From contig CAZBFO010000001.1 in the NCBI GenBank assembly GCA_964491475.1, positions 263,538 through 327,537 of the forward strand: DNA of 64,000 bases. The letters run 5' to 3'. This document shows positions 1 to 64,000 of this stretch, piece by piece. How positions within the stretch are numbered: the stretch's first letter is position 1; every line of letters begins with the position of its first letter. The notes under the pieces are model-generated. The model saw only the letters and a list, made by a program, of their open reading frames with translations. It ran no database searches and was not told the origin of the DNA. A program made the position numbers and the translations under genes. This stretch comes from an uncultured Gammaproteobacteria bacterium. Lineage in GTDB: Bacteria > Patescibacteriota > Patescibacteriia > SG8-24.

Positions 1-292
1 TCTCGAAGTGATCAGTGCCCGAATGAGCGCCGGACATGTGCGTGAAAATCTGCTCGGCCGCCTTGGGCGTCTGCTCGTTGTTCTTGGGAATGTCGACGGC
101 CAGCACGGTGTACTGCAGGCTGGCACCGTACATCTCCTGACGCGACTGCACCCACAGCAGCCAGAATCCCTGCAACAGGACGAACAGGATGACGATCCAG
201 CCGCCGTCCAGAAAAAGCCTTGCGAGCATCAAGGGAAACGGAAGACTGCCGAGCTGCACGAAGTAGCTGTAGTCAATGGAGATTGTTGGCAT
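1..292 (-). CDS. partial CDS (continues beyond window start): membrane-anchored protein, N-terminus resembles that of the VirB4/HerA-like ATPase at 36003-38564
   Basis: Minus-strand ATG near 292 gives MPTISIDYSYFVQLGSLPFPLMLARLFLDGGWIVILFVLLQGFWLLWVQSRQEMYGASLQYTVLAVDIPKNNEQTPKAAEQIFTHMSGAHSG... with strong GC3 bias. A TM helix followed by a VxVPK..EQ...hydrophobic-GG pattern is also present in the 853-aa ATPase (LVTVPKEQ...QEKIAIMENVYASIGG). Preferred over the antisense track ORF 8..403. Confidence 0.45.
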   Translation of the reverse strand, partial: MPTISIDYSYFVQLGSLPFPLMLARLFLDGGWIVILFVLLQGFWLLWVQSRQEMYGASLQYTVLAVDIPKNNEQTPKAAEQIFTHMSGAHSGTDHFE

Positions 293-404
293 GCCTTAAC
301 AAAGCGAAAAAATCAGGTCCGTGTGCATAGCTTTACCACTCCTAGCATAGCAGAAATAAGGCAAAAAGTCGAGACCCTGAAGGGGCGGGATGCACTTTGG
401 TAGG

Positions 405-539
405 GCGTCCTTCCCCGCCCGCCCCCGTGGGACACGCTTGCGGACGTGCTGCGGCGCGTCCTCGCTAGTCCTCGCGTAACGCGGGCTGCGGCCCGCGTTC
501 GCTGCGGATTGTCCCACGGGGGCGGGCGGGGAAGGACGC
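405..539. repeat. perfect 30-bp inverted repeat (gcgtccttccccgcccgcccccgtgggaca / tgtcccacgggggcgggcggggaaggacgc) flanking a 75-nt GC-rich spacer; MITE-like element or structured RNA
   Basis: Read directly: 405-434 is the exact reverse complement of 510-539. The spacer has further partial self-complementarity. It lies between two minus-strand genes. Confidence 0.6.
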
Positions 540-620
540 GTACCCAAAGTGCATGCGCGGGGCTTGGTGGCTCGATGTGTTGGCTGCGTAAAAAAATCCG
601 CGCTCCTTTGGAGCGGCGGA

Positions 621-1241
621 TTAAGAAGCCTTGGGTTTGAGGGCGACGTAGACGGAGGCGCCGGTGCCGAGTGCGGCGAAGAAGAGAGCCAGTGGCAGCG
701 GCGGCTGGGTGAGCAAGGATGCTGCCAGCGCGGCGAGGAAGAGGGTGATCAGGCCGAGGCGCAGCGGGAGCGCGCTGACTTTGCAGGCGACGGCGGACAG
801 CACGCCGAGCGCGGCGGCCAAGATGAAGGCGGCGGCGAGGACGGCGGAGAGCTTCTCGGCATCGCCGGCCATGGGATCGCCGTAGGCGGTGCGGACGAAA
901 GCGAGGGCCAGCAGCTGTGCGAGAGACAGTGCGGAAGCCAAAGCGCCGAAGGCGACCAGGGCGGCAAAGCCGACCAGCCACCGGCGCAAGGACGATGCCG
1001 ACGGGAGCGACATTGCCAGAACGGACATCGCTAGCGCGGTGCCCAGAAGCAGCATGCCGGCATACAGTCCCCTGCCGACGGTACCGGCGGCATGCAGGCC
1101 GATGGTGACGGCCAAGTTGGCAACGGCGACGATGCTGACGGACGAAAGGAACGCCAGGAGCGCGCGGTCGGGCACGGGCAGACGCTGGACGAACGTGGGT
1201 GAACCGGCGACGGGCTCGAACGGATCATTGAGGGACGCCAT
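621..1241 (-). CDS. hypothetical polytopic membrane protein
   Basis: 206-aa ORF, very hydrophobic (Ala/Leu/Gly-rich TM segments), consistent GC3; no recognisable motif. Confidence 0.5.
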   Translation of the reverse strand: MASLNDPFEPVAGSPTFVQRLPVPDRALLAFLSSVSIVAVANLAVTIGLHAAGTVGRGLYAGMLLLGTALAMSVLAMSLPSASSLRRWLVGFAALVAFGALASALSLAQLLALAFVRTAYGDPMAGDAEKLSAVLAAAFILAAALGVLSAVACKVSALPLRLGLITLFLAALAASLLTQPPLPLALFFAALGTGASVYVALKPKAS

Positions 1242-1310
1242 CCGCGCCTCCTTCCCTGTTTCGTTGATGCCAAAAGGAACGATGCCCCCATCCTAGCAGG
1301 TCCGCCCGCA

Positions 1311-1341
1311 AACAAAAACGCCCGGCGGCAAAGCCGGGCGT
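1311..1341 (-). terminator. rho-independent terminator downstream of secF
   Basis: acgcccggc-ggcaaa-gccgggcgt hairpin followed on the minus strand by a T-run (A-run 1311-1317 on plus). Confidence 0.5.
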
Positions 1342-1355
1342 TCGATGCCGCGCTC

Positions 1356-2246
1356 CTAGCGCGACGATTTCTTCTGCATGGCCACCAGCATCGGGGAAGC
1401 CAGGAAGATGGACGAGTAGGTGCCTGCGGCCAAGCCGATGATCAGCGTGAAGGCGAAGGCGTGCAGCGAGGCGCCGCCGAGGAAGTAGATGGAGATCAGG
1501 GGGAGGGTGGCGGTCAGCGAGGTGTTGATGGAGCGCGAGATGGTCTCGTTGACGCTGCGCTCGACGATCTCCTCGAAGTTGCCGCCGCTCCGGAGCAAGT
1601 TCTCGCGAATGCGGTCGAACACCACGATGGTGTCGTGCACCGAGAAGCCCAGCACGGTCAGGATGGCCGCGACGAAAGCGGAATCGACTTCGGCGTGCGC
1701 GAAGCGGGCCAACAGCGCGAAGGCGGCCAGCGGCAGCAGCACGTCGTGGAGGATGCCGACGATCAGGGTGACCAAGCCGTACTTCCAGGAAGCCACGGGA
1801 CGCGACACCTTGCGGAAGGCGTAGGCGATGTACAAGGCGATGCCCAGCAGCACCAGGCCGATCGAATACAGCGCCTTGGCGCGCAGCTCGTTGCCGACGG
1901 TGGGACCGACCGACTCGAAACGGTGCTCGGTCACGTCGCCGAACTTTTCCTTGAACGCCGACAGCACCTTCTGATGCGTCGGTTCGTCCAGGGTGGTGAG
2001 GCGGACCAGCATCTGCTTGTCGCCTTCGGTCTGGGCGACAGAGTTGCCCAGCTGCAGCGAGGTGACGACGTCGCTGACTTGCACGGTGCTCGGCCGGTTG
2101 GCGAACTCAAGCTCCATGAGCGAGCCGCCGGTGAAGTCGATGCCGAACTTGGGCGGCATCAGGAGCAGGATTGCCAAACTGGCGACGATCAGCGCGCCCG
2201 AGACGGTGAACCAGACGCTGCGGTTCTTGATGATGGGAAGCTTCAT
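1356..2246 (-). CDS. secF: protein-export membrane protein SecF
   Basis: 296 aa. SecF-like N-terminus MKLPIIKNRSVWF, the periplasmic loop and C-terminal six TM segments read as SecF; immediately downstream of secD. Confidence 0.9.
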   Translation of the reverse strand: MKLPIIKNRSVWFTVSGALIVASLAILLLMPPKFGIDFTGGSLMELEFANRPSTVQVSDVVTSLQLGNSVAQTEGDKQMLVRLTTLDEPTHQKVLSAFKEKFGDVTEHRFESVGPTVGNELRAKALYSIGLVLLGIALYIAYAFRKVSRPVASWKYGLVTLIVGILHDVLLPLAAFALLARFAHAEVDSAFVAAILTVLGFSVHDTIVVFDRIRENLLRSGGNFEEIVERSVNETISRSINTSLTATLPLISIYFLGGASLHAFAFTLIIGLAAGTYSSIFLASPMLVAMQKKSSR

Positions 2247-2267
2247 AGGGATATCGGGAGGATCATG

Positions 2268-4424
2268 CTATTTGGCACCCTTGGACTCGTCCGTCTTGGG
2301 CGTGCCGTGCAGGCCCGGCATGTACAGCCAGGGGTTCTTGAGGAAGCCCCAGCCGGAAACCAGGCGGAGCAGCGTGCGGCTGACAGTGATAGCCGAGAAC
2401 ATCGACACCAAGACGCCGAGCGCCAGGTTCAGTGCGAAACCCTTGATGAGCGATGAGCTGGTGTAGAACAGGATGGCGCAGGAGATCAGCGTGGTGAAGT
2501 TGGAGTCGCGGATGGAGTTCCAGGCGCGCTTGAAGCCCTCGTCGATGGCCGAACCCAGGGTGCGGCCGCGCTTCAGCTCTTCCTTCATGCGCTCGAAAAT
2601 GAGCACGTTGGCGTCTACGGCCATACCCACCGACAAGATGAAACCGGCGATACCGGAGAGCGAAAGCGTCACCGGGACCAGCTTGTAGAGCGAAAGGTTC
2701 ATGGCCGCGTACAGGCACAACGCGAAGATGGCGATGAGGCCCGGCAGGCGGTAGTACATCAGCATGAACAGCGCCACTACCAGGAAGCCGATCAGGCCGG
2801 CGCGGAGCGACTTGTCGAGCGAGTCCTTGCCGAGCGAGGCGCCGACGGACTGCTGGCTCTCGAGGGTGATCGGCACCGGCAGCGCGCCGGCGTTCATGCG
2901 GCGGACCAAATCCTTGGCCTCGGCGATGGTGAAGTTGCCGGAAATCACTGCGGATCCGCCGGTGATGGCCTCGTTCACGTTGGGCGTGCTGATGGGCTTG
3001 CCGTCGAGGAAGATGCCGACCGGCTTGCCGACGTTGCGAGTGGTGATTTCACCGAACAGCTTCTTGCCTTCGTCGTTGAACTCCAGCGAAACTTGCGGCT
3101 CGTTGGTGGTCGAGTTGAAGGTCAGCGTGGCCTTCTTGAGGTTCTTGCCGGAGAGTTGGGTGTTCTTCCACGGATCGGCCGGGGGGAGATAGTCGGCGGC
3201 GGACTTGGTCCTGAAAACGATGTCGCGCAGGTGGTACTCGGTGCTGGCACCCTTCTTTTCAGCCACCTTCATGATGACGTGATAGCCGAAGTCGGATTCG
3301 ACCACATCGGAGATTTCGCCGTCTTTGAGCGCATAAGCCGCGTCCGCAAACGGCTTGACCATGGCCGAGCGTTCGAAGAAGCCGAGGTCACCGCCCTTGG
3401 CGGCGCTGCCGGAATCATCCGAGTTCTTCTTGGCGAGATCGGCAAAGTTGTCCTTGGTGGCCTGCTTCTTGAGGTCCTTGGCAAGATTCAGCGCGTCCTC
3501 CTTGGTACGCTCGTTGGTGCAGCGCGGCGCGCCCTTGTAGCAGATGAGGATATGACTGGCCTGCACTTCCTTGTCGGACTTTTCCTCGAGCTTGATGACG
3601 TTGTAGCCGTCATCGGTCTTGATCGGCTCCCAATAGACGGACCCGGTCTTCATTTTTGCAGCGGCATCGGTGACAGCCTTGTACGGACCGGCTCCGGCGG
3701 GAATCCAACCGATGTCTCCGCCGCGACCCTTGTCCGGACCTTCGCCGGCAAGGGAGTTCGCAAGCGCGGAAAACTCATTGCCCGGCTTCTGTGCGGCGAC
3801 CAATCCGGCCTTGGCGTCAGCCAGCGCCTTGGCGTTGGCGGCGTCCATGTCCTTCTTTTCGTCCGCAGTCAGGTCGCGAGCCGGAGCGGTATTCCCCGTC
3901 TCCTTGAACTCCAAAATCGGGGTTTCGCCGATCAGCTTGATGGCCTGGGTGATGTCCTTCACGCCGGCCAAGTCCACGATCAGGCGCCAGGCAGCACCGG
4001 ACTTATTGACCTGCACCAGCGGCTCGGACACGCCAAAAGCGTTGACACGGCGCTCGATGACGTCGCGGACGCCGGCCATGGCTTCGGTACGGTCAGAATC
4101 GGGGATGTCCTTCATGTCGGCGACGTACACCAGGTGGGTGCCGCCCTGAAGGTCGAGACCCAGGCGATAAGGCACGTCCCAAAAGTGCGGAACACGCACC
4201 TTTTCGGGCACCTTGGCAGCCGAAAGCTGACCGTTGGCCCAATCAGCGCCGGCGTTCCAATACGCAGGATGGCTCAAGTTGCCGGCGACAGTAAGCAGCA
4301 CGAGCACGAAAAACGTCGCTTGGCGGACCTTGCCGCGAGGCGTTTTAGGAATGAACAGTGAGCCGATGAACGAGCCGACCTTAGCAACGATGGATTTGGC
4401 CATAGACGACGGTAATCGGAACAA
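2268..4424 (-). CDS. secD: protein translocase subunit SecD carrying an inserted parvulin-type (PpiC) peptidyl-prolyl isomerase module
   Basis: 718 aa. SecD N-terminal TM and P1 region (LDLQGGTHLVYV...), C-terminal SecD TM bundle (LIAIFALCLYAAMNLSLYKLVPVTLSLSGIAGFILSVGMAVDANVLIFERMKEEL). The insert has a full parvulin signature ASHILICYKG...GGDLGFFERSAMVKPFADAAYALKDGEISDVVESDFGYHVIMKV preceded by a second degenerate parvulin-like half (GGDIGWIPAG...YNVIKLEEK). Confidence 0.85.
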   Translation of the reverse strand: MFRLPSSMAKSIVAKVGSFIGSLFIPKTPRGKVRQATFFVLVLLTVAGNLSHPAYWNAGADWANGQLSAAKVPEKVRVPHFWDVPYRLGLDLQGGTHLVYVADMKDIPDSDRTEAMAGVRDVIERRVNAFGVSEPLVQVNKSGAAWRLIVDLAGVKDITQAIKLIGETPILEFKETGNTAPARDLTADEKKDMDAANAKALADAKAGLVAAQKPGNEFSALANSLAGEGPDKGRGGDIGWIPAGAGPYKAVTDAAAKMKTGSVYWEPIKTDDGYNVIKLEEKSDKEVQASHILICYKGAPRCTNERTKEDALNLAKDLKKQATKDNFADLAKKNSDDSGSAAKGGDLGFFERSAMVKPFADAAYALKDGEISDVVESDFGYHVIMKVAEKKGASTEYHLRDIVFRTKSAADYLPPADPWKNTQLSGKNLKKATLTFNSTTNEPQVSLEFNDEGKKLFGEITTRNVGKPVGIFLDGKPISTPNVNEAITGGSAVISGNFTIAEAKDLVRRMNAGALPVPITLESQQSVGASLGKDSLDKSLRAGLIGFLVVALFMLMYYRLPGLIAIFALCLYAAMNLSLYKLVPVTLSLSGIAGFILSVGMAVDANVLIFERMKEELKRGRTLGSAIDEGFKRAWNSIRDSNFTTLISCAILFYTSSSLIKGFALNLALGVLVSMFSAITVSRTLLRLVSGWGFLKNPWLYMPGLHGTPKTDESKGAK

Positions 4425-4536
4425 AAAAGAAAACGCTGCAAAGCGCGAAACTATTCACAGATGCGACTTATGCTAATCGACCGCCCCTGTTTTTGCAATG
4501 GGAACGAAAAAGCCCCGCTTATGCGGGGCGTTTGGG

Positions 4537-5055
4537 TCAGGAGCGCTTGGCGAGCCGCTTCCTCTCGATGAACATAAGGACGGTGTCGGAGGGCACCGTC
4601 GTGGCCGCCTCTCCGGGAACGGCGCGGAGCCACCGCTCACCCCCGGAATTTCCGAGAGCGAAGTTGACCATGCCGATGTCATCGCAGAAGCTGCGATGCA
4701 CCACCGTGACCACCTCGCCGTCGGGCTGGTTCTCGTACGCCAGTCGGACGGTCGGCCCGACGTCGCTGGGGCACGGAAGCAAGCCGCGCTCCTTGGCTGC
4801 CGCCATGATCCGATGCAGCGGCTGGTCGCCGTCGAAGCCCAGCAGGTAGGGAGAGACCATCGCCAGGGTAGGCATGGCCAGCAGCCCGTGCGGCGCGACG
4901 AAGCGCAGGGCGTTGTGCCGCGTGCGCGGGCACAGCGCGATGCGGGCGTTGCCGAACGAACGCAACCAGTCGTCGTACGCGCGCGGCCTGCCGAGCAGGA
5001 CGGAAATCTGCTTGAGGGCCGATGATTCCGGCGGTGCGAAACTCGCTCGTGCCAT
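4537..5055 (-). CDS. hypothetical protein
   Basis: 172-aa ORF between rlmN and secD; GGAG-like spacing before ATG (ggagcctcaccATG); no recognisable domain. Confidence 0.5.
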   Translation of the reverse strand: MARASFAPPESSALKQISVLLGRPRAYDDWLRSFGNARIALCPRTRHNALRFVAPHGLLAMPTLAMVSPYLLGFDGDQPLHRIMAAAKERGLLPCPSDVGPTVRLAYENQPDGEVVTVVHRSFCDDIGMVNFALGNSGGERWLRAVPGEAATTVPSDTVLMFIERKRLAKRS

Positions 5056-5179
5056 GGTGAGGCTCCTTTTCCTTTTGCGGTGTCGAAGTCGCGCCGAAGC
5101 GCGAAGCCAGCGAAAGAACCCGGGACGTTAGCAGAAAAAGCCCTCGCGGTCAAGACTTGCGCCCGCGCGACGAAAGCGT

Positions 5180-6214
5180 TCAGGACATCGTCACGCCAGT
5201 CTTCTTAAGGTGCTTGTTGGCCAGCTGCCCGCAGGCGGCATCGATGTCCTCGCCAAAGGTGATGCGGTGCGTCACTGACACGCCCGCCTTCTTCATGTAG
5301 TCGAGAATTTCGGTGCGGCGGTCGCGCGGCGACGACACGAATGCGCCGGTGGTGTGGTACTTGATGAGGTTGAGGTGATAGAGCGGCTTCTTGAGCAGCA
5401 CGGCCAGCTCGGCGATGACCTCCGGAGTGTCGTTGAGGCCGTCGATGAGCAGGTACTCGAACATCACCTTGCGGCCGGTCTTGGCAATGTAGGCATCGAT
5501 GGCCGGCATCAGCCTGCCGAGCGGGTAGGCGCGGTTGACGGGCATCAGCTTGGTGCGCAACTCGTCGTTGGGCGCGTGGAGAGACACGGCGAGATTCACC
5601 TGCAAGGGCTCGTCGGCCATCCGGTTGATGCCGGCGACGATGCCGCAAGTGGAGATCGAAATGTGGCGCGCTCCGAGCGCCAGGCCCTTCTGGTCGTTGA
5701 GGATGCGGATGGCGGCCATGACGTTGTCGTAGTTGTGCATCGGCTCGCCCATGCCCATCAGCACCATGTTGGTGGCGCGCTCCCCTTTCTCGGCAAGCTG
5801 GCGGCTGAAGTGCAGCACCTGACCGACGATTTCGCTCGTGGTCAAGTTGCGCTTGAGGCCCATGGTGCCGGTGGCGCAGAAGGTGCAGGCCATCGGGCAG
5901 CCGGCCTGCGAGGAGACGCAGACGGTATTGCGGCCCTTGGAATGGCGCATCAGCACGGTCTCGATGAGGTTGCCGTCGGCCAGCTTGAGAGCCGCCTTGC
6001 GGGTGTCGCCGCGTTCGGCCTCGGACTCGCGGACCACTTCCATCTCGATGATCGGCAGCGCGGCGTTCAGCTTTTCGCGCAGAGCCGGCGGCAGCGCAGT
6101 CGCCTCGCTCCAATCGGAAATCAGCTGCCTGCAGACAGCGTCCTTGGCCTGTGCGAAACGGTAGGATTTCTCCCCCATGCCTTCGAGCGCGGTTTTGAGC
6201 TTGGCTACATCCAT
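5180..6214 (-). CDS. rlmN: 23S rRNA (adenine2503-C2)-methyltransferase RlmN, radical SAM
   Basis: CxxxCxxC radical-SAM cluster in GCPMACTFCATGTMGLKRNLT plus RlmN/Cfr-family context. Start moved to the MDVAKL Met (track ORF starts 18 codons earlier). A TATAGT box lies 9 nt upstream of this ATG. Confidence 0.85.
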   Translation of the reverse strand: MDVAKLKTALEGMGEKSYRFAQAKDAVCRQLISDWSEATALPPALREKLNAALPIIEMEVVRESEAERGDTRKAALKLADGNLIETVLMRHSKGRNTVCVSSQAGCPMACTFCATGTMGLKRNLTTSEIVGQVLHFSRQLAEKGERATNMVLMGMGEPMHNYDNVMAAIRILNDQKGLALGARHISISTCGIVAGINRMADEPLQVNLAVSLHAPNDELRTKLMPVNRAYPLGRLMPAIDAYIAKTGRKVMFEYLLIDGLNDTPEVIAELAVLLKKPLYHLNLIKYHTTGAFVSSPRDRRTEILDYMKKAGVSVTHRITFGEDIDAACGQLANKHLKKTGVTMS

Positions 6215-6223
6215 ATGACGTGG

Positions 6224-6229
6224 GACTAT
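6224..6229 (-). promoter_or_regulatory. -10 box (TATAGT) directly upstream of rlmN ATG; probable leaderless transcript
   Basis: cgcTATAGTcccacgtcatATG on the minus strand. Confidence 0.35.
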
Positions 6230-6317
6230 AGCGGAAAACGGGCGCTTTGGCAAGGGAGAAGCCCACACCCTCGCGGCTTGGCCGCAAACCTGTTAAAATG
6301 AAGCCGACATCATCTTT

Positions 6318-6509
6318 ATGGCCAAAGCCGCAAAAAAACTTCCGCCGGAATTCCAGACCAAGGCGCTGCGCATCGACGCGGCGCTGAACTCGTACATCGA
6401 AGAACTGCGCTTGTTGCAGAAGCAGCGCCGTGCGGTCACGCAAGGCTTCCTGAACCGGGTCGAGTCGGTCAAGATCGAAGAGGCCAAGAAGTGGCTGCAG
6501 TCGCTGTAG
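6318..6509 (+). CDS. small hypothetical protein (63 aa, basic, helical)
   Basis: ORF MAKAAKKLPPEFQTKALRIDAALNSYIEELRLLQKQRRAVTQGF..., divergent from rlmN, immediately upstream of the next plus-strand gene. Confidence 0.45.
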   Translation: MAKAAKKLPPEFQTKALRIDAALNSYIEELRLLQKQRRAVTQGFLNRVESVKIEEAKKWLQSL

Positions 6510-6518
6510 CGTAGCGCT

Positions 6519-8324
6519 ATGCCCCCGAGACCAGCCGAGCTCCCTCGCGGAGAACAAATCGAACGCAACGAGGTTCCGCCCGAGTCAACCGAGCGGGGCA
6601 GGGAGACTTTGGAATTGATGAGCAATCAGGAGGCGCTGGAGGAACTGACTGAAAGGGCAAAAGAGGCGGAGACGCGCGGCAAGGAAGAACGCAAGGAATT
6701 GGACCTGTCGAAAAAAACGATGGAGTCGGTCGCGCAGCGATACGGCGTGGAACTTGATGCCGAGGCGGCCAACGATAATGCCAAGATCGACGCCGAAGCC
6801 GACGCCTCCACCAAGCGCTTCAAAGAGGCGCTCAAAGAAGCGCAGAAACCGGATGCCAAACCGCAGACCGCACAGGACGCCGAGCTAGCGCAGATCGACG
6901 CGGGCTGGGACAAGATTGCCACCGATCATGAGGAGAAGGCGCAGCAGACGGCAGAGCTCGCCAAAATCGACGCGGGCTGGGACGACATCGCCGCCGAAGC
7001 GCCAAAGGAGACCGCACCCGCCGCGACCGCACAAGTCGAGAGCGGCATCGAACTGACTTCCCTTCAGGACCAGATGGCCGAAGTGCAGAAGACTGCCGAC
7101 AAGGAGGCGACGATCGAGGGGTCGCTGATGTCGATGCAGGAACAGATGCAATACGTGCAGCGCGTGGCCGACGCCGCGCCGCGCCCCCTGGAGAAGCCTC
7201 GTGCAGAAAAGCCGCCGGTACCCAAAAAGGCGCCGGAAGCCATACCCGAAGTGGCAGACGAAGACATTTTGGAAGTCACTCCCGCGCAATCCGCGCCCGA
7301 AGCGAAACCAGATACTGCCGCAGTCGAGGCCGCTCGACTGGCGGAGTTACAGGCCATGGAGCAGAAACTCGTCGCCGATTACGACAAGCTCGCGGCGCAA
7401 GTCGCCACCGAGGCGCAGTTCATGACGCCGGATGACGCCAAGGCGTACAAGAAGGCGCTCAAATCCGGCGACATGAGCGCACTGCCGAAGGCCACGCAGA
7501 CGGAAACGGCAATGAACGACACCTTCAAGAGGCTGAACGCCCTGCGTGCCGAGAAGAACGCCCTGCTCTCGGGACAAAAAGCTGCCGAAAAACCAGCTGC
7601 CGCACAGGCGAAGCCCGCCGCCGAGCAGCCGAGGGCCGAAGCGAAACAGGCTGCACCGGCGTCAGAAGCCGCCCCCGCGTTCGAAATGCCAAGCGTGGAA
7701 GCCATCGTCAAAGACGGCGAATTGCTGACGGTCGAATCCGACATGGCGGCCATGGAGGGCGAATTGGACAAGTTGCCGCCCGGACCGGCCTCATCGGCCG
7801 CGCGCGAGAGCCGGCAGAAGGACATCGAGCGCATGCGCGCGGCCGTCGAGCGCATGAGCGCCCCGGAAGGCCTGCGGAAAGAGATCGCCAAACTCCAGAT
7901 GAAAATCGACGACCGCATGAACAGGATGGTCGGCGTTTCCGAAAGCGAGGAGAAAGCCCACCTGCAGGCCATCGAAGCGCTGGTCACCCAGGTTCGGGAA
8001 CTGCAACGGCGCCAGCGCGAATCGGGCGCAGAGCAGTCCTCGCCGGACGGCCGCCAGGCGGCCTCCGCCGGTTTCGAGAATCCGGAGGCCGATGAAGAGC
8101 TGACGGCGACGATGCTGGAAGACGATCCGCGATACAACGAACTGTACGACAAGAAAGCCGCGCAGCTCAAGGCGAAGGGCGTGGAGAAAAAGCAGATCGA
8201 CCTGGAGGCGGCCGAATGGGCCCAGACGATGTTCAAGAAAAAATTCCCCGAAGACGCGGGGGTGTACGAGGAAAGGCGAAAACGCAAAGACGAAATGCTC
8301 GGCGCCGACAAACCAGAGGCATAG
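6519..8324 (+). CDS. hypothetical charged, Ala/Glu/Lys-rich coiled-coil protein with an internal tandem repeat
   Basis: 601 aa, low complexity. Direct repeat ELAQIDAGWDKIATDHEEKAQQTAELAKIDAGWDDIAAEAPKE near 6880-6990. Confidence 0.55.
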   Translation: MPPRPAELPRGEQIERNEVPPESTERGRETLELMSNQEALEELTERAKEAETRGKEERKELDLSKKTMESVAQRYGVELDAEAANDNAKIDAEADASTKRFKEALKEAQKPDAKPQTAQDAELAQIDAGWDKIATDHEEKAQQTAELAKIDAGWDDIAAEAPKETAPAATAQVESGIELTSLQDQMAEVQKTADKEATIEGSLMSMQEQMQYVQRVADAAPRPLEKPRAEKPPVPKKAPEAIPEVADEDILEVTPAQSAPEAKPDTAAVEAARLAELQAMEQKLVADYDKLAAQVATEAQFMTPDDAKAYKKALKSGDMSALPKATQTETAMNDTFKRLNALRAEKNALLSGQKAAEKPAAAQAKPAAEQPRAEAKQAAPASEAAPAFEMPSVEAIVKDGELLTVESDMAAMEGELDKLPPGPASSAARESRQKDIERMRAAVERMSAPEGLRKEIAKLQMKIDDRMNRMVGVSESEEKAHLQAIEALVTQVRELQRRQRESGAEQSSPDGRQAASAGFENPEADEELTATMLEDDPRYNELYDKKAAQLKAKGVEKKQIDLEAAEWAQTMFKKKFPEDAGVYEERRKRKDEMLGADKPEA

Positions 8325-8400
8325 CGGGCGAGCCGCCGTTGACTGCCCGCGCCGTCCGACGTACCCTTGCTCCGCACCATAACGGCAGGAGTCCTTTGTC

Positions 8401-8988
8401 ATGGGCAAACGCATTTTTGCCTTCGTCGGTCCCAGCGGCTGCGGCAAGACCTCCATCATGGAGGCGCTGCTCAAGAAGCACGGACGGCGCGTCGGTTTCG
8501 TGAAGACGGTCACGACCCGCGCGCCGCGCGCCCCGGAAGAAAACGCCCTGTACACCTTCGTGACGACCGAGGCGTTCATGGAGCTGCTGGCGAAAAACCG
8601 CCTGCTGCAGCACGGCGAAGTCTATTACGCCGGCCATTGGTACGACAACGACCGGGCCGACGTCGACGCGGTATTCGAAGCCGGCAAGGTCGGCATCTGC
8701 GCATTGGTCGAGAAGAGCATCGCCACCTTCCGCGACGCCGGCTACCGGGTGGTGATGATCCGCGTCCGTCCGAAGGGCGGCCACGACGGCCGGTCCGAAG
8801 AGCGACGCCGTCTTGACGAGGAACGCGAGCGCGACGGCCCCAAGCCGGACCACGTCATCGTCAACGACTTCGCGCATCCCAAGGGCCTGCGCCGCGCCGT
8901 TGCCGCGGCCGAACGGATCATCCGACGGCACGCCGAGGGCACGCCGGACAAGCGCTGCCGCGGCAAGAAACGCGACAAACGCAGGTAA
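8401..8988 (+). CDS. guanylate kinase-like P-loop kinase
   Basis: GPSGCGKTS Walker A followed by TTRAPR..E..G..Y.FV pattern typical of guanylate kinases. SD-like GGCAGGAG 8 nt upstream. Confidence 0.7.
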   Translation: MGKRIFAFVGPSGCGKTSIMEALLKKHGRRVGFVKTVTTRAPRAPEENALYTFVTTEAFMELLAKNRLLQHGEVYYAGHWYDNDRADVDAVFEAGKVGICALVEKSIATFRDAGYRVVMIRVRPKGGHDGRSEERRRLDEERERDGPKPDHVIVNDFAHPKGLRRAVAAAERIIRRHAEGTPDKRCRGKKRDKRR

Positions 8989-8996
8989 CGTGAACG

Positions 8997-9020
8997 CTCC
9001 GGTTTTGCCGGAGCTTTTTT
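8997..9020 (+). terminator. rho-independent terminator after the guanylate-kinase-like gene
   Basis: ctccgg-tttt-gccggag hairpin plus TTTTTT. Confidence 0.55.
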
Positions 9021-9062
9021 ATCGTCGTCCCGTCGGTCACGACCACGACAAAGCACCGCAAG

Positions 9063-9088
9063 AAAAAACCGCCCGAAGTCGGGCGGCA
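9063..9088 (-). terminator. rho-independent terminator after purA
   Basis: gccgcccgacttcgggcgg hairpin followed by TTTTTT on the minus strand. Confidence 0.55.
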
Positions 9089-9096
9089 TGCGGATA

Positions 9097-10485
9097 TCAC
9101 GGTTTCCGGAGGAAAAGCTTGTGCTTGGCGGTGGGTCCGACCGAGACGACGGCCACCGGCCTTCCCAAACCTTCGTCGCTCTCGAGAAAGCGGATGAACG
9201 CCTGGGCGTTCTTCGGCAGGTCTTCGAACCGGCTCACGAGATTGATGTCCTCTTTCCAACCCGGCAACGCCTGATACGTCGGACGGCACGATGCGACTCG
9301 TCCTCGCAGCAGTGCGCCCGAAGTCGTGACGTTCCCGAGCGAGCGCAGGCTCTGCGCCGCGTTCTCGTCACGGTACTCGACGCAGACGTTGACCGTTTCC
9401 AATCCCGACAGCCTGTCGAGACCGGTGACGGCCAAACCGTCGACGCCGCCGTTCATGGCGATGGCGTAGCGCAGCGCCGGAAGGTCCAGCCAACCGACGC
9501 GGAAGACCCCCTGCCAGCGGTTGTGACGGTTGTTGGCGTCGTCGAAGCGCTCGCGCAGCGACTCGTCCTCGGTGGGGAACGGTCCGTTGCCGTGCCGGTG
9601 GCCGTAGGCGCGGAGGATGCCGAGCTTGTACGGCGGGTGAACGAAGACTTCCCTGATCAGGCGGACGGCGTTTGCCGCCGTCGTGTCCGACTTGGTGACG
9701 TGCGGAACGAATCCGCGCCGCCGGTCGAGCAGCGCGCCCTGCGCCCCCTCGAAGATGACCGCGTCCCTCTCGGTGAGAGAGCGACGCAAGGCGTGCCCGT
9801 CGTCCACGCGCAGGCCGGAGTCGCGGAGAATCGCGCGGTATTGCGAGGCCATCTGCTCGGCGCTGGCCTTGTCGCCCAGCCAACCGAGCATGCGCTTCGT
9901 TTCGGCGGGATCGACGTCGAGCGCCAGGGCACCCATCTGCGCCAGCTTGACGTCCATCAGCCGCCGCAACTTGGCGACGGCAGCGGACGACAGCAAGTCG
10001 CGCACGCGCACCGACAGGCCTTCTTCGCCGTCGACGACGGTTTCGCCGACGCCCATGCCGCAGGAGCCGTTGGCTTTTGCGCCCCGGGCCATCTCGCGCA
10101 TCTGCCCGACGAACTTCTGATACGGCGTCACTACCAGGCAGTCCGGATCGACCGTCAGCCGCGACAGCGGCGAACGGACGCCCTTCAATGCCAGCGCCTC
10201 GGCTTCGGCCTCGAGCGCCTTCAGGTCCAGCAGCATGTGCCGAGACAGGAAGGTGTTCGAGGTGCGCACCAGGCTGCCCGCGCCGAACTGCGCGAAGCAA
10301 TGCCAGCGGCCGTCGGCGGTGACCACGTTGTGTCCCGCCTGCGCGCCGCCGTTGTAACGGACCACGGTCGAGGATCGGCGGCGACGCGCCAGCGCGTCGA
10401 CCACGGTCCCCTTCCCTTCGTCACCGAACCCGAGCCCGGCGACGATTACTGCCCTATGCGTTTTCATGGACCCCTCTCTTTGCAA
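9097..10485 (-). CDS. purA: adenylosuccinate synthetase
   Basis: GDEGKGT P-loop (GLGFGDEGKGTVVD) and overall PurA layout, 462 aa. Confidence 0.9.
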   Translation of the reverse strand: MQREGSMKTHRAVIVAGLGFGDEGKGTVVDALARRRRSSTVVRYNGGAQAGHNVVTADGRWHCFAQFGAGSLVRTSNTFLSRHMLLDLKALEAEAEALALKGVRSPLSRLTVDPDCLVVTPYQKFVGQMREMARGAKANGSCGMGVGETVVDGEEGLSVRVRDLLSSAAVAKLRRLMDVKLAQMGALALDVDPAETKRMLGWLGDKASAEQMASQYRAILRDSGLRVDDGHALRRSLTERDAVIFEGAQGALLDRRRGFVPHVTKSDTTAANAVRLIREVFVHPPYKLGILRAYGHRHGNGPFPTEDESLRERFDDANNRHNRWQGVFRVGWLDLPALRYAIAMNGGVDGLAVTGLDRLSGLETVNVCVEYRDENAAQSLRSLGNVTTSGALLRGRVASCRPTYQALPGWKEDINLVSRFEDLPKNAQAFIRFLESDEGLGRPVAVVSVGPTAKHKLFLRKP

Positions 10486-10573
10486 GGTGCTGCTCCCTGA
10501 TGGTCGCCGAAAACCGACCGAAAGTCAACCGTGCGCGTACGAAAAACCCGCGCCGTAAGGACGCGGGAAGTCT

Positions 10574-11569
10574 TCAGATGCGGCCGCGCTTGGTCTTCTT
10601 GCGCGAGCCCGTCGCCGGAGCGGCAGCGTCGTCGGCCGCCTCGGCCTCCGCGCGCACGCGCTTCCGGGTCTTGCGGCCCTGCGGCGCGATGGCCGTGAGC
10701 TGCTGCAGCGCCGTCCGGACCTCGGCGACGCGGTCGTCGCTCTGGGCCTTGTCTCGCTTGGTCCTCATGTCCTCGCAGTATTCGTCGAGCGTACGGCTGC
10801 CGGTCATGACGGCGAAGATGCCGAGCGTGACGTCGGCCACGGCCTTGTCGCTGTCGAGCACGATGACGCGCTCCGGACCGACCATGCCACGCCACTGTTC
10901 GACGACGCCGGACCTCTCGTTGCCGCCATGCGAGGCGTAGATCAGGAAGACGTTGCCCTGGAACTTCTCCAGGAGCTCCTTGAACACCTGCGCGGCCCCG
11001 ACGGTCTCGTGCGTACCGCCGAAGTGCCTGGCCAGATCCTCGCGATCGAGCGTCTCACGCATCGGTTCGTCGCCGGTCATCAGGAAGAACGGCGCGACCG
11101 CTTTGGGCATCTCGCAATAACGGGCGTAGAAGTAGGCGGTGAACTCGTAGGATTCGCCGCCGTTGCCGCCGCCGTTGCCTTCGAGCCAGATGCGTTCCAG
11201 CCAGCTGTCGAGCTTCCTGACCTCGGAGAAATCGCCGATCTGGATAGGCGCCTGGTCGCACTCGATGTCGCCGACAGCTGCCAGGCTGACCTCGGGATCT
11301 TTGATGTAGCCGTTCTCGACGATCTGTCCGGCGATCAGGGGCATCTTGTCGTAGATGATCTTGGGCAAGTTGCCCATCGAGCCGGTCTCGTCGAAAGCGT
11401 AGACGACGGGGTTCTCGGCCTCGCTGACCAGCTTCCTGCCCTTGGGGTCCAGACCGCTGTTCATGAACGTGCGCGAGAGCTTCTCCTCGGCCTGTCGCGA
11501 CACGCCTGCCGAGGTCGTTGCGTAACCGTCGGTCGTGTCACGGTCGTAATATGAACCTCCACCGCCCAT
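10574..11569 (-). CDS. von Willebrand factor A (vWA) domain protein with basic C-terminal tail
   Basis: MIDAS motif VYAFDETGSMG. Start moved to the MGGGG Met preceded by AAAGGAGG. C-terminal K/R-rich tail. Confidence 0.75.
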   Translation of the reverse strand: MGGGGSYYDRDTTDGYATTSAGVSRQAEEKLSRTFMNSGLDPKGRKLVSEAENPVVYAFDETGSMGNLPKIIYDKMPLIAGQIVENGYIKDPEVSLAAVGDIECDQAPIQIGDFSEVRKLDSWLERIWLEGNGGGNGGESYEFTAYFYARYCEMPKAVAPFFLMTGDEPMRETLDREDLARHFGGTHETVGAAQVFKELLEKFQGNVFLIYASHGGNERSGVVEQWRGMVGPERVIVLDSDKAVADVTLGIFAVMTGSRTLDEYCEDMRTKRDKAQSDDRVAEVRTALQQLTAIAPQGRKTRKRVRAEAEAADDAAAPATGSRKKTKRGRI

Positions 11570-11626
11570 GGTGGCCTCCTTTGCGTAGTTTGCTTCGGGC
11601 TTGCCGAAAACCATTTCGGCACCGCC

Positions 11627-11654
11627 ACTGTAGTGCTTTTCTGCCGATTGTCAA
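11627..11654 (-). promoter_or_regulatory. sigma70-like promoter for the vWA gene (TTGACA-16-TACAGT)
   Basis: Minus-strand TTGACAatcggcagaaaagcacTACAGT about 55 nt upstream of the ATG. Confidence 0.4.
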
Positions 11655-11821
11655 TGACACTCCCCGGGCCAAGGCCCGGGGTTTCTTTACCAAGCTGCTG
11701 CGGCAGCCGCCCCGCGCCGTCCCGAAGCGCCGGAGCCGGACGCGCGCCTGCCCGGACGACGCGGGTCGGGCCAGAGGAACTCCCGGGCTTACGCCCGGGG
11801 TTTTCCGGTCAATAAAAAAGA

Positions 11822-11848
11822 CGGACGAGAACCGTCCGTCTGCATTCG
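11822..11848 (-). terminator. rho-independent terminator after ndk
   Basis: gacggacggttctcgtccgtc hairpin followed by TTTTTT on the minus strand. Confidence 0.5.
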
Positions 11849-11850
11849 GG

Positions 11851-12339
11851 TCAGCGCGACAGCAGCCGCGTCAGGCCCAACCACGAGGCGATGCGTCGCC
11901 ACAGCGCCCGCCACCAGCTCTCATCGGCGCCGAAGAACCGCCGAATCTCCACTTCCGCCTCTTCGGGCTTTTCGGACGCGTGGACGACGTTCTCCACTGC
12001 GCCGTTCGGCAAGCACCTGCCGAAGCGGGCGCGCAAGGTATGCGGCGCCGCCTTGGCCGGGCTGGTGACGCCGACCAATTCGCGCACTCTTGCGACGGCT
12101 TCGGGCCCTTCGACTTCCATGATCACCACTGGCCCGCGAGTCATGTAGTTGCACAGGCCGGGAAAAAACGGCTTGTCGGCATGATGCGCGTAATGTTCGG
12201 CGACGACTTCGCGCTTAAGCACGGCCTTTCGCCGGCGGTTGATCCGCAACCCGAGGTCCGTCAGCTCGTTCGCCACCGTGGCCTCGAGGCGCTTCTCGAC
12301 GCCGTCAGGCTTGAGAATCACCAATGTTCGTTCTTCCAA
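11851..12339 (-). CDS. ndk: nucleoside diphosphate kinase with about 25-aa basic/aromatic C-terminal extension
   Basis: MEERTLVILKPDGV N-terminus, active-site NVVHASE, typical NDK length plus extension WWRALWRRIASWLGLTRLLSR. Confidence 0.85.
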   Translation of the reverse strand: MEERTLVILKPDGVEKRLEATVANELTDLGLRINRRRKAVLKREVVAEHYAHHADKPFFPGLCNYMTRGPVVIMEVEGPEAVARVRELVGVTSPAKAAPHTLRARFGRCLPNGAVENVVHASEKPEEAEVEIRRFFGADESWWRALWRRIASWLGLTRLLSR

Positions 12340-13081
12340 TGAGCACCTCCTGTCGTGCGTAGTGTTTGGCGTAGGCTGCCGCGCATTCCGACGATCGCTG
12401 GGGGCCGAATGCGGCCAGCAGAGTGCGCAGCGCCGGCCGGTCCGCGGCAGGATCGTTTCCTTCGGCGACTTCGCCCAGATCCCAGCCGACGTCCACGTAG
12501 CGCAGCGTACCGTCGGCCAGCACCATCAGGTCCGCGACGAAGTTAAGCGGACGGGCTCCCCGCGCGTCCAGGATGGCCGCTATCGCGGCCGGACCCTCGA
12601 CGTCGTGATGCGCCATCGGCGCCAACGGCCTGCCGATCAGCAGTTCCATGTAGATGGTACCGTCGTCGTGCCCGTAGACGAAGGGCGTGGGTATCCCCCA
12701 CCGCACCAGTAAACGCAGCCTTTCGACTTGCGTCACGACAGCCTTTCGCGACTGCGAAACGCCGAAGCCGGCGATAATCGCCTTCGCGTACGCGTGTCGC
12801 TCGACTGTACCGCCGCGGCCCTCGACGGTGACGCAAAACGCGGCACCGTACGATTCGCCGCCCATGCGGACGAAGGCGCTGTCCTCGCGGTAGCCGAGCA
12901 TGCGCTCGCCGGCGGCGATCACGCCGCATCCGCGAAGCGCGGCCTCGACGTCAGCGCGTGCGCCGGCGTTGCCGCTTACCGGCGTGCCGCCGATGATGGC
13001 GTGCTTACCAAGTACCTGCAGCATCTCTCCTCCGTGGCGGAACTGTAAGCGTTCAGTCCGCAAAGTCAAGCCGCGCGGCAA
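12305..13081 (-). CDS. hypothetical protein, weak resemblance to the protein-kinase-like fold (possible pseudokinase)
   Basis: 258-aa ORF. DGTIYMELL and NFVADLMVLADGTLRYVDVGWD loosely resemble APH/Kdo-kinase motifs but lack the HGD catalytic triad. Overlaps the ndk start by about 35 nt. Confidence 0.4.
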   Translation of the reverse strand: MPRGLTLRTERLQFRHGGEMLQVLGKHAIIGGTPVSGNAGARADVEAALRGCGVIAAGERMLGYREDSAFVRMGGESYGAAFCVTVEGRGGTVERHAYAKAIIAGFGVSQSRKAVVTQVERLRLLVRWGIPTPFVYGHDDGTIYMELLIGRPLAPMAHHDVEGPAAIAAILDARGARPLNFVADLMVLADGTLRYVDVGWDLGEVAEGNDPAADRPALRTLLAAFGPQRSSECAAAYAKHYARQEVLIGRTNIGDSQA

Positions 13082-13121
13082 AGAAAAATCCGCCCCCGAA
13101 CGGGGACGGATGCGTTCTCGC

Positions 13122-14948
13122 CTAGGCGGCCGCGATGGCCGACGGTGGCAGGATCTTGCGGTCGACCAACCGCGCCAGCACGCCGTCGAAGTCGCGGACC
13201 AGCCCGCGCTGCCGGATGCCGGCGATGATCTCGCCGATGTGCGGCGGGAGCAGCCTGCGCGATGAGCATTCCAGCAGGCCGGCGACGGTCATGCCGTCGA
13301 TCTCGGTCATGTTGTTGCTGGGAATGAAGTCGCGCACGGCCTCGTGCAGCGCCTCGGCATCGACTGCCTTCTTGCCTTGTTCGTCGGCGAAACGGAAGGA
13401 ACCCAGCACCACCGCCTCGATGTCCGCGCCGGACAGTCCGGCGCTGCAGTCGGCGAACTCCTTGAAGTCCTTGATGCCCGACGGCACCGCGTGCCGCTTG
13501 AACATCACCTTGAAGATGAGCGAGCGCTCGGTCTCCGAAGGCATCGGCATCAGGATGCGCTCGTCGCTGCGGCCGCTGCGCTTGAGCGCCGCGTCCATGC
13601 GGTCCGGACGGTTGGTGCAGTTGATGACGATGACCTTGCCGCGGATTCGGGGATCCGAGAGCAGTTCCATCCACATCTTCATCAGCCGTTCGGAGACGCC
13701 GGAGTCGCCCTTGAGCGAGTCGCGGCCGGCTTCGGCCAGGTCGGCCTCGTCGTTCATCACGACCACCGGCGCCAGCGAGCGCAGTCCCGCGATGAACTTC
13801 TCCATGCGGGCCTCGGACTCGCCGTTCCACATCGACCGGATGCTTTTCGTCTTCACGAAGTTGAACCCGGCCTCCTTGGCCAGCGCTTCCACGATGGCGG
13901 TCTTGCCGGTGCCGGGCGGGCCCATCAGGGTCACGCCCATCGGTACCAGCCGGTTTTCGCCCTCGCGGATGGCCTTGAGCACGCCGCGGAAGTAGGTCTT
14001 GATGTGCTCGTGGCCGCCGATGTCCTCCAGCCCGCGTTCCGGCTCGATCACTTCCATGACGTCGCCGTACTCGTTGTTGAGCATCTCGCGCTTTTTGTCC
14101 TTGACGAAGCGGAGGCTCAAAGGGGCGTCGGCTGCTTTGGCGTTCTGGAACAGCTCGGCGATCTGCCGCAGGCTCATGCCTTGGCAGGCGCGGGCCATCA
14201 CGGCGACATCGAGCCCCGACTTGCCTTTGCGGAGGCTGTCGTCGATGCGCACTTTTTCCTTGGCGCTGCGCACCGTCCAGGTGATGAATGCCGCGCGCTC
14301 GGCGTACTCGGGCTTCGGGATGAAGACCGTGCGCACCTCGCTGTCCGGCAGCCGCAGTTCCTGCGACATCTTGGAGGCCTGATCGGTGAACAGCAGCACC
14401 ACGGAGCCGTTGGCACGGACCTTGGTGCTTCGCGCCCAGATGCGGATGCGCTCCACGATGGCCCGTTCGTTGGGCGGCGGCGGAATGCCGTTGCCGGTGA
14501 ACGGCGCCACGGTATGGGCCGACTCGACAATCAGCACCGACTCATCGACGCGGCGCAGCGCCTTCTCGATCAGCGGGAAGCAGGCTTCGGGCTCGCGCGG
14601 CAGTCCGCGCTTGGCCGCCAATCCCGCCTTCGCTGCCGCGACCGCGTCGCCGCCGGAAGCCTTGGCGTCATCGATGTCCGCGACCTTGCGGAACAGCTTG
14701 TCCATTTCGGGACGCTGCGTCCACAGGCCAGGGGCGATGTTGTAATGCATCATCAGCTCGCGCTCGTCGAAGACCTTCTCGAGGAAGCGCCGGATGGGCA
14801 CGTACTCCTCTTCAGGCTCGTCGTCCGCGTCGGGATTCCGAACCAGGCAGTTGATGTCGCCGTGCACGATGAAGACCGAAGCGAGTCCGGACTTCAGCGG
14901 TCCGGCGAACTCGCGCGTGAACCACTCGGGCATTTCGTCTGCGCTCAT
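13122..14948 (-). CDS. AAA+ ATPase (classical AAA clade) with degenerate N-terminal AAA-like domain
   Basis: LMGPPGTGKT Walker A, VVVMNDEAD Walker B, SRH-like CTNRPDRMDAALKRSGRSDE. The N-terminal about 300 aa has no intact P-loop. Confidence 0.8.
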   Translation of the reverse strand: MSADEMPEWFTREFAGPLKSGLASVFIVHGDINCLVRNPDADDEPEEEYVPIRRFLEKVFDERELMMHYNIAPGLWTQRPEMDKLFRKVADIDDAKASGGDAVAAAKAGLAAKRGLPREPEACFPLIEKALRRVDESVLIVESAHTVAPFTGNGIPPPPNERAIVERIRIWARSTKVRANGSVVLLFTDQASKMSQELRLPDSEVRTVFIPKPEYAERAAFITWTVRSAKEKVRIDDSLRKGKSGLDVAVMARACQGMSLRQIAELFQNAKAADAPLSLRFVKDKKREMLNNEYGDVMEVIEPERGLEDIGGHEHIKTYFRGVLKAIREGENRLVPMGVTLMGPPGTGKTAIVEALAKEAGFNFVKTKSIRSMWNGESEARMEKFIAGLRSLAPVVVMNDEADLAEAGRDSLKGDSGVSERLMKMWMELLSDPRIRGKVIVINCTNRPDRMDAALKRSGRSDERILMPMPSETERSLIFKVMFKRHAVPSGIKDFKEFADCSAGLSGADIEAVVLGSFRFADEQGKKAVDAEALHEAVRDFIPSNNMTEIDGMTVAGLLECSSRRLLPPHIGEIIAGIRQRGLVRDFDGVLARLVDRKILPPSAIAAA

Positions 14949-14957
14949 CGGTGCTCC

Positions 14958-15638
14958 TTACTTGCGTCCATGTTGCTTGAGGAAGTGCCCGTGCACCGCC
15001 CCTTCCGGAATGGGACTGCCGCTCTGACGGGTGGACTGCACGTCTATGCGCACGCCCAACCGTTGCGACAGCGCCAGGAACTTGTCGCGCATGGCGTCGA
15101 CCTCCTTCTTGGAGGCGAAGTGCTCGAACAGCATCGTCGTCTCCGCTCCCGGGTCGAGCGTGACGCGCAGGTACTCGTGCACCTGCGACGTCCCGTGCTT
15201 CTCCCCCTCGAGCATCAGCACCTCGCGCCCGTCGACCTTGCTGACGGTGACTTGCGTCTCGAAGTCGAGCAGCTTGGCCACGATGGCCAGCACCTCGACC
15301 TGCCAGCGCCGGGACACCTTGTCGACGGCCTTTTCGACGCGCCGCTTTTCGGTGTCGTTGCGGCAGGTGGCGTCGACGGTCAGGCCGCCGGCGTCGACGC
15401 CAAAGCGCGCGCCCGGCACCTGACCCTTCTGCGCCAGTGCGGCATCGAGCGCCTGCTGCAGCAACGGCCCGATATCCAGCTCGCCGATCCATTCGACGAA
15501 GGCCCGGTCATCCTGACCGATCAGCTGCAGCAGCTCCGCGTCGACTTGCGGCGCGGCGTAACGCTTCTTGAGCGTCATCGGTTGCGGCACGGGAACGTCC
15601 ACGCGCGAGTAGCTCTTGAAGCCGAGATCGCAAGGCAT
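14958..15638 (-). CDS. hypothetical protein, 10 nt upstream of and co-oriented with the AAA ATPase
   Basis: 226-aa ORF with good GC3; no recognisable domain. Confidence 0.5.
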   Translation of the reverse strand: MPCDLGFKSYSRVDVPVPQPMTLKKRYAAPQVDAELLQLIGQDDRAFVEWIGELDIGPLLQQALDAALAQKGQVPGARFGVDAGGLTVDATCRNDTEKRRVEKAVDKVSRRWQVEVLAIVAKLLDFETQVTVSKVDGREVLMLEGEKHGTSQVHEYLRVTLDPGAETTMLFEHFASKKEVDAMRDKFLALSQRLGVRIDVQSTRQSGSPIPEGAVHGHFLKQHGRK

Positions 15639-15711
15639 GCGGAACTCCTTTGTGATTGACTGTGCAATGGGAAGGAACAGCGCTGTAAACCTACATTTTT
15701 CCTACGGAAAG

Positions 15712-16012
15712 TCAATCGCCTCCCGTCGCTGAAAAAAGGCTATTCAACTTGGCCAGCGTCCGCTTTCCCGCATAACCCGGCTCGCCCGTTATGCCGTATC
15801 GTTTCTGAAAGGCGGCCAACGCCGACGAAGTGCACCTGCCGAAGCCGCCTCCGCGCGGGCAGTCATGCCTGTTCTTTCCCGTGGGCGGAAACAGGCCGTC
15901 GGCGGCCAGCCGACGGCACCGGTTCGACGCGGCGCTGCAACGGCAAATATGTCCCGCCAAGAATGCCGGCGGACAGGAGCAGCGCGCCGATGATGGTGCT
16001 TTCCTTCTTCAT
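15712..16012 (-). pseudogene. possible frameshifted small secreted protein with C-terminal peptidoglycan-binding-like domain
   Basis: TATAGT box plus ATG at about 16012 opens a 48-codon signal-peptide ORF (MKKESTIIGALLLSAGILGGTYLPLQ...) that stops at about 15866. A different frame (track ORF 15712..15960) encodes ...LAAFQKRYGITGEPGYAGKRTLAKLNSLF, resembling PG_binding_1. Confidence 0.35.
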
Positions 16013-16048
16013 GGAAAGCTCGAACTCACTATACCATCTCCGACAGAC

Positions 16049-16080
16049 GAAAAACGGGCGTGCAGAGCGCCCGTTTTTCT
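16049..16080. terminator. bidirectional rho-independent terminator (downstream of the FN3-repeat gene)
   Basis: acgggcg-tgcagag-cgcccgt hairpin flanked by an A-run and a T-run. Confidence 0.5.
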
Positions 16081-16099
16081 TTCGCGTTTTTCGTTTTGG

Positions 16100-17389
16100 T
16101 TAGGGAGCCGTGGTGACGGTCGCGACGTTGGAAATCGCGGCGACGTTGGCGGCGTTGTCGGTGGCCTTGATGGCGAAGTAGTAGGCGGTGTTGGCGGTCA
16201 GGCCGGAAACCGTCATCGACTGCACCGTGCCCGCGACGGCCGGAGCCGGCTCGCCGGTCACTGCGGCAGCGGAACCGAAGTTGGCGGCGGTGATGACCGA
16301 GGTCGAGTAGCGGACGTCGTACGAGCTGGCCGTACCGACGTTGCCGTCGTCGCCGGGAGCGCTCCAGTTGAGGTTCACGGCAGACGAGGTGACGTTCGAA
16401 AGCGACAGGTCGGAAACGGCGGCGGGAGCGATGGTGTCCGCGGCAGCCATCGTGGCGGTACTGACGACGTTGGACAGCGCCGAGAGGTTGGCAGCGTCAT
16501 CCGAAGACTTGATGGCAAAGTAGTAGGTGGTGCTCGATGCGAGACCGGAAACGGTCATCGACTGCGAGGTGCCGGCGGCGGACGGAACCGGCTCGCCGAT
16601 GACTGCGGCTGCCGAGGCGAAGTTCGCGTCAGTGATTGCCGAGGTCGAGTAGCGGACGTCGTACGAAGCGACCGTGCCCATGGAGGCGTCGTCACCCGAG
16701 GAGGTCCAGTTGAGAATCACCGAGGACGAAGTGACGCCGGAGAGCGAAAGGTCGGTGATGGCACCGGGAAGGATCGTGTCCGAAGCCGGAGGAACGGTCG
16801 TACCGCAAGCGGCGGTGGCGGCTTGCAGGTCGGCAATCGCCTTGGCCCTGGCGGCATCCTTAGCCGAGGCGGCCGCTTCCTTGGCCGAAGCCCACGCGGC
16901 GCGAGTCGACCTCACCGAAAAGCCCCAGGCCTTGTTCGCCGACTTCCTGGCCGACAGGTAGGCCGACCAGGCGGTCGCGCCCTTGTCGCTGGCAAGGAAG
17001 GTGGCGCGCGCCGAGAGGCGAGCGCTCGTACGCGTCTGGGTGGCGGCAGCAACCGCGTTCAGATAAGCGGTGCGAGCCGTCGCCAAGGCGTCATTGTAGG
17101 CGTCCTCGGCCAAAGTCATGGCGTTCTTCTTGGCGGTTTTGGCGGCATCGAGGCAGGCGGAGTCGGAGTCGGAGTCGGAATCAGAAGACTCGTCGTCCGA
17201 ACCATGCAGGAACCAGCCCAAGTGCAGGCCGCGATCCTCATGTTCGCCCTCGCCCTCTTCCGAGGACTGGTGTTTGTCTTTTCCATTACCGTGACCACGG
17301 CCCTCGCCGTTGCCGTGGGCATAGGCCGGGATGGCCATCGTGGCGAACAACAGCGCCGAAGCCGTCGCCTGCATCAGACGATTACGCAT
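16100..17389 (-). CDS. secreted protein with His/Gly/acidic N-terminal region, (DS)n run and two tandem fibronectin-III-like repeats
   Basis: Signal peptide MRNRLMQATASALLFATMAIPAYA. Two repeats of about 105 aa (DLSLSxVTSSxVxLNW...SYDVRYSTS...YYFAIKxxDxAAN). SDSDSDSDS stretch. Confidence 0.7.
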   Translation of the reverse strand: MRNRLMQATASALLFATMAIPAYAHGNGEGRGHGNGKDKHQSSEEGEGEHEDRGLHLGWFLHGSDDESSDSDSDSDSACLDAAKTAKKNAMTLAEDAYNDALATARTAYLNAVAAATQTRTSARLSARATFLASDKGATAWSAYLSARKSANKAWGFSVRSTRAAWASAKEAAASAKDAARAKAIADLQAATAACGTTVPPASDTILPGAITDLSLSGVTSSSVILNWTSSGDDASMGTVASYDVRYSTSAITDANFASAAAVIGEPVPSAAGTSQSMTVSGLASSTTYYFAIKSSDDAANLSALSNVVSTATMAAADTIAPAAVSDLSLSNVTSSAVNLNWSAPGDDGNVGTASSYDVRYSTSVITAANFGSAAAVTGEPAPAVAGTVQSMTVSGLTANTAYYFAIKATDNAANVAAISNVATVTTAP

Positions 17390-17554
17390 AAAAATGAGGC
17401 TAATCGATTAAGTTACGCCTAGTTTGACGGCCATATCGGCCGCTTCTTACTAGCCGATTCCCCTCTTCTTGCGCAAAACGTTTTTTTCTTGCATGCTGAC
17501 CGGTGCAAATCGAAAAGCGCTCCTTGACCGAAAACCCCAAAACGGAGAGTACCG

Positions 17555-17905
17555 ATGTCACAGTCGAATCTGCCGCCCAACCGCGAAGGGCGGCCCCGCG
17601 AACCGTCGCTCGAGAACGTCCGCGTCAGCGTCCTGACCGATCCGCAGCGCAAACCCGGCGGCAAAGAGTACGCCCAACGCGTCGCGCGCCAGCTCAAAGG
17701 CGAGGTGGAGTCGGCCATCACGGCCGCAGCGCCGTCCGGACTGCGCGCCCAGTTCGCGGCCGTACAGGAGATGATCAAAAGCGCCTTGCAGAAGATCGAT
17801 CCCAACGCCGTCGACTCCGTCAAAGTGCTCATCCAGGCCGAACAAGGCGATGCCCGGCACCACCGCGAGTACTACGCCACGCCGCAACGGACGCTCGGTT
17901 ACTGA
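17555..17905 (+). CDS. hypothetical small protein
   Basis: 116-aa ORF with ACGGAGAG SD-like sequence upstream; no motif. Confidence 0.45.
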   Translation: MSQSNLPPNREGRPREPSLENVRVSVLTDPQRKPGGKEYAQRVARQLKGEVESAITAAAPSGLRAQFAAVQEMIKSALQKIDPNAVDSVKVLIQAEQGDARHHREYYATPQRTLGY

Positions 17906-18011
17906 CCCCCGTTCCCCGATGCTCATCGGGGAATTTTTATTAGTACTTTGGCCGAAAAATCAGGCGCAGGCGGGTTTGACGCTGCGACTGAACCCGTGAG
18001 ATAGTATCGGC

Positions 18012-18917
18012 ATGAAACCGTCTGCCAAGCTCGGACTCGTCTTTCTGCTCGCGGTATGCGCCGCGCTGCTTTTCAAGTTCCTGATCGGCGACAGCACCGT
18101 GACCTTGTTCATGCCGCGCGGCACGGTTGCCGCCCACGAACTCCAAGTCTTGCTTCAGCTCGCAGGCATCATGTTGGCGCTCGGCGCACCGATGCTGGTG
18201 CTGTTCTGCGTCTTTGCCTGGAAATACCGCGCCGACAACGCCGAAGCGAAATTCGAGCCGGACCGCATCGCCAGCGGCAGGATGCAGCTGCTGATGTGGC
18301 TCATTCCCGCGCTGTTCGTGGCCGTCATGTGGGGCGTCACCTGGAAGGGGGCGCACAAGCTCGACCCCTTCAAGCCGATTGCTTCCGACAAGCCGCCGAT
18401 CACCATTCAGGTGGTGGCGCTCCGCTGGAAGTGGCTGTTCATCTATCCCGAGCAGCACGTCGCCTCCACCGGCCTGGTGGTATTCCCCGAGGACACCCCG
18501 ATACATTTTGACCTGACCGCCGACGGCCCCATGAGCCTGTTCTGGATCCCGCAGCTGGGCGGCCAGATGGCCGCGATGACCGCGATGAAGACGCAACTGA
18601 ACCTGATTGCGGAGCGCGGCAACTACGACGGAAAGAACACTGAAATCAACGGTCAAGGGTACTCGGACATGGTGTTCGACGCTAAGGCCGTCTCGCGGGA
18701 AGACTTCGACGCCTGGGTGCGGCAAACCAGGATGTCATCGGCCATGCTCGACTCGGACGCCTACGCGAAGCTGGCCGAACCCAGCCGCGACGCCCCGCAA
18801 ATGTACTTTGGCTCGGTCGACCCGGACCTGTTCAGTACCATCATGATGAAAGACAAGCCGGCGACGGCTGATAAAGAACCGGCCCGACCAGAAGCGCCGG
18901 CAATGCACGGCATGTAA
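18012..18917 (+). CDS. cyoA: cytochrome bo3 ubiquinol oxidase subunit II (no CuA site)
   Basis: Two N-terminal TM helices, cupredoxin-like domain without the CxExCGxxH CuA motif; operon context with cyoBCDE. Confidence 0.85.
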   Translation: MKPSAKLGLVFLLAVCAALLFKFLIGDSTVTLFMPRGTVAAHELQVLLQLAGIMLALGAPMLVLFCVFAWKYRADNAEAKFEPDRIASGRMQLLMWLIPALFVAVMWGVTWKGAHKLDPFKPIASDKPPITIQVVALRWKWLFIYPEQHVASTGLVVFPEDTPIHFDLTADGPMSLFWIPQLGGQMAAMTAMKTQLNLIAERGNYDGKNTEINGQGYSDMVFDAKAVSREDFDAWVRQTRMSSAMLDSDAYAKLAEPSRDAPQMYFGSVDPDLFSTIMMKDKPATADKEPARPEAPAMHGM

Positions 18918-18925
18918 CCGCACCT

Positions 18926-20896
18926 ATGGGACACTTTCTCTTCGGCAACATCACCTGGGAGGCCCTTCCGCACCAATGGTTCACCGTCGGCGCCACCGCG
19001 TCGCTGACGCTGATGCTGGGCACCATCGCCGCGCTCATCACCAAGGCCAAGCGCTGGAAATGGCTGTGGCACGAATGGCTCACCTCGACCGACCCCAAGA
19101 AGGTCGGCGTGATGTACATCGTCGTGGCGGCCGCGATGTTCTTCCGCGGGCTGCTCGATGCGGTGATGATCTGGGTGCAGCAGGCCATGTCATCCGGCAG
19201 CTCGCACGGCTACGTGAACTCCGAACATTTTCAGCAGATTTTCACGGCACACGGCGACATCATGGTGTTCTTCGTGGCCACGGCGTTCATCGTCGGCCTG
19301 ATGAACATCGTCATCCCCTTGCAGATCGGCACGCGTGACCTGGCCTTCCCCTTCCTGAACACGCTGGGCTTCTGGCTGTTCGTGGCGGGCGCGGTGCTCA
19401 TCAACATGTTCTTCGTGGTCGGCGGCGAGTTCGCGGCTTCTGGCTGGCTGTCGCTGCCGCCGCTGGCCGAACTGGCCTTCAGCCCAAGCACGGGCACCGA
19501 CTATTGGATTTGGAGCTTGCAGATTTCGGGCGCGGGCAGCCTGCTGGCCGGCATCAACTTCGTGGTGACCATCCTCAAGATGCGCGCCCCGGGCATGACG
19601 CTCATGAAAATGCCGGCCTTCACCTGGACCACGCTGTGCAGCTCGGTGCTGGTGCTTTCCGCCTTTCCGGTGCTGACGGCGGTCACGGCGCTGCTGTGGC
19701 TCGACCGCTATTTCGGCATGCATTTCTTCACCACCGACATGGGCGGCAACCCGATGCTGTACGTCAACCTCATCTGGATGTGGGGTCACCCCGAAGTCTA
19801 CATCTTGGTCATTCCCTCGTTCGGCATCTTCTCCGAAGTCATCTCCACCTTCTCCGGCAAGAAGCTGTTCGGCTACGCCTCGATGGTCTGGGCGGCCGTG
19901 GCCATCACCTCGCTGTCCTATCTGGTGTGGCTGCACCATTTCTTCACCATGGGCGCCGGCGCCGACGTCAATGCCATCTTCGGCATGTCGACCATGCTCA
20001 TCGGCATTCCCTCGGCCGTGCAGATCTTCAACTGGACCATGACCATGTACCGCAGCCGCATCCGCTACGCCTCGGCGCTGTACTGGTTCTTCGGCTTCGT
20101 GGCGCTGTTCGCCTTCGGCGGCATGGCGGGAATGCTGCTGGCCTCCCCCGCTTCCGACTACCAGCTGCACAACACCCTCTTCCTGGTGGCCCACTTCCAC
20201 ACCATGATCGTCGGCGTGGCGCTGTTCGGCCTGTTCTCCGGCATCACCTACTGGGCGCCGAAGGTGCTGGGCTTCACTCTCGACGAAAAGTGGGGCAAGC
20301 GCGCCTTCTGGCTGTGGCTGATCGGCTTTTTGGTGTCGTTCGGCCCGCTCTACGTGCTGGGCTCGATGGGCGCGCCGCGCCGCATGGACCACTACGCCGC
20401 CTCGACCGGCTTCCAGCCGCTGTTCATCGTGGCGGCCATCGGCTGCGTCATCCTGACCGCCGGGGCGGTGGCCCAGGGCTGGCAGTTCGTGGTCAGCATC
20501 AGGAACCGCAAGCAGAACATGGACCGCACCGGCGACCCTTGGAACGGCCGCACCCTGGAGTGGTCCGTCCCCTCACCGCCGCCGTTCTATAACTTCGCCG
20601 TAATTCCCGAGGTCCGCGATCGTGACGCCTGGTGGGACATGAAGCAGCACCCGAGCACCGCGCCAATCCAATACAAGGACATCGAGCTGCCCAAGAACAC
20701 CCCGATGGGCATTTACCTGGCCGGCTTCGCCTTCCTGCTCGGCTTCGCCCTCACCTGGCACATTCATTGGATGGAAATCCTCGGCCTCGCGGGCATCATC
20801 GGCGTGGTCATCGTCCGTTCGTTCGACGAGCACACCGAGTACGTCCTGCCCGCGGCAGAAGTGGAGCGGCTTGAACTGGCACGCAAGAACGTATGA
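18926..20896 (+). CDS. cyoB: cytochrome bo3 ubiquinol oxidase subunit I
   Basis: 656 aa heme-copper oxidase subunit I; WGHPEVY and histidine ligand pattern. Confidence 0.9.
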   Translation: MGHFLFGNITWEALPHQWFTVGATASLTLMLGTIAALITKAKRWKWLWHEWLTSTDPKKVGVMYIVVAAAMFFRGLLDAVMIWVQQAMSSGSSHGYVNSEHFQQIFTAHGDIMVFFVATAFIVGLMNIVIPLQIGTRDLAFPFLNTLGFWLFVAGAVLINMFFVVGGEFAASGWLSLPPLAELAFSPSTGTDYWIWSLQISGAGSLLAGINFVVTILKMRAPGMTLMKMPAFTWTTLCSSVLVLSAFPVLTAVTALLWLDRYFGMHFFTTDMGGNPMLYVNLIWMWGHPEVYILVIPSFGIFSEVISTFSGKKLFGYASMVWAAVAITSLSYLVWLHHFFTMGAGADVNAIFGMSTMLIGIPSAVQIFNWTMTMYRSRIRYASALYWFFGFVALFAFGGMAGMLLASPASDYQLHNTLFLVAHFHTMIVGVALFGLFSGITYWAPKVLGFTLDEKWGKRAFWLWLIGFLVSFGPLYVLGSMGAPRRMDHYAASTGFQPLFIVAAIGCVILTAGAVAQGWQFVVSIRNRKQNMDRTGDPWNGRTLEWSVPSPPPFYNFAVIPEVRDRDAWWDMKQHPSTAPIQYKDIELPKNTPMGIYLAGFAFLLGFALTWHIHWMEILGLAGIIGVVIVRSFDEHTEYVLPAAEVERLELARKNV

Positions 20897-21474
20897 GCAC
20901 CCATCACGAGGAAGCAGCCAAGGAACGCGTCGTGTTCGGCCTGTGGGTCTACCTGATGACCGACCTGGTGGTGTTCGCGTCGCTGTTCGGCGCGTACGCG
21001 GTGCTGCATAACGCCACCGCCGGCGGCCCGACCGGCAAGGAAATCTTCAGCATGCCGGCGGTGCTGGCCGAAACGCTCATTCTTTTGGCGAGCAGTTTCA
21101 CGAGCAGCCTGGCGATGCTGGCCGTGAGCGGCAAGGACGTGCGAAAGACGCTGCTCTGGTTCGGCGCCACCTTCCTGCTCGGCTGCGCCTTCCTCGGATT
21201 CGAACTGCAGGAGTTCTCCGCGCTCATCCGCGAAGGCAACGGGCCGCAGCGCTCGGCGTTCCTCTCCGCGTTCTTCACGCTGGTGGGCACGCACGGGGCG
21301 CACATCTTCACCGGCCTGCTCTGGATGGCCGTGTCGATGGTGCAGGTCAGGAAATTCGGCCTGTCCGCGTTCGTGTCCTCCAAGCTGGAGCGGTTGAGCC
21401 TGTTCTGGCACTTCCTGGACCTGGTCTGGATCTTCATCTTCACGGTGGTCTACCTGATGGGCCACGCCGCCTAG
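20893..21474 (+). CDS. cyoC: cytochrome bo3 ubiquinol oxidase subunit III
   Basis: 193 aa, 5-TM subunit-III-like, ATGA overlap with cyoB. Confidence 0.85.
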   Translation: MSTHHEEAAKERVVFGLWVYLMTDLVVFASLFGAYAVLHNATAGGPTGKEIFSMPAVLAETLILLASSFTSSLAMLAVSGKDVRKTLLWFGATFLLGCAFLGFELQEFSALIREGNGPQRSAFLSAFFTLVGTHGAHIFTGLLWMAVSMVQVRKFGLSAFVSSKLERLSLFWHFLDLVWIFIFTVVYLMGHAA

Positions 21475-21485
21475 CGCCTCTCCAT

Positions 21486-21824
21486 ATGAAAAGCGCAACT
21501 CTCAAAAGCTACTCCGTCGGACTGGTCGCCTCGGTCGGCCTGACCTTGGCCGCATACTTCCTGGTGGTCAATCAGGTGCTTTCCGGCCGCCAACTTACGC
21601 ACGTCATCCTGGCGATGGCCGTGGCGCAGCTGGTGGTGCAGATGGTCTACTTCCTCGGCGCCGAATCGCGCGACCGCTGGAACTTGAGCACGTTCCTGCT
21701 GACGCTGGGCCTGGTGCTGATCGTGGTGGTCGGCTCCCTGTGGATCATGGATCACCTCAACGTGGCCATGTCCGGCTCGCAGCCCAAGATGATGGAATAC
21801 ATCGACAGCCAGCAGGGCTTCTAA
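21486..21824 (+). CDS. cyoD: cytochrome bo3 ubiquinol oxidase subunit IV
   Basis: 112 aa, 3 TM, position in operon. Confidence 0.75.
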   Translation: MKSATLKSYSVGLVASVGLTLAAYFLVVNQVLSGRQLTHVILAMAVAQLVVQMVYFLGAESRDRWNLSTFLLTLGLVLIVVVGSLWIMDHLNVAMSGSQPKMMEYIDSQQGF

Positions 21825-21835
21825 ACGCGAACCGG

Positions 21836-22708
21836 ATGTCTTTCAAGAACTACTACCGCCTTGCCAAGCCCGGCATCGTCTACGGCAACCTGGTTCCGGT
21901 CATCGGCGCCTTCCTCCTGGCGTCGCACGGGCAGGTGCGCCCCGTCACTTTCACGGCCACGCTCGCGGGCATCGCGCTGCTGATGGGCTCGTCGTGCGTG
22001 TTCAACAACGTCATCGACCGCGACATCGACGCCAAGATGAACCGCACCAAGAACCGCGCCACCGTCACAGGGCAGATTTCGGTTCGCGCGGCGCTGCTGT
22101 ACGGCACCGTCCTCGGCGCCGTCGGCCTGGCCTTGCTTTTGCCGTACGCCAACTTCACCGCCGCCGCAGTCGGCGCCGTCGGCTTTTTCTTTTACGTGGT
22201 GCTGTACAGCATGTGGGCCAAGCGCCATACCGTCTGGGCTACCGAAATCGGCAGCGTCGCCGGGGCCGTGCCGCCGGTGGTAGGCTACGTGGCCGTCACC
22301 GACCGTCTCGACCTGGCCGCCGTGCTCCTGTTCGCCCTGATGGTCGCCTGGCAGATGCCCCACTTTTACGGCATCGCCATCCGCCTCGCCGACGACTACG
22401 CGGCCGCCAAAATCCCCGCCCTGCCACTCGCGCGCGGCCTGCGTGCCGCCAAGGTGCGGATGACCGGCTATATCGTCGCCTTCATCGTCGCTGCTTCCCT
22501 GCTGACGGTGCTCGGCTACACCGGCTACGTCTACCTGGCCGTAGTGCTGCTGTTCGGCCTGGCTTGGCTGCGCCTGTGCCTGCTGGGGTTCAGCATTCCC
22601 GATCAGGACAAGGCAAACGCGCCTTGGGCAAGGCGCGTGTTCCTGTTCTCGCTGTGGGTGCTTTTGGCGACGTTCGCCGCCATGGGCCTTTCTCCGTGGC
22701 TGCCCTAA
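21836..22708 (+). CDS. cyoE: protoheme IX farnesyltransferase (heme O synthase)
   Basis: UbiA-family polytopic protein with NxxxDxxxD (NNVIDRDID) motif. Start at the MSFKNYY Met (track ORF starts 32 codons upstream, overlapping cyoD). Confidence 0.85.
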   Translation: MSFKNYYRLAKPGIVYGNLVPVIGAFLLASHGQVRPVTFTATLAGIALLMGSSCVFNNVIDRDIDAKMNRTKNRATVTGQISVRAALLYGTVLGAVGLALLLPYANFTAAAVGAVGFFFYVVLYSMWAKRHTVWATEIGSVAGAVPPVVGYVAVTDRLDLAAVLLFALMVAWQMPHFYGIAIRLADDYAAAKIPALPLARGLRAAKVRMTGYIVAFIVAASLLTVLGYTGYVYLAVVLLFGLAWLRLCLLGFSIPDQDKANAPWARRVFLFSLWVLLATFAAMGLSPWLP

Positions 22709-23415
22709 TAATCCGTGAGCGCGTCGCCGCCGCCGGTGCTCCAGTTCTGGGGAATGACGTATGTGGCCGACAAGCTGCTGCCGGTGTCCGTCGTTTGCGC
22801 TCCTCCTGCCACGGACGCGCCGGCATCCGCGGCTGCGGCGGCCGCATCTGCCGCAGGAGTCGCGTTCGCAGCCGCAGCTGCGTCCGACGTCGCCGCCGCA
22901 GCCGTCTCCGGCAAAGTGCCGACCGGAATCTGCGCGAGATCGGCATTGGTGATGCCCAAGCTCAAGTAGCGCATGATCGCGTACGCGGCAGAGCCGTCAG
23001 CCATGTAGATGATGCGGCACTTTCCGGGATCGACGTACCAGGCTTCGCCGCGCTTCTGCACCTGCAGCAGGATTTTGCCCCGCAGACCGGCAGCGAAGGC
23101 GTTGCCGGCGCAAATCGAAGCCGACGCCTTCATGTCGGCCGTCGTCGCGACGGACGGCATCTTGGCAAGATCCGCATCGGTGATGCCCAAGCTGAACTTG
23201 CGCATCATCTGATACGCCGTGGCACCGTCCTTCATGTAGTAGCGCTTGCCGTCGGTCGGAACGACGTACCAGGCTTCGCCCCTGCTTTGGACCTGAAGCA
23301 GGATATGCCCCTTGAGCCTGTCGGCAAGGGTCTGCGCGGGTGCGGCGGCAACCATGACCGTCGGCAACGCCAGCAGCAGAGCGGCGAAAGCGATTTTGAG
23401 AAGTCTCCGTGGCAT
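22705..23415 (-). CDS. secreted protein with two tandem about 65-aa repeats (GxILLQVQxRGEAWYVxP...YMxDGxxAYxxMRxxSLGITxADLAxxP) and Ala/Thr-rich tail
   Basis: Signal peptide MPRRLLKIAFAALLLALPTVMVAAAPA; internal duplication visible in the protein. Confidence 0.65.
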   Translation of the reverse strand: MPRRLLKIAFAALLLALPTVMVAAAPAQTLADRLKGHILLQVQSRGEAWYVVPTDGKRYYMKDGATAYQMMRKFSLGITDADLAKMPSVATTADMKASASICAGNAFAAGLRGKILLQVQKRGEAWYVDPGKCRIIYMADGSAAYAIMRYLSLGITNADLAQIPVGTLPETAAAATSDAAAAANATPAADAAAAAADAGASVAGGAQTTDTGSSLSATYVIPQNWSTGGGDALTDY

Positions 23416-23461
23416 ACGCCGTCAGTATAGCGCAAAACGCCCCTAGCCGTCAGCCGCAACG

Positions 23462-25057
23462 TCAGGCCGCGGGCAGAGAGAAGCAGAATGTCGAACCCTT
23501 GTTCCTTCCCTTGGAAACGAAAGTGATTTTGGCCTTGTGCGCGTCCAGGATGTGCTTGACGATGAACAGGCCCAGTCCCGAGCCGCCAGTGTCCAGTCGG
23601 ACCGCCTCCATGCCCCTGGAAAAGACCTCGAACAGGCGGCTCTTCTCGACATCCGTCATGCCGATGCCGGTGTCCTTCACCTGCACGGCGACCTGGTCGC
23701 CCTCCTTGCGCAAGCTCAAGCACACCTGCCCTTCCTTGGTGTATTTGATGGAGTTGTCGAGCAGGTTCATGATGACGTGAAAGATCTTTCCTTCGTCGCA
23801 GGTGACGTGCGGCAGGTCGGCGGGGATGACGGCGACGACCTTAATGCCTTTCTTCCGCCCCAGCGGCTCCAGCTCGGCGACGGCCTGCTTGGCCAGCTTG
23901 GCGAGTTCCACCTCGCTCAACAGCAGCTCCAGCTTGCCCAACTGGATCTTGGCCGCGTCGAGGAACGTGTCGATGGTCGATTCGAGGAGGTTGAGCGCCT
24001 GAATGTTGGTGTCGAGGATTCGCACCTGGTCCTTGCTGACCCTGCCGAAATTCCCTTCCTTGAACATCTCCAGGTACATCCGGACGCCGGAAACGGGAGC
24101 GCGCATCTGGTGCGACGCCAGGGAAACGAAGCGCGACTTGAGCCGGTCCGCCTCGATCAGGTTCTTGTTCAGCTTGAGCGCGTGCTCGTTGAGCATCTGC
24201 ACCTGCTGCATGCGCCGCACTTCGTCGATGAGGGTGCGGGTGATCAGCGCCGTGTACAGCATCAGGATGATCATCATCACCGCGCGCAGCGTAAAGTCGA
24301 TCTGCGCCTGGGTGATGACGATGTTCAGCAGGACGACGAACAAGGTGATGACCATGAACAGCTGCGGTCCAAGCAGGCGCACCCGAGCGATGAAGTTCTT
24401 GTCGATGACCGAAGTGGCCATCACGCCCATGCCCACCACCAGGCAGACGTTGGCGAGCAAAATCGAGTTCGGCTCGTCCGTGAAGCGCGTGCCGTACAGC
24501 ACGCCGAACACGGCGTCAAAGGCGATGATGGCACCCAGGAGCACGTAGATGAGGTTGTTGCTGTCCTTGACCCCTCCGCGCCGCGATCCGCGAAACACGA
24601 CCGCGAACGAGGCGATCAGCAGCACGGCCAGATGGACGGCAAACAGGTTCTGCCCCGTTTCTGCGACCACCTGGTTGCCCATCACGTCGGCCACCACGGC
24701 GTCGGAAAGGTAGGCGACGCCGAACAGAAATACGTTGGGCAGCGCCATCAGCGCCTGCGCCCACAGGGGCGGAAACTTTCCGCGAACGAAAGTGCTGACG
24801 AACACCAGGAAAAGCAGCGGGATGAGCGACCCCAGGAAGAAGATGGTGCGCAGCCAGAAAATCTTCCCGCTGACGTCTTCCGCGTTCCTCCACAGCCCCA
24901 ACGCGAACATCCACGAAGAAACGACAAGGAGCAGCGTGCCGAAGGCGACGTTGCGTGCGTCATGGCGCCGCTCATAATACACCCAGATGCCAAGCGCAAA
25001 AGTGATCAGCGCCGCGAGCAGCGTATTGTGCGCGATGACGAAAGAGAGCGGATCCAT
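23462..25057 (-). CDS. sensor histidine kinase with about 8 N-terminal TM helices (intramembrane sensing)
   Basis: H-box SLASHQMRAPV, HATPase_c motifs (NLLDNSIKYT, DTGIGM, GGSGLGL); hydrophobic N-terminal 270 aa. Confidence 0.85.
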   Translation of the reverse strand: MDPLSFVIAHNTLLAALITFALGIWVYYERRHDARNVAFGTLLLVVSSWMFALGLWRNAEDVSGKIFWLRTIFFLGSLIPLLFLVFVSTFVRGKFPPLWAQALMALPNVFLFGVAYLSDAVVADVMGNQVVAETGQNLFAVHLAVLLIASFAVVFRGSRRGGVKDSNNLIYVLLGAIIAFDAVFGVLYGTRFTDEPNSILLANVCLVVGMGVMATSVIDKNFIARVRLLGPQLFMVITLFVVLLNIVITQAQIDFTLRAVMMIILMLYTALITRTLIDEVRRMQQVQMLNEHALKLNKNLIEADRLKSRFVSLASHQMRAPVSGVRMYLEMFKEGNFGRVSKDQVRILDTNIQALNLLESTIDTFLDAAKIQLGKLELLLSEVELAKLAKQAVAELEPLGRKKGIKVVAVIPADLPHVTCDEGKIFHVIMNLLDNSIKYTKEGQVCLSLRKEGDQVAVQVKDTGIGMTDVEKSRLFEVFSRGMEAVRLDTGGSGLGLFIVKHILDAHKAKITFVSKGRNKGSTFCFSLPAA

Positions 25058-25082
25058 AACTGCAGCGTCTTACCCGGACGTT

Positions 25083-25541
25083 TTACTTCTTTTTTGCCGA
25101 CCCTGACTTCTTCGCGGGTTTCCGCGCGGGCTTCTTGGTCGTCCTGCTCTTGCTCAACACCTGCTCGATGGTGGCGATGGCATCAGAGGGAATCACCTTG
25201 GTCTTGGCCAAGTACGCCGCCGCCCCGTCGGCCAGCCCCTTCTCGACGTCGGCCGGCTGCGACATGCCGGTGAGCATGATGACCGGAACGGCCTGGGTCT
25301 TTGCCGAGGACTTGAGCTGCGACAGCGTCTCAAAACCGTCCATTTCCGGCATCACCACGTCGAGAAGCACCAGGTCGTACTTGAGGGTCCCCGCCTCCTT
25401 TAGCCCCTCCCTGCCGTTACGGGCGTAGGTCACCGAATAACCGGCGCGCGTGAGCATTTCGCCATATAGACCGCTGATAAAGACGTCGTCGTCGACCACC
25501 AGGATATTGGCTTTTTGGGGCTGGATGGGGATTTCCTTCAT
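25083..25541 (-). CDS. single-domain (REC-only) response regulator with Lys-rich C-terminal tail
   Basis: ILVVDDD, conserved D/T/K receiver residues, tail KKPARKPAKKSGSAKKK. Start set at the MKEIP Met, preceded by TGCTATACT 12 nt upstream. Confidence 0.8.
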   Translation of the reverse strand: MKEIPIQPQKANILVVDDDVFISGLYGEMLTRAGYSVTYARNGREGLKEAGTLKYDLVLLDVVMPEMDGFETLSQLKSSAKTQAVPVIMLTGMSQPADVEKGLADGAAAYLAKTKVIPSDAIATIEQVLSKSRTTKKPARKPAKKSGSAKKK

Positions 25542-25552
25542 AGGAATGTCGT

Positions 25553-25561
25553 GAGTATAGC
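25553..25561 (-). promoter_or_regulatory. extended -10 box TGCTATACT upstream of the response regulator
   Basis: Read on the minus strand; 12 nt before ATG. Confidence 0.4.
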
Positions 25562-25656
25562 ACGAAACCGGCGAAGCCGGGCGTACCTGCCAGCACGGCC
25601 TTCTTATGCCACGCGCACCTACTTGCACTGCGGCACCAGATCAACCCTGAAGCGCG

Positions 25657-25995
25657 CTACGCCTGGCTGGCGGCCAAAAACGCGATGATCAAAAACGTCA
25701 GGCAGGCAAAGGCCCCGACGGTCCAGCCGAGCATCTGCAAGGCCTCTTTTTTCTTTCCGTCCACGTACAGCATGACCGGCTTGCCGAAGATGAGCGATGC
25801 CATCACCGTCGCCGAGAGGACGAACAGCGACAGGAACATCATCGGTATGACGACATTCGGTTCGCCGACATTTCCGAATATGCGTGCGGTATTCGAAAAG
25901 AACAGGGCGATGAGCACTATGTAGGCAATGGCGGCAAGAGCGTTCAGGACTCCCCTTTTGGCGACGATTTTTTGATCGTTATGGCGAAAAAACAT
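25657..25995 (-). CDS. hypothetical small membrane protein
   Basis: 3 predicted TM helices. Start chosen at MFFRHNDQK to avoid overlap with the upstream lipoprotein gene; the track ORF extends to 26049. Confidence 0.45.
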   Translation of the reverse strand: MFFRHNDQKIVAKRGVLNALAAIAYIVLIALFFSNTARIFGNVGEPNVVIPMMFLSLFVLSATVMASLIFGKPVMLYVDGKKKEALQMLGWTVGAFACLTFLIIAFLAASQA

Positions 25996-26020
25996 GGCTT
26001 TGGGGCTTACGCTTGAAAAA

Positions 26021-26554
26021 CTATTTGCAAGTGAACGTCGCGTCGACATTGACGGTCGGATCGGTCGTCAATCCGATGCCGGCGATGAATTTGCCCTTGA
26101 CGGTCGCGGTCTTGAGATCGGCTCCCCAAGTGACGGTGGCATCGCCAGCCGCCTCGCTCTGGTGGTAACCATGGTGGGGACTGTTGAGCACGGCGAGTTG
26201 CGTCTGCACGCCCGGGGTGCGCGAGGAGTCGTTGATCGACGAAAGCTGCCAGCCGTCGAAGCTCGCTTGGAACACCGCACCGGTCATCGTCGCCGGATAG
26301 GCGTATCCGCAGTGCGCCGGAAACGTACCGTGCTCGGTTTCTGCGCCAGTGACGGTCACCGTGACCGTAGAGGCCTCGGCAACCGGCGCGGCCGACGGGG
26401 TGGGTGCCGACGTCGGAGCCGGAGCGGGCGCAGGCGCGGGGGCAGGATTCGCCGCGACCGAGCCGCCCTGCGTCGCTGCGCATCCGGCGCCAACGAACAG
26501 CAAGCCGGCGATGCTTACCGAAAACGCGAATGCATGCGAAAAACGTTTTTGCAT
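26021..26554 (-). CDS. hypothetical lipoprotein
   Basis: MQKRFSHAFAFSVSIAGLLFVGAGC lipobox, PAPAPAP linker, then beta-rich domain ending in Cys. Confidence 0.65.
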   Translation of the reverse strand: MQKRFSHAFAFSVSIAGLLFVGAGCAATQGGSVAANPAPAPAPAPAPTSAPTPSAAPVAEASTVTVTVTGAETEHGTFPAHCGYAYPATMTGAVFQASFDGWQLSSINDSSRTPGVQTQLAVLNSPHHGYHQSEAAGDATVTWGADLKTATVKGKFIAGIGLTTDPTVNVDATFTCK

Positions 26555-26631
26555 AGTTGGAGGGTTACTCGCTAAGGATGCCATCATTATTGCACAAAAA
26601 ACGCCGACTTTGAAGGCAGTTAACCGAAGGG

Positions 26632-27267
26632 CTAGGCGCGCCCCCGCAGAAACGCCTGTACCTGCACCGTACCCGTCAGGGGCTTTCCCGCAGGCTCGTA
26701 CGTGGCGATGATGACGCCGGAGGGCGAAATTTTGGCGTCGAGCAGTTTGAATCCGGTCGGTTGCGTACCGTCGGCGAAAAGCCGTTTCCCGCACCCGATG
26801 GTCACCGGGTACGTCCAAACATGCATCTCATCGACGAGGCCATGCCGAAGCAGGGTTTGAATCAGGTTGCCGCTCCCGTGCACCCACAGATCGGGGCCGT
26901 CTTGCCGCTTGAGCTTCTTGATTTCCGCGACGACGTCACCCGTGACGCAGACGGAGTTGTTCCAGGCCGGCTCAAAAGACGCATGCGAAACCACGTATTT
27001 CCTGGTCGAGTTGAATGGAGTCGCGACGGTTTCAATTTCTGGATGGTTCGGCCAATAGCCGGCGAAGATGTCGTAGGTGACCCTGCCGAGCAGGAGTTCG
27101 AACGGAGCGCGCATGAATCCGCTCATGATCGTGCCCGACACGTCGTCCCAGTAGCTCATTGACCAGCCGCCGTAGGCAAAACCGCCGGACCTGTCCTCAT
27201 CGGGATCGCCCGGCGCCTGCATGACGCCGTCCATGGTGACGAATGTGGTGGTAATGATTTTTCGCAT
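26632..27267 (-). CDS. dihydrofolate reductase-like protein (RibD C-terminal domain family)
   Basis: MRKIITTTFVTMDGV...W.. N-terminus and overall YwjB/YyaP-like pattern. Confidence 0.8.
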   Translation of the reverse strand: MRKIITTTFVTMDGVMQAPGDPDEDRSGGFAYGGWSMSYWDDVSGTIMSGFMRAPFELLLGRVTYDIFAGYWPNHPEIETVATPFNSTRKYVVSHASFEPAWNNSVCVTGDVVAEIKKLKRQDGPDLWVHGSGNLIQTLLRHGLVDEMHVWTYPVTIGCGKRLFADGTQPTGFKLLDAKISPSGVIIATYEPAGKPLTGTVQVQAFLRGRA

Positions 27268-27440
27268 AGAATTGAATAGGATTACTCGGCTTCCTCATCC
27301 ATTCGCCGGCATGGATTTCGCGGGCACGGGATACCAATCTGGCAGCTTTTGACCGACGGTATTGTCATAAGGCCGCGAGCCCATTGGCTTGGGCTTGAGT
27401 CAGATTTTGAATTGATGACAACCCCCATAGCATACCAAAA

Positions 27441-27466
27441 CCCGAACCTTTCGGCTCGGGTTTTCG
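27441..27466. terminator. bidirectional hairpin terminator just 3' of tRNA-Gln
   Basis: cccgaacc-tttc-ggctcggg hairpin flanked by AAAA and TTTT. Confidence 0.5.
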
Positions 27467-27540
27467 TGGCTGCGGGACTAGGACTCGAACCTAGATAAGC
27501 AGATTCAGAGTCTGCTGTCCTACCATTAGACGATCCCGCA
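27467..27540 (-). tRNA. tRNA-Gln (anticodon CUG)
   Basis: Hand-folded: 7-bp acceptor stem TGCGGGA/TCCCGCA, anticodon stem-loop GCAGA-CTCTGAA-TCTGC, T-arm CTAGG-TTCGAGT-CCTAG, discriminator G plus encoded CCA. Confidence 0.8.
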
Positions 27541-27697
27541 AAATGTTTTCAGCACACCGATGATAACAGGGGGCGGAATAATTATCAAGCCGGCCGCGCG
27601 ACCCTCGCCGGGAGGTAGGAGGCAGCGTCAGTTATCCACAGCAGCACAATTTGACGCTCGGAAGGCGTGGGTGGTAAGACCGCCCACGCTTTTTGCT

Positions 27698-28897
27698 ATG
27701 TCGCTCTCCCCTCTCGAACAGGAACTTGCGCGGCCGGGCGGTCCGTCCATCATTACGGTGGTGGACATGCTGCTCACCGAGGGTTATCGGCGCCGCGCTT
27801 CGGACGTGCACGTGCATCCTGAACGCGGCGGGTTGCGCGTGCGCATGCGAGTCGACGGCGTCCTTTGGGACGCCTTTTGTTTTCCCAGCGCGATGCATGC
27901 GGAGATGATCGCGCGGCTGAAGGTGCTCGCGGGGATGCGCACCGATGAGCATGCCGCGGCGCAGGACGGCCGCATTCGGCGCGTGCTGGAAGACGGCACG
28001 GCGATTGACGTGCGCGTGTCAGTGCTGCCGACGCACTTCGGCGAGAACGCCGTGCTGCGGCTGCTGGACGTGTCTGCAGGGACGACCTCGCTGGCCGACC
28101 TTGGGTTCGGTGATTTCGACCGACGCAGGATGGAGGAAGCGATGACGAGGCCGCACGGCATGGTGCTGGTGACGGGGCCGACCGGCTCCGGAAAGACGAC
28201 CACGCTGCATGCGATGCTGCGGCTGCGCGCCGTGCGGACGGCTTCGCTGGTGACGCTCGAGGACCCGATCGAAAGGGAGCTGGACGGCGTGACGCAGATA
28301 CCGGTTCGCGAACGCAACGGACTGGGTTTCGCCGCGGGATTGCGGGCGGTGCTGCGGCAGGATCCGGACGTCATCATGGTCGGTGAAATCCGCGATGCGG
28401 AAACGGCCAACGTGGCCGTGAACGCGGCGCTGACCGGCCACCTGCTGCTGTCGACCTTGCACACCAATGACGCCGCCTCCGCGGTGATGCGGATGGCGGA
28501 GACGAAAGTAGAGCCGCACCTGCTCGCATCGACGCTGTCGATGGTAGTGGCGCAGCGGCTGGTCCGGCGGACGTGCCAGAACTGCGGCGAGGAACGGATG
28601 CCGAACGACATCGAGGCTCCGGCCCACGCGACGATCGGCCTGCTTCCGAACGAGCGCTGCCGCAAAGGACGGGGTTGCCGTTCGTGCAACGGCAGCGGCT
28701 ACATGGGACGGATTTGCCTGAACGAAACGCTGGCAGTCAGTGACGCGCTTCGAACGGCAATTTCACAAAAAGCGGCGCCGCGCGAAATCGCCGCAATCGC
28801 CATTGCGGAAGGCATGGTACCGATGCGCGAGGACGGCTTGCGGAAGGTTCGCGCCGGCCTGACCACGCCCGAGGAAATCATTCGCATAACCCCCTGA
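27698..28897 (+). CDS. type II secretion / type IV pilus assembly ATPase (GspE/PilB/ComGA family), short form without N1 domain
   Basis: ASDVHVHPE N2 motif, Walker A LVTGPTGSGKTTT, Asp/His boxes, C-terminal tetracysteine CQNCGEE...CRSCNGSG. Start uncertain (27560 or 27698). Confidence 0.85.
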   Translation: MSLSPLEQELARPGGPSIITVVDMLLTEGYRRRASDVHVHPERGGLRVRMRVDGVLWDAFCFPSAMHAEMIARLKVLAGMRTDEHAAAQDGRIRRVLEDGTAIDVRVSVLPTHFGENAVLRLLDVSAGTTSLADLGFGDFDRRRMEEAMTRPHGMVLVTGPTGSGKTTTLHAMLRLRAVRTASLVTLEDPIERELDGVTQIPVRERNGLGFAAGLRAVLRQDPDVIMVGEIRDAETANVAVNAALTGHLLLSTLHTNDAASAVMRMAETKVEPHLLASTLSMVVAQRLVRRTCQNCGEERMPNDIEAPAHATIGLLPNERCRKGRGCRSCNGSGYMGRICLNETLAVSDALRTAISQKAAPREIAAIAIAEGMVPMREDGLRKVRAGLTTPEEIIRITP

Positions 28898-28900
28898 ACC

Positions 28901-29938
28901 ATGCGCCTCCCCATCGTCGACCAGGCATTCTTCGCCCAACGGCTGGCATTCCTCATTGATGGCGGCATGCCGCTGCTCGAAGCGCTGGCCGTGACCGAAC
29001 GGCAGCTGCGTTCAAAAGATGCCAAGCGCGTCGCGGCAACGCTCCACGCGGAAGTGTCACGAGGACGATCGTTGGGCGACGGGATGCAGGCCACCGGCGC
29101 GTTCGGCGGCGCTGCCGTGACGTTGGTGAGCGTCGGGGAGAGGTGCGGAATGCTGGGACGGAACCTGCAACGGCTTGCGGACGAGATGAAGAAAGGCCGT
29201 CGGCTGCGCAGAAAGGTGCTTGGCGCAATGGCTTATCCGTGCATCGTGCTGACGGCAACCTGCGGCATCGTCGTCTACCTGCTGGCCTCGTTGCTGCCGA
29301 AGCTGTTGCCGATGTTCGCCGAGTTGCACGCCGAATTGCCGCCGAGCACGCGGGCAGTCATCGCCTTGTCGGGATTTTTGCGGAGATACGGGGCATGGAT
29401 GGCGGCCGCCGCCGTTACGGTTCTCGGTTGCATTCGGCTTTTGCGACTCCGCCCGCAAATGCGGCAACGATGCGAGCTGGCGCTGCTGCGCGTGCCGGCC
29501 ATCGGTCCCCTGCTCCGTGACCTGCAACTGGCCCGATTGGGCAGGTCCGTCGGGACGATGCTTTCAGGCGGACTCTCGCTGCGTGACGCCTGCGCCCTTG
29601 CGGCCGACCCGGGTGCGGGCGCGTACGACGCGCAGCTGCTGGCGATGGCCGAGGCCGTCAACGAGGGACGTTCCTTGTCCTCTCACCTGGCGACGCAGCC
29701 GAAGCTCTTCCCCGAAGCGTTTACGCAGTTGGTCGCGTCCGGAGAAGAGAGCGGCAAGCTGCCCGAAGCGTTCCTGTACCTGGCCGACCACTACGAGCGC
29801 GAGATTGACGAGTCTGCGGCCGGATTGTCCGCGACGCTGGAACCGGCGCTGATGCTGCTTACCGGCGCCGCGGTCGGATTCATCGCCATTGCCGTCATCT
29901 CGCCGATGTATTCCCTGACCCAATCGCTGCATGCGTGA
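28901..29938 (+). CDS. type II secretion / type IV pilus platform protein (GspF/PilC/ComGB family)
   Basis: 345 aa, T2SSF-like repeats with 3 TM segments, directly after the ATPase. Confidence 0.8.
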   Translation: MRLPIVDQAFFAQRLAFLIDGGMPLLEALAVTERQLRSKDAKRVAATLHAEVSRGRSLGDGMQATGAFGGAAVTLVSVGERCGMLGRNLQRLADEMKKGRRLRRKVLGAMAYPCIVLTATCGIVVYLLASLLPKLLPMFAELHAELPPSTRAVIALSGFLRRYGAWMAAAAVTVLGCIRLLRLRPQMRQRCELALLRVPAIGPLLRDLQLARLGRSVGTMLSGGLSLRDACALAADPGAGAYDAQLLAMAEAVNEGRSLSSHLATQPKLFPEAFTQLVASGEESGKLPEAFLYLADHYEREIDESAAGLSATLEPALMLLTGAAVGFIAIAVISPMYSLTQSLHA

Positions 29939-31409
29939 TGCCGGCTTCGCTTCGATCGAAATCCTGCTGACGATGACGCTGATCGGCGTCGCCTTCACGG
30001 GCGCGTTGCTTACGGAACAAGGCATGGCACGTTGGCTGCGCTCGACGCGCGAATCGATCGATGACCTCGCCGTCGCGGCCTCGGCAGCCGAAGCGGCGAA
30101 GGCCGACGGGGAACGCGATTTCTTTCATCTGGTCTCGGCGTTCGCGCCGGACCGACCGGACTGCGCTGCACAGGACTCCTGCTCGGGCGTGCGCAGGGTC
30201 GTCACGGACGCATCGGCCTGCACGAAGGGAGTCGAAACGCGCGCGGTACGGCAAAATTTTGACCGACCCGCGCGGGAAACCGCACTTCCGGCAATCGTGA
30301 CGGACGCGGCAGAGATGGCGGCCCTCGGCGACGACTGCTCCACGGCCTTTCCTGCCGGAAACTGGTCCGCGCCAGCCGTTGCAGGGACGGCCGTGACGGG
30401 ACCCGGAAATGCCACGGGCATCGACGCCTACCAAGGCAAGGCCTATGTGACCTTCGACGCACCGCCGTATTTGCGGATTTTTGCGAACGGCTCCGAGAGA
30501 GCGTACTCGAACGGTTTTGTCGGCGGAGGTCCCTTTAACGCCGTCGACGTCGCGCGTGATCCCGTGACCGGTCGCGTCTACGCGTATGCGGCCGCCGTCT
30601 CGCCGCAGCTGCAAATCATCGACGTGACGGATGCAGACGCGCCGAAGACCGTATCAAGCGCTCCGCTTGCGGGCGTGTCGCTCAAGGGCGCACAGGCGCA
30701 AGGATGGCGGGTGCGCGTGTACGGAGGAGTGGCGTACATGACGGCGCGCTACATGATTTCTTCGAATCCGGAGCTGCATCTGTTCGACGTGCGCGACCCC
30801 GCAAGCCCGCGCGAGCGCGGCACGGGTCGCAAGACCGGCACGTCGGCATACGACATCTTGCTGCACGAACAATCCGTACCCAGCTTGGACGGCGCCCGCC
30901 GACGACTGGCCTATTTCGCGACGACCGCGCCGGGCGGCGAGCTGCAAGTGCTCGACGTCACCGACCCCGAGAGGATGACGCCATTGGCAACGTGCGACCT
31001 GCCGGGCGCGTATCAGGCCACGGCTTTGGCATTGCTCGGCACCACGCTGTACGTGGGGCGCGACAACGTGCCAGGTGGAGGCGAGGACCTGTATGCCTTC
31101 GACGCCTCGGACCCGGCCTCGGCGGCATTTTGCGTCCCGATCGCAAAGACGGACATCGGTACGGACGGTTACAGCCGGCACGTGCAGGCGCTCCGTGCTG
31201 CCGGGAAGTACCTTTTCGTGGCCACCAACAACACCACCAACGCGCACGGACAGATGCAAGTGCGCAGCGCCGATCCTGCCACCGGTCTTTCGCTGCTGGG
31301 AACGTACTCGCTGCCGGGCATGACCGAAAACGGGTCGGACCTGGAGGGCGGCTTTCTGTATGCCGCCGCCGCAACGGCACCGCAACTCACCGTAATCACC
31401 GGCTCATGA
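29931..31409 (+). CDS. large minor pseudopilin fused to an LVIVD-repeat beta-propeller
   Basis: Prepilin N-terminus MRDAGFASIEILLTMTLIG (E+5 present). Repeated LQIIDVTDADAP / LHLFDVRDPASP / LQVLDVTDPERM / LYAFDASDPASA motifs spaced about 40-50 aa. Confidence 0.7.
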   Translation: MRDAGFASIEILLTMTLIGVAFTGALLTEQGMARWLRSTRESIDDLAVAASAAEAAKADGERDFFHLVSAFAPDRPDCAAQDSCSGVRRVVTDASACTKGVETRAVRQNFDRPARETALPAIVTDAAEMAALGDDCSTAFPAGNWSAPAVAGTAVTGPGNATGIDAYQGKAYVTFDAPPYLRIFANGSERAYSNGFVGGGPFNAVDVARDPVTGRVYAYAAAVSPQLQIIDVTDADAPKTVSSAPLAGVSLKGAQAQGWRVRVYGGVAYMTARYMISSNPELHLFDVRDPASPRERGTGRKTGTSAYDILLHEQSVPSLDGARRRLAYFATTAPGGELQVLDVTDPERMTPLATCDLPGAYQATALALLGTTLYVGRDNVPGGGEDLYAFDASDPASAAFCVPIAKTDIGTDGYSRHVQALRAAGKYLFVATNNTTNAHGQMQVRSADPATGLSLLGTYSLPGMTENGSDLEGGFLYAAAATAPQLTVITGS

Positions 31410-31909
31410 ACCAGCGTGGCTTTACCCTCATCGAAAGCATCGTGTACCTGGCGCTGGCGGGCGTGCTGCTGGGCGCGCTCTTGCCGACGGCGTACGGGCT
31501 GGCCTCGGCCATGCAGCATGACAAGAAGGCCGCCGAGGCCCTCGACGAGGCGCTGCTCGTCGACCGGCGGCTGCATTGGGCGTTGGCAGATGCGGCGGAA
31601 GTGTCGGTGCCGTCGCCGCAACGACTCGATGTAACCGAAACGGACGGCGGCTTCGTTCATTTTGCAGTCGCCGATTCGAAGCTGACCGTGGCGGAAAACG
31701 AGGCATCGCCGGCGACCGCCCTTAACGTCGGCATGCCGATATCTGCGGTTTCATTCTCCTTACGGCCATTTTCGACGCCTGCGGATCGAACTGCGGTCGC
31801 GGTCCCCGAAAACCTGACGGTCGATTTCACGCTTGGTGACGCGCCGTTCACCTTTCATTATCCGCTGCCAAAACGCGGCAGCCTCCCGACCGCATGCTTT
31901 TCCCGATGA
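31406..31909 (+). CDS. minor pseudopilin
   Basis: MNQRGFTLIESIVYLALAG prepilin motif; ATGA overlap with the preceding gene. Embedded in an alternative-frame track ORF, which I reject. Confidence 0.7.
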   Translation: MNQRGFTLIESIVYLALAGVLLGALLPTAYGLASAMQHDKKAAEALDEALLVDRRLHWALADAAEVSVPSPQRLDVTETDGGFVHFAVADSKLTVAENEASPATALNVGMPISAVSFSLRPFSTPADRTAVAVPENLTVDFTLGDAPFTFHYPLPKRGSLPTACFSR

Positions 31910-32355
31910 CCCGCGCTCACGGATCGACAGATGAACGCGGATTCGCCCTGCTGGTAACGGTCATTCTCACGGCCGCGCTGCTGGCGAGCGCGGGCGTCGC
32001 CGCCAGCGTGGCGACCTCCCGCGCCTCGGCGCAATCGTCCCTGATGCTGTGGCGTTCGCAGGCGCGGTCGCTGGCCGACGGCTGCGCGGAGGCGGCCGCC
32101 GCACGACTGCTTGGCAACCCGGCATACGATGGCGGAGAGGAAGTGATCCTGCCGACGGGTTCCTGTCGCGTCACGTCCGTCAGGCATGACGACCCGTCGC
32201 CGGGTACGACCGCCGTTGAAGCCACGGGCAAAACGCACGGAGCATCCGCGTCGGTGACCGTCATCGGAGAATCTCGCGCGCGTTGCCTTTCTTCGTCCCC
32301 CGCCCCGTTCGGGATGAGATTGCGTTCTTGGATTGAAGTCCCCGCGCATGAGTGA
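31906..32355 (+). CDS. minor pseudopilin (GspK/ComGG-like, lacks E+5)
   Basis: MTRAHGSTDERGFALLVTVILTAALLA; ATGA overlap with the preceding gene. Confidence 0.65.
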   Translation: MTRAHGSTDERGFALLVTVILTAALLASAGVAASVATSRASAQSSLMLWRSQARSLADGCAEAAAARLLGNPAYDGGEEVILPTGSCRVTSVRHDDPSPGTTAVEATGKTHGASASVTVIGESRARCLSSSPAPFGMRLRSWIEVPAHE

Positions 32356-32457
32356 CTGCCTCGTCACCATCGCCGCCTTGCACCGTCGCGTCCGCGGCCC
32401 GCCGCCGTCCGCGCGAGTCGCATGCTTCGTCTCATTACTCATGCTCACCTTTTTCCC

Positions 32458-32970
32458 ATGCGCCACGTCCTCCGCCACCGCCGCCCATCTGCAAACAAGG
32501 GATTCACGCTGATCGAAATGCTGGTCGTAATGGGCATCATCGCCGCGCTGGCCGGCATGGTGATCACGGCGGTCAATCCCGCCAAGCAGTTCGCTCAAGC
32601 TCGCAATGCCGAGCGCCAGTCTGGCGTCACGGCGATTCTGAACGCCATCGGCCAGCGCATGGCCGACAACAAGGGCACTTTCGCCGGGACTTTCAGCGTC
32701 GGTGGCACCGGCTATACCTGCCCGACGCTGCCGAACAGCGCCGCCGCAATCGCGGCACAGGGCGGCGCGGACCTGTCGTGTCTCACGCCCACGTACCTGT
32801 CTTCGCAGATTCCCGTCGATCCGAACGGCGGAACCTGGACCGGACCTCTCGCCTACGCCAGCGGCTACACCGTCGCGGCCGACGCGCTCGGCCGAGTGAC
32901 GATCTGCGCGCCGAACGCCGCAACCGAGACCGCAGTACCAGGTGCGACACCGATCTGCCAAACGCGTTAG
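32458..32970 (+). CDS. type IV major pilin / pseudopilin (ComGC-like)
   Basis: Leader MRHVLRHRRPSANKG then FTLIEMLVVMGIIAALAGMV; Cys pair near C-terminus. Start could also be 32422. Confidence 0.75.
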   Translation: MRHVLRHRRPSANKGFTLIEMLVVMGIIAALAGMVITAVNPAKQFAQARNAERQSGVTAILNAIGQRMADNKGTFAGTFSVGGTGYTCPTLPNSAAAIAAQGGADLSCLTPTYLSSQIPVDPNGGTWTGPLAYASGYTVAADALGRVTICAPNAATETAVPGATPICQTR

Positions 32971-33016
32971 CCGGCGAACGGTCCGCCCAGAGCCCGCCGC
33001 GGCCCGACAATGCAAA

Positions 33017-33049
33017 GACCGCCTCGGCATGCCGAGGCGGTCGTTTTTT
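33017..33049 (+). terminator. rho-independent terminator after the pilin operon
   Basis: gaccgcctcggc-at-gccgaggcggtc hairpin plus TTTTTT. Confidence 0.6.
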
Positions 33050-33056
33050 CACGTCA

Positions 33057-34871
33057 TCACCCCACCACTTTCCCTCCAAAGGCCTCCAGCACGTTCCCGC
33101 TGAACGTCGGTTCTTTCGCAGCGGACGCGCCGGCCGGAGCAAAGTTCTCCTCTTGCCCGATGCCGGACTTGGTTTCGAGCAGCACGCCCTCCACGCGCAC
33201 GGTCTTGCCGAGCACGTCGCACAGGACTTCCTCGACCAGGCGGCGGTTCTTGTCGTGGTTGAGCTTGTCACGGTGAAAGGCGAAGTCGAAACCCACGCGC
33301 ACCACCGTGCCGACCACCTCCGTGACCGTGCCCAGCGCCAGCACGTACAGGAGCGCCGCGCTTTTCTCGCCCGACTTCTCCATGAACGGCTTCCAGATGG
33401 ATTTGACGTGCTCGACGGTGGTCACCGGTGCGCCTGTACCGCGATCGACTGCCAGGGCGGCGGCTTCCGCAGATTCGTCGACGATGGGATTCAAGATGGG
33501 CGCCTCGACGGTAGCCTCGAGCGCGGCGGCGACCGCGGCGGCTTGCGCGGCCGCGTCGGCTGACGGCGCTTCCACGGGAACCGACGGTTCGGCTGCCGCA
33601 GAAGCCTCGGCCAGCACGGTGGCCACCGTGACCTTGGCGGCAGGTTCGGCGTTCTTTTTGGGAACCGCTGCCGCAGACGGAGTCTGCTTCGGTGCGGGGC
33701 CGCTCGACGACGCTCCCCCGGCAGGACGTTGCGGCGCGCTGGGCGCGATGGCCGGCGCGGACGTGCTCACCTTGGTGAGCTGCTCGCAGATGCGCACCAC
33801 GGCCAGCTCCAATGGCAGCTGTGCCGGGTGCGCGGATTTTATCTCGCGGCGCTTTTCCATCAGCGTCTCGATGGCGAAGACCAGTTCGGCGGTGCCGGCC
33901 AGCATGGCCCAGCCCTCCAGCTGCTTCTTGGACTGCTCGTCCATCTCGGCCGAGAATACGTCGGGGTTGCCGCTCATCTTGGCCAGCATGGTTTTGCGCA
34001 GCAGTTCGATGGCGTCGGTGGCGAACTGGTCCAAGTCGGTGCCGCCCTCCATGCAATCGCCGACGATCATGACGGCCGAGCGGGCGTCGTGGTGCAGCAA
34101 GGCGTCCACGAAGTTGGCCAGCGCCTGCGCGTCGGAACGCGGCAGCACCACCAAGGCTTCGTCGTAGGTGACGCGCTTGCCGTCGCCCATGGTCAGCACC
34201 TTGCCGAGCAGGCTTTCGGCGTCACGGAGCGACCCGTCGGCGTGACGGGCGATGTCTTCGAGCGTGCGGCGGTCCACCTTGACCTTTTCCTTTTCTGCCA
34301 AACGGTGCAGGCGGTCGACCAGGTCGTTGAACGGGATCTTGCGGAAGTCGAAACGCTGGCAGCGCGAGAGGATGGTCTGCGGCACCTTGTGCAGTTCGGT
34401 GGTGGCCAGGATGAACACCACGTGCGCCGGCGGCTCTTCCAACGTCTTGAGCAAGGCGTTGAAGGCCTCGGTGGTCAGCATGTGGACTTCGTCGATGATG
34501 AAGACCTTGTAGGCCAGCCGCGCGGGCGAAAAGCGGGCGTTCTCGATGATGTTCTCGCGGACGGCGTCGATGCCGCGGTGCGAGGCGGCGTCGATCTCGA
34601 TGACGTCGAGCGAGCGGCCTTCCAAAATGGACTGGCAGCTTTCGCACTCGCCGCACGGTTCGCCGGCGGAGGTGTCGCGCTTTTCGCAGTTCACGGCGCG
34701 GCTGAAGATGCGGGCGGTGGTGGTCTTGCCGACGCCGCGCGGGCCGGAAAACAGGTAGGCGTGGGCGATTTTCTTGCTGGCAATCTCAAAGGCCAGCGTG
34801 ACCTTCACGTGGTTCTGGCCGGAGACTTCGGCCCAGGCCTGCGGGCGGTATTTTCGGTACAGGGTCGCCAT
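33057..34871 (-). CDS. dnaX: DNA polymerase III subunit gamma/tau
   Basis: LFSGPRGVGKTT P-loop, Zn-finger CxxCxxC (CGECESC), DEVHML box, Pro/Ala-rich linker and C-terminal tau-like region. Start at the MATLYRKYRP Met. Confidence 0.9.
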   Translation of the reverse strand: MATLYRKYRPQAWAEVSGQNHVKVTLAFEIASKKIAHAYLFSGPRGVGKTTTARIFSRAVNCEKRDTSAGEPCGECESCQSILEGRSLDVIEIDAASHRGIDAVRENIIENARFSPARLAYKVFIIDEVHMLTTEAFNALLKTLEEPPAHVVFILATTELHKVPQTILSRCQRFDFRKIPFNDLVDRLHRLAEKEKVKVDRRTLEDIARHADGSLRDAESLLGKVLTMGDGKRVTYDEALVVLPRSDAQALANFVDALLHHDARSAVMIVGDCMEGGTDLDQFATDAIELLRKTMLAKMSGNPDVFSAEMDEQSKKQLEGWAMLAGTAELVFAIETLMEKRREIKSAHPAQLPLELAVVRICEQLTKVSTSAPAIAPSAPQRPAGGASSSGPAPKQTPSAAAVPKKNAEPAAKVTVATVLAEASAAAEPSVPVEAPSADAAAQAAAVAAALEATVEAPILNPIVDESAEAAALAVDRGTGAPVTTVEHVKSIWKPFMEKSGEKSAALLYVLALGTVTEVVGTVVRVGFDFAFHRDKLNHDKNRRLVEEVLCDVLGKTVRVEGVLLETKSGIGQEENFAPAGASAAKEPTFSGNVLEAFGGKVVG

Positions 34872-35052
34872 GCTGCTAGTGTGCCATTTTTTGAGAGGCT
34901 TACCAATCGTCAAAAGGCCGACAAACCGGACTTTTGCACCGGGACGTTCATCCCCTTTTCGTCCCCAAACCGGGCAGGCAAAAGTCGTCAAATCGGGACG
35001 AGAAACGGAACGAAAAACCGCCTCGGACGCGCCGGGCGGTTTCGCGGTCCTA

Positions 35053-35937
35053 CTAGATGACCGGACTCTGCTTGATGATGTTCTCGACCGCTGCCCAGCG
35101 GGACGGCGCGTTCTTGGGGACCAGCAGGATGACTTCGTCTTCCGGCTCGCCCTTGAAGTAGGTGACGCTGGCCTTGATGATGGTCCAGCGGCGGCTGTCC
35201 TGGGTGGCGTAGTATTCGCCGTTGGTGGCGTCGAAGCCGAGCGTGGCCACCACGCGGGTGCGCTCGATGGGGCCGATCTGCTTGTAGATGAACGATCCCT
35301 TGGTGGTGATGGTCAGCTTGAGCAGGTCGCCTTCGACCAGCTTGGACTTGGAAGCGTAGTTCGGCGGCACGGTGTAGATCTTGCCGTCGGAACCGACCAT
35401 GCTCTGGCCGTCGAAGACGCCCTCGATGACGCGGCCGTCCACCTGGCGGATGCCGTTCAGTTCGGCTTCGCGGGCCATGGCCGGGTCGACCGACTCGGCG
35501 GTGGCGGTGAAAGTCGACGTGGCGCCGGCCGGGGCGTCATCCTCGAGCAGGCGGATGATGTTGGCGATGTTGGTCTCCATGGCGCGCAGCGCCTTGGCGA
35601 TGATGCGCACCTTGTTGGCATGGATGGCGGCAGCGTCCTGCGCGGGAGCCTTTTCTGCACCTTCGGCCGCAGTGTCGGGCCGCGCAGCGACGACGGGCAA
35701 CGCGATGGCGGCGGTTTCCATGCCCGGTGCGACGGACTCGCTTGGCCAGACCGAAGCGGTCGGGGCGGCGGCCTGTTCGGCAGCCGCCGGTGCCGGCGAG
35801 GCTGCCGGAGCGTCAGCGGGCGGTTCCTGCACCGTCGTTTCGGAAGACTTATGACGCAAGGAGTAAAGGAAATCGGTCATCGGCGTCGAGGACTGGTCGT
35901 CCATAGTGGCGATTTTTATGTTTATTACGTCGGCCAT
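35053..35937 (-). CDS. hypothetical protein (Ala/Pro-rich N-terminal half, conserved-looking C-terminal domain)
   Basis: 294-aa ORF upstream of dnaX on the same strand; no motif recognised. Confidence 0.5.
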   Translation of the reverse strand: MADVINIKIATMDDQSSTPMTDFLYSLRHKSSETTVQEPPADAPAASPAPAAAEQAAAPTASVWPSESVAPGMETAAIALPVVAARPDTAAEGAEKAPAQDAAAIHANKVRIIAKALRAMETNIANIIRLLEDDAPAGATSTFTATAESVDPAMAREAELNGIRQVDGRVIEGVFDGQSMVGSDGKIYTVPPNYASKSKLVEGDLLKLTITTKGSFIYKQIGPIERTRVVATLGFDATNGEYYATQDSRRWTIIKASVTYFKGEPEDEVILLVPKNAPSRWAAVENIIKQSPVI

Positions 35938-36002
35938 TCGGCCGGATTAACGCTGGTACCGTAGCACCGCGGTTTTTGAGGGTCAATGGCCCTGCGCGGA
36001 CG

Positions 36003-38564
36003 CTATTTGGCCTGCTGCGGGGCCGCCGGCATCGCCTTGAGCTGGGTGCGCTCCAGAATCTCCTGCTCCACGATGGCCCGGTCGCGACCGAATTTGAGTC
36101 GGGAGAGCTGCTTCAGCGCCTCGCCGATGCGCTTGTCGCCGCGGATGGGCATCGGCGCCTTGAAGTTGAACGGCCGGCTGGCTTGGCTGCTGATGAGCAG
36201 CTTGGAGTTCCAGCTGAACTTTTCCACGTTGGTGAGGTCGAGCGCCGAGAACACCGGCGCGAATTCCTTCTCGAGCACCTCGCCGTCCTCGATGCCGATG
36301 CGGCCGATGAGCATGTTGCCCACGTTGCCCAGCACGGCGTCACGGATTTCGGTGTCGCCCTTGGGCGCCAGCTGACCCATGTACTGGTGGGCGATGATCA
36401 GGCCCAGGCGGTACTTACGGGCTTCGGAAAGAATCGTGGCGATCGACGGCGTGATGAAGTTCTGGAACTCGTCGATGTACAGGAAGAAGTCCTTGCGATC
36501 CTTCTCCGGCATGTTGGCACGGCTCATTGCCGCCATCTGCAGCTTGGTGACGATGATCAGGCCGAGCAGGTTGGCATTGATGTCGCCGATCTTTCCCTTG
36601 GACAGGTTCACCAGGAAAATCTTGCGGTTGTCCATGACCTGACTGAAGTCAAAGGCCGACTTCTGCTGGCCGATGATGTTGCGCATCATGGCATTCTCCA
36701 CGAAGCGGCCCACCTTGGAGATGAGGTAGCCGAGCATTTCGGACTTGTGGAAGTCGGAAGTCTTGTCCATTTCGTTCTCCCAGAACGAGCGCACCACCGG
36801 GTCGGTGACCTTCTTGCGCCACTCCTTTTGGAAATCGGCATCGGAGACCAGGCGCGGAATCTCGGCGATGGTGCCGGGGTTGTCCTTGTCGCTCATCAGC
36901 GTGAGCATGTAGTTGCGCATCTGGTGCTCGAACATCGGGCCGATCATCTCGGCGCCGAACAGCTTGTAGAAGATGGCCACCATTTCGCCGCAGACGAAGT
37001 CCTTCATCTCGTCGCTGGGAGCCTCGATCATGTTCAGCGCCACGGGGCGATCCAAGTCGGACGGATCGAAGACGATGACGTCGTCGGCACGTTCCTTGGG
37101 GATGCAGCTCAAAACGTTTTCCACCAGATCGCCGTGCGGATCGATGACCGCCACGCCGTCGCCGCGCTTGATGTCCTGGACGATCAGGTTGGCGATGTAT
37201 TCCGACTTGCCGGAACCCGATTTGCCGATGATGTACATGTGACGCAGGCGGTCTTCGGTCTTGATGTACACCTGGGTCTTCTCGCCGCGGTACTCCACGA
37301 AGCCCAAATGCAGTCCGTCCTTGGGAAGGTTGGTCGGCGGCGGCGCCTTGCGCGAGGTCAGCCAGCGGATGTTCGGCGTTTCGGTGGACGACAGCGGGAA
37401 GTGGCACAGGCTGGCCATCTCCTCGCCGCTCATGATCATCCGTTTCTTCTCGTCGAAGTGGCGGAAGATGAAGTCCTTGATGATCTTGTTGCCGGCGGCG
37501 CCCTTGACGATCTGGTTGCCGTACTGCGGAATGCTGTACTGCGAGAAGGCGTTGATGATGTTGTTGAGGTAGTTGTTGGCGGCCATGGGGGTGGCGGCCG
37601 AAGCCACCACCCGGATGACCACGTCCAGGCCGTACTTGGCGGCCTTGTCGTCGATGGCCTTGACCATCTCCTCTTCGGCCGCGCTCATGCGGCGCATTTC
37701 CTTCTTGTCGTCCTTCTTGCTTGCGACCATCGCGCCTGCCGTGGACAGCAGACTCTTGCCGCTCATGGCCTCCTTGAGCGTCTTGCCTTCGTTCATGCCT
37801 TTCACCACGGACAGCGGCAGCGTCCGCCATTCCTTCTTGGCCGAGCGCACGATGATCTGGATGGCGGCACCGTCGGTCTTTTCGACTTTGGCCAGCGCGT
37901 TGGTAAGGCTGTTGAGCGGATCGGATTCCTGTTTCTTGTAGGTCTTGATGGGGAAGAAGTACTCGCGCTTGAAAATCATGCGTGCGCCCACCGCCGTACC
38001 CTGCGGCTTGAAGATGTCGTAGTCGGACACCGGCTCGATCTGCGCCAGCGGAAACTGACCATGTATTTGCTGCTCCACGAACTCCTTGAGGTGGTGCGGC
38101 GCGGCCACGTAGAACGACACCAGACCGTCCTTGGCGACCATCTCGAACGAGACATGGTCGGCACGACCGACCATCCAGGCCCTGAACCCGCGCTCGGCGG
38201 TCAGGCCGCCGATCGAGGCGTAGACGTTCTCCATGATGGCGATCTTCTCCTGGACCTGTTGCAAGGACTTTTCCTGCTGGCCGGATTCGCCCTTTTCGGA
38301 CTGTTCCTTGGGAACGGTCACCAGCATCACTTCCATCTTGAAGGCCACGTCGGACTGGTACTTGGCGCGCATGCGCGAACGCACGATCGCAAAGGCGATC
38401 CAGACGGCCAGAAGCGCGAACAGCGCCAGACCGACGAGGATGCCGGCGGGTCCGGTCGCGGACGACAACGCAGACGACGCATTGAGGTTTTTCACGAAGG
38501 CGAGTTGGAACAGCGCGAATGGCATGGGCGTCCGGTTAATCCTCGAAGACCCCGTCGGCGGCAC
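36003..38564 (-). CDS. membrane-anchored P-loop ATPase of the FtsK-HerA/VirB4 superfamily (TraC/VirB4- or TraG-like)
   Basis: N-terminal TM helix. Walker A IIGKSGSGKSEYIANLIV, Walker B FFLYIDEFQNF, arginine-finger-like ARKYRLGLIIAHQYMGQL (RKxxG...xQ pattern of HerA/VirB4). 853 aa. Confidence 0.6.
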   Translation of the reverse strand: MPPTGSSRINRTPMPFALFQLAFVKNLNASSALSSATGPAGILVGLALFALLAVWIAFAIVRSRMRAKYQSDVAFKMEVMLVTVPKEQSEKGESGQQEKSLQQVQEKIAIMENVYASIGGLTAERGFRAWMVGRADHVSFEMVAKDGLVSFYVAAPHHLKEFVEQQIHGQFPLAQIEPVSDYDIFKPQGTAVGARMIFKREYFFPIKTYKKQESDPLNSLTNALAKVEKTDGAAIQIIVRSAKKEWRTLPLSVVKGMNEGKTLKEAMSGKSLLSTAGAMVASKKDDKKEMRRMSAAEEEMVKAIDDKAAKYGLDVVIRVVASAATPMAANNYLNNIINAFSQYSIPQYGNQIVKGAAGNKIIKDFIFRHFDEKKRMIMSGEEMASLCHFPLSSTETPNIRWLTSRKAPPPTNLPKDGLHLGFVEYRGEKTQVYIKTEDRLRHMYIIGKSGSGKSEYIANLIVQDIKRGDGVAVIDPHGDLVENVLSCIPKERADDVIVFDPSDLDRPVALNMIEAPSDEMKDFVCGEMVAIFYKLFGAEMIGPMFEHQMRNYMLTLMSDKDNPGTIAEIPRLVSDADFQKEWRKKVTDPVVRSFWENEMDKTSDFHKSEMLGYLISKVGRFVENAMMRNIIGQQKSAFDFSQVMDNRKIFLVNLSKGKIGDINANLLGLIIVTKLQMAAMSRANMPEKDRKDFFLYIDEFQNFITPSIATILSEARKYRLGLIIAHQYMGQLAPKGDTEIRDAVLGNVGNMLIGRIGIEDGEVLEKEFAPVFSALDLTNVEKFSWNSKLLISSQASRPFNFKAPMPIRGDKRIGEALKQLSRLKFGRDRAIVEQEILERTQLKAMPAAPQQAK

Positions 38565-39048
38565 GGCGCTCCTTGACGATGGCCATGACGTTGTCGGTCT
38601 TGATCTTGCCTTCCTGCAGCAGAAACCACTGGTTAACGCGGGGAATGGTGCGGAGCCAGCGGACGATCACCGAATGGAAGGCGTTGGGGCGGGTCTTCTT
38701 CTGGTCGATCAGGGTGCGGACCTCCTCGGCTGCCTTTTCGCCTTCGGCGCGGAACTTGGCGCGAGCGTCCTTTGGCATGGCGTAGTACGCATCCCACAGG
38801 TTCTCTTCGAGCACGCGTTCCACTTTCATCCGCGTTTCGTCCTTGGTCACCGGTGCGGGGGCGGAAGCGGGCGCCGGGGCGGCCGCTGGCGTCGGAGCAG
38901 GCGTCTGGGAAGGCTCGGGTGCACGAACCTCGGCGCTCGGGCTGGGCGCCTCCCTGTTCGGCTCTGATTCCTTCGCGGTTTCCGGGGAACGCGGCGCCTC
39001 GGGCGGCTTTTCCATGCCCATTCCGGCTCCCATTTCGCCGTTCATCAT
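38536..39048 (-). CDS. hypothetical protein (Pro/Ala-rich N-terminal, globular C-terminal), overlaps start of the ATPase gene
   Basis: 170-aa ORF whose 3' end overlaps the ATPase start by about 29 nt, suggesting coupling. Confidence 0.5.
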   Translation of the reverse strand: MMNGEMGAGMGMEKPPEAPRSPETAKESEPNREAPSPSAEVRAPEPSQTPAPTPAAAPAPASAPAPVTKDETRMKVERVLEENLWDAYYAMPKDARAKFRAEGEKAAEEVRTLIDQKKTRPNAFHSVIVRWLRTIPRVNQWFLLQEGKIKTDNVMAIVKERRAADGVFED

Positions 39049-39150
39049 ACGCGGTTTAGCCTATGTATCCGGCTACAGCATACCACGAAGCCGGTTGGCG
39101 AACCAAAGCCGAGTTCTCCCCAATGCAGCTGGTTTAGCCGACAGGGCAAA

Positions 39151-39159
39151 TGCTATGAT
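39151..39159 (+). promoter_or_regulatory. extended -10 box TGCTATGAT 6 nt before corA ATG (leaderless start likely)
   Basis: aaTGCTATGATgcacccATG read directly. Confidence 0.4.
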
Positions 39160-39165
39160 GCACCC

Positions 39166-40131
39166 ATGCCTCAACGACGCAGTGAGCCAAAAAAACCCAG
39201 GAGCCGCGCGGAGCAGGTGTTCGTCGGCAGCCCCGTCACCTGGCGCAACGTGCTCGATCCGGACCAGGCCGCGCTAAAGGAGCTCAAGCAGCTGTACCCG
39301 TTCCTGCTGGAAGAAGACCTGCAGGACTGCCTGCCGCCGTTCCAACGGCCGAAGATGCTCCGCCGCGAAGGGTACCTGTTCCTGGTACTGCTCTTCCCCG
39401 TGTACGACGACCGGACCCGTACCATCCTCCCCTACGAGGTCGATTTTTTCGTGGGCAAGGATTTTTTGGTCACCAGCCACAACGGCTCTCATCCGGCGCT
39501 CACTTCGCTGGCCGAGGCATGCAACGCCGACACCGGCACCTGCACCGTCCGCCCCGGCGACACCGCGCTGCGTCTGACGCTCGACATCATCCACGGCTTG
39601 ACCGTGGCCTGCTACCCGATGGTAACGGAGCTTTCCAACCAGCTGATTGGCGTCGAGAAGGAGCTGTTCGCTGACGAGGGCGACGGCGAGATCACCAAGA
39701 AGATGCTGCGCATCCGCACCAGCGTGGCCGGCTTCCGCAAGGCCACCGAAGGTTCCGACAACGTGCTGCGCAAGCTGACAGACAAAGGCAGCGCGATGTT
39801 CGCCGTCGAGGAATATCGCGCCCAGATCGAAGACATCACCATGCACGGCCGCGAAATCCGCGAGTTCCTGGAGAACGACCGCGACACCGTCTCGGCGCTG
39901 TACGACGCGCACCTGGCAATGGTCTCCTACCGCGCCACGCAGGCCACCAAAACCCTGACCGCGCTGGCCTTCATCATCTTCCCCATGACGCTGGTGGCCG
40001 CCGTGTTCTCGATGCGAGCCGAACACATGCCCATCATCGGCATGCGCGACGACTTTTGGCTGATTTTGGCGCTGATCTTCGCCATGATGCTGGTCCTGCT
40101 GGCACTGATGCGCAAGAAGCGCTGGCTGTAA
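39166..40131 (+). CDS. corA: CorA-family divalent cation transporter with non-canonical SMR in place of the GMN motif
   Basis: Cytoplasmic CorA-like domain (YLFLVLLFPVYDD), two C-terminal TM helices. Loop FSMRAEHMP aligns with YGMNFEYMP of canonical CorA. Confidence 0.7.
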   Translation: MPQRRSEPKKPRSRAEQVFVGSPVTWRNVLDPDQAALKELKQLYPFLLEEDLQDCLPPFQRPKMLRREGYLFLVLLFPVYDDRTRTILPYEVDFFVGKDFLVTSHNGSHPALTSLAEACNADTGTCTVRPGDTALRLTLDIIHGLTVACYPMVTELSNQLIGVEKELFADEGDGEITKKMLRIRTSVAGFRKATEGSDNVLRKLTDKGSAMFAVEEYRAQIEDITMHGREIREFLENDRDTVSALYDAHLAMVSYRATQATKTLTALAFIIFPMTLVAAVFSMRAEHMPIIGMRDDFWLILALIFAMMLVLLALMRKKRWL

Positions 40132-40140
40132 TCTCGGACA

Positions 40141-40187
40141 AAACCCCCTCGCGCGGGTGCCCCCGCCGCCCGCGCGAGGGGGTTTTC
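40141..40187. terminator. bidirectional terminator between convergent corA and cysS
   Basis: 14-bp stem ccccctcgcgcggg / cccgcgcgaggggg flanked by AAAA and TTTT. Confidence 0.6.
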
Positions 40188-40195
40188 GTGCCCCA

Positions 40196-41626
40196 TCAGA
40201 TGCGCTTGATGCGACGCCCCTCGGGAGTATCTTCGACCAGGTAGCCGCGGCTCTTGAGCTCGTCGCGGACGGTGTCGGCCTCGGCGAAGCGCTTTTCGCG
40301 GCGGGCCTCGTCGCGCTTGTCGATCAGCGACAGGATGCTGGCTGGGATATCGGCCTCGTCGGTGCTGACGCCGAAGGAAAAGCCCAGCACATTGCCGACG
40401 TCGTCGAAGAAAGCGATGGCCGCCTGGCGCGCCTTCTTGGTCAGCTCGCCCTTGGCGATGCGGTCGTTGGTGACGCGCACGAACTCGAACACGGCAGCCA
40501 AGGCTTCGGCCACGTTCAGGTCGTCGTCGAGCGCTCCCGTGAACGCCTCGGTGGCCTTCTTGGCTTCGGCGTCTGCAGTTCCCCCTTCCTGCGGCGTGGA
40601 CTGCCTGACCGCGTCGACGGCGGCGTCGATGCGTGCCAACGCCGCGCGCGCGCCGTCCAAGCCGTGCAGGGTGAAGTTCAGTGAGCCGCGGTAGTGCGTG
40701 GACAACAGCTGGTAGCGGATGCTGCGCGGGTCGTATCCGCGAGCAACCAGGTCGTCGAGGGTATAGAAGTTTCCCTTGGACTTGGACATTTTGACGCCAT
40801 CGACCAGCAGATGGGTGGCGTGCAGCCAGTACTTCACGAAGGTCTTGCCGCTGGCGGCCTCGGACTGGGCGATCTCGCACTCGTGGTGCGGGAACTTGTT
40901 GTCCTCGCCGCCGGTGTGGATGTCGATGGTCTCGCCCAGGTACTTGGTGGCCATGGCCGAGCACTCGATGTGCCAGCCGGGATAGCCCTTGCCCCAGGGC
41001 GCTTCCCACTGCAGCAGGTGCTTGGGGTTGTAAATCCAGAGCGCGAAGTCGGCGGGGTGGCGCTTTTCGTCGCGCACCTCGATGCGAGCGCCGGCGTCGA
41101 GCGCGTCGAGCGTGTTGCCGGAGAGGGCGCCGTAGTCCTTGAAGGAAGTGACGTCAAAATAGACGCTCGTTCCCCCGTCCTTCTCCACCTTATAGGCGTG
41201 GCCGTTCTCCAGCAGCTTGGCGATGATGGCGATCATCTCGGGCACGTGGTCGCTGGCCTTGGGGTAGACGCTGGCCGGCTTCATGCCCATGCGGCCGATG
41301 TCGCGGAAGAAGGCGTCGGTGTAGAACTGCGCCACTTCTGCCGGCGTCTTGCCGGCTTTCTCGGCGGCCACTTCCATCTTGTCCTCGCCTTCGTCGGCGT
41401 CGGCCAGCATGTGCCCGACGTCGGTGATGTTCATCACCTGCGTCACTACGAAGCCGCGGTACTCCAAGTAGCGTCGCAGCAGGTCGGCCAGCAGGAACGA
41501 GCGCAGGTTGCCGATGTGGATGTAGTCGTAGACCGTGGGACCGCAGTTGTACATGGTCACACGCCCCTTTTTGAGGGGTTTGAACTCCAGGTCGGACTTG
41601 GTCAGCGAGTCGTGAAAACGCAGCAT
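40196..41626 (-). CDS. cysS: cysteinyl-tRNA synthetase
   Basis: HIGH-type motif [28 protein letters not shown], Zn-binding Cys. Start at the MLRFHD Met with GGAGG upstream. Confidence 0.9.
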
Positions 41627-41668
41627 AATGACAGATGTCCTCCACTCTACCCTCGCCAAGTCCCAGTA

Positions 41669-42322
41669 TCAAGGGGCTCGGAGGGCCTTTGGAGGCGAGT
41701 CGGACGGCTTCCCCGTCGTCATGAAAACGGGAACGCCGATGACGATGGCGCTTGCGGTGAACTGTTCCTTTTCCTTGATGTCCTCGCCGGACATGGCTTC
41801 GACGACGATTCCCGGACGAACGTCGGCAAGCGTCGCCTTCGTGTCGACATACGGCATGGGATGCGAACCGCGCCGACCCTTTGCGTCGTAGTCCTGCAGT
41901 TCCTTCATGAAAATTGAGGCATCCTTCTGCGTCCGCACCGCGAACGACGTCTTTGCGTCGACCATGACCGTCCTTTCCTCGGGTATCGACGAATATTCGC
42001 TCGGCCAAGATTCCACTTGCATGGCGAACGATGCGGCCCCGACGTTCATGACGTGTCCGGATACGGTGAGCAATGTCTTCGGCTCAAACGGGGAAGGTCC
42101 GCGGACGACCGGCGCAGCAGACGGTTCCCGTGCCGCATGCGGAGATGCCTCCTGGTGCGCCCGAAAGCTCCCGGTGTCCTTAGCATCCCCGACCGTCAAG
42201 GCGCGATCAGAGGGCGGTGCGCTGCGTCCGAAGGAGTAACCGATGAGCGTGCCTACGGCCATAGACGCGGCCACCAGTGCCAAAATCGAACCGGTCATGG
42301 ATTGTGGATGTCTTTCGCTCAT
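41669..42322 (-). CDS. membrane-anchored protein, member of a 4-copy paralog family (N-terminal TM, about 120-aa beta-rich possible OB-fold domain, Pro-rich tail)
   Basis: TM MSERHPQSMTGSILALVAASMAVGTLIG; core TLLTVSGHVMNVGAASFAMQV... similar to the cores of the 42412, 46759 and 50994 genes. Confidence 0.5.
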   Translation of the reverse strand: MSERHPQSMTGSILALVAASMAVGTLIGYSFGRSAPPSDRALTVGDAKDTGSFRAHQEASPHAAREPSAAPVVRGPSPFEPKTLLTVSGHVMNVGAASFAMQVESWPSEYSSIPEERTVMVDAKTSFAVRTQKDASIFMKELQDYDAKGRRGSHPMPYVDTKATLADVRPGIVVEAMSGEDIKEKEQFTASAIVIGVPVFMTTGKPSDSPPKALRAP

Positions 42323-42411
42323 GGAAATGCCTTACGTAGACGGCGGAGACCGTCGTCACATGCAGAAAATCGGACCCCGAGCGCGGAATCCGATTCCTGC
42401 CTTAGCAATCG

Positions 42412-43128
42412 TTAGCGCGGCGCCTGACCGCTTGGGACGACTACGGGCGGAATGGCCGCACCCGCAGACGGCGGGCCTACTGGCGCATCCGAAGGAGGCA
42501 GAGGGACCGTCGCTCGCTGCAAATCCGGAGGCGCGGCGTTCTTGTCCAAGGAAACGGTCGCGGCCGCGAACTTCGGCTGTGCCTTCACGTCGCCAGTGGT
42601 CTCAATCTGTACGTGCATGCCGACCTTCACGTCCCCGATGCTGCCAATTGCCGTTTCGAACTGGGAAGGAGGGGCTATGTCGGTAACCGGAGGCGTTGCG
42701 GAACCGGTCGGAGGCGCGAGCACAGGCTTCTTGAAAGCCTGCAGCTCCTTCGCTACTGCCGCAGGATCCCTGGGTGACCTGACGTTGATTTTCGTGTTGG
42801 CGTCGATGACGACCTCACGTGTCAATGGAACGTCAGTAACGAGAGGGTTCAGCACTTGGTCGTCGACAGTGACGGTAAAAGACGACTCCCCGACGTTCGT
42901 TACCGTACCCGTCAGATGGCGCAACTCCTTCGGTTCCGGAACCAGCACGCCCGACCGCTCAAGCTTGTCTTTAGCGGCGGCATATCCCTGACTGTAGCCA
43001 TCCGAAAGGAGTCCTTTTCCCGGCGCCGTCGAGGTCGTGCCGTACTTGCAGGCGGCGTAACCAATGACGAGACCGACGGTCAGCGCCACGGCGAAGATCG
43101 CCGGCACCAGACCAGACATTTTCTTCAT
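42412..43128 (-). CDS. membrane-anchored paralog-family protein (as 41669..42322) with long Pro-rich C-terminus
   Basis: MKKMSGLVPAIFAVALTVGLVIGYAA TM; core LTGTVTNVGESSFTVTVDDQ.... SD GGAGA 10 nt upstream of the chosen ATG; lies just downstream of giant gene 1. Confidence 0.5.
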   Translation of the reverse strand: MKKMSGLVPAIFAVALTVGLVIGYAACKYGTTSTAPGKGLLSDGYSQGYAAAKDKLERSGVLVPEPKELRHLTGTVTNVGESSFTVTVDDQVLNPLVTDVPLTREVVIDANTKINVRSPRDPAAVAKELQAFKKPVLAPPTGSATPPVTDIAPPSQFETAIGSIGDVKVGMHVQIETTGDVKAQPKFAAATVSLDKNAAPPDLQRATVPLPPSDAPVGPPSAGAAIPPVVVPSGQAPR

Positions 43129-43151
43129 GTTTGGCATGTCTCCCATAGGCG

Positions 43152-46100
43152 TCATAGCTGATTGCAATACACGTACTGTCCACCGCTCCATACCTGCGTC
43201 ACGAAGTAGCCGTTGGGGCAAGCGCAGGAATTGCCCGGTGCGCAGTACACCCAACCGTAACCGGCACCGTCACTGTTGCCCGAGGCAACCAGGTCGTAGT
43301 AGACGGTCGCGCCCCATGAGGTGATGCCGCCATAGGCATAAATGTTACCGCTCGCCGACATCCAACTGGAAGAGGAGAGCGTACTCACACTCGTGGCGCC
43401 GGCGCTAAGACTGCCGGAAATGGACGCGTTACCGCTGTTGTTGAGCGTGCCGGATCCAAGGAAGGAATACGGACCGCTTCCGTAGACGCCGGCGTAGGTT
43501 CCCGTGCCGTAGACGCCATACGAACCGCCATTGCCGTACACGCCGTAGGTGCCGCCAGAACCCTGACCGTAAACGCCCGTGGAAGTACCTGAACCGATGA
43601 CGCCGTAGAATCCGGAACCCTGCACGCCGTAAGTTTGGCCGGTTCCCGAAACGCCGATACCTCCCCCCGCATTGACGGTGCCCTGAACGCCGATCCAGCT
43701 GCTCGTACCGAACAAACCGTAATTTGAACCGCTGCCGTAGACGCCGTAGGTGCCGCCAGTGCCGTTGACGCCGTATGATCCGCCGTTGCCCGCGACGCCC
43801 GTGGTGGAACCGACGCCCGCGACGCCATAGGAACCGTTACCGTAGAGGCCGTAATTTCCTCCTTGTCCCCAGACGCCGTAGGTGTTACCGCTGCCATACA
43901 TGCCGGTGCCGATACCGGTGCCGTACACGCCAAAAGTGCCGTTACCGTACACGCCGTAGGTGCCGCCGTTGCCGTAGACGCCGTAGGTGCCGGAAGAGCT
44001 GAAGCTGCCACCGGTCGTAGAACCGCTTCCATAGACACCTTGTGTTCCGCCAGCGAACCAGCCGCCCCAATTAGGTCCGGTACCGTAGACGCCGATACCC
44101 GCACCGCCCGTCGAAGTACCGGAGACGCCGTAGCTGGGACCTTCGCCATAGACGCCATAGGCGCTGCCGTAACCGCGAACGCCCATGTTGCTGCTGGGAG
44201 AGACGCCCGCGCCGAGATTGGACTGGACGTAAGCGTCACCGAGCACCATCAGCTTTTGGCCCGATGCCGAGCCGCCGATGCCGACGGTCGTGCCGTTATC
44301 GACGATCTGCGAATTGCCTATGCTCGAGGCGGCAGTGAACTTCGGTACGTAGTTGGCGGTGCCGCTGCCCGTCACGCCTGCCACATTCGTGTCCGTAATC
44401 GTGACCGCGCCGGTCGAGCCGGAGAGGCTGATGCCCGAACCGGCCGTGAGCGACGTCACGCCCGTGTTCGAGAAGGTCACCGCGCCGGTAGCGCCGGACA
44501 CGCCGATGCCGGTGCCGGCCGTGGCGGAGGTGACGCCGGTGTTGGAAACGACGACCGCGCCCGTGGTGGGAGCGACGGAAATGCCAGATCCGGATCCGGA
44601 GACGGAAGTGACCGGCGCAGAGGCAGCTGTCGTCCAAGTGCCGTTGCCGGAAGCGTCAGAAGTGAGCACCTTGCCCGCGCCAGCGCCCGTGGCCATCAGG
44701 AAGCCGGTCATCTTGGCGGTGCCGTTGACGTCGAGTTTCTGCGTCGGGACGGCGACGCCGAGACCGAGGTTGCCGGACAAGTAGCTCTGGCCGCCGGCAG
44801 AATAGAGGGCGTACTTGTTGGTGCCGACGCCGATGGAGTCGATGTAGATGCCGTAGTTATTGGTGAGGGTTCCGGACGGCGTACCGCTCTGGTAAACGCG
44901 CAAGCCGTAGGCGTTGGTGACGTTGGCGGGGTTGCCGAAGTACAGGTTCGAGTACATGCCGTACAGGTTGGTGATGGTACCTGAACCGCCGTTCGAGGCG
45001 GCACCGTAAACGCCGGCCATGTCCGTCACCGCGCCGGAGCCGCTGCGGTACACTTCGCCGTTGACCGCGTAGGCGGACTGCGTCGTTCCGCTATGACCGA
45101 CGACCACGTTGGCCTCGATGCCGCTCAACCAGCTGGTGAAGTTGGTCGCTCCGGCAGAGCTGGTATCGACGTCGGCGTAAATGGCATCGAACCAGCTGGC
45201 CGGGCTGGCCGACGGAACCGGCTTGATGATGTTGGACATGCCCAGGCCGATGTTGCCGGTCAGGTTCTCCGAGATGTTCGTGACGTAATTGGTGCTGGTG
45301 CTCGCGGTCGCGCCGAAGGCCGAATGGCCGGCGACGGTCAGCTTGCCGCTGGTGGAAGTGTCGCCAGCCGAGGTGACCTTGAACTGCGAGGTGGGACCGA
45401 CGGAGAGCAGGGCGGTAGGCGCGGCATTGCCGATACCGACGTTGGTGCCGTCATCGAACACCAGCGAATTGCCGATGGCGCTGGCAGAGGTGAACTTGGC
45501 GTGGTAATTGGTGGTGCCGCTGCCCGTGATGCCGGACTGCGTGGTCCAGGTGCCGTTGCCGGAGGCATCGGAAACCAGCACCTTGCCCGCGCCCGCGCCG
45601 GTCGTCAGCTGCAAGCCGGTCATCTTGGCGGTGCCGTTGACATCAAGAAGAGTGCCCGGTGTCGAGGTGCCGATGCCGACGTAGCCGTTTTGATCGATCC
45701 TGACGCGCTCGGCGCGGGTCGTCGAGCCGTTGGGGGTGGTTTCAAGCGTGAGCAAGGTGCCATGCGCGGCATCGGTCTGATTTTCCGCAGCGCGGATGAT
45801 GAAGGCGCCGTTGCTCAATGACGAGAACCCCGTGGTGCCATAGGCCCGGCCGCTGAAGAACGCCAGGGCGTCACCGGACTGCGCGGCGGTAGGCGCGGCG
45901 GTGGTTCCACGCGCGCGGCGTCCCGTGAAGTTCGAGGCAACCGCCGAGCCGTAGGAGTCGACGTTCGCCGCCACGGGGTCGACGGTGCCGACGATGTTCA
46001 GGCTGCCGGTCGGCGTAGAAGTACCGATGCCCAAGCTGCCGTACAAGCCCATGTACATGCTGGTGCCGCCCGAACCCCAGTTGCCGACGTTCAGCGTGGT

Positions 46101-46607
46101 CACGCCGGAGCCGTCGACGCGGATGGCCTTGCCGCTGGAGAGGTAGGCGTCGCCGCCGCTCGACTTGAGGTCGCCAGTGACGCTGATGTAGCCGGTCTGC
46201 GCGGACGACGGGCTGATGAGGACGTAAGGGTTGTCGCAGGTGTCGGCGCAGACGTTCCAGGTGCTGCCGGTGGGGCAGGTGCGGTTAGTGACGCAAGAGC
46301 CGGAGCTGGAACATTGCGTCGTGCCTGACGGGCACACGCAGCTCAACGACGAGCAGTCATACACCTGCGTGGACGAAGTGCACGGACGAGAATCCGATTG
46401 GCACGAGGCGTCAGACGCCCGGTACAGCAGGCCGCCGAAGCAGGTGGTGCCGCCGCCCGAGGTGGGACAGGCGCAGGAGGCCTGCGTGGAGTTGTAGGGG
46501 CAGGTCTGGGCGGATGCGGCAACGGGCAGCAAGGTCGAACCAGCTGCGATGAGCAAAGAAGCAACGACACTAACGAAGACTGCGGCTCGAGAACGGGCCA
46601 TACGCAT
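43152..46607 (-). CDS. giant secreted fibre-like protein 1: Cys-rich N-domain, tail-fibre-like GIGTxxP...LDVNG modules, Gly/Tyr nonapeptide array, Cys-containing C-terminal cap
   Basis: 1151 aa. Signal peptide MRMARSRAAVFVSVVASLLIAAGSTLLPVAASA; about 16 Cys in residues 35-125. Repeated VGIGTSTPGTLLDVNGTAKMTG-type motifs and an about 200-aa run of xYGVYGxGx. C-terminus YCAPGNSCACPNGYFVTQVWSGGQYVYCNQL. Paralog of the 47405..49816 gene. Confidence 0.75.
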   Translation of the reverse strand: MRMARSRAAVFVSVVASLLIAAGSTLLPVAASAQTCPYNSTQASCACPTSGGGTTCFGGLLYRASDASCQSDSRPCTSSTQVYDCSSLSCVCPSGTTQCSSSGSCVTNRTCPTGSTWNVCADTCDNPYVLISPSSAQTGYISVTGDLKSSGGDAYLSSGKAIRVDGSGVTTLNVGNWGSGGTSMYMGLYGSLGIGTSTPTGSLNIVGTVDPVAANVDSYGSAVASNFTGRRARGTTAAPTAAQSGDALAFFSGRAYGTTGFSSLSNGAFIIRAAENQTDAAHGTLLTLETTPNGSTTRAERVRIDQNGYVGIGTSTPGTLLDVNGTAKMTGLQLTTGAGAGKVLVSDASGNGTWTTQSGITGSGTTNYHAKFTSASAIGNSLVFDDGTNVGIGNAAPTALLSVGPTSQFKVTSAGDTSTSGKLTVAGHSAFGATASTSTNYVTNISENLTGNIGLGMSNIIKPVPSASPASWFDAIYADVDTSSAGATNFTSWLSGIEANVVVGHSGTTQSAYAVNGEVYRSGSGAVTDMAGVYGAASNGGSGTITNLYGMYSNLYFGNPANVTNAYGLRVYQSGTPSGTLTNNYGIYIDSIGVGTNKYALYSAGGQSYLSGNLGLGVAVPTQKLDVNGTAKMTGFLMATGAGAGKVLTSDASGNGTWTTAASAPVTSVSGSGSGISVAPTTGAVVVSNTGVTSATAGTGIGVSGATGAVTFSNTGVTSLTAGSGISLSGSTGAVTITDTNVAGVTGSGTANYVPKFTAASSIGNSQIVDNGTTVGIGGSASGQKLMVLGDAYVQSNLGAGVSPSSNMGVRGYGSAYGVYGEGPSYGVSGTSTGGAGIGVYGTGPNWGGWFAGGTQGVYGSGSTTGGSFSSSGTYGVYGNGGTYGVYGNGTFGVYGTGIGTGMYGSGNTYGVWGQGGNYGLYGNGSYGVAGVGSTTGVAGNGGSYGVNGTGGTYGVYGSGSNYGLFGTSSWIGVQGTVNAGGGIGVSGTGQTYGVQGSGFYGVIGSGTSTGVYGQGSGGTYGVYGNGGSYGVYGTGTYAGVYGSGPYSFLGSGTLNNSGNASISGSLSAGATSVSTLSSSSWMSASGNIYAYGGITSWGATVYYDLVASGNSDGAGYGWVYCAPGNSCACPNGYFVTQVWSGGQYVYCNQL

Positions 46608-46630
46608 GCATGTATTAGTAAATCGCGTTC

Positions 46631-46639
46631 AGCATAGCA
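46631..46639 (-). promoter_or_regulatory. extended -10 box TGCTATGCT about 24 nt upstream of giant gene 1 ATG
   Basis: Read on the minus strand within an AT-rich divergent region 46608-46758. Confidence 0.4.
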
Positions 46640-46715
46640 CAAAAAAAGGTAAAAAGTTTAACTTATCCACAGATGAAGGCCGAAAACGGCACTGACTGCG
46701 CGTCCTCCACGGTTC

Positions 46716-46724
46716 TGCTATACT
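46716..46724 (+). promoter_or_regulatory. extended -10 box TGCTATACT about 35 nt upstream of the 46759 gene
   Basis: ggttcTGCTATACTcacggcg read directly. Confidence 0.4.
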
Positions 46725-46758
46725 CACGGCGTTTTCACCCCACCCTCATCAAATCGCC

Positions 46759-47364
46759 ATGCCGACCGGCCAGAACCAGTTTAGCGGCTCCCGATCGCCA
46801 GTGATCACCATGGTAACCATGACGGCCTTCGCTTTGGCGGTCGGTATCGGCATCGGTTTCTCTTGGGGCAAGCGTGCTGCAAAGCGAGTCGGCGCAGAAT
46901 CCCCTGCCGGCACGCAGCAAGCACGGGGTCCGTCCTCGCGGACACCGTTGCCGCCGTCGGTCATGGTCACGTTGGTCGGCACTGTCGAGACGGTTTCGTC
47001 CGATTCGTTCACGATGGAAGCGCAGCGTCCGCCGTTCCCGGGAACGTGGTTGGCAGAGCGCAAAGTGCGCGTCGACAAGTCCACCGCTTTCGTTCGCATG
47101 CAGCCAAAAGACGCCGAACAGTCAGCCAAGGACGCGGAAGCATACGTCACGGCGCAAAACCGGCACCCCGCATCTGGGAGCAAGCGGCCCACCCCGTACA
47201 CGGAGACGCCCGCAAAGTTCAGCGAGATACGGACCGGAACGCTCGTGGTGGTGTACGCCTCTCCCGAAGTGCACCTCGAGGACGCCGCGGAGTTCACCGC
47301 CACGCGCATCGAAACCGGCCCTCCGCCCACGACGCCTACGAACCCGCCGAAACCGAAAGGATGA
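46759..47364 (+). CDS. membrane-anchored paralog-family protein (as 41669..42322)
   Basis: TM ITMVTMTAFALAVGIGIGFSW; core TLVGTVETVSSDSFTMEA...; Pro/Thr-rich tail; convergent with giant gene 2. Confidence 0.5.
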   Translation: MPTGQNQFSGSRSPVITMVTMTAFALAVGIGIGFSWGKRAAKRVGAESPAGTQQARGPSSRTPLPPSVMVTLVGTVETVSSDSFTMEAQRPPFPGTWLAERKVRVDKSTAFVRMQPKDAEQSAKDAEAYVTAQNRHPASGSKRPTPYTETPAKFSEIRTGTLVVVYASPEVHLEDAAEFTATRIETGPPPTTPTNPPKPKG

Positions 47365-47404
47365 AAAAGCCGCCTCGTCGGGCGGCTTTTCCGTACCTCG
47401 CCCG

Positions 47405-49816
47405 TTACAGGCGCGAGCAATAGATCCAGGTGTTCGTTCCCCAGGACGCCCAGTACGGGTTCGACCCGTACACGCCGACCATGAACATGCCGTTCGGGCA
47501 GACGCAGTAGGAGCTGGTGCACTGGTAGTACTGGTTGGTTCCCCAGGAATTTCCTTCGGCCGCCAGGTCGTAGAAGATGTTCGCGCCCCAGGAAGTCAGG
47601 CCGTTGTAGGCGGTGATGGCGTTGCCGGAAATGTTGCCGTTGATCGACATGTTGCCGTTGTTGGTGATGATGCCGCTGCCGCTGAACGCGTACCAGTTGG
47701 TGCCGATCGAGGCGCTGGTCGGGTTGGAACAGCCGGTGCAGTAAAAGTAGCCGCCCGTCGAACCGACGCCCTGTACGCCGATGCTGTTGCCGTTGCCGTA
47801 CACGCCGACGCTGCTGCCGCTTCCGTAGACGCCGGTCGGACCGTTGCCGTTCACGCCATAGGTGGTGCCGTTGCCCTGGACGCCGTACGAGCCTCCCGCG
47901 CCGATGACGCCGTAATTGGAACCGTAGGAGTAGATGCCGGTCGGACCGCCGTAGCTGCGGATGCCGTAGCTGCTACCGGTAGTGTAGACGCCGTCAGTGC
48001 CGCCGGTGGTGTAGACGCCGTCGGTGGAGCCCTGGGCGTAGACGCCGTACGTGGAACCGTCGCCACGCAGGCCGATCTGGCCGGTGCCATAGCCGCCATA
48101 CAGGGTACCGACCGCGTTGATGCCCGTGTAGCCGTGGGTGTCGATGCCGGTATTGGGCGAAGTCACGTAGACGCCGGTGCCTGAACCAGTGGCGGAGAAG
48201 TAGCCGCCGTAGGTCGCGCCCGTCGCCGCCAAGCCGGTGCTCGAAAGCGACGAGAAGCTGCCGCCGTAGCTCGACTGGCTGTATCCCGTGACGCCGAAGC
48301 CGGAGTTCGAAGTGCCGTACACGCCCGAAGTGGCGTTGGCGCTGCCGCCGTATACGCCGTAGGTGGTGCCGTTACCGTACACGCCGTACGAACCCGCCGC
48401 GTACACGCCAAAGGAAGGGTTGGGCGTCATGCCGCCGAAGCCGGCAGTGCCGGTCGCGCGCAGGTTACCGGTGACATCCAGCGGATAAGCCGGGGCCGCG
48501 TTGGCCACGCCGACGTACGAGCCGTTGTCGTAGATGAGCGAGTTGCCGATCGACGTGGAAGCGGTGAACTTCGGCACGTAGTTGGTGGTGCCGCTGCCGC
48601 TGATGCCAGCCGGAACCGTATTGGAAATGGTCACCGAGCCCGTCGAGCCCGACAGGCTGATGCCCGAGCCGGCGGCGAGCGAGGTCACGCCGGTGTTCGA
48701 GAAGGTCACCGCACCGGTGCCGCTCGATACGCCGATGCCGGTACCGGCCGCAGCAGAAGTCACGCCGGTATTGGAGACGACGACAGCGCCAGTGGTCGGG
48801 CTCACCGAAATGCCCGCGCCAGAACCGGAGACCGAGGTGACCGGGGCGCTGTAAGTGGCCCACGTGCCGTTGCCGGAAGCGTCAGAAGTGAGCAACTTTC
48901 CGGCGCCAGCGCCCGTGGCCATCAGGAAGCCGGTCATCTTGGCAGTGCCGTTGACGTCGAGCTTCTGGGCCGGCGTGGTGGTGCCGACGCCGAGGTTGCC
49001 GCTACCCTGCATCAACGACAGCAGCGTCAGGCCATTGATGTTGTCGCGGAAGTACAGGTCATTGGTGCTGCTGTTGCGCAGGCCGACGCTCCATTGGGTC
49101 GTTCCGGCGGTGTCGAAGGAGAGCGAAGCAAAATCGGTGGCAGGTGCCTCGCGACGAATGGTCAAGGATGTGGTGCCGCCGTTAGCGATCTTCACGTTGC
49201 CCTGCACGTCCAGCTTGGCAGAAGGTGTCGAGGTGCCCAGACCCAGGTTGCCGTACACGCCCATGTTGAGACCGGTCGCACCGGACCCCCAATTGCCCAC
49301 GTTCAGCGTGGTCACGCCGGAGCCGTCGACGCGGATGGCCTTGCCGCTGGAAAGGTAGGCGTCGCCGCCGCTCGACTTGAGGTCGCCGGTCACGTTGATG
49401 AAGCCGGTCTGCACCGAGGACGGGCTGATCAGCACATAGGGATTGTCGCAAGTGTCGGTGCAGACGTTCCAGGTGCTTCCTGCCGGGCAGGTGCGATTGG
49501 TGACGCAAGCCCCCGAGCTGGAACAGAGCGTGGTGCCAGAAGGGCAGACGCAGCTCAAAGTGGAGCAGTCATACACCTGGGCGGAAGAGCCGCAGGGGCG
49601 CGAGTCCGCGCGGCAGGACGAATCCGAAGCGCGGTACAGCAGGCCGCCGAAACAGGTGGTGCCGCCGCCCGAGGTGGGGCAGGCGCAGGAGGCCTGCGTG
49701 GAGTTGTAAGGGCAGGTCTGGGCGGATGCCATCCCGGCAATCGTCAACGAAGAAAAGACGAAGGCTACCGTGGCCGCGAACTTGCCGAACCGTAACCGCT
49801 GCTGCCGCATGCTCAT
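47405..49816 (-). CDS. giant secreted fibre-like protein 2 (paralog of 43152..46607)
   Basis: 803 aa. N-terminal 180 aa about 90 percent identical to giant 1, shared internal segment (KLDVNGTAKMTGFLMATGAGAGK...NYVPKFTA), divergent Gly/Tyr repeat array, C-terminal YCVCPNGMF...WIYCSRL. Confidence 0.75.
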   Translation of the reverse strand: MSMRQQRLRFGKFAATVAFVFSSLTIAGMASAQTCPYNSTQASCACPTSGGGTTCFGGLLYRASDSSCRADSRPCGSSAQVYDCSTLSCVCPSGTTLCSSSGACVTNRTCPAGSTWNVCTDTCDNPYVLISPSSVQTGFINVTGDLKSSGGDAYLSSGKAIRVDGSGVTTLNVGNWGSGATGLNMGVYGNLGLGTSTPSAKLDVQGNVKIANGGTTSLTIRREAPATDFASLSFDTAGTTQWSVGLRNSSTNDLYFRDNINGLTLLSLMQGSGNLGVGTTTPAQKLDVNGTAKMTGFLMATGAGAGKLLTSDASGNGTWATYSAPVTSVSGSGAGISVSPTTGAVVVSNTGVTSAAAGTGIGVSSGTGAVTFSNTGVTSLAAGSGISLSGSTGSVTISNTVPAGISGSGTTNYVPKFTASTSIGNSLIYDNGSYVGVANAAPAYPLDVTGNLRATGTAGFGGMTPNPSFGVYAAGSYGVYGNGTTYGVYGGSANATSGVYGTSNSGFGVTGYSQSSYGGSFSSLSSTGLAATGATYGGYFSATGSGTGVYVTSPNTGIDTHGYTGINAVGTLYGGYGTGQIGLRGDGSTYGVYAQGSTDGVYTTGGTDGVYTTGSSYGIRSYGGPTGIYSYGSNYGVIGAGGSYGVQGNGTTYGVNGNGPTGVYGSGSSVGVYGNGNSIGVQGVGSTGGYFYCTGCSNPTSASIGTNWYAFSGSGIITNNGNMSINGNISGNAITAYNGLTSWGANIFYDLAAEGNSWGTNQYYQCTSSYCVCPNGMFMVGVYGSNPYWASWGTNTWIYCSRL

Positions 49817-49839
49817 ACTCTTGAGGGGGAAAGTTGCCG

Positions 49840-50850
49840 CTACTTGCAGCAGGCGTACTTAAGTCCGACCGGAATGTTGCATCCCGTGAGCGTGCCGCGT
49901 CCACCGGAGGTGTTGTCGAATGCCCAGACGCTGCCGAACACCGACGCGCTGGTGCTGGTCCAACCGAGACAGTCGCTGGCGTTGAAGGCCGAAGCGCCCG
50001 GCGGACCGTTGTCGATCCAAGCGAAGTTGCCGCCGTTGCTGCGCACCGGATCGCTGGATGTCGAGCACTGGATGCTCTCAAGCATCTCTTCGGAGCGGCA
50101 GACGTGCGAACCGGCGTACTGCGTGGAGCACTTGTCGTCGGCGGAATAGTATCCCGTCTGACCGACGTTGGTGTGGCCCGTGGGCACCGCGGCCAAATTG
50201 GGCGTGTAGGCAGAAGTCGTCAGGCCGACGAACACCTTGCCGAAGCAGCCCGAGGTGCTGATGCTGCCGGTGTAAGTGAGGTTGCCGTTGGGGTCGACGC
50301 GGAACTTGGTGACGCCGTTGTTCTGCAGGAGCAGCAGCGAAGTGTTGGCGGTGCCGCTCTGGATGTTGCCGTAGAGGAGGTTCTGCGTGCCGGTCAGCGG
50401 CAGCGTCGACTTGCCGAAAGTGTTCATGCCGGCAGCCGAAACGCCGCCGTCGATGTCGATCGAGGCGTTCGTCTGCGTGCCCGAAGAACTGACGCGGTTC
50501 CAAATGATGGCCGGGATGTTTCCGCCCGGCGGCAAGGCCGTCGGCGGCGTGTAGGTGGCAGCACTGACAGTATGGATCACGAACCCGCCAATCGAGATGA
50601 TTGCCATGGCGAAACCGAAGAACGCGGCGATGAGCCGGAACGGCGAAGCGTTGGCGCGTACCGACACGGGCAAGGCAGCGGGCACCGGCGCGGACGCAAA
50701 AATCTCGGCAGGCTCGGTGACCGGTACCGACCGCCGAACCGCACGTCTGGCGCGGATCGGTTTCCGCGTGGTTCCCCCGCTTTTCTTGGCGGAAATTTTC
50801 CGCTCACACTTGGGAGCACCCTTTGGCAAAGCTTTGCGTTTTGCCGCCAT
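49840..50850 (-). CDS. type-II membrane protein with basic cytoplasmic N-terminus and Cys-containing extracellular domain, 24 nt upstream of giant gene 2
   Basis: MAAKRKALPKGAPKCERKISAKKSGG... then TM FRLIAAFFGFAMAIISIGGFVIHTV; extracellular Thr/Ser/Gly-rich domain ending CNIPVGLKYACCK. Start at the second Met of the track ORF. Confidence 0.55.
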   Translation of the reverse strand: MAAKRKALPKGAPKCERKISAKKSGGTTRKPIRARRAVRRSVPVTEPAEIFASAPVPAALPVSVRANASPFRLIAAFFGFAMAIISIGGFVIHTVSAATYTPPTALPPGGNIPAIIWNRVSSSGTQTNASIDIDGGVSAAGMNTFGKSTLPLTGTQNLLYGNIQSGTANTSLLLLQNNGVTKFRVDPNGNLTYTGSISTSGCFGKVFVGLTTSAYTPNLAAVPTGHTNVGQTGYYSADDKCSTQYAGSHVCRSEEMLESIQCSTSSDPVRSNGGNFAWIDNGPPGASAFNASDCLGWTSTSASVFGSVWAFDNTSGGRGTLTGCNIPVGLKYACCK

Positions 50851-50993
50851 AAGATAAGGAAAAATCACCGCTACTATACCATAAGGCGGCCCCCTCACCC
50901 AGCATCGGCGTTATCCACAATGCACCGACGTGCAGCGCTTCCCGAAAAACGCTATAGTCATTGCAGCTTTTCCTATTACTAAAAGACAGCACT

Positions 50994-52034
50994 ATGCCTC
51001 CAAGCCCAATGATGTCGCGCCAGTCGACATCTTCGATGAGCTCATCATCGGCAAAGATGCCCTCGCGCGGCATGCCCGGCGCCGGTCCGGTACTCGCCCT
51101 GCTCCTTGCGGGCGCCACATTCATCGGCGGCTACTACCTCGGCTCTCTGGCCGGACAGAAAGCCGGCTATCGGCAAGGCAGCGAAGAAACGAAGGCCGAC
51201 CTCAAGTCAAAAATCGCGGCGTCAGGTGCGTTCCCCACCCAGACGGAAATTCACGCGCTTTCCGGCAAAGTGACTGCCGTCCGGCCTGACGGTTTCGACC
51301 TCGACGTTTCCGCAGCGCAAAAGAACCCGCTAGAAGACTCCGGCCCGGCCAAGCGCTCCATTTCCGTGACCGAAAAGACCAAGATTTCCCTGCTCAAGCA
51401 ACGTGACTTCGCCGAATTCGAAGCCGCGCAGAAGGAATACCTGGCCACGCTCCAGAAAACGTCAGGCAAGACTGATCAGAAGCCGACAGAGCCTCCGCAA
51501 CCGTTCATGTTGGAACCGCTCAAATTGAGCGACATCAAGGTGGGAATGACCGTAGCGGTTTCCTCCGAAGCGAACATCGCCAAGGCGGCCACCATCCAGC
51601 CGACCGAGGTGACCGTCCAACCTGCACCGCCGCAACCGGCGCAAATTCCCGGCGCTCCGGCTCCCGGCACGGTGCCGCCGCCCGGCGCACCGACTCCGCC
51701 GCCCGGCGCCCCGGCCCCCGGCCCCGGCCCGGCACCGACAATCAAGTACAAGAAAAAGCCCCGGCTCACTGCCGGGGTTTTTGCTTGCATGCCAAGGTCA
51801 CCTCAACGCTTGCCCGCGAACTCTTCGCTCTTCACGAACGCCAGCGCCAGGATCGGCGCCACGATCCAGAAGAACCGCCCGTTGTCCGAGGCGAACACCT
51901 GCCGAGTCATCGGCGCCAAGTGCGAGACCGTTTCGGACGGAAGAAATGACAGGATGATGCTCACCAAAAGTCCGACATGGAAGGTGGAGAACAGAATCAC
52001 CTGCCACCACTTGGCCCCCGCGATGCCGCCGTAG
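50994..52034 (+). CDS. membrane-anchored paralog-family protein; 3' end uncertain (assembled ORF runs through a terminator hairpin and into the convergent gene)
   Basis: TATAGT box at about 50953. MPPSPMMSRQ... TM PVLALLLAGATFIGGYYLG; core LSGKVTAVRPDGFDLDVS...; Pro-rich PGAPAPGTVPPPGAPTPPPGAPAPGPGPAP. After about 51760 the GC3 bias of this frame collapses while the minus-strand frame is strongly coding. Confidence 0.4.
   Translation: MPPSPMMSRQSTSSMSSSSAKMPSRGMPGAGPVLALLLAGATFIGGYYLGSLAGQKAGYRQGSEETKADLKSKIAASGAFPTQTEIHALSGKVTAVRPDGFDLDVSAAQKNPLEDSGPAKRSISVTEKTKISLLKQRDFAEFEAAQKEYLATLQKTSGKTDQKPTEPPQPFMLEPLKLSDIKVGMTVAVSSEANIAKAATIQPTEVTVQPAPPQPAQIPGAPAPGTVPPPGAPTPPPGAPAPGPGPAPTIKYKKKPRLTAGVFACMPRSPQRLPANSSLFTNASARIGATIQKNRPLSEANTCRVIGAKCETVSDGRNDRMMLTKSPTWKVENRITCHHLAPAMPP
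51752..51783. terminator. bidirectional rho-independent terminator
   Basis: gccccggc-tcact-gccgggg hairpin flanked by AAAAA and TTTTT; downstream of the minus-strand gene ending at 51803. Confidence 0.55.
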
Positions 52035-52438
52035 GTCTTGGCCAAAGCCGAGCGCGAGGTCAGCAGGAACAGCAGCACGAACGTCGCCAGGAAAGTGAGC
52101 GCCTTGAAGGCGAAGAAGTTCCCCGAATTCGCCGTACGGTCGAGCGTGTTAATGTACGGCGCGTTGGTGACCACCGCCAGCGCCATGTAGATGTTGACGA
52201 GAATGACGATGACCCGCTCGCGCCCCATCGAGATGCCGTACAGGAACACGGTCACCATGAAGAACAGCACGATGAAGAGGTCCCAAGTGGGCGACGACCA
52301 GTTGATGTGCTGCAGGTAGGTCGTGGCGTCCTGCCCCAAGCGCATCGCGCCGGCAGAGAGCGGCGCGTTCACGTTGGCATTGCTGGCCGTGCTGCTCATG
52401 CTGCCGTAGTTCGAACCGCTGATGATGGTCTCCAACAT
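51803..52438 (-). CDS. hypothetical polytopic membrane protein
   Basis: About 211 aa from MLETIISGSNYG. About 5 TM helices, strong GC3. The track ORF extends 47 codons further upstream. Confidence 0.55.
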   Translation of the reverse strand: MLETIISGSNYGSMSSTASNANVNAPLSAGAMRLGQDATTYLQHINWSSPTWDLFIVLFFMVTVFLYGISMGRERVIVILVNIYMALAVVTNAPYINTLDRTANSGNFFAFKALTFLATFVLLFLLTSRSALAKTYGGIAGAKWWQVILFSTFHVGLLVSIILSFLPSETVSHLAPMTRQVFASDNGRFFWIVAPILALAFVKSEEFAGKR

Positions 52439-52544
52439 ATGGACGGAGTATAGCGCACGGAACGGGGAGTTTAAAGCAACGCCGTGACGAAAAGAAAGGC
52501 GACACCCGCATAAACGGGTGCCGCCGAAAGCAATACGATACTTG

Positions 52545-53279
52545 TCAGGTCCGGTGTTCACCGAAGCTGCAGCCGCCATCGCTGTCGATGGAGGCGAACT
52601 TCGTGCCGAATCCGAGTGAGACCTTGCTCAGCTCGCGGGGATCGAAGGGATCGTCCTTCTCCGGAGCGGAGAGTGAAACCGTTCGACCATCCTTAAGCTC
52701 CAACGTGAATCCGCTGCCGTCGAAGTTCGGCACAAGGCGTGCCACGCCGACGGCAACGATTGCCGCAGACACTTCGTCGGTGAACTTTTCCACCGCTCTT
52801 TGGCGTTCCTCGCGTGCACGCTTAGCCTCTTGTGCCCGAAGGGACTTCTTCTCCTCCTCGCGCCGTTTCGTTTCCTCTGCGGCGCGTTCCTGCTCGCGAC
52901 GAGCGCGATTGCGCTCGGCTTCGTATGTGGGCAAGTGCACCAACTTGAGCGCTACGGCCTCGTAGGGAATTTCCCTCCAGCCGCCGCCGTGGATCTTCTT
53001 CTTTTGCTCTCGGCGGACTTTGGTGATGCTGAAGACGATGGTCTTCACGCCGTTGTGGTCCTCACCGAAGTTCATCCGAGTGTCTTCGCAGTCGATGCTC
53101 GCCGAAATCAGCTCGGTCTTGCCTGCCGTTCCCGACTCGCGGCTGACGATAACGGCGGAACCGTCATCCGTCATCGCCACGTTCCGAACCGGAAGCGGTT
53201 GCCGCATGGGGATGCGCACCGCCCACTCGCCCGAAGAGACTTCAGTCCGCAGCTGTGAAAAGACTTCGTCGGTAATCAT
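52545..53279 (-). CDS. hypothetical protein with central charged coiled-coil segment
   Basis: 244-aa ORF; RARREQERAAEETKRREEEKKSLRAQEAKRAREERQRAVEK region. Preceded by TTGACA-17-TGCTATATT promoter. Confidence 0.5.
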   Translation of the reverse strand: MITDEVFSQLRTEVSSGEWAVRIPMRQPLPVRNVAMTDDGSAVIVSRESGTAGKTELISASIDCEDTRMNFGEDHNGVKTIVFSITKVRREQKKKIHGGGWREIPYEAVALKLVHLPTYEAERNRARREQERAAEETKRREEEKKSLRAQEAKRAREERQRAVEKFTDEVSAAIVAVGVARLVPNFDGSGFTLELKDGRTVSLSAPEKDDPFDPRELSKVSLGFGTKFASIDSDGGCSFGEHRT

Positions 53280-53336
53280 TCGTTATGTGCCTTCCGTGCT
53301 CGTTATTCATGCGTCGCTGCACCATGCAGAGACAAC

Positions 53337-53365
53337 CAAATATAGCACATTTTACCCATTTTGTC
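53337..53365 (-). promoter_or_regulatory. promoter TTGACA-N17-TGCTATATT for the 52545..53279 gene
   Basis: Minus-strand read ggaTTGACAaaatgggtaaaatgTGCTATATTt. Confidence 0.45.
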
Positions 53366-53437
53366 AATCCTATTTGTAGCTATATATAGCCAAAAAAATC
53401 GCCCTATTGCGGACGATTTTCAGGCTAAATCATGTTT

Positions 53438-54493
53438 TTATATATCCCACGATTCCAGCGCCTTGCGCTGCTCCTTGGTCAGCTTCTTGGGAATCACCAC
53501 CGTGACGTGCACCAAGTGGTCCCCGCGCCCGCTGCGCTTCAGGTGCGGCACGCCCTTGCCCTTGAGCCGGAACACCGCGTCCGGCTGCGTCGCCGCAGGA
53601 ATGGTCAGCTCGACTTTGCCGTCGACAGTTTCGACAGTCTCAATGCCTCCGAGCGTCGCACGAGCAATGCCGATTTCCAGCTCGCTGTTCACGTCAAATC
53701 CTTCGCGAACAAAGCGCGGATCGCGCTTAATGCGCATGGCCAAGTACAAATCACCGGAACGGCCGCCATGCGGAGCAGCTTCGCCTTCGCCGCCAACGCG
53801 CAGCACTTCACCGTCGTTGATGCCGGCGGGAATTTTCACGCTGAAGTTCCGCTCGCCCTTGGTAATCCCTTCGCCGTGACACTTCTTGCACGGCTTTTCG
53901 GGAATGGTGCCAGCGCCGTCGCAGCGCGAGCAGATTGCCGCCGTGGCGAAACTGCCCAAAATGGTCTGCTGAATCTTGCGGACCTGTCCCGTACCCGAGC
54001 ACTGCACGCAGTCCACGCGCTTGGAGCCGGCCGCCGCGCCGCTGCCCTCGCACTCGTTGCAAGTGATGGCGCGATGCACCTTCACGTCCTTGTCCGCGCC
54101 GAAAGCGGCCTCGGTGAAGGACAGGTGCATGTCCATCTGGATGTTGCGCCCCGATTCCGGCTCGCGTCGGCCGCGTCCCCCACCGCCGAACATCTCGCCG
54201 AAGATGTCGCCAAAGTCCATGTTGACGCCGCCCTGTCCGAACCCGCCGAATCCCCCACCGCCGAAGCCGCCTTGGTTCATCTGCTCGAACTGCGGCCCGA
54301 ACTGGTCGTACTTGGCGCGCTTGTCGGCGTCGCTGAGCACTTGGTAGGCGGAGTTGATCTCCTTGAACTTCTCGGCGTTGCCCGTCGGCTTGTCCGGATG
54401 GTATTCGTGGGCGAGTTTGCGAAAAGCCTTCTTGATGTCGTCATCAGAAGCGCCTTTGCTCACGCCGAGAATGTCGTAGTAGTCGCGGGCCAT
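53438..54493 (-). CDS. dnaJ: chaperone DnaJ
   Basis: J-domain HPD (YHPDKP), G/F-rich linker, four CxxCxGxG zinc-finger repeats, C-terminal domain. Confidence 0.9.
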
Positions 54494-54502
54494 GTGGTGA
54501 CG

Positions 54503-54826
54503 TTAGGCGGCGTTGTTGTTGTCCACTTCCGAAACGAAATCCGAATCCGGGAAGGCGTATTCCAGCACGTCCTGGTAGCGCATGCCCACGAAGGTGGCCG
54601 GGGCGACGGTGGCGGCCTCGAGCAGCACGTCGTGCGCCATGAGCGGGTTCGGCGCAGTCGGCGCGACCGAAATCGCCGCCGTGGCACCGTTGCCGAAACC
54701 GAAAGTGAGCGTCAGCCCGTGTTCGCCCTGCGCGTCGCTGACGGTGGTCACCGTTTCGTCATGCAGGCTCTCGTGCGTGGCGCCCGTGACGGTTTCTGCG
54801 AAGCTTGTGCGGTCGTTGAGGTACAT
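54503..54826 (-). CDS. hypothetical protein (107 aa, acidic)
   Basis: ORF with good GC3 between dnaJ and the next gene; no motif. Confidence 0.45.
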   Translation of the reverse strand: MYLNDRTSFAETVTGATHESLHDETVTTVSDAQGEHGLTLTFGFGNGATAAISVAPTAPNPLMAHDVLLEAATVAPATFVGMRYQDVLEYAFPDSDFVSEVDNNNAA

Positions 54827-54882
54827 AGTGTTTGTTGGTGGTTGAGTTTGGAGTATTGGGTTGCGAGCGTGAGCGTATGCCG

Positions 54883-55173
54883 CTACTTGGTAGCGTATCC
54901 GATTTCCGCCGGAGCTTCGGAAGCCGTAACCGCGCCGTGCTGCGCTTCGTAGCGTCGCACCACGTCGGTGAGCACCGCCGCTAACCGCTTGGCGTGGCCC
55001 GGCGAGAGGATCACGCGAGCGTTGAGCATGGTCACCGGAGGAAGCTGGTTCATGAAGTCGATGACGAACTCCTCCTTTTGGAACTGGACTTGGGCGGAGT
55101 TGGAGTAGACACCGCGGAGGGCTACATCGTCGGCTTTGACTTGCATCTGGTTTTGGTTGGGTTGGGGGTTCAT
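54883..55173 (-). CDS. hypothetical small protein (96 aa)
   Basis: ORF with good codon bias inside the dnaK-dnaJ operon. Confidence 0.5.
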   Translation of the reverse strand: MNPQPNQNQMQVKADDVALRGVYSNSAQVQFQKEEFVIDFMNQLPPVTMLNARVILSPGHAKRLAAVLTDVVRRYEAQHGAVTASEAPAEIGYATK

Positions 55174-55179
55174 AGAAAT

Positions 55180-55830
55180 CTACTTCTTTAACACATCCAG
55201 CAAACCTTTTCTAAACTCTACTGCCCCGCCATTTGCGGGATGACGTACGAGGACGCACTCCTCCACACCGCAGCTCTTCAGATTCCGCTGAGCAACGCGA
55301 CCGACCGCGACAATCTCCTTAATGTCGAATATGTCGACTAGCTCGCGTAGGAATTTCTGACCCACAGCAACTTCTTCTTCGCTCGGTGTCCGATTGGAAC
55401 GATCTGCTCCTTTCTTGTGAGGATGAAAAGGATACGACGGCCACATTAGAGGAAGTTGCTTAGCGTCTTCAAGCACATTCCAGACAATAGTAGCGGACGC
55501 TTCGCTCTTTATATCTTCCCATTCTTTTGTAGTTCCGTATCCTTTCTTTTCGCCGAACATCAGCCAGCGCCTTACTCCATTCAAAATCTGACGCCGACCA
55601 GTAAACGGGACTCCAGTTAATCTTGCCCCCTTGTATCCAGGTGCCTCACTCAAGAGAAGAACTTTGGGATTGAAGGCACGCATGTCCACGAGGTAGCGTT
55701 GCAGATTCTGACGTCTCACCTCGTTATTCTTGTCATCAAACGAATATTGATTCTTCGTCGTCAATGAGTCGACGGGCTCCTTTGCCAATTCAACAATGAA
55801 TTTTTCTACGCGCTTTTCAAAGGAGCCCAT
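55180..55830 (-). CDS. uracil-DNA glycosylase superfamily protein (family-4-like motif A variant SEAPG)
   Basis: LLLSEAPGYKGARLTGVPFTG matches motif A GEAPG...G.PF.G; motif-B-like VRHPANG. Start at the MGSFEK Met with GGAGAAGAAG upstream. Confidence 0.6.
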   Translation of the reverse strand: MGSFEKRVEKFIVELAKEPVDSLTTKNQYSFDDKNNEVRRQNLQRYLVDMRAFNPKVLLLSEAPGYKGARLTGVPFTGRRQILNGVRRWLMFGEKKGYGTTKEWEDIKSEASATIVWNVLEDAKQLPLMWPSYPFHPHKKGADRSNRTPSEEEVAVGQKFLRELVDIFDIKEIVAVGRVAQRNLKSCGVEECVLVRHPANGGAVEFRKGLLDVLKK

Positions 55831-55834
55831 AGCA

Positions 55835-57751
<1,917 letters not shown>

Positions 57752-57778
57752 ATGGTTCAAGTGGGAAATGTCAGGAAA

Positions 57779-58342
57779 TTATTCAGCGACGACAACCTTC
57801 GCCGGCCGTATCACTTTCTCATGGAGCAAATACCCCGGCTCCAGCACGTTCATCACCGTCCCAGCAGCGCACTCCGGCGTGGCCGGCTGCATCATCATCG
57901 CTTCGTGCATGTTCGGGTCGAAGGGGACGTTGCTCTGGTCGATGGGTTTGACTCCGGCACCCGCGAGCACTGCGTCGAGCTGGCTGCGGATGAGCTTCAC
58001 GCCGTCGATCCACTGCTTCACGCGGGTTTCGTCGAGCGGTTCCCCTTCTTTGACGGGGCTGTGCTCGGAGGCTTTGCGGAAGCTGTCGACCACGGGCAGG
58101 AGCTTGCCGAGGAATCCGCCGACGGCGTACTTGGCGAGGTCGGCGGTGGTGCGTTCCATTTCGCGCTTCAGATTGGCGTAGTCGGCGATGGCGCGCGTCC
58201 AGCCGGCCATGTTCTCGTCGGCTTTGGCTCGGGCGGCGGTCAGTTCGTCGACGGGAGCGGCGGCAGGTTCCACCGGCACGTTCTGCGCTATGTTTTGTGA
58301 TTCGTCATCCAAAGGCGTGTTGTTCTGGTTCAAGTCGTCCAT
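57779..58342 (-). CDS. grpE: nucleotide exchange factor GrpE
   Basis: 187 aa; GrpE coiled-coil plus C-terminal beta domain; between hrcA and dnaK. Confidence 0.85.
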   Translation of the reverse strand: MDDLNQNNTPLDDESQNIAQNVPVEPAAAPVDELTAARAKADENMAGWTRAIADYANLKREMERTTADLAKYAVGGFLGKLLPVVDSFRKASEHSPVKEGEPLDETRVKQWIDGVKLIRSQLDAVLAGAGVKPIDQSNVPFDPNMHEAMMMQPATPECAAGTVMNVLEPGYLLHEKVIRPAKVVVAE

Positions 58343-58356
58343 AGTTCAGGAAAAAA

Positions 58357-59082
58357 TTACGTCCCCGCGGAAAGCTTGCGGAACCGTTCGCGCACGTAGC
58401 GCATCAGCGCGACGTTGGCATCGTAGTCCATGCGCGTGGGGCCCAAGATGCCGAAGACGCCTTCGCCGAGGTTCGGCACTTTGATGGAGGTCAGCACGGT
58501 GGAAAGGTCCTGGCCGAAGGGGTTGTCTTGGCCGATGAAGATTTCGATCTCCCCCGTCGGCTTCTTCTCGACTTCCTTGATGATCATCTCCAGGTCGTCG
58601 ACCACGCGCGAGGCGGTGGCCATCAGCGACGTTCCCTGGAACTCCGGCTTGGCGACCAGGTTGGTCATGCCGGTGAGGAAGTTCTCGTCGCCGAAGTGCA
58701 CGAATGCCGTTTCGCCGGAAAGCTGCGCGATGGTCTTGGCGAAGCCGCGAAGCGTGTGCGCCGCTTCCTGCCGCATCACCACCATCGACTGCTGGTCGAT
58801 CTGCAGGCGCGAGTCGGGCGCCAGCTCCGGTGTGCCCACGAACTCGTCCACGTAGTAGCGGTAGCCCTGCTCGGTGGGAATGCGTCCGGCCGAAGTGTGC
58901 GGCTGTTCCAGCAACCCCTTGAACTCCAGCTCGGCCATGTCGTTGCGGATGGTGGCCGAGGATACGCCCAAGTCGTGGCGCGAGGCGATGATCGCCGAAC
59001 CGACCGGCTCGGCAGAACGCAAATACTCCCGCACGATGATGCGGAAGATGTGTTTTTGGCGTTCTTCGGGGGAGTTCGGCAT
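58357..59082 (-). CDS. hrcA: heat-inducible transcription repressor HrcA
   Basis: N-terminal wHTH IFRIIVREYLRSAEPVGSAIIASRHDLGVSSATIRNDMAELE; CIRCE element immediately upstream. Confidence 0.85.
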   Translation of the reverse strand: MPNSPEERQKHIFRIIVREYLRSAEPVGSAIIASRHDLGVSSATIRNDMAELEFKGLLEQPHTSAGRIPTEQGYRYYVDEFVGTPELAPDSRLQIDQQSMVVMRQEAAHTLRGFAKTIAQLSGETAFVHFGDENFLTGMTNLVAKPEFQGTSLMATASRVVDDLEMIIKEVEKKPTGEIEIFIGQDNPFGQDLSTVLTSIKVPNLGEGVFGILGPTRMDYDANVALMRYVRERFRKLSAGT

Positions 59083-59097
59083 ATGTGCAAACCTATG

Positions 59098-59124
59098 TTA
59101 GCACTCTCTGTATACGAGTGCTAG
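59098..59124. promoter_or_regulatory. CIRCE operator (TTAGCACTC-N9-GAGTGCTAg)
   Basis: Inverted repeat ttagcactc tctgtatac gagtgctag in the hrcA 5' region. Confidence 0.8.
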
Positions 59125-59150
59125 TATAGAACGCCAAAAAAGAGTGTCAA
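59123..59150 (-). promoter_or_regulatory. sigma70-type promoter of the hrcA operon (TTGACA-16-TATACT) overlapping CIRCE
   Basis: Minus-strand TTGACActcttttttggcgttcTATACT. Confidence 0.55.
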
Positions 59151-59218
59151 GCGGCCAAAGGAAGACTCCCCTTAACCACAGGCAATAAAAAAGCCGACCG
59201 CTAAGGGTCGGCAGGCGA

Positions 59219-59722
59219 TTACTCGCTCCAGTCGAAGTGGTTTGCCCACCTCTTGATGCTGGCGACGTCGGGCACGAGCGTGCCCCCGCAGATGTCGCCC
59301 ACTATGGGCAGGCGCTTTTCCTCGTTGGCGCAGGCGATGACCAATCGGATGATCGGCACCGCCACCTCGTAGTAGTCGGCGATGGCCTGCATGACCTCCT
59401 CGCTGGGAATGCCTACGCGGAACGGCTCGAACCGGTTGGAACGGACCATCTCGCTCATCAGCCAGACGCAGTAGCCCTCGAGGGCATGGCGGGCGGCATG
59501 GCGCAGGTCGTTCCTCATCTGCAGGCTCGCGGCGAAGGGGTCGATTTTCGGGTCGGGAGCGCGTACGGCCAGGCTGTCGAGCGCGGCCTGCAGAGGCACG
59601 AGCTTGTCGACGGCGATGGCTTCGGCGATGGCGTCCCGCTGTTGGTGCAGCTCCGAAAGCCAATCCGGATCCTGTTCCTGTTCCGTGATTTCGATTTCCG
59701 TTTCTTCTTTTTCTGTCGTCAC
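59219..59722 (-). CDS. hypothetical protein with acidic N-terminus
   Basis: 167-aa ORF between maf and the hrcA promoter; no motif. Confidence 0.5.
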   Translation of the reverse strand: MTTEKEETEIEITEQEQDPDWLSELHQQRDAIAEAIAVDKLVPLQAALDSLAVRAPDPKIDPFAASLQMRNDLRHAARHALEGYCVWLMSEMVRSNRFEPFRVGIPSEEVMQAIADYYEVAVPIIRLVIACANEEKRLPIVGDICGGTLVPDVASIKRWANHFDWSE

Positions 59723-59732
59723 TCTCTCCTCC

Positions 59733-60413
59733 TTATTTTTCCCACCCCAGCTGCCGGAGCAGCCGCAGGGTGAGCTTCAGCGGCAGGCCGCTGACGCTGC
59801 TAAGGACGTCCTTGTCGGGCTTGTCTGTCCCGTGACGTCGCGCCGTTGACGGTCCCGTAAAGCCTTCGTCGCGATGACAACGGACGAACGGGGCGATGGC
59901 CGGATCTTCGTGGACGAAGGCGCCGCACGACTGCAGCACGTCGCCTTTGCCGATCAGGCAGTCAATGACCTGGTCCGGAAACGGTCCGAAGTCGACGGTG
60001 ACCGTGTCGTGGCCGCTGGCGCTGAAACGGGTCGCCGCGCTGGTGACCACGACCGTCGTGATCACGTGGACGCAGTCGTCGCGATACTGCGCCAGCCAGC
60101 GCCGCGCCTGGGTGCGACTGCTCGGCTTTTCGCGGACGTCACCGTGGAACAGGGTGACCTGGTCGGCAGTGATGACCAGCGCCTGCTCCGCCTCGTTTTC
60201 CCGCATCATGCCGATGACGGCCTCGGCCTTCGCCTGGGCGATTGCCAGAGTCAGCACGTAAGGGTTGTCGTTGCGGATGCTTTTCTCGTCGATGTCGGGC
60301 GAGCGCACCATGAACGGTATGCCCGCGTCGCGCAGCACCCCGGCCCGCCACTTGGACGAACTGCCGAGGACTATCGGTTTCCTTGGAGCGTTGTCTGATT
60401 GCAAAGGACTCAT
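59733..60413 (-). CDS. maf: Maf-like nucleoside triphosphate pyrophosphatase
   Basis: IVLGSSSKWR N-terminal motif and Maf-family length. Confidence 0.75.
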   Translation of the reverse strand: MSPLQSDNAPRKPIVLGSSSKWRAGVLRDAGIPFMVRSPDIDEKSIRNDNPYVLTLAIAQAKAEAVIGMMRENEAEQALVITADQVTLFHGDVREKPSSRTQARRWLAQYRDDCVHVITTVVVTSAATRFSASGHDTVTVDFGPFPDQVIDCLIGKGDVLQSCGAFVHEDPAIAPFVRCHRDEGFTGPSTARRHGTDKPDKDVLSSVSGLPLKLTLRLLRQLGWEK

Positions 60414-60482
60414 CGCTTCCCTCCGTCGGCCTTATTGCCGACGCCCGACCGTACGTCAACCCCGCCATTTTGTCAACATTGG

Positions 60483-60512
60483 CAACCAAAAACGCCCCGG
60501 CGAACCGGAGCG
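60483..60512. terminator. bidirectional hairpin terminator downstream of the SPFH gene
   Basis: acgccccgg-cgaa-ccggagcgt hairpin flanked by AAAAA and TTTT. Confidence 0.45.
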
Positions 60513-60525
60513 TCTTTTCAGAATG

Positions 60526-61188
60526 TTATTCCTTGTCGTCTTCGCCTTCGTCCTCGCCGCCGCCGCTGACATGCTTGATGTCCGAGAGCAGCACGTTTTC
60601 GACGAAGATGCCGCGCGGGTAGAAGATGCGCTCCAGCTCGTTCTTGGTCTCCATTTCGACCTGATCACGATGCGTAGAGAGGATGTCCTGGCTGTTGAAG
60701 CGCGAGGCGATCATGCGCATGCGGCTGCGGATGGTCGGGCGGACGATCTTGGAGACGAAGTCCTCGCCGACGTTCTGCCAGATGGTCGGCACCTGGTTGA
60801 TGTCCAAGCGAAGCAGCACGGTTCCTTCGATGGAAATGCGCTTGCCGTCGACCGTCTGCGCGGTGATGGGGGTGTCGCCGAGCGCCTGGGTGTGCTCGGG
60901 GTTGAAGCGCTTGCTGACGGAGTATTCGAGCGTCTGGGTGTTGAACAGCTTGGCCTTCTGCCAGAACGGAATCTTGAGATGCAGGCCCGGCGTCAGCACC
61001 TTCTTGAGCACGCCGCGGCCCAGGTCGTACACGCAGGCCACGTAGCCCGGCGGAACGTAAATAAAGAGTCCCTTCAGGACGTCTTCGACCACGAACGAAT
61101 ACATCATTTTGTCGAGGCTGTCGCTCATAGTAGGAAACGGGAAGGCGCAGGAGACTGCTAAGGTTAGCCATTTAATGGCACTGCGCAC
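60526..61188 (-). CDS. SPFH/band-7 (prohibitin/stomatin-like) domain protein
   Basis: VYDLGRGVLKKVLTPGLHLKIPFWQKAKLFNTQTLEYSV and following band-7 core. Start uncertain (GTG at 61188 is 7 nt after a TGCTATAGT box; alternative ATG at about 61128). Confidence 0.7.
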   Translation of the reverse strand: MRSAIKWLTLAVSCAFPFPTMSDSLDKMMYSFVVEDVLKGLFIYVPPGYVACVYDLGRGVLKKVLTPGLHLKIPFWQKAKLFNTQTLEYSVSKRFNPEHTQALGDTPITAQTVDGKRISIEGTVLLRLDINQVPTIWQNVGEDFVSKIVRPTIRSRMRMIASRFNSQDILSTHRDQVEMETKNELERIFYPRGIFVENVLLSDIKHVSGGGEDEGEDDKE

Positions 61189-61244
61189 TCACTCCACTAT
61201 AGCACAAATAGCCTTAAAAGGCAACCATCTGGGCCCCGAACCTG

Positions 61245-61946
61245 CTATTTGGCCTCCCCCGCCGCCGGCACCTTAAAAAACAGCCTGCGCGCCCCGGCGA
61301 CGAAAATCGTGAAGAACATCGAGGACAAAATGAACAGCGATTTGACCATCGGCAGGAGCAGCAGCACGACTATCGAAAAAATCGGGAACAAAAACAGGTA
61401 CATCACGTCCGGACGGCGAATCAGGTGCTCGCGGCGCTTCTGATCGGTGTAGATTTCGAGGAACAGGACGATGCCCACGGCGGCCGCCCAGCCCAGGCTC
61501 TTCTGCGCCAGGTCGAACCCGAAGAAAAGGGTGTTGACCTTGGCCGGCGCCTGCACCCAGGAGTACAGCTGCTCCTGCGGCGTGAAGCGGATGCCGCCGA
61601 TGAACACCTGGTACAGCAGGATAAGCACGAGCAGCTGCACGCCCATCACGAACACTTTGGACCAGTAGCTGACCTTGTGCTGCTTGAGCAGGTCGCGGAT
61701 CTTCTCGGCGCGCTTGACGTGGTCGGTCTTGAAGTCGCGCTCGATGGCCTCGAATTTCCTGTTGAGCTTTTCGTAGCGGAAGCGGTTGCGCTCGTCGAGC
61801 ACGGTGAAAGGCAGCAGGGCCACGCGCAGCAGCACCGTCAGCATGATCACGGCCACGCCCAAGTTCTCCGAAGCCGGCCCCGAATACAGGAAAATCAGGA
61901 CGTTCAGCAGCGGCGTGTACAGGTAGTCGTGCCAAAATGAATGCAT
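61245..61946 (-). CDS. yidC: YidC/Oxa1-family membrane protein insertase (short form)
   Basis: LLPFTVLDERNRFRYEKLNRKFEAIERDFK...KIRDLLKQHKVS loop and 5 TM helices. Start at the MHSFWHDY Met. Confidence 0.65.
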   Translation of the reverse strand: MHSFWHDYLYTPLLNVLIFLYSGPASENLGVAVIMLTVLLRVALLPFTVLDERNRFRYEKLNRKFEAIERDFKTDHVKRAEKIRDLLKQHKVSYWSKVFVMGVQLLVLILLYQVFIGGIRFTPQEQLYSWVQAPAKVNTLFFGFDLAQKSLGWAAAVGIVLFLEIYTDQKRREHLIRRPDVMYLFLFPIFSIVVLLLLPMVKSLFILSSMFFTIFVAGARRLFFKVPAAGEAK

Positions 61947-61954
61947 ACTGGGTA

Positions 61955-62614
61955 TTATGGCAATTTTTCCTTCTCGGCCGCAATCACGAAGGCTGTCGAG
62001 CTGCCGCTCCGCGGCGCCGTCCCGTCCATGTCCTTCCCGATGAGGGTGAGCAGCGCGGCGCCGACGAACGAGAAGGCCGAGGTCAGAAGGAAGATGATGC
62101 TGAACCCGAACCGCTCGGCCAAAACGCCGCCCACGGAAGAAGTGATGGCGAAGCCCAGTCCCACGGCGTTGGAATGCAGCATCCATTCCCAGCCTTCGCG
62201 GTGGCGGTCGATGTGGCGGGTGTAGATGGCCAGCCAGGTCGGCACCAGCATGGCGTAGCCGATGCCGTTGAGCGTCTCCACGGCGAACATCTGCCAGGTT
62301 TCGCGGACGAAGAGGTAGTAGAGCAGCGGCACGGCGCTGGCAATCACCGCGCCGGTGACCATGACCCGAAAGTCATCCCTCTCCCCCTTTACCGAGTCGA
62401 TATAGGAAGAAACGGGCAGCTGCATGGCCGATTTGACCACCCAGAACAGGGTGGTCACGAAGCCGACGGTTGCCAGCGAGGCGCCCGCCACCTGCTTGGT
62501 GACGAATACCGCGTAAATCGGTGCCAAAAAACCGGTAGCAGAAATCAACAGGAAGTCCGCGTAGATCATGGTCATGATCACCTTGTTGACTTTCGGTTGT
62601 TGCCACCAAGACAT
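61955..62614 (-). CDS. hypothetical 6-TM membrane protein (MFS-half-like)
   Basis: Hydrophobic profile and ETLNGIGYAML loop. Start at the MSWWQQP Met with TATAGT about 30 nt upstream. Confidence 0.45.
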   Translation of the reverse strand: MSWWQQPKVNKVIMTMIYADFLLISATGFLAPIYAVFVTKQVAGASLATVGFVTTLFWVVKSAMQLPVSSYIDSVKGERDDFRVMVTGAVIASAVPLLYYLFVRETWQMFAVETLNGIGYAMLVPTWLAIYTRHIDRHREGWEWMLHSNAVGLGFAITSSVGGVLAERFGFSIIFLLTSAFSFVGAALLTLIGKDMDGTAPRSGSSTAFVIAAEKEKLP

Positions 62615-62678
62615 AGCAGCTGACGGCCTTACGTCATTACCCAACTATAGCGCGGCCGCCGCCTATTTGGAAGATGGC

Positions 62679-62942
62679 CTAGTTCCCCGCGTCCGGAGCG
62701 GCCATCAGACGCTCTTTGAGCTCGCGCCGCATGCGCTTGATGACCGCAGCCCGCTTTTCGGCGTCGGCGGCGTTCATGTATTCCTCGGTGTATGCCAAAA
62801 ACACCGGCGTGCGGGCGCGGAGCCAGGCGCTCCCTCCCCCGCCGTTGATGGCGCGCAGGTCGTGTTCGAGGTTTTGCGTGATGCCGGAGTACAGCGAACC
62901 GTCGCTGCAGCGCATCACGTAGACGAACCAATGTTGGCACAT
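62679..62942 (-). CDS. small GIY-YIG nuclease-domain protein (YhbQ/UPF0213-like)
   Basis: WFVYVMRCSDGSLYSGITQNLEHDLRAIN...VFLAYTEEY. Start at the MCQHW Met; the track ORF extends upstream. Confidence 0.65.
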   Translation of the reverse strand: MCQHWFVYVMRCSDGSLYSGITQNLEHDLRAINGGGGSAWLRARTPVFLAYTEEYMNAADAEKRAAVIKRMRRELKERLMAAPDAGN

Positions 62943-63015
62943 AGGCGTTGCGAACTTCGGGACTTTTCCACAGGTCGCAGAACGATGGGCATAGTAACAC
63001 GGGCGGCAGACAATC

Positions 63016-63044
63016 AAAAAGCCCCCGGCTTTTCGGGGGCTTTT
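63016..63044. terminator. bidirectional terminator (gcccccg-gcttttc-gggggc)
   Basis: Hairpin flanked by AAAAA and TTTT, downstream of the minus-strand gene ending at 63058. Confidence 0.5.
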
Positions 63045-63057
63045 CCGTACACGGAGA

Positions 63058-63769
63058 TCAGGAGGCCTTCTTCTCTTCGCCGAATCCGCCCAACAGGTCG
63101 TCGATGTCCTCGTCGGAAGCGTCGATGCCGGTCTCGGTCTGTTTGGCCTTGATGGCTTCTTCTTCGGCCTTGAAGTGCTCGGTGGCACGAGCGATGAGCA
63201 GGTTCACTTCGGTGCCGGGAATCTGATTGCCGGCGCCTTTCATGCGCTTGTCGAGGGCGGCATTGAACTCGCCCATGTCGGCGAACATGCCGGAGTCGAT
63301 CATCTCCGCCAAGACCTTGCCCTGCTCGGAACTGACTTCGCCGGCGTTTTCGAGCGAACGGGCGAACGAATCGATTTCGGCCGCCTGCGCGTCGAGGCCG
63401 GCCTCCCTATAGGAGTCATGGAACTGGCCGAGCTGCTCGATGAGAGCAGCGCGAGCCCGCGCCTCATCGACACCCTCGTCCTTGGCCTGCGCCACGAACT
63501 TGTCGACGATGCTGCCAAGCTCGGCCAGGCGCTTTCCGGCGAAGGCCCTCTGTATTTCGCCCGCAGCTCTGGAGCCGAGATCGGCGACAGCCTTGGCTGC
63601 CGCCGCATCCTGCGCGGCTTCAGAAGCATTGATCTTTTCGAGATACGCACCGGGGATCTCGTCCGGTTCGGGCTCAACGACGGCTGGAAGAGTTTCGGCA
63701 GCCGGCTTCTCCTGCTGTGCTTACTTCTTCCTCGATCATGCGGCTGATTTCGGTATTGCGTTCGCTCAT
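63058..63769 (-). CDS. hypothetical acidic protein, apparently interrupted by a frameshift near 63720
   Basis: Promoter TTGACA-N17-TGCTATGTT at about 63783-63815 and ATG at about 63769 open a 31-codon ORF (MSERNTEISRMIEEEV...). The adjacent frame is open from about 63720 to 63058 and contains the track ORF 63058..63495. Confidence 0.4.
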
Positions 63770-63830
63770 AAAGGGAAACAATTACAGCCGTAAACATAGC
63801 AAAAAATGACCAAACTGTCAATCGGTCCGC

Positions 63831-63858
63831 AAAGAAAAAGACGCCTTGTTCAGGCGTC
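63831..63858 (-). terminator. rho-independent terminator overlapping the stop codon of the partial gene at the window end
   Basis: gacgcc-tgaacaa-ggcgtc hairpin followed by TTTTTCTTT on the minus strand. Confidence 0.5.
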
Positions 63859-64000
63859 CTGTCCGGCTGCCAGGGGCAGCACGGCGGTTTCGGTTTTTTG
63901 GCAGAGCGCATTGAGCAGTGCCGCGCAGCGCTTGGCGAACAGGCCTTCGGCCGCGTCGTCGAACTGCGTCAGCGCCGCCTCCCACCACCGTCCGAACATG
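63850..64000 (-). CDS. partial CDS (5' end outside window), hypothetical
   Basis: Minus-strand frame ...MFGRWWEAALTQFDDAAEGLFAKRCAALLNALCQKTETAVLPLAAGQDA* with strong GC3. Confidence 0.35.
   Translation of the reverse strand, partial: MFGRWWEAALTQFDDAAEGLFAKRCAALLNALCQKTETAVLPLAAGQDA

Follow-up and report, generated by a model that had tools for sequence, protein, structure and literature searches.

Two large neighbouring genes that share segments of similar DNA raise the question of whether they have exchanged sequence recently, as a pair of variable surface antigens might, or are old duplicates whose common parts have been kept alike. The genes, g1 (43152..46607, minus strand, 1151 aa) and g2 (47405..49816, minus strand, 803 aa), are identical to the database proteins P0003 and P0001 and were delimited by ORF and translation in the window, the whole 64-kb stretch of DNA that was analysed; GC3 is 0.80 in frame for g1 and 0.86 for g2. 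Both ORFs are intact and each has its own Sec-type signal peptide, ending ASA-QT as read from the translations. In g1 the signal peptide is followed by a Cys-rich N-terminal domain, stalk modules, Gly-Tyr repeats, and a Cys tip, and its paralogue g2 has the same overall layout. The two are tandem paralogues encoding modular, secreted, probably surface-exposed fibre proteins, and their sequences are consistent with trimeric fibre formation, surface display, and a function as adhesins. The Cys-rich N-terminal domain is specific to this family, occurring in 160 of 1.84 billion representative proteins; an alignment of 15 proteins contains 50 invariant columns, 14 of them Cys, and the AF2 monomer model of the domain is of moderate confidence (pLDDT 74). 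A Pfam search at E up to 1 returned zero matches for g1 and g2, Peptidase_S74 and YadA_head included. Because Peptidase_S74 is absent from both and present in orthologues from related contigs (L002, L006, and L007), g1 and g2 are of the non-S74 type.

A blastn comparison of g1 with g2 returned two long shared blocks. Block 1, which spans the Cys-rich N-terminal domain and runs into the first part of the stalk (46012..46517 in g1 and 49224..49729 in g2, both minus strand), is 506 nt long, ungapped, and 84.6% identical (E = 5e-163). Block 2, a cassette within the stalk (44280..44775 in g1 and 48509..49001 in g2, both minus strand), is 496 nt long and 80.2% identical (E = 3e-128). Since the matches outside these blocks are short, 70-75% identical, and confined to the Gly-Tyr repeats, the two genes form a true mosaic, well outside what chance would give. 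This agrees with the initial annotation, which had described conserved segments with divergent sequence between them and proposed BLASTN as a check; the internal segment that it had placed at 44309-44747 and 48526-48967 corresponds to the cassette, and the antisense shadow ORFs that it had estimated to be about 85% identical measure 83.9% at the DNA level. The shared segments are real, but to call them near-identical overstates their likeness, as block 1 has 78 mismatched positions over its 506 nt and no perfect run exceeds 53 nt there or 41 nt in the cassette. Similarly, the claim that the first 540 nt or so encode nearly the same 180 residues holds for residues ~33-200, which are 88-91% identical, but not for the first ~32 codons, where the signal peptides are 37% identical and without conservation. 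Conservation begins at the mature N-terminus (QTCPYNSTQ...).

The substitutions within the blocks point to age rather than recent exchange. In block 1, where amino-acid identity is 88-91%, dN is 0.06 and dS 0.61, and 56 of the 78 mismatches fall at third codon positions; the cassette has a dN of 0.10 and a dS of 0.60. The dN/dS ratios of the two blocks are 0.10 and 0.22, versus 0.5-0.75 elsewhere in the genes. Identity at four-fold degenerate sites is 0.59-0.62, versus 0.42-0.46 expected from composition. The synonymous background of the blocks is saturated (dS about 1.2-1.4), with a divergence between g1 and g2 as high as that from an orthologue in another genome. Neither a recent duplication or conversion nor the use of DNA-level identity as a sign of one fits these values. 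Other genomes' proteins conserve both modules equally (24-27 of 30 residues in L001 and L002), and most of the block conservation is therefore due to purifying selection and does not in itself mark exchange between the two genes.

Against this background, four candidate conversion tracts of 63-102 nt stand out, with 87-96% identity and a dS of 0.15-0.41 versus 1.2-1.4; all lie on the minus strand. Tract N-A (46425..46508, g2 partner 49637-49720; 84 nt, 96.4% identity) has a dS of 0.15 versus 1.4 in the adjacent background, and its third positions are identical at 25 of 28 sites versus 38 of 73. At 15 of its variable sites g1 and g2 agree and differ from the closest relative, L001, and the two alternative patterns occur at 3 and 0 sites; 13 third positions are shared by g1 and g2 where the L001 orthologue differs. 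Tract N-B (46107..46205, partner 49319-49417; 99 nt, 92.9%) holds the 53-nt perfect run and has a dS of 0.18 and a run-length permutation p of 0.005. In the cassette, tract C-A (44649..44750, partner 48875-48976; 102 nt, 90%) holds the 41-nt perfect run (dS 0.26, site patterns 18:4:4), and tract C-B (44451..44513, partner 48680-48742; 63 nt, 87%) has a dS of 0.41 and site patterns of 15:2:3. As the tracts were delimited after inspection of the data, Fisher tests on them are inflated. Across the blocks, agreeing g1/g2 sites cluster in both (run-length permutation p about 0.005), and a Sawyer-type test is significant for g1-g2 (p = 0.001-0.008) and not for the g1-L001 and g2-L001 controls; restricted to third positions, it is significant for the N-terminal block (p = 0.007) and not for the cassette (p = 0.34). 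Four-taxon informative sites favour (g1,g2) by 22:9:5 in the N-terminal block and 18:4:3 in the cassette. The statistical evidence for old, short-tract gene conversion between g1 and g2 is moderate; conversion may have produced the low-dS tracts, with heterogeneous codon-level constraint retaining some residual plausibility as their source.

Outside the N-terminal domain, the genes are built from repeat units. The cassette comprises one canonical fibre repeat unit (KLDVNGTAKMTG...GNGTW / GSGTxNYVPKFT...IGNS) and an insert of three 25-aa repeats, seen in g1 as a 75-nt period at 44403-44561 (repeat families D5, D6, and D9). The first copy of the unit in g1, which is uninterrupted (LLDVNGTAKMTG...NYHAKFT...; 45418..45687, minus strand; repeat families D6 and D9, blastn), is 72-75% identical in DNA to both ends of the cassette. 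A further stalk module, at aa 223-334 of g1 (45606..45941, minus strand), is homologous to the beta-helix subdomain of the Bdellovibrio MAT fibre Bd1334, with matches to 8OML_A (E = 3.1e-14) and 8ON4_A (E = 3.9e-12) in a phmmer search of the PDB, and shares 44% identity with a tail-fibre-domain protein of Pseudobdellovibrio; it was not found in g2 or in any syntenic relative. For g2 the PDB gave only a weak match, to 8OND (Bd2133, E = 0.24), and its other stalk units are common to g1 by blastn. The Gly-Tyr arrays, found by repeat search and TRF, have a period of 27 nt in both genes (43479..44199 in g1, where the repeat family is D1 and the unit is the 9-aa YGVYGxGxx, and 47768..48401 in g2; both minus strand). 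The C-terminal tips, delimited by translation and by comparison of g1 with g2, are small and Cys-containing (...CACPNGYFVTQVWSGGQYVYCNQL at 43155..43385 in g1 and ...CVCPNGMFMVGVYG...WIYCSRL at 47408..47644 in g2, both minus strand) and about 48% identical; the g1 tip type is also present in L005a and P0008.

The slot that holds the two genes, between dnaJ and cysS, is syntenic in at least seven related contigs (L001-L007), each with one or two fibre genes, and the order grpE-dnaK-dnaJ-...-lectin-like gene-fibre gene(s)-cysS-corA-T4CP is kept as far as each contig extends. The host clade is probably Patescibacteria, judging from the labels of these contigs, some of which conflict. Flanking proteins of L002 are 85-92% identical to those of the window, versus about 41% for the fibres. 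Slot genes swap stalk modules and tips, the latter comprising Peptidase_S74 (L002, L006, and L007), YadA_head (L003b and L005b), and three Cys-tip types, and the pattern of a conserved N-terminal domain with a diversified tip holds across the seven contigs. The single slot gene of L001 alternates g2-type and g1-type modules, all at orthologue-level divergence (dS 0.7-1.3), which makes this mosaic a between-lineage and not a within-population event. With one close relative to draw on, the sequences are compatible with either a two-gene ancestor and a fusion in L001 or the duplication of a single gene followed by complementary module loss.

Upstream of g2, a gene identified by synteny and homologues (49840..50634, minus strand) encodes a protein of 264 aa that is membrane-anchored or secreted and probably has a C-type-lectin-like domain at its C-terminus; the AF2 model of this part has a pLDDT of 70-88, and its top ~24 Foldseek matches are all C-type lectin-like, albeit weak (best E = 0.022). 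This gene is the left neighbour of the slot in all relatives, and g2, which starts 23 nt past it, is probably co-transcribed with it. Directly downstream of g1 lies a small single-pass membrane protein (42412..43128, minus strand; start codon uncertain, 43119-43146) that is 38-39% identical to L005_dnA and to L003 8553-9083, each of which follows the same tip type; across the slot, the small protein encoded after a non-S74 gene changes in step with the type of tip. Another small single-pass membrane protein, encoded on the opposite strand in the gap separating g1 from g2 (46759..47364, plus strand), is a distant paralogue of the other small membrane proteins (25-29% identity), and a further paralogue lies between the fibre locus and cysS (41669..42322, minus strand).

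Several arrangements known to generate variants were considered for the locus and rejected. The scan of window ORFs turned up no recombinase, integrase, reverse transcriptase, or transposase, and the repeats at 41-52 kb are all coding, so that a diversity-generating retroelement target was set aside. An invertible promoter or shufflon was discarded on the same scan and on the count of inverted repeats of at least 25 nt, which is 0 in 41000-52000. A single expressed gene with silent donors does not describe the locus, as tblastn of both proteins against the 64-kb window recovered the two complete genes only, nor do long near-identical recombination tracts, given the short perfect runs and a youngest tract at dS 0.15.

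Three other explanations of the locus have to be weighed against an origin by old duplication with patchy conversion and reshuffling. The initial annotation had raised antigenic or phase variation as a possibility; in a working system of this kind, frequent recombination through the shared segments, whether reciprocal or by conversion, would give cells with different chimeric fibres. Divergent regions flanked by conserved ends and a shared internal cassette are what such a system would look like, and both the support for past short-tract conversion and the g1/g2 mosaic in L001 are in keeping with it. However, the blocks are only 80-85% identical; the last exchanges between g1 and g2 are old, because even the best tracts show a dS of 0.15-0.41; the modules of the L001 mosaic are as diverged as orthologues; and the locus consists of two complete genes with their own signal peptides, with no promoterless silent cassettes found in the window, no inverted repeats of 25 nt or more at 41-52 kb, and no site-specific recombinase or reverse transcriptase among the ORFs scanned. 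We consider ongoing switching very unlikely. Exchange by homologous recombination is retained as a past process, seen in the low-dS tracts, their clustering, and the L001 mosaic, and the genes can be kept as secreted, probably surface-exposed variable paralogues, but not as an antigenically switching pair.

The opposite explanation, that recombination played no part and that the blocks are alike through purifying selection on an old duplicate, with low-dS patches due to local codon- or mRNA-level constraint, draws on the same data. Across the family no modules are better conserved than the blocks, whose dN/dS is 0.1-0.2; four-fold-site identity exceeds the composition expectation only modestly, and the third-position test fails for the cassette. 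Conserved nucleotide-level constraint is nevertheless unlikely, because g1 and g2 agree at third positions of the patches where L001 differs, as at the 13 such sites in N-A, and clustering in the N-terminal block is significant on third positions alone; an account without any recombination thus appears improbable, though less so than switching. The least credible of the three, and in our view barely tenable, is that g1 and g2 are tail-fibre genes of a phage, prophage, or contractile injection system and that their mosaicism is the usual fibre shuffling of mobile elements. Stalk repeats of this kind, like the Peptidase_S74 ends seen in relatives, are characteristic of phage tail fibres and tailspikes, and some homologues are labelled "tail fiber domain-containing" in their sources, but the locus lies amid housekeeping genes whose order is conserved across the seven related contigs, PHROGs yields only a short motif match to families of unknown function, capsid, portal, sheath, baseplate, and integrase genes were not found in the window, and both proteins bear Sec signal peptides.

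We therefore regard it as reasonably likely that g1 and g2 are old tandem paralogues, modular fibre adhesins in a hypervariable slot, whose constrained shared modules were overlaid by patchy conversion and module reshuffling. The family is tied by its stalk to tail-fibre-like proteins and to the MAT (mosaic adhesive trimer) fibre superfamily of Bdellovibrio bacteriovorus (Caulton et al. 2024, PMC10769870). The shared segments are its two most constrained modules, the Cys-rich N-terminal domain, which may anchor the fibre to the surface of the cell that makes it, and one stalk repeat unit with its three 25-aa repeats; purifying selection at the protein level accounts for most of their similarity. 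Background synonymous sites, as saturated as between species, show the paralogues to be old, and a few short tracts would have been homogenised later by gene conversion. In the remainder, namely the extra stalk modules, Gly-Tyr arrays, and C-terminal tip, modules have been inserted, deleted, and swapped at the recurring junction motifs GIGTxxPxxKLDVxG and GSGTxNYVPKFT, and the two resulting fibres match at the base and differ distally. The conserved, hypervariable dnaJ-cysS slot would likely help the cell to recognise other cells or surfaces or to attach to them. In our reading, the locus diversifies its adhesins through the shuffling of modules and not through programmed antigenic variation; the shared DNA chiefly records protein constraint acting on old paralogues, together with modest old conversion, and is not a switching mechanism.

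Little is understood about how ultrasmall bacteria that depend on a host recognise their partners; papers on attachment in Patescibacteria name type IV pili as the adhesion factor, and in one of them PrgB-like adhesins were undetected in its Patescibacteria dataset (PMC12102498). It is a tentative possibility that the slot is a host-recognition locus of episymbiotic Patescibacteria, with MAT-like trimeric fibres on a previously undescribed disulfide-rich N-terminal anchor, a small membrane protein specific to each non-S74 tip as its assembly or anchoring partner, and a host range diversified by module swapping and short-tract conversion, of which g1 and g2 would be a snapshot. If the products are surface fibres, the slot would mark the diversification of host recognition in a way that is compact, syntenic, and easy to locate, and the logic of a conserved base and a swappable tip, known from phage fibres and Bdellovibrio MAT proteins, would recur in another lineage on a different base domain.

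Known systems resemble the locus in part. Neisseria pilE/pilS, Borrelia vlsE, and Mycoplasma genitalium MgPar combine one expression site with many silent promoterless cassettes, long near-identical tracts, and measurable switching rates. They share with g1 and g2 the flanking of variable segments by conserved ones in surface-protein genes and, as proposed here, short-tract, non-reciprocal exchange between paralogous copies, but the present locus has two complete genes at 80-85% identity and no silent copies in the window. Phage tail fibres attach to their carrier by a conserved N-terminal part and vary in their distal parts, a division also seen in the g1/g2 family, and phage S74 fibres exchange modules at conserved junction motifs, as do the slot genes, in which the L002, L006, and L007 orthologues end in Peptidase_S74. 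The small downstream protein, whose type follows that of the tip, is reminiscent of the tip-specific assembly proteins of tail fibres; the downstream proteins are, however, membrane-anchored and, with no Pfam or PHROGs match, show no relation to known Tfa families, and unlike phage fibres, g1 and g2 have Sec signal peptides and a chromosomal housekeeping context. YadA-family trimeric autotransporters are likewise modular, repetitive fibres, and YadA_head repeats occur in L003b, L005b, and several homologues, whereas g1 and g2 lack a YadA_head match and a C-terminal membrane-anchor beta-barrel and end in small Cys-containing domains.

The MAT superfamily differs from the g1/g2 family in its ~21 dispersed paralogues, as opposed to one or two copies in a single conserved chromosomal slot, and in its predatory host, as the lineage here is probably Patescibacteria and no predator. 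The N-terminal domain with its 14 invariant Cys is family-specific: it went undetected in the Pseudobdellovibrio tail-fibre-domain protein, an indirect stand-in for MAT in place of a full-length HD100 protein, as its profile gave an hhalign probability of 0.2%, whereas the stalks of the same pair align at E = 3e-30. MAT fibres are intertwined homotrimers on the cell surface; for g1 and g2, trimer formation and surface display are predicted from signal peptides and homology to trimeric structures. In other respects the two families are alike, as g1 and g2 are long (~800-1150 aa), secreted, and fibre-like; their paralogues have one conserved end, the N-terminus, and a diversified other; their stalk repeats are tail-fibre-like, with the Bd1334 beta-helix homologue in g1; and their tips are swapped, with S74 and non-S74 endings both occurring within the slot family.

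The two giant minus-strand fibre genes, g1 (43152-46607) and g2 (47405-49816), are intact and encode proteins of 1151 and 803 aa, with GC3 values of 0.80 and 0.86, respectively, confirming the reading frames; both products are identical to database proteins that come from one NCBI contig. A blastn comparison of g1 with g2 returned exactly two long blocks: an N-terminal block (g1 46012-46517, g2 49224-49729) of 506 nt, ungapped and 84.6% identical, and an internal cassette (g1 44280-44775, g2 48509-49001) of 496 nt with 80.2% identity. Beyond these, only short matches of 70-75% were found, in which one Gly-Tyr repeat aligns with another. The initial annotation had placed the shared segments correctly, and the approximately 85% identity it gave for the antisense shadow ORFs was measured at 83.9%. 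Its description of near-identical DNA under recent exchange was borne out only in part: the shared blocks are real, but at these values they are not near-identical, and recency was not supported. Nor does conservation begin at the first codons, as had been claimed, since the approximately 32 signal-peptide codons of g1 and g2 exhibit 37% identity.

No match to g1 or g2 was found in Pfam or NCBIfam, and a PHROGs search of the fibre proteins gave a short motif match only. Read directly from the sequence, each protein possesses a Sec-type signal peptide ending in ASA|QT and a Cys-rich N-terminal domain of ~150 aa. These are accompanied by stalk units bearing the motifs GIGTxxPxxKLDVxG...GNGTW and GSGTxNYVPKFT...IGNS, arrays of 9-aa Gly-Tyr repeats (27-nt period), and a small C-terminal domain, the tip, of the form CxCPNG...YCxxL. 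The cassette consists of one stalk unit with an insert of three 25-aa repeats (75-nt period), and repeat analysis located a further, uninterrupted copy of the stalk unit in g1 (45418-45687, minus strand). Residues 223-334 of g1 share homology with Bd1334, a Bdellovibrio fibre, matching its beta-helix subdomain (8OML; E = 3e-14), and homologue searches returned many proteins annotated as "tail fiber domain-containing" or Peptidase_S74, some of them labelled Pseudobdellovibrio or Parcubacteria. Judged from profile searches, the N-terminal domain differs from the stalk in distribution: its profile, with 50 invariant columns of which 14 are Cys, matches only 160 proteins among 1.84 billion representatives, and the domain is undetectable in a Pseudobdellovibrio protein that does align along the stalk (E = 3e-30). 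An AF2 model of the domain is moderately confident (pLDDT 74, with residues 10-95 at 80-89), and a Foldseek search with it returned no significant structural neighbour, giving only weak EGF/LDLR-like cysteine-rich matches.

Mismatches in the N-terminal block fall largely at third codon positions (56 of 78), and whole-block Nei-Gojobori estimates were dS 0.61 and dN 0.06 for this block and dS 0.60 and dN 0.10 for the cassette. Identity at four-fold sites was 0.59-0.62, against 0.42-0.46 expected from composition alone. In sliding windows, the block-average dS was found to mask two components, a saturated background and patches of low dS, and the reading of a dS of 0.6 as a single post-speciation duplication was therefore dropped. 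The background of both blocks exhibits 75-80% identity and a dS of 1.2-1.4, a saturation equal to that seen against an orthologue from another genome (dS 1.0-1.5); for the most part, the DNA identity of the shared blocks thus appears to carry no sign of recent exchange.

Four short candidate conversion tracts, with 87-96% identity and dS of 0.15-0.41, were delimited on the minus strand of g1: N-A (46425-46508) and N-B (46107-46205) in the N-terminal block, and C-A (44649-44750) and C-B (44451-44513) in the cassette. All four contain third positions at which g1 and g2 agree and the orthologue on the related contig L001 differs, 13 of them in N-A. Unbroken identity extends over at most 53 nt in the N-terminal block and 41 nt in the cassette, whereas permutations within codon positions gave mean longest runs of 27 and 22 (p about 0.005 each). 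A Sawyer-type test, which like this permutation test is independent of the chosen tract boundaries, was significant for the variable sites of the N-terminal block (p = 0.001-0.006; 0.007 for third positions only) and for the cassette (p = 0.008), and showed no significance for cassette third positions only or in the g1-L001 and g2-L001 controls. Together, these results argue moderately, though not conclusively, that g1 and g2 are old paralogues in which a few short tracts were homogenised by gene conversion, itself long past.

The window is ordinary chromosome, with secDF, purA, ndk, a cytochrome oxidase operon, type IV pilus genes and dnaX, followed in order by an orphan T4SS coupling protein, corA, cysS, the fibre locus, dnaJ, dnaK, grpE, hrcA and yidC; an Rfam scan found a tRNA only. 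Gene order on either side of the locus is shared with seven related contigs (L001-L007) as far as each extends, and the slot always lies between a gene for a 264-aa protein (left) and cysS (right). It holds two fibre genes in the window, L003 and L005 (suffixed a and b in the latter two) and one in L001, L002, L004, L006 and L007. The tips are of several types: CxCPxG...YC in g1, g2, L003a and L005a; CFKY[KR] in L001 and L004; Peptidase_S74 in L002, L006 and L007; and a CARVN end with YadA-head repeats in L003b and L005b. L002 and the window share 85-92% identity in the flanking proteins and about 41% overall in the fibres. At the level of sequence, the slot is hypervariable between genomes. 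A metagenome scan with the N-terminal profile yielded five loci only, all short or redundant. Sequencing run SRR12313479 includes a dnaJ contig identical to the window.

Several of these contigs are labelled Patescibacteria or Parcubacteria, and two MAGs have conflicting labels: L003 and L005, both from DATJFD01, are labelled Candidatus Binatia and L004 Gammaproteobacteria, which disagrees with the labelling of L006, L007 and several homologues as Patescibacteria/Parcubacteria. In DATJFD01 the dnaJ-to-cysS region occurs on two contigs of different sequence, and this bin is therefore a mixture of two strains or species.

The closest relative, L001 (86% protein identity and 83% DNA identity for dnaJ), has a single slot gene of 856-871 aa that is a mosaic with respect to g1 and g2. 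Its N-terminal domain and cassette are equally close to both, whereas, in the numbering of database protein P0002, modules at aa 166-270 and 601-660 have counterparts in g2 only, those at aa 481-585 and 736-765 in g1 only, aa 271-345 are of g1 type, and the tip is of a different type. All modules show orthologue-level divergence from their window counterparts (dS 0.7-1.3), a pattern that points to one of two histories between the lineages: a single gene gave rise to two that lost complementary modules, or recombination fused two genes into one. Under either, module loss, gain or exchange would have taken place at recurring junction motifs. Four-taxon informative sites pair g1 with g2 (22:9:5 in the N-terminal block, 18:4:3 in the cassette), which fits homogenisation as well as duplication within the lineage of the window. 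g1 also has modules without counterpart in the syntenic relatives, at aa ~200-300 (Bd1334-like) and ~400-600.

Across window positions 41669-51698 and L001-L007, non-S74 fibre genes are each followed by a same-strand gene (dn) for a single-pass membrane protein of ~190-250 aa that groups by tip type. L001_dn and L004_dn (CFKY[KR] tips) are 49% identical, L003_dnB and L005_dnB (CARVN tips) 50%, and the window protein at 42412-43128 and L005_dnA (CxCPNG tips) 38%; in L002 and L007, where the fibre gene is S74-tipped, no gene of this kind precedes cysS. The pattern suggests that each tip has a partner of its own, analogous to tail-fibre assembly proteins. g2 breaks the pattern, its neighbour (46759-47364) lying on the opposite strand. 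An ORF at L006:7793-8356 opens with a signal peptide and the first Cys-rich-domain residues (...AVGAQTCPYNSTKST) and continues as a dnB-type protein with 59% identity to L003_dnB, and resembles the remnant of a second fibre gene since deleted, a case of gene loss in the slot. The conserved 264-aa left neighbour (49840-50634, minus strand) lies 23 nt from g2; matches to the AF2 model of its C-terminal domain are almost all C-type lectin-like and weak (best E = 0.022), and the same domain ends some full-length family members (P0006, P0028 and P0029). This neighbour may thus be a surface protein in its own right, short and with a lectin tip.

Gene replacement has occurred at a second, smaller spot near the slot, between dnaK and a DUF3467 gene, where the window genome has a uracil-DNA-glycosylase-family gene (55180-55835, minus strand), seen on the same-genome Logan contig L013:462-1112, which ends short of the fibre genes, and L001 has an unrelated DUF4145 gene (L001:467-1105). 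A complete haem-copper oxidase cluster (18012-22708, plus strand) encodes a subunit II-like protein with a COX_ARM motif, COX1, COX3 and a UbiA-family haem O synthase, and is notable if the genome is truly a patescibacterium, because Patescibacteria are generally considered to lack respiratory chains. A 718-aa SecD/SecDF-like protein (2268-4424, minus strand) carries a PPIC-type peptidyl-prolyl isomerase (Rotamase) domain as an insertion in its periplasmic/P1 region, an unusual fusion of foldase and translocon accessory subunit. Type IV pilus genes (27560-32970, plus strand), 10-15 kb from the fibre locus, encode a PilB-like ATPase, a PilC-like platform, a 492-aa unknown protein and two small proteins, the second bearing an N-terminal methylation motif of the pilin type. 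Two fibronectin type III domains occur in a 429-aa protein (16100-17389, minus strand) whose GC content by codon position is unusual (GC2 0.59) and which may also be secreted or surface-located. The orphan VirD4-like T4SS coupling protein (36003-38564, minus strand) adjoins corA; such orphan genes have been reported to be common in Patescibacteria (PMC12102498).

The locus is a real and interpretable surface-fibre locus variant, in which g1 and g2, as read from sequence, are paralogous, secreted and modular, their base and one stalk module being strongly constrained and their distal parts divergent. The proteins would form trimeric fibres, given their homology to trimeric MAT (mosaic adhesive trimer) and tail-fibre stalks and the S74 and YadA modules of slot orthologues, with the Cys-rich domain predicted to anchor the fibre on the cell and the variable distal parts to bind external targets. 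Diversification would proceed through recombination, both illegitimate and homologous, at junction motifs and repeats, and now and then through conversion of short tracts between the tandem copies. No evidence of programmed or fast diversification was found at the g1/g2 locus: the genes scanned in the window include no recombinase, integrase, transposase or reverse transcriptase, and no inverted repeats of at least 25 nt surround the two genes.

The antigenic or phase variation by recombination proposed in the initial annotation fails, as a classical gene-conversion system, on its defining parts. Silent-cassette antigenic variation and a prophage tail-fibre origin were rejected with their defining parts absent from the window, as were a DGR, for want of the reverse transcriptase, and an invertible switch, for want of both inverted repeats and recombinase. 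The nearest described system in function and architecture is the MAT superfamily, which includes Bd1334, is divided into S74 and non-S74 subfamilies, and is described as trimeric fibres exposed at the surface, conserved at the N-terminal end and exchangeable at the tip (PMC10769870). Membership of the g1/g2 N-terminal domain in this family is not supported, and trimerisation and surface display are here predicted; the stalk and the logic of a conserved base with a variable tip do support membership.
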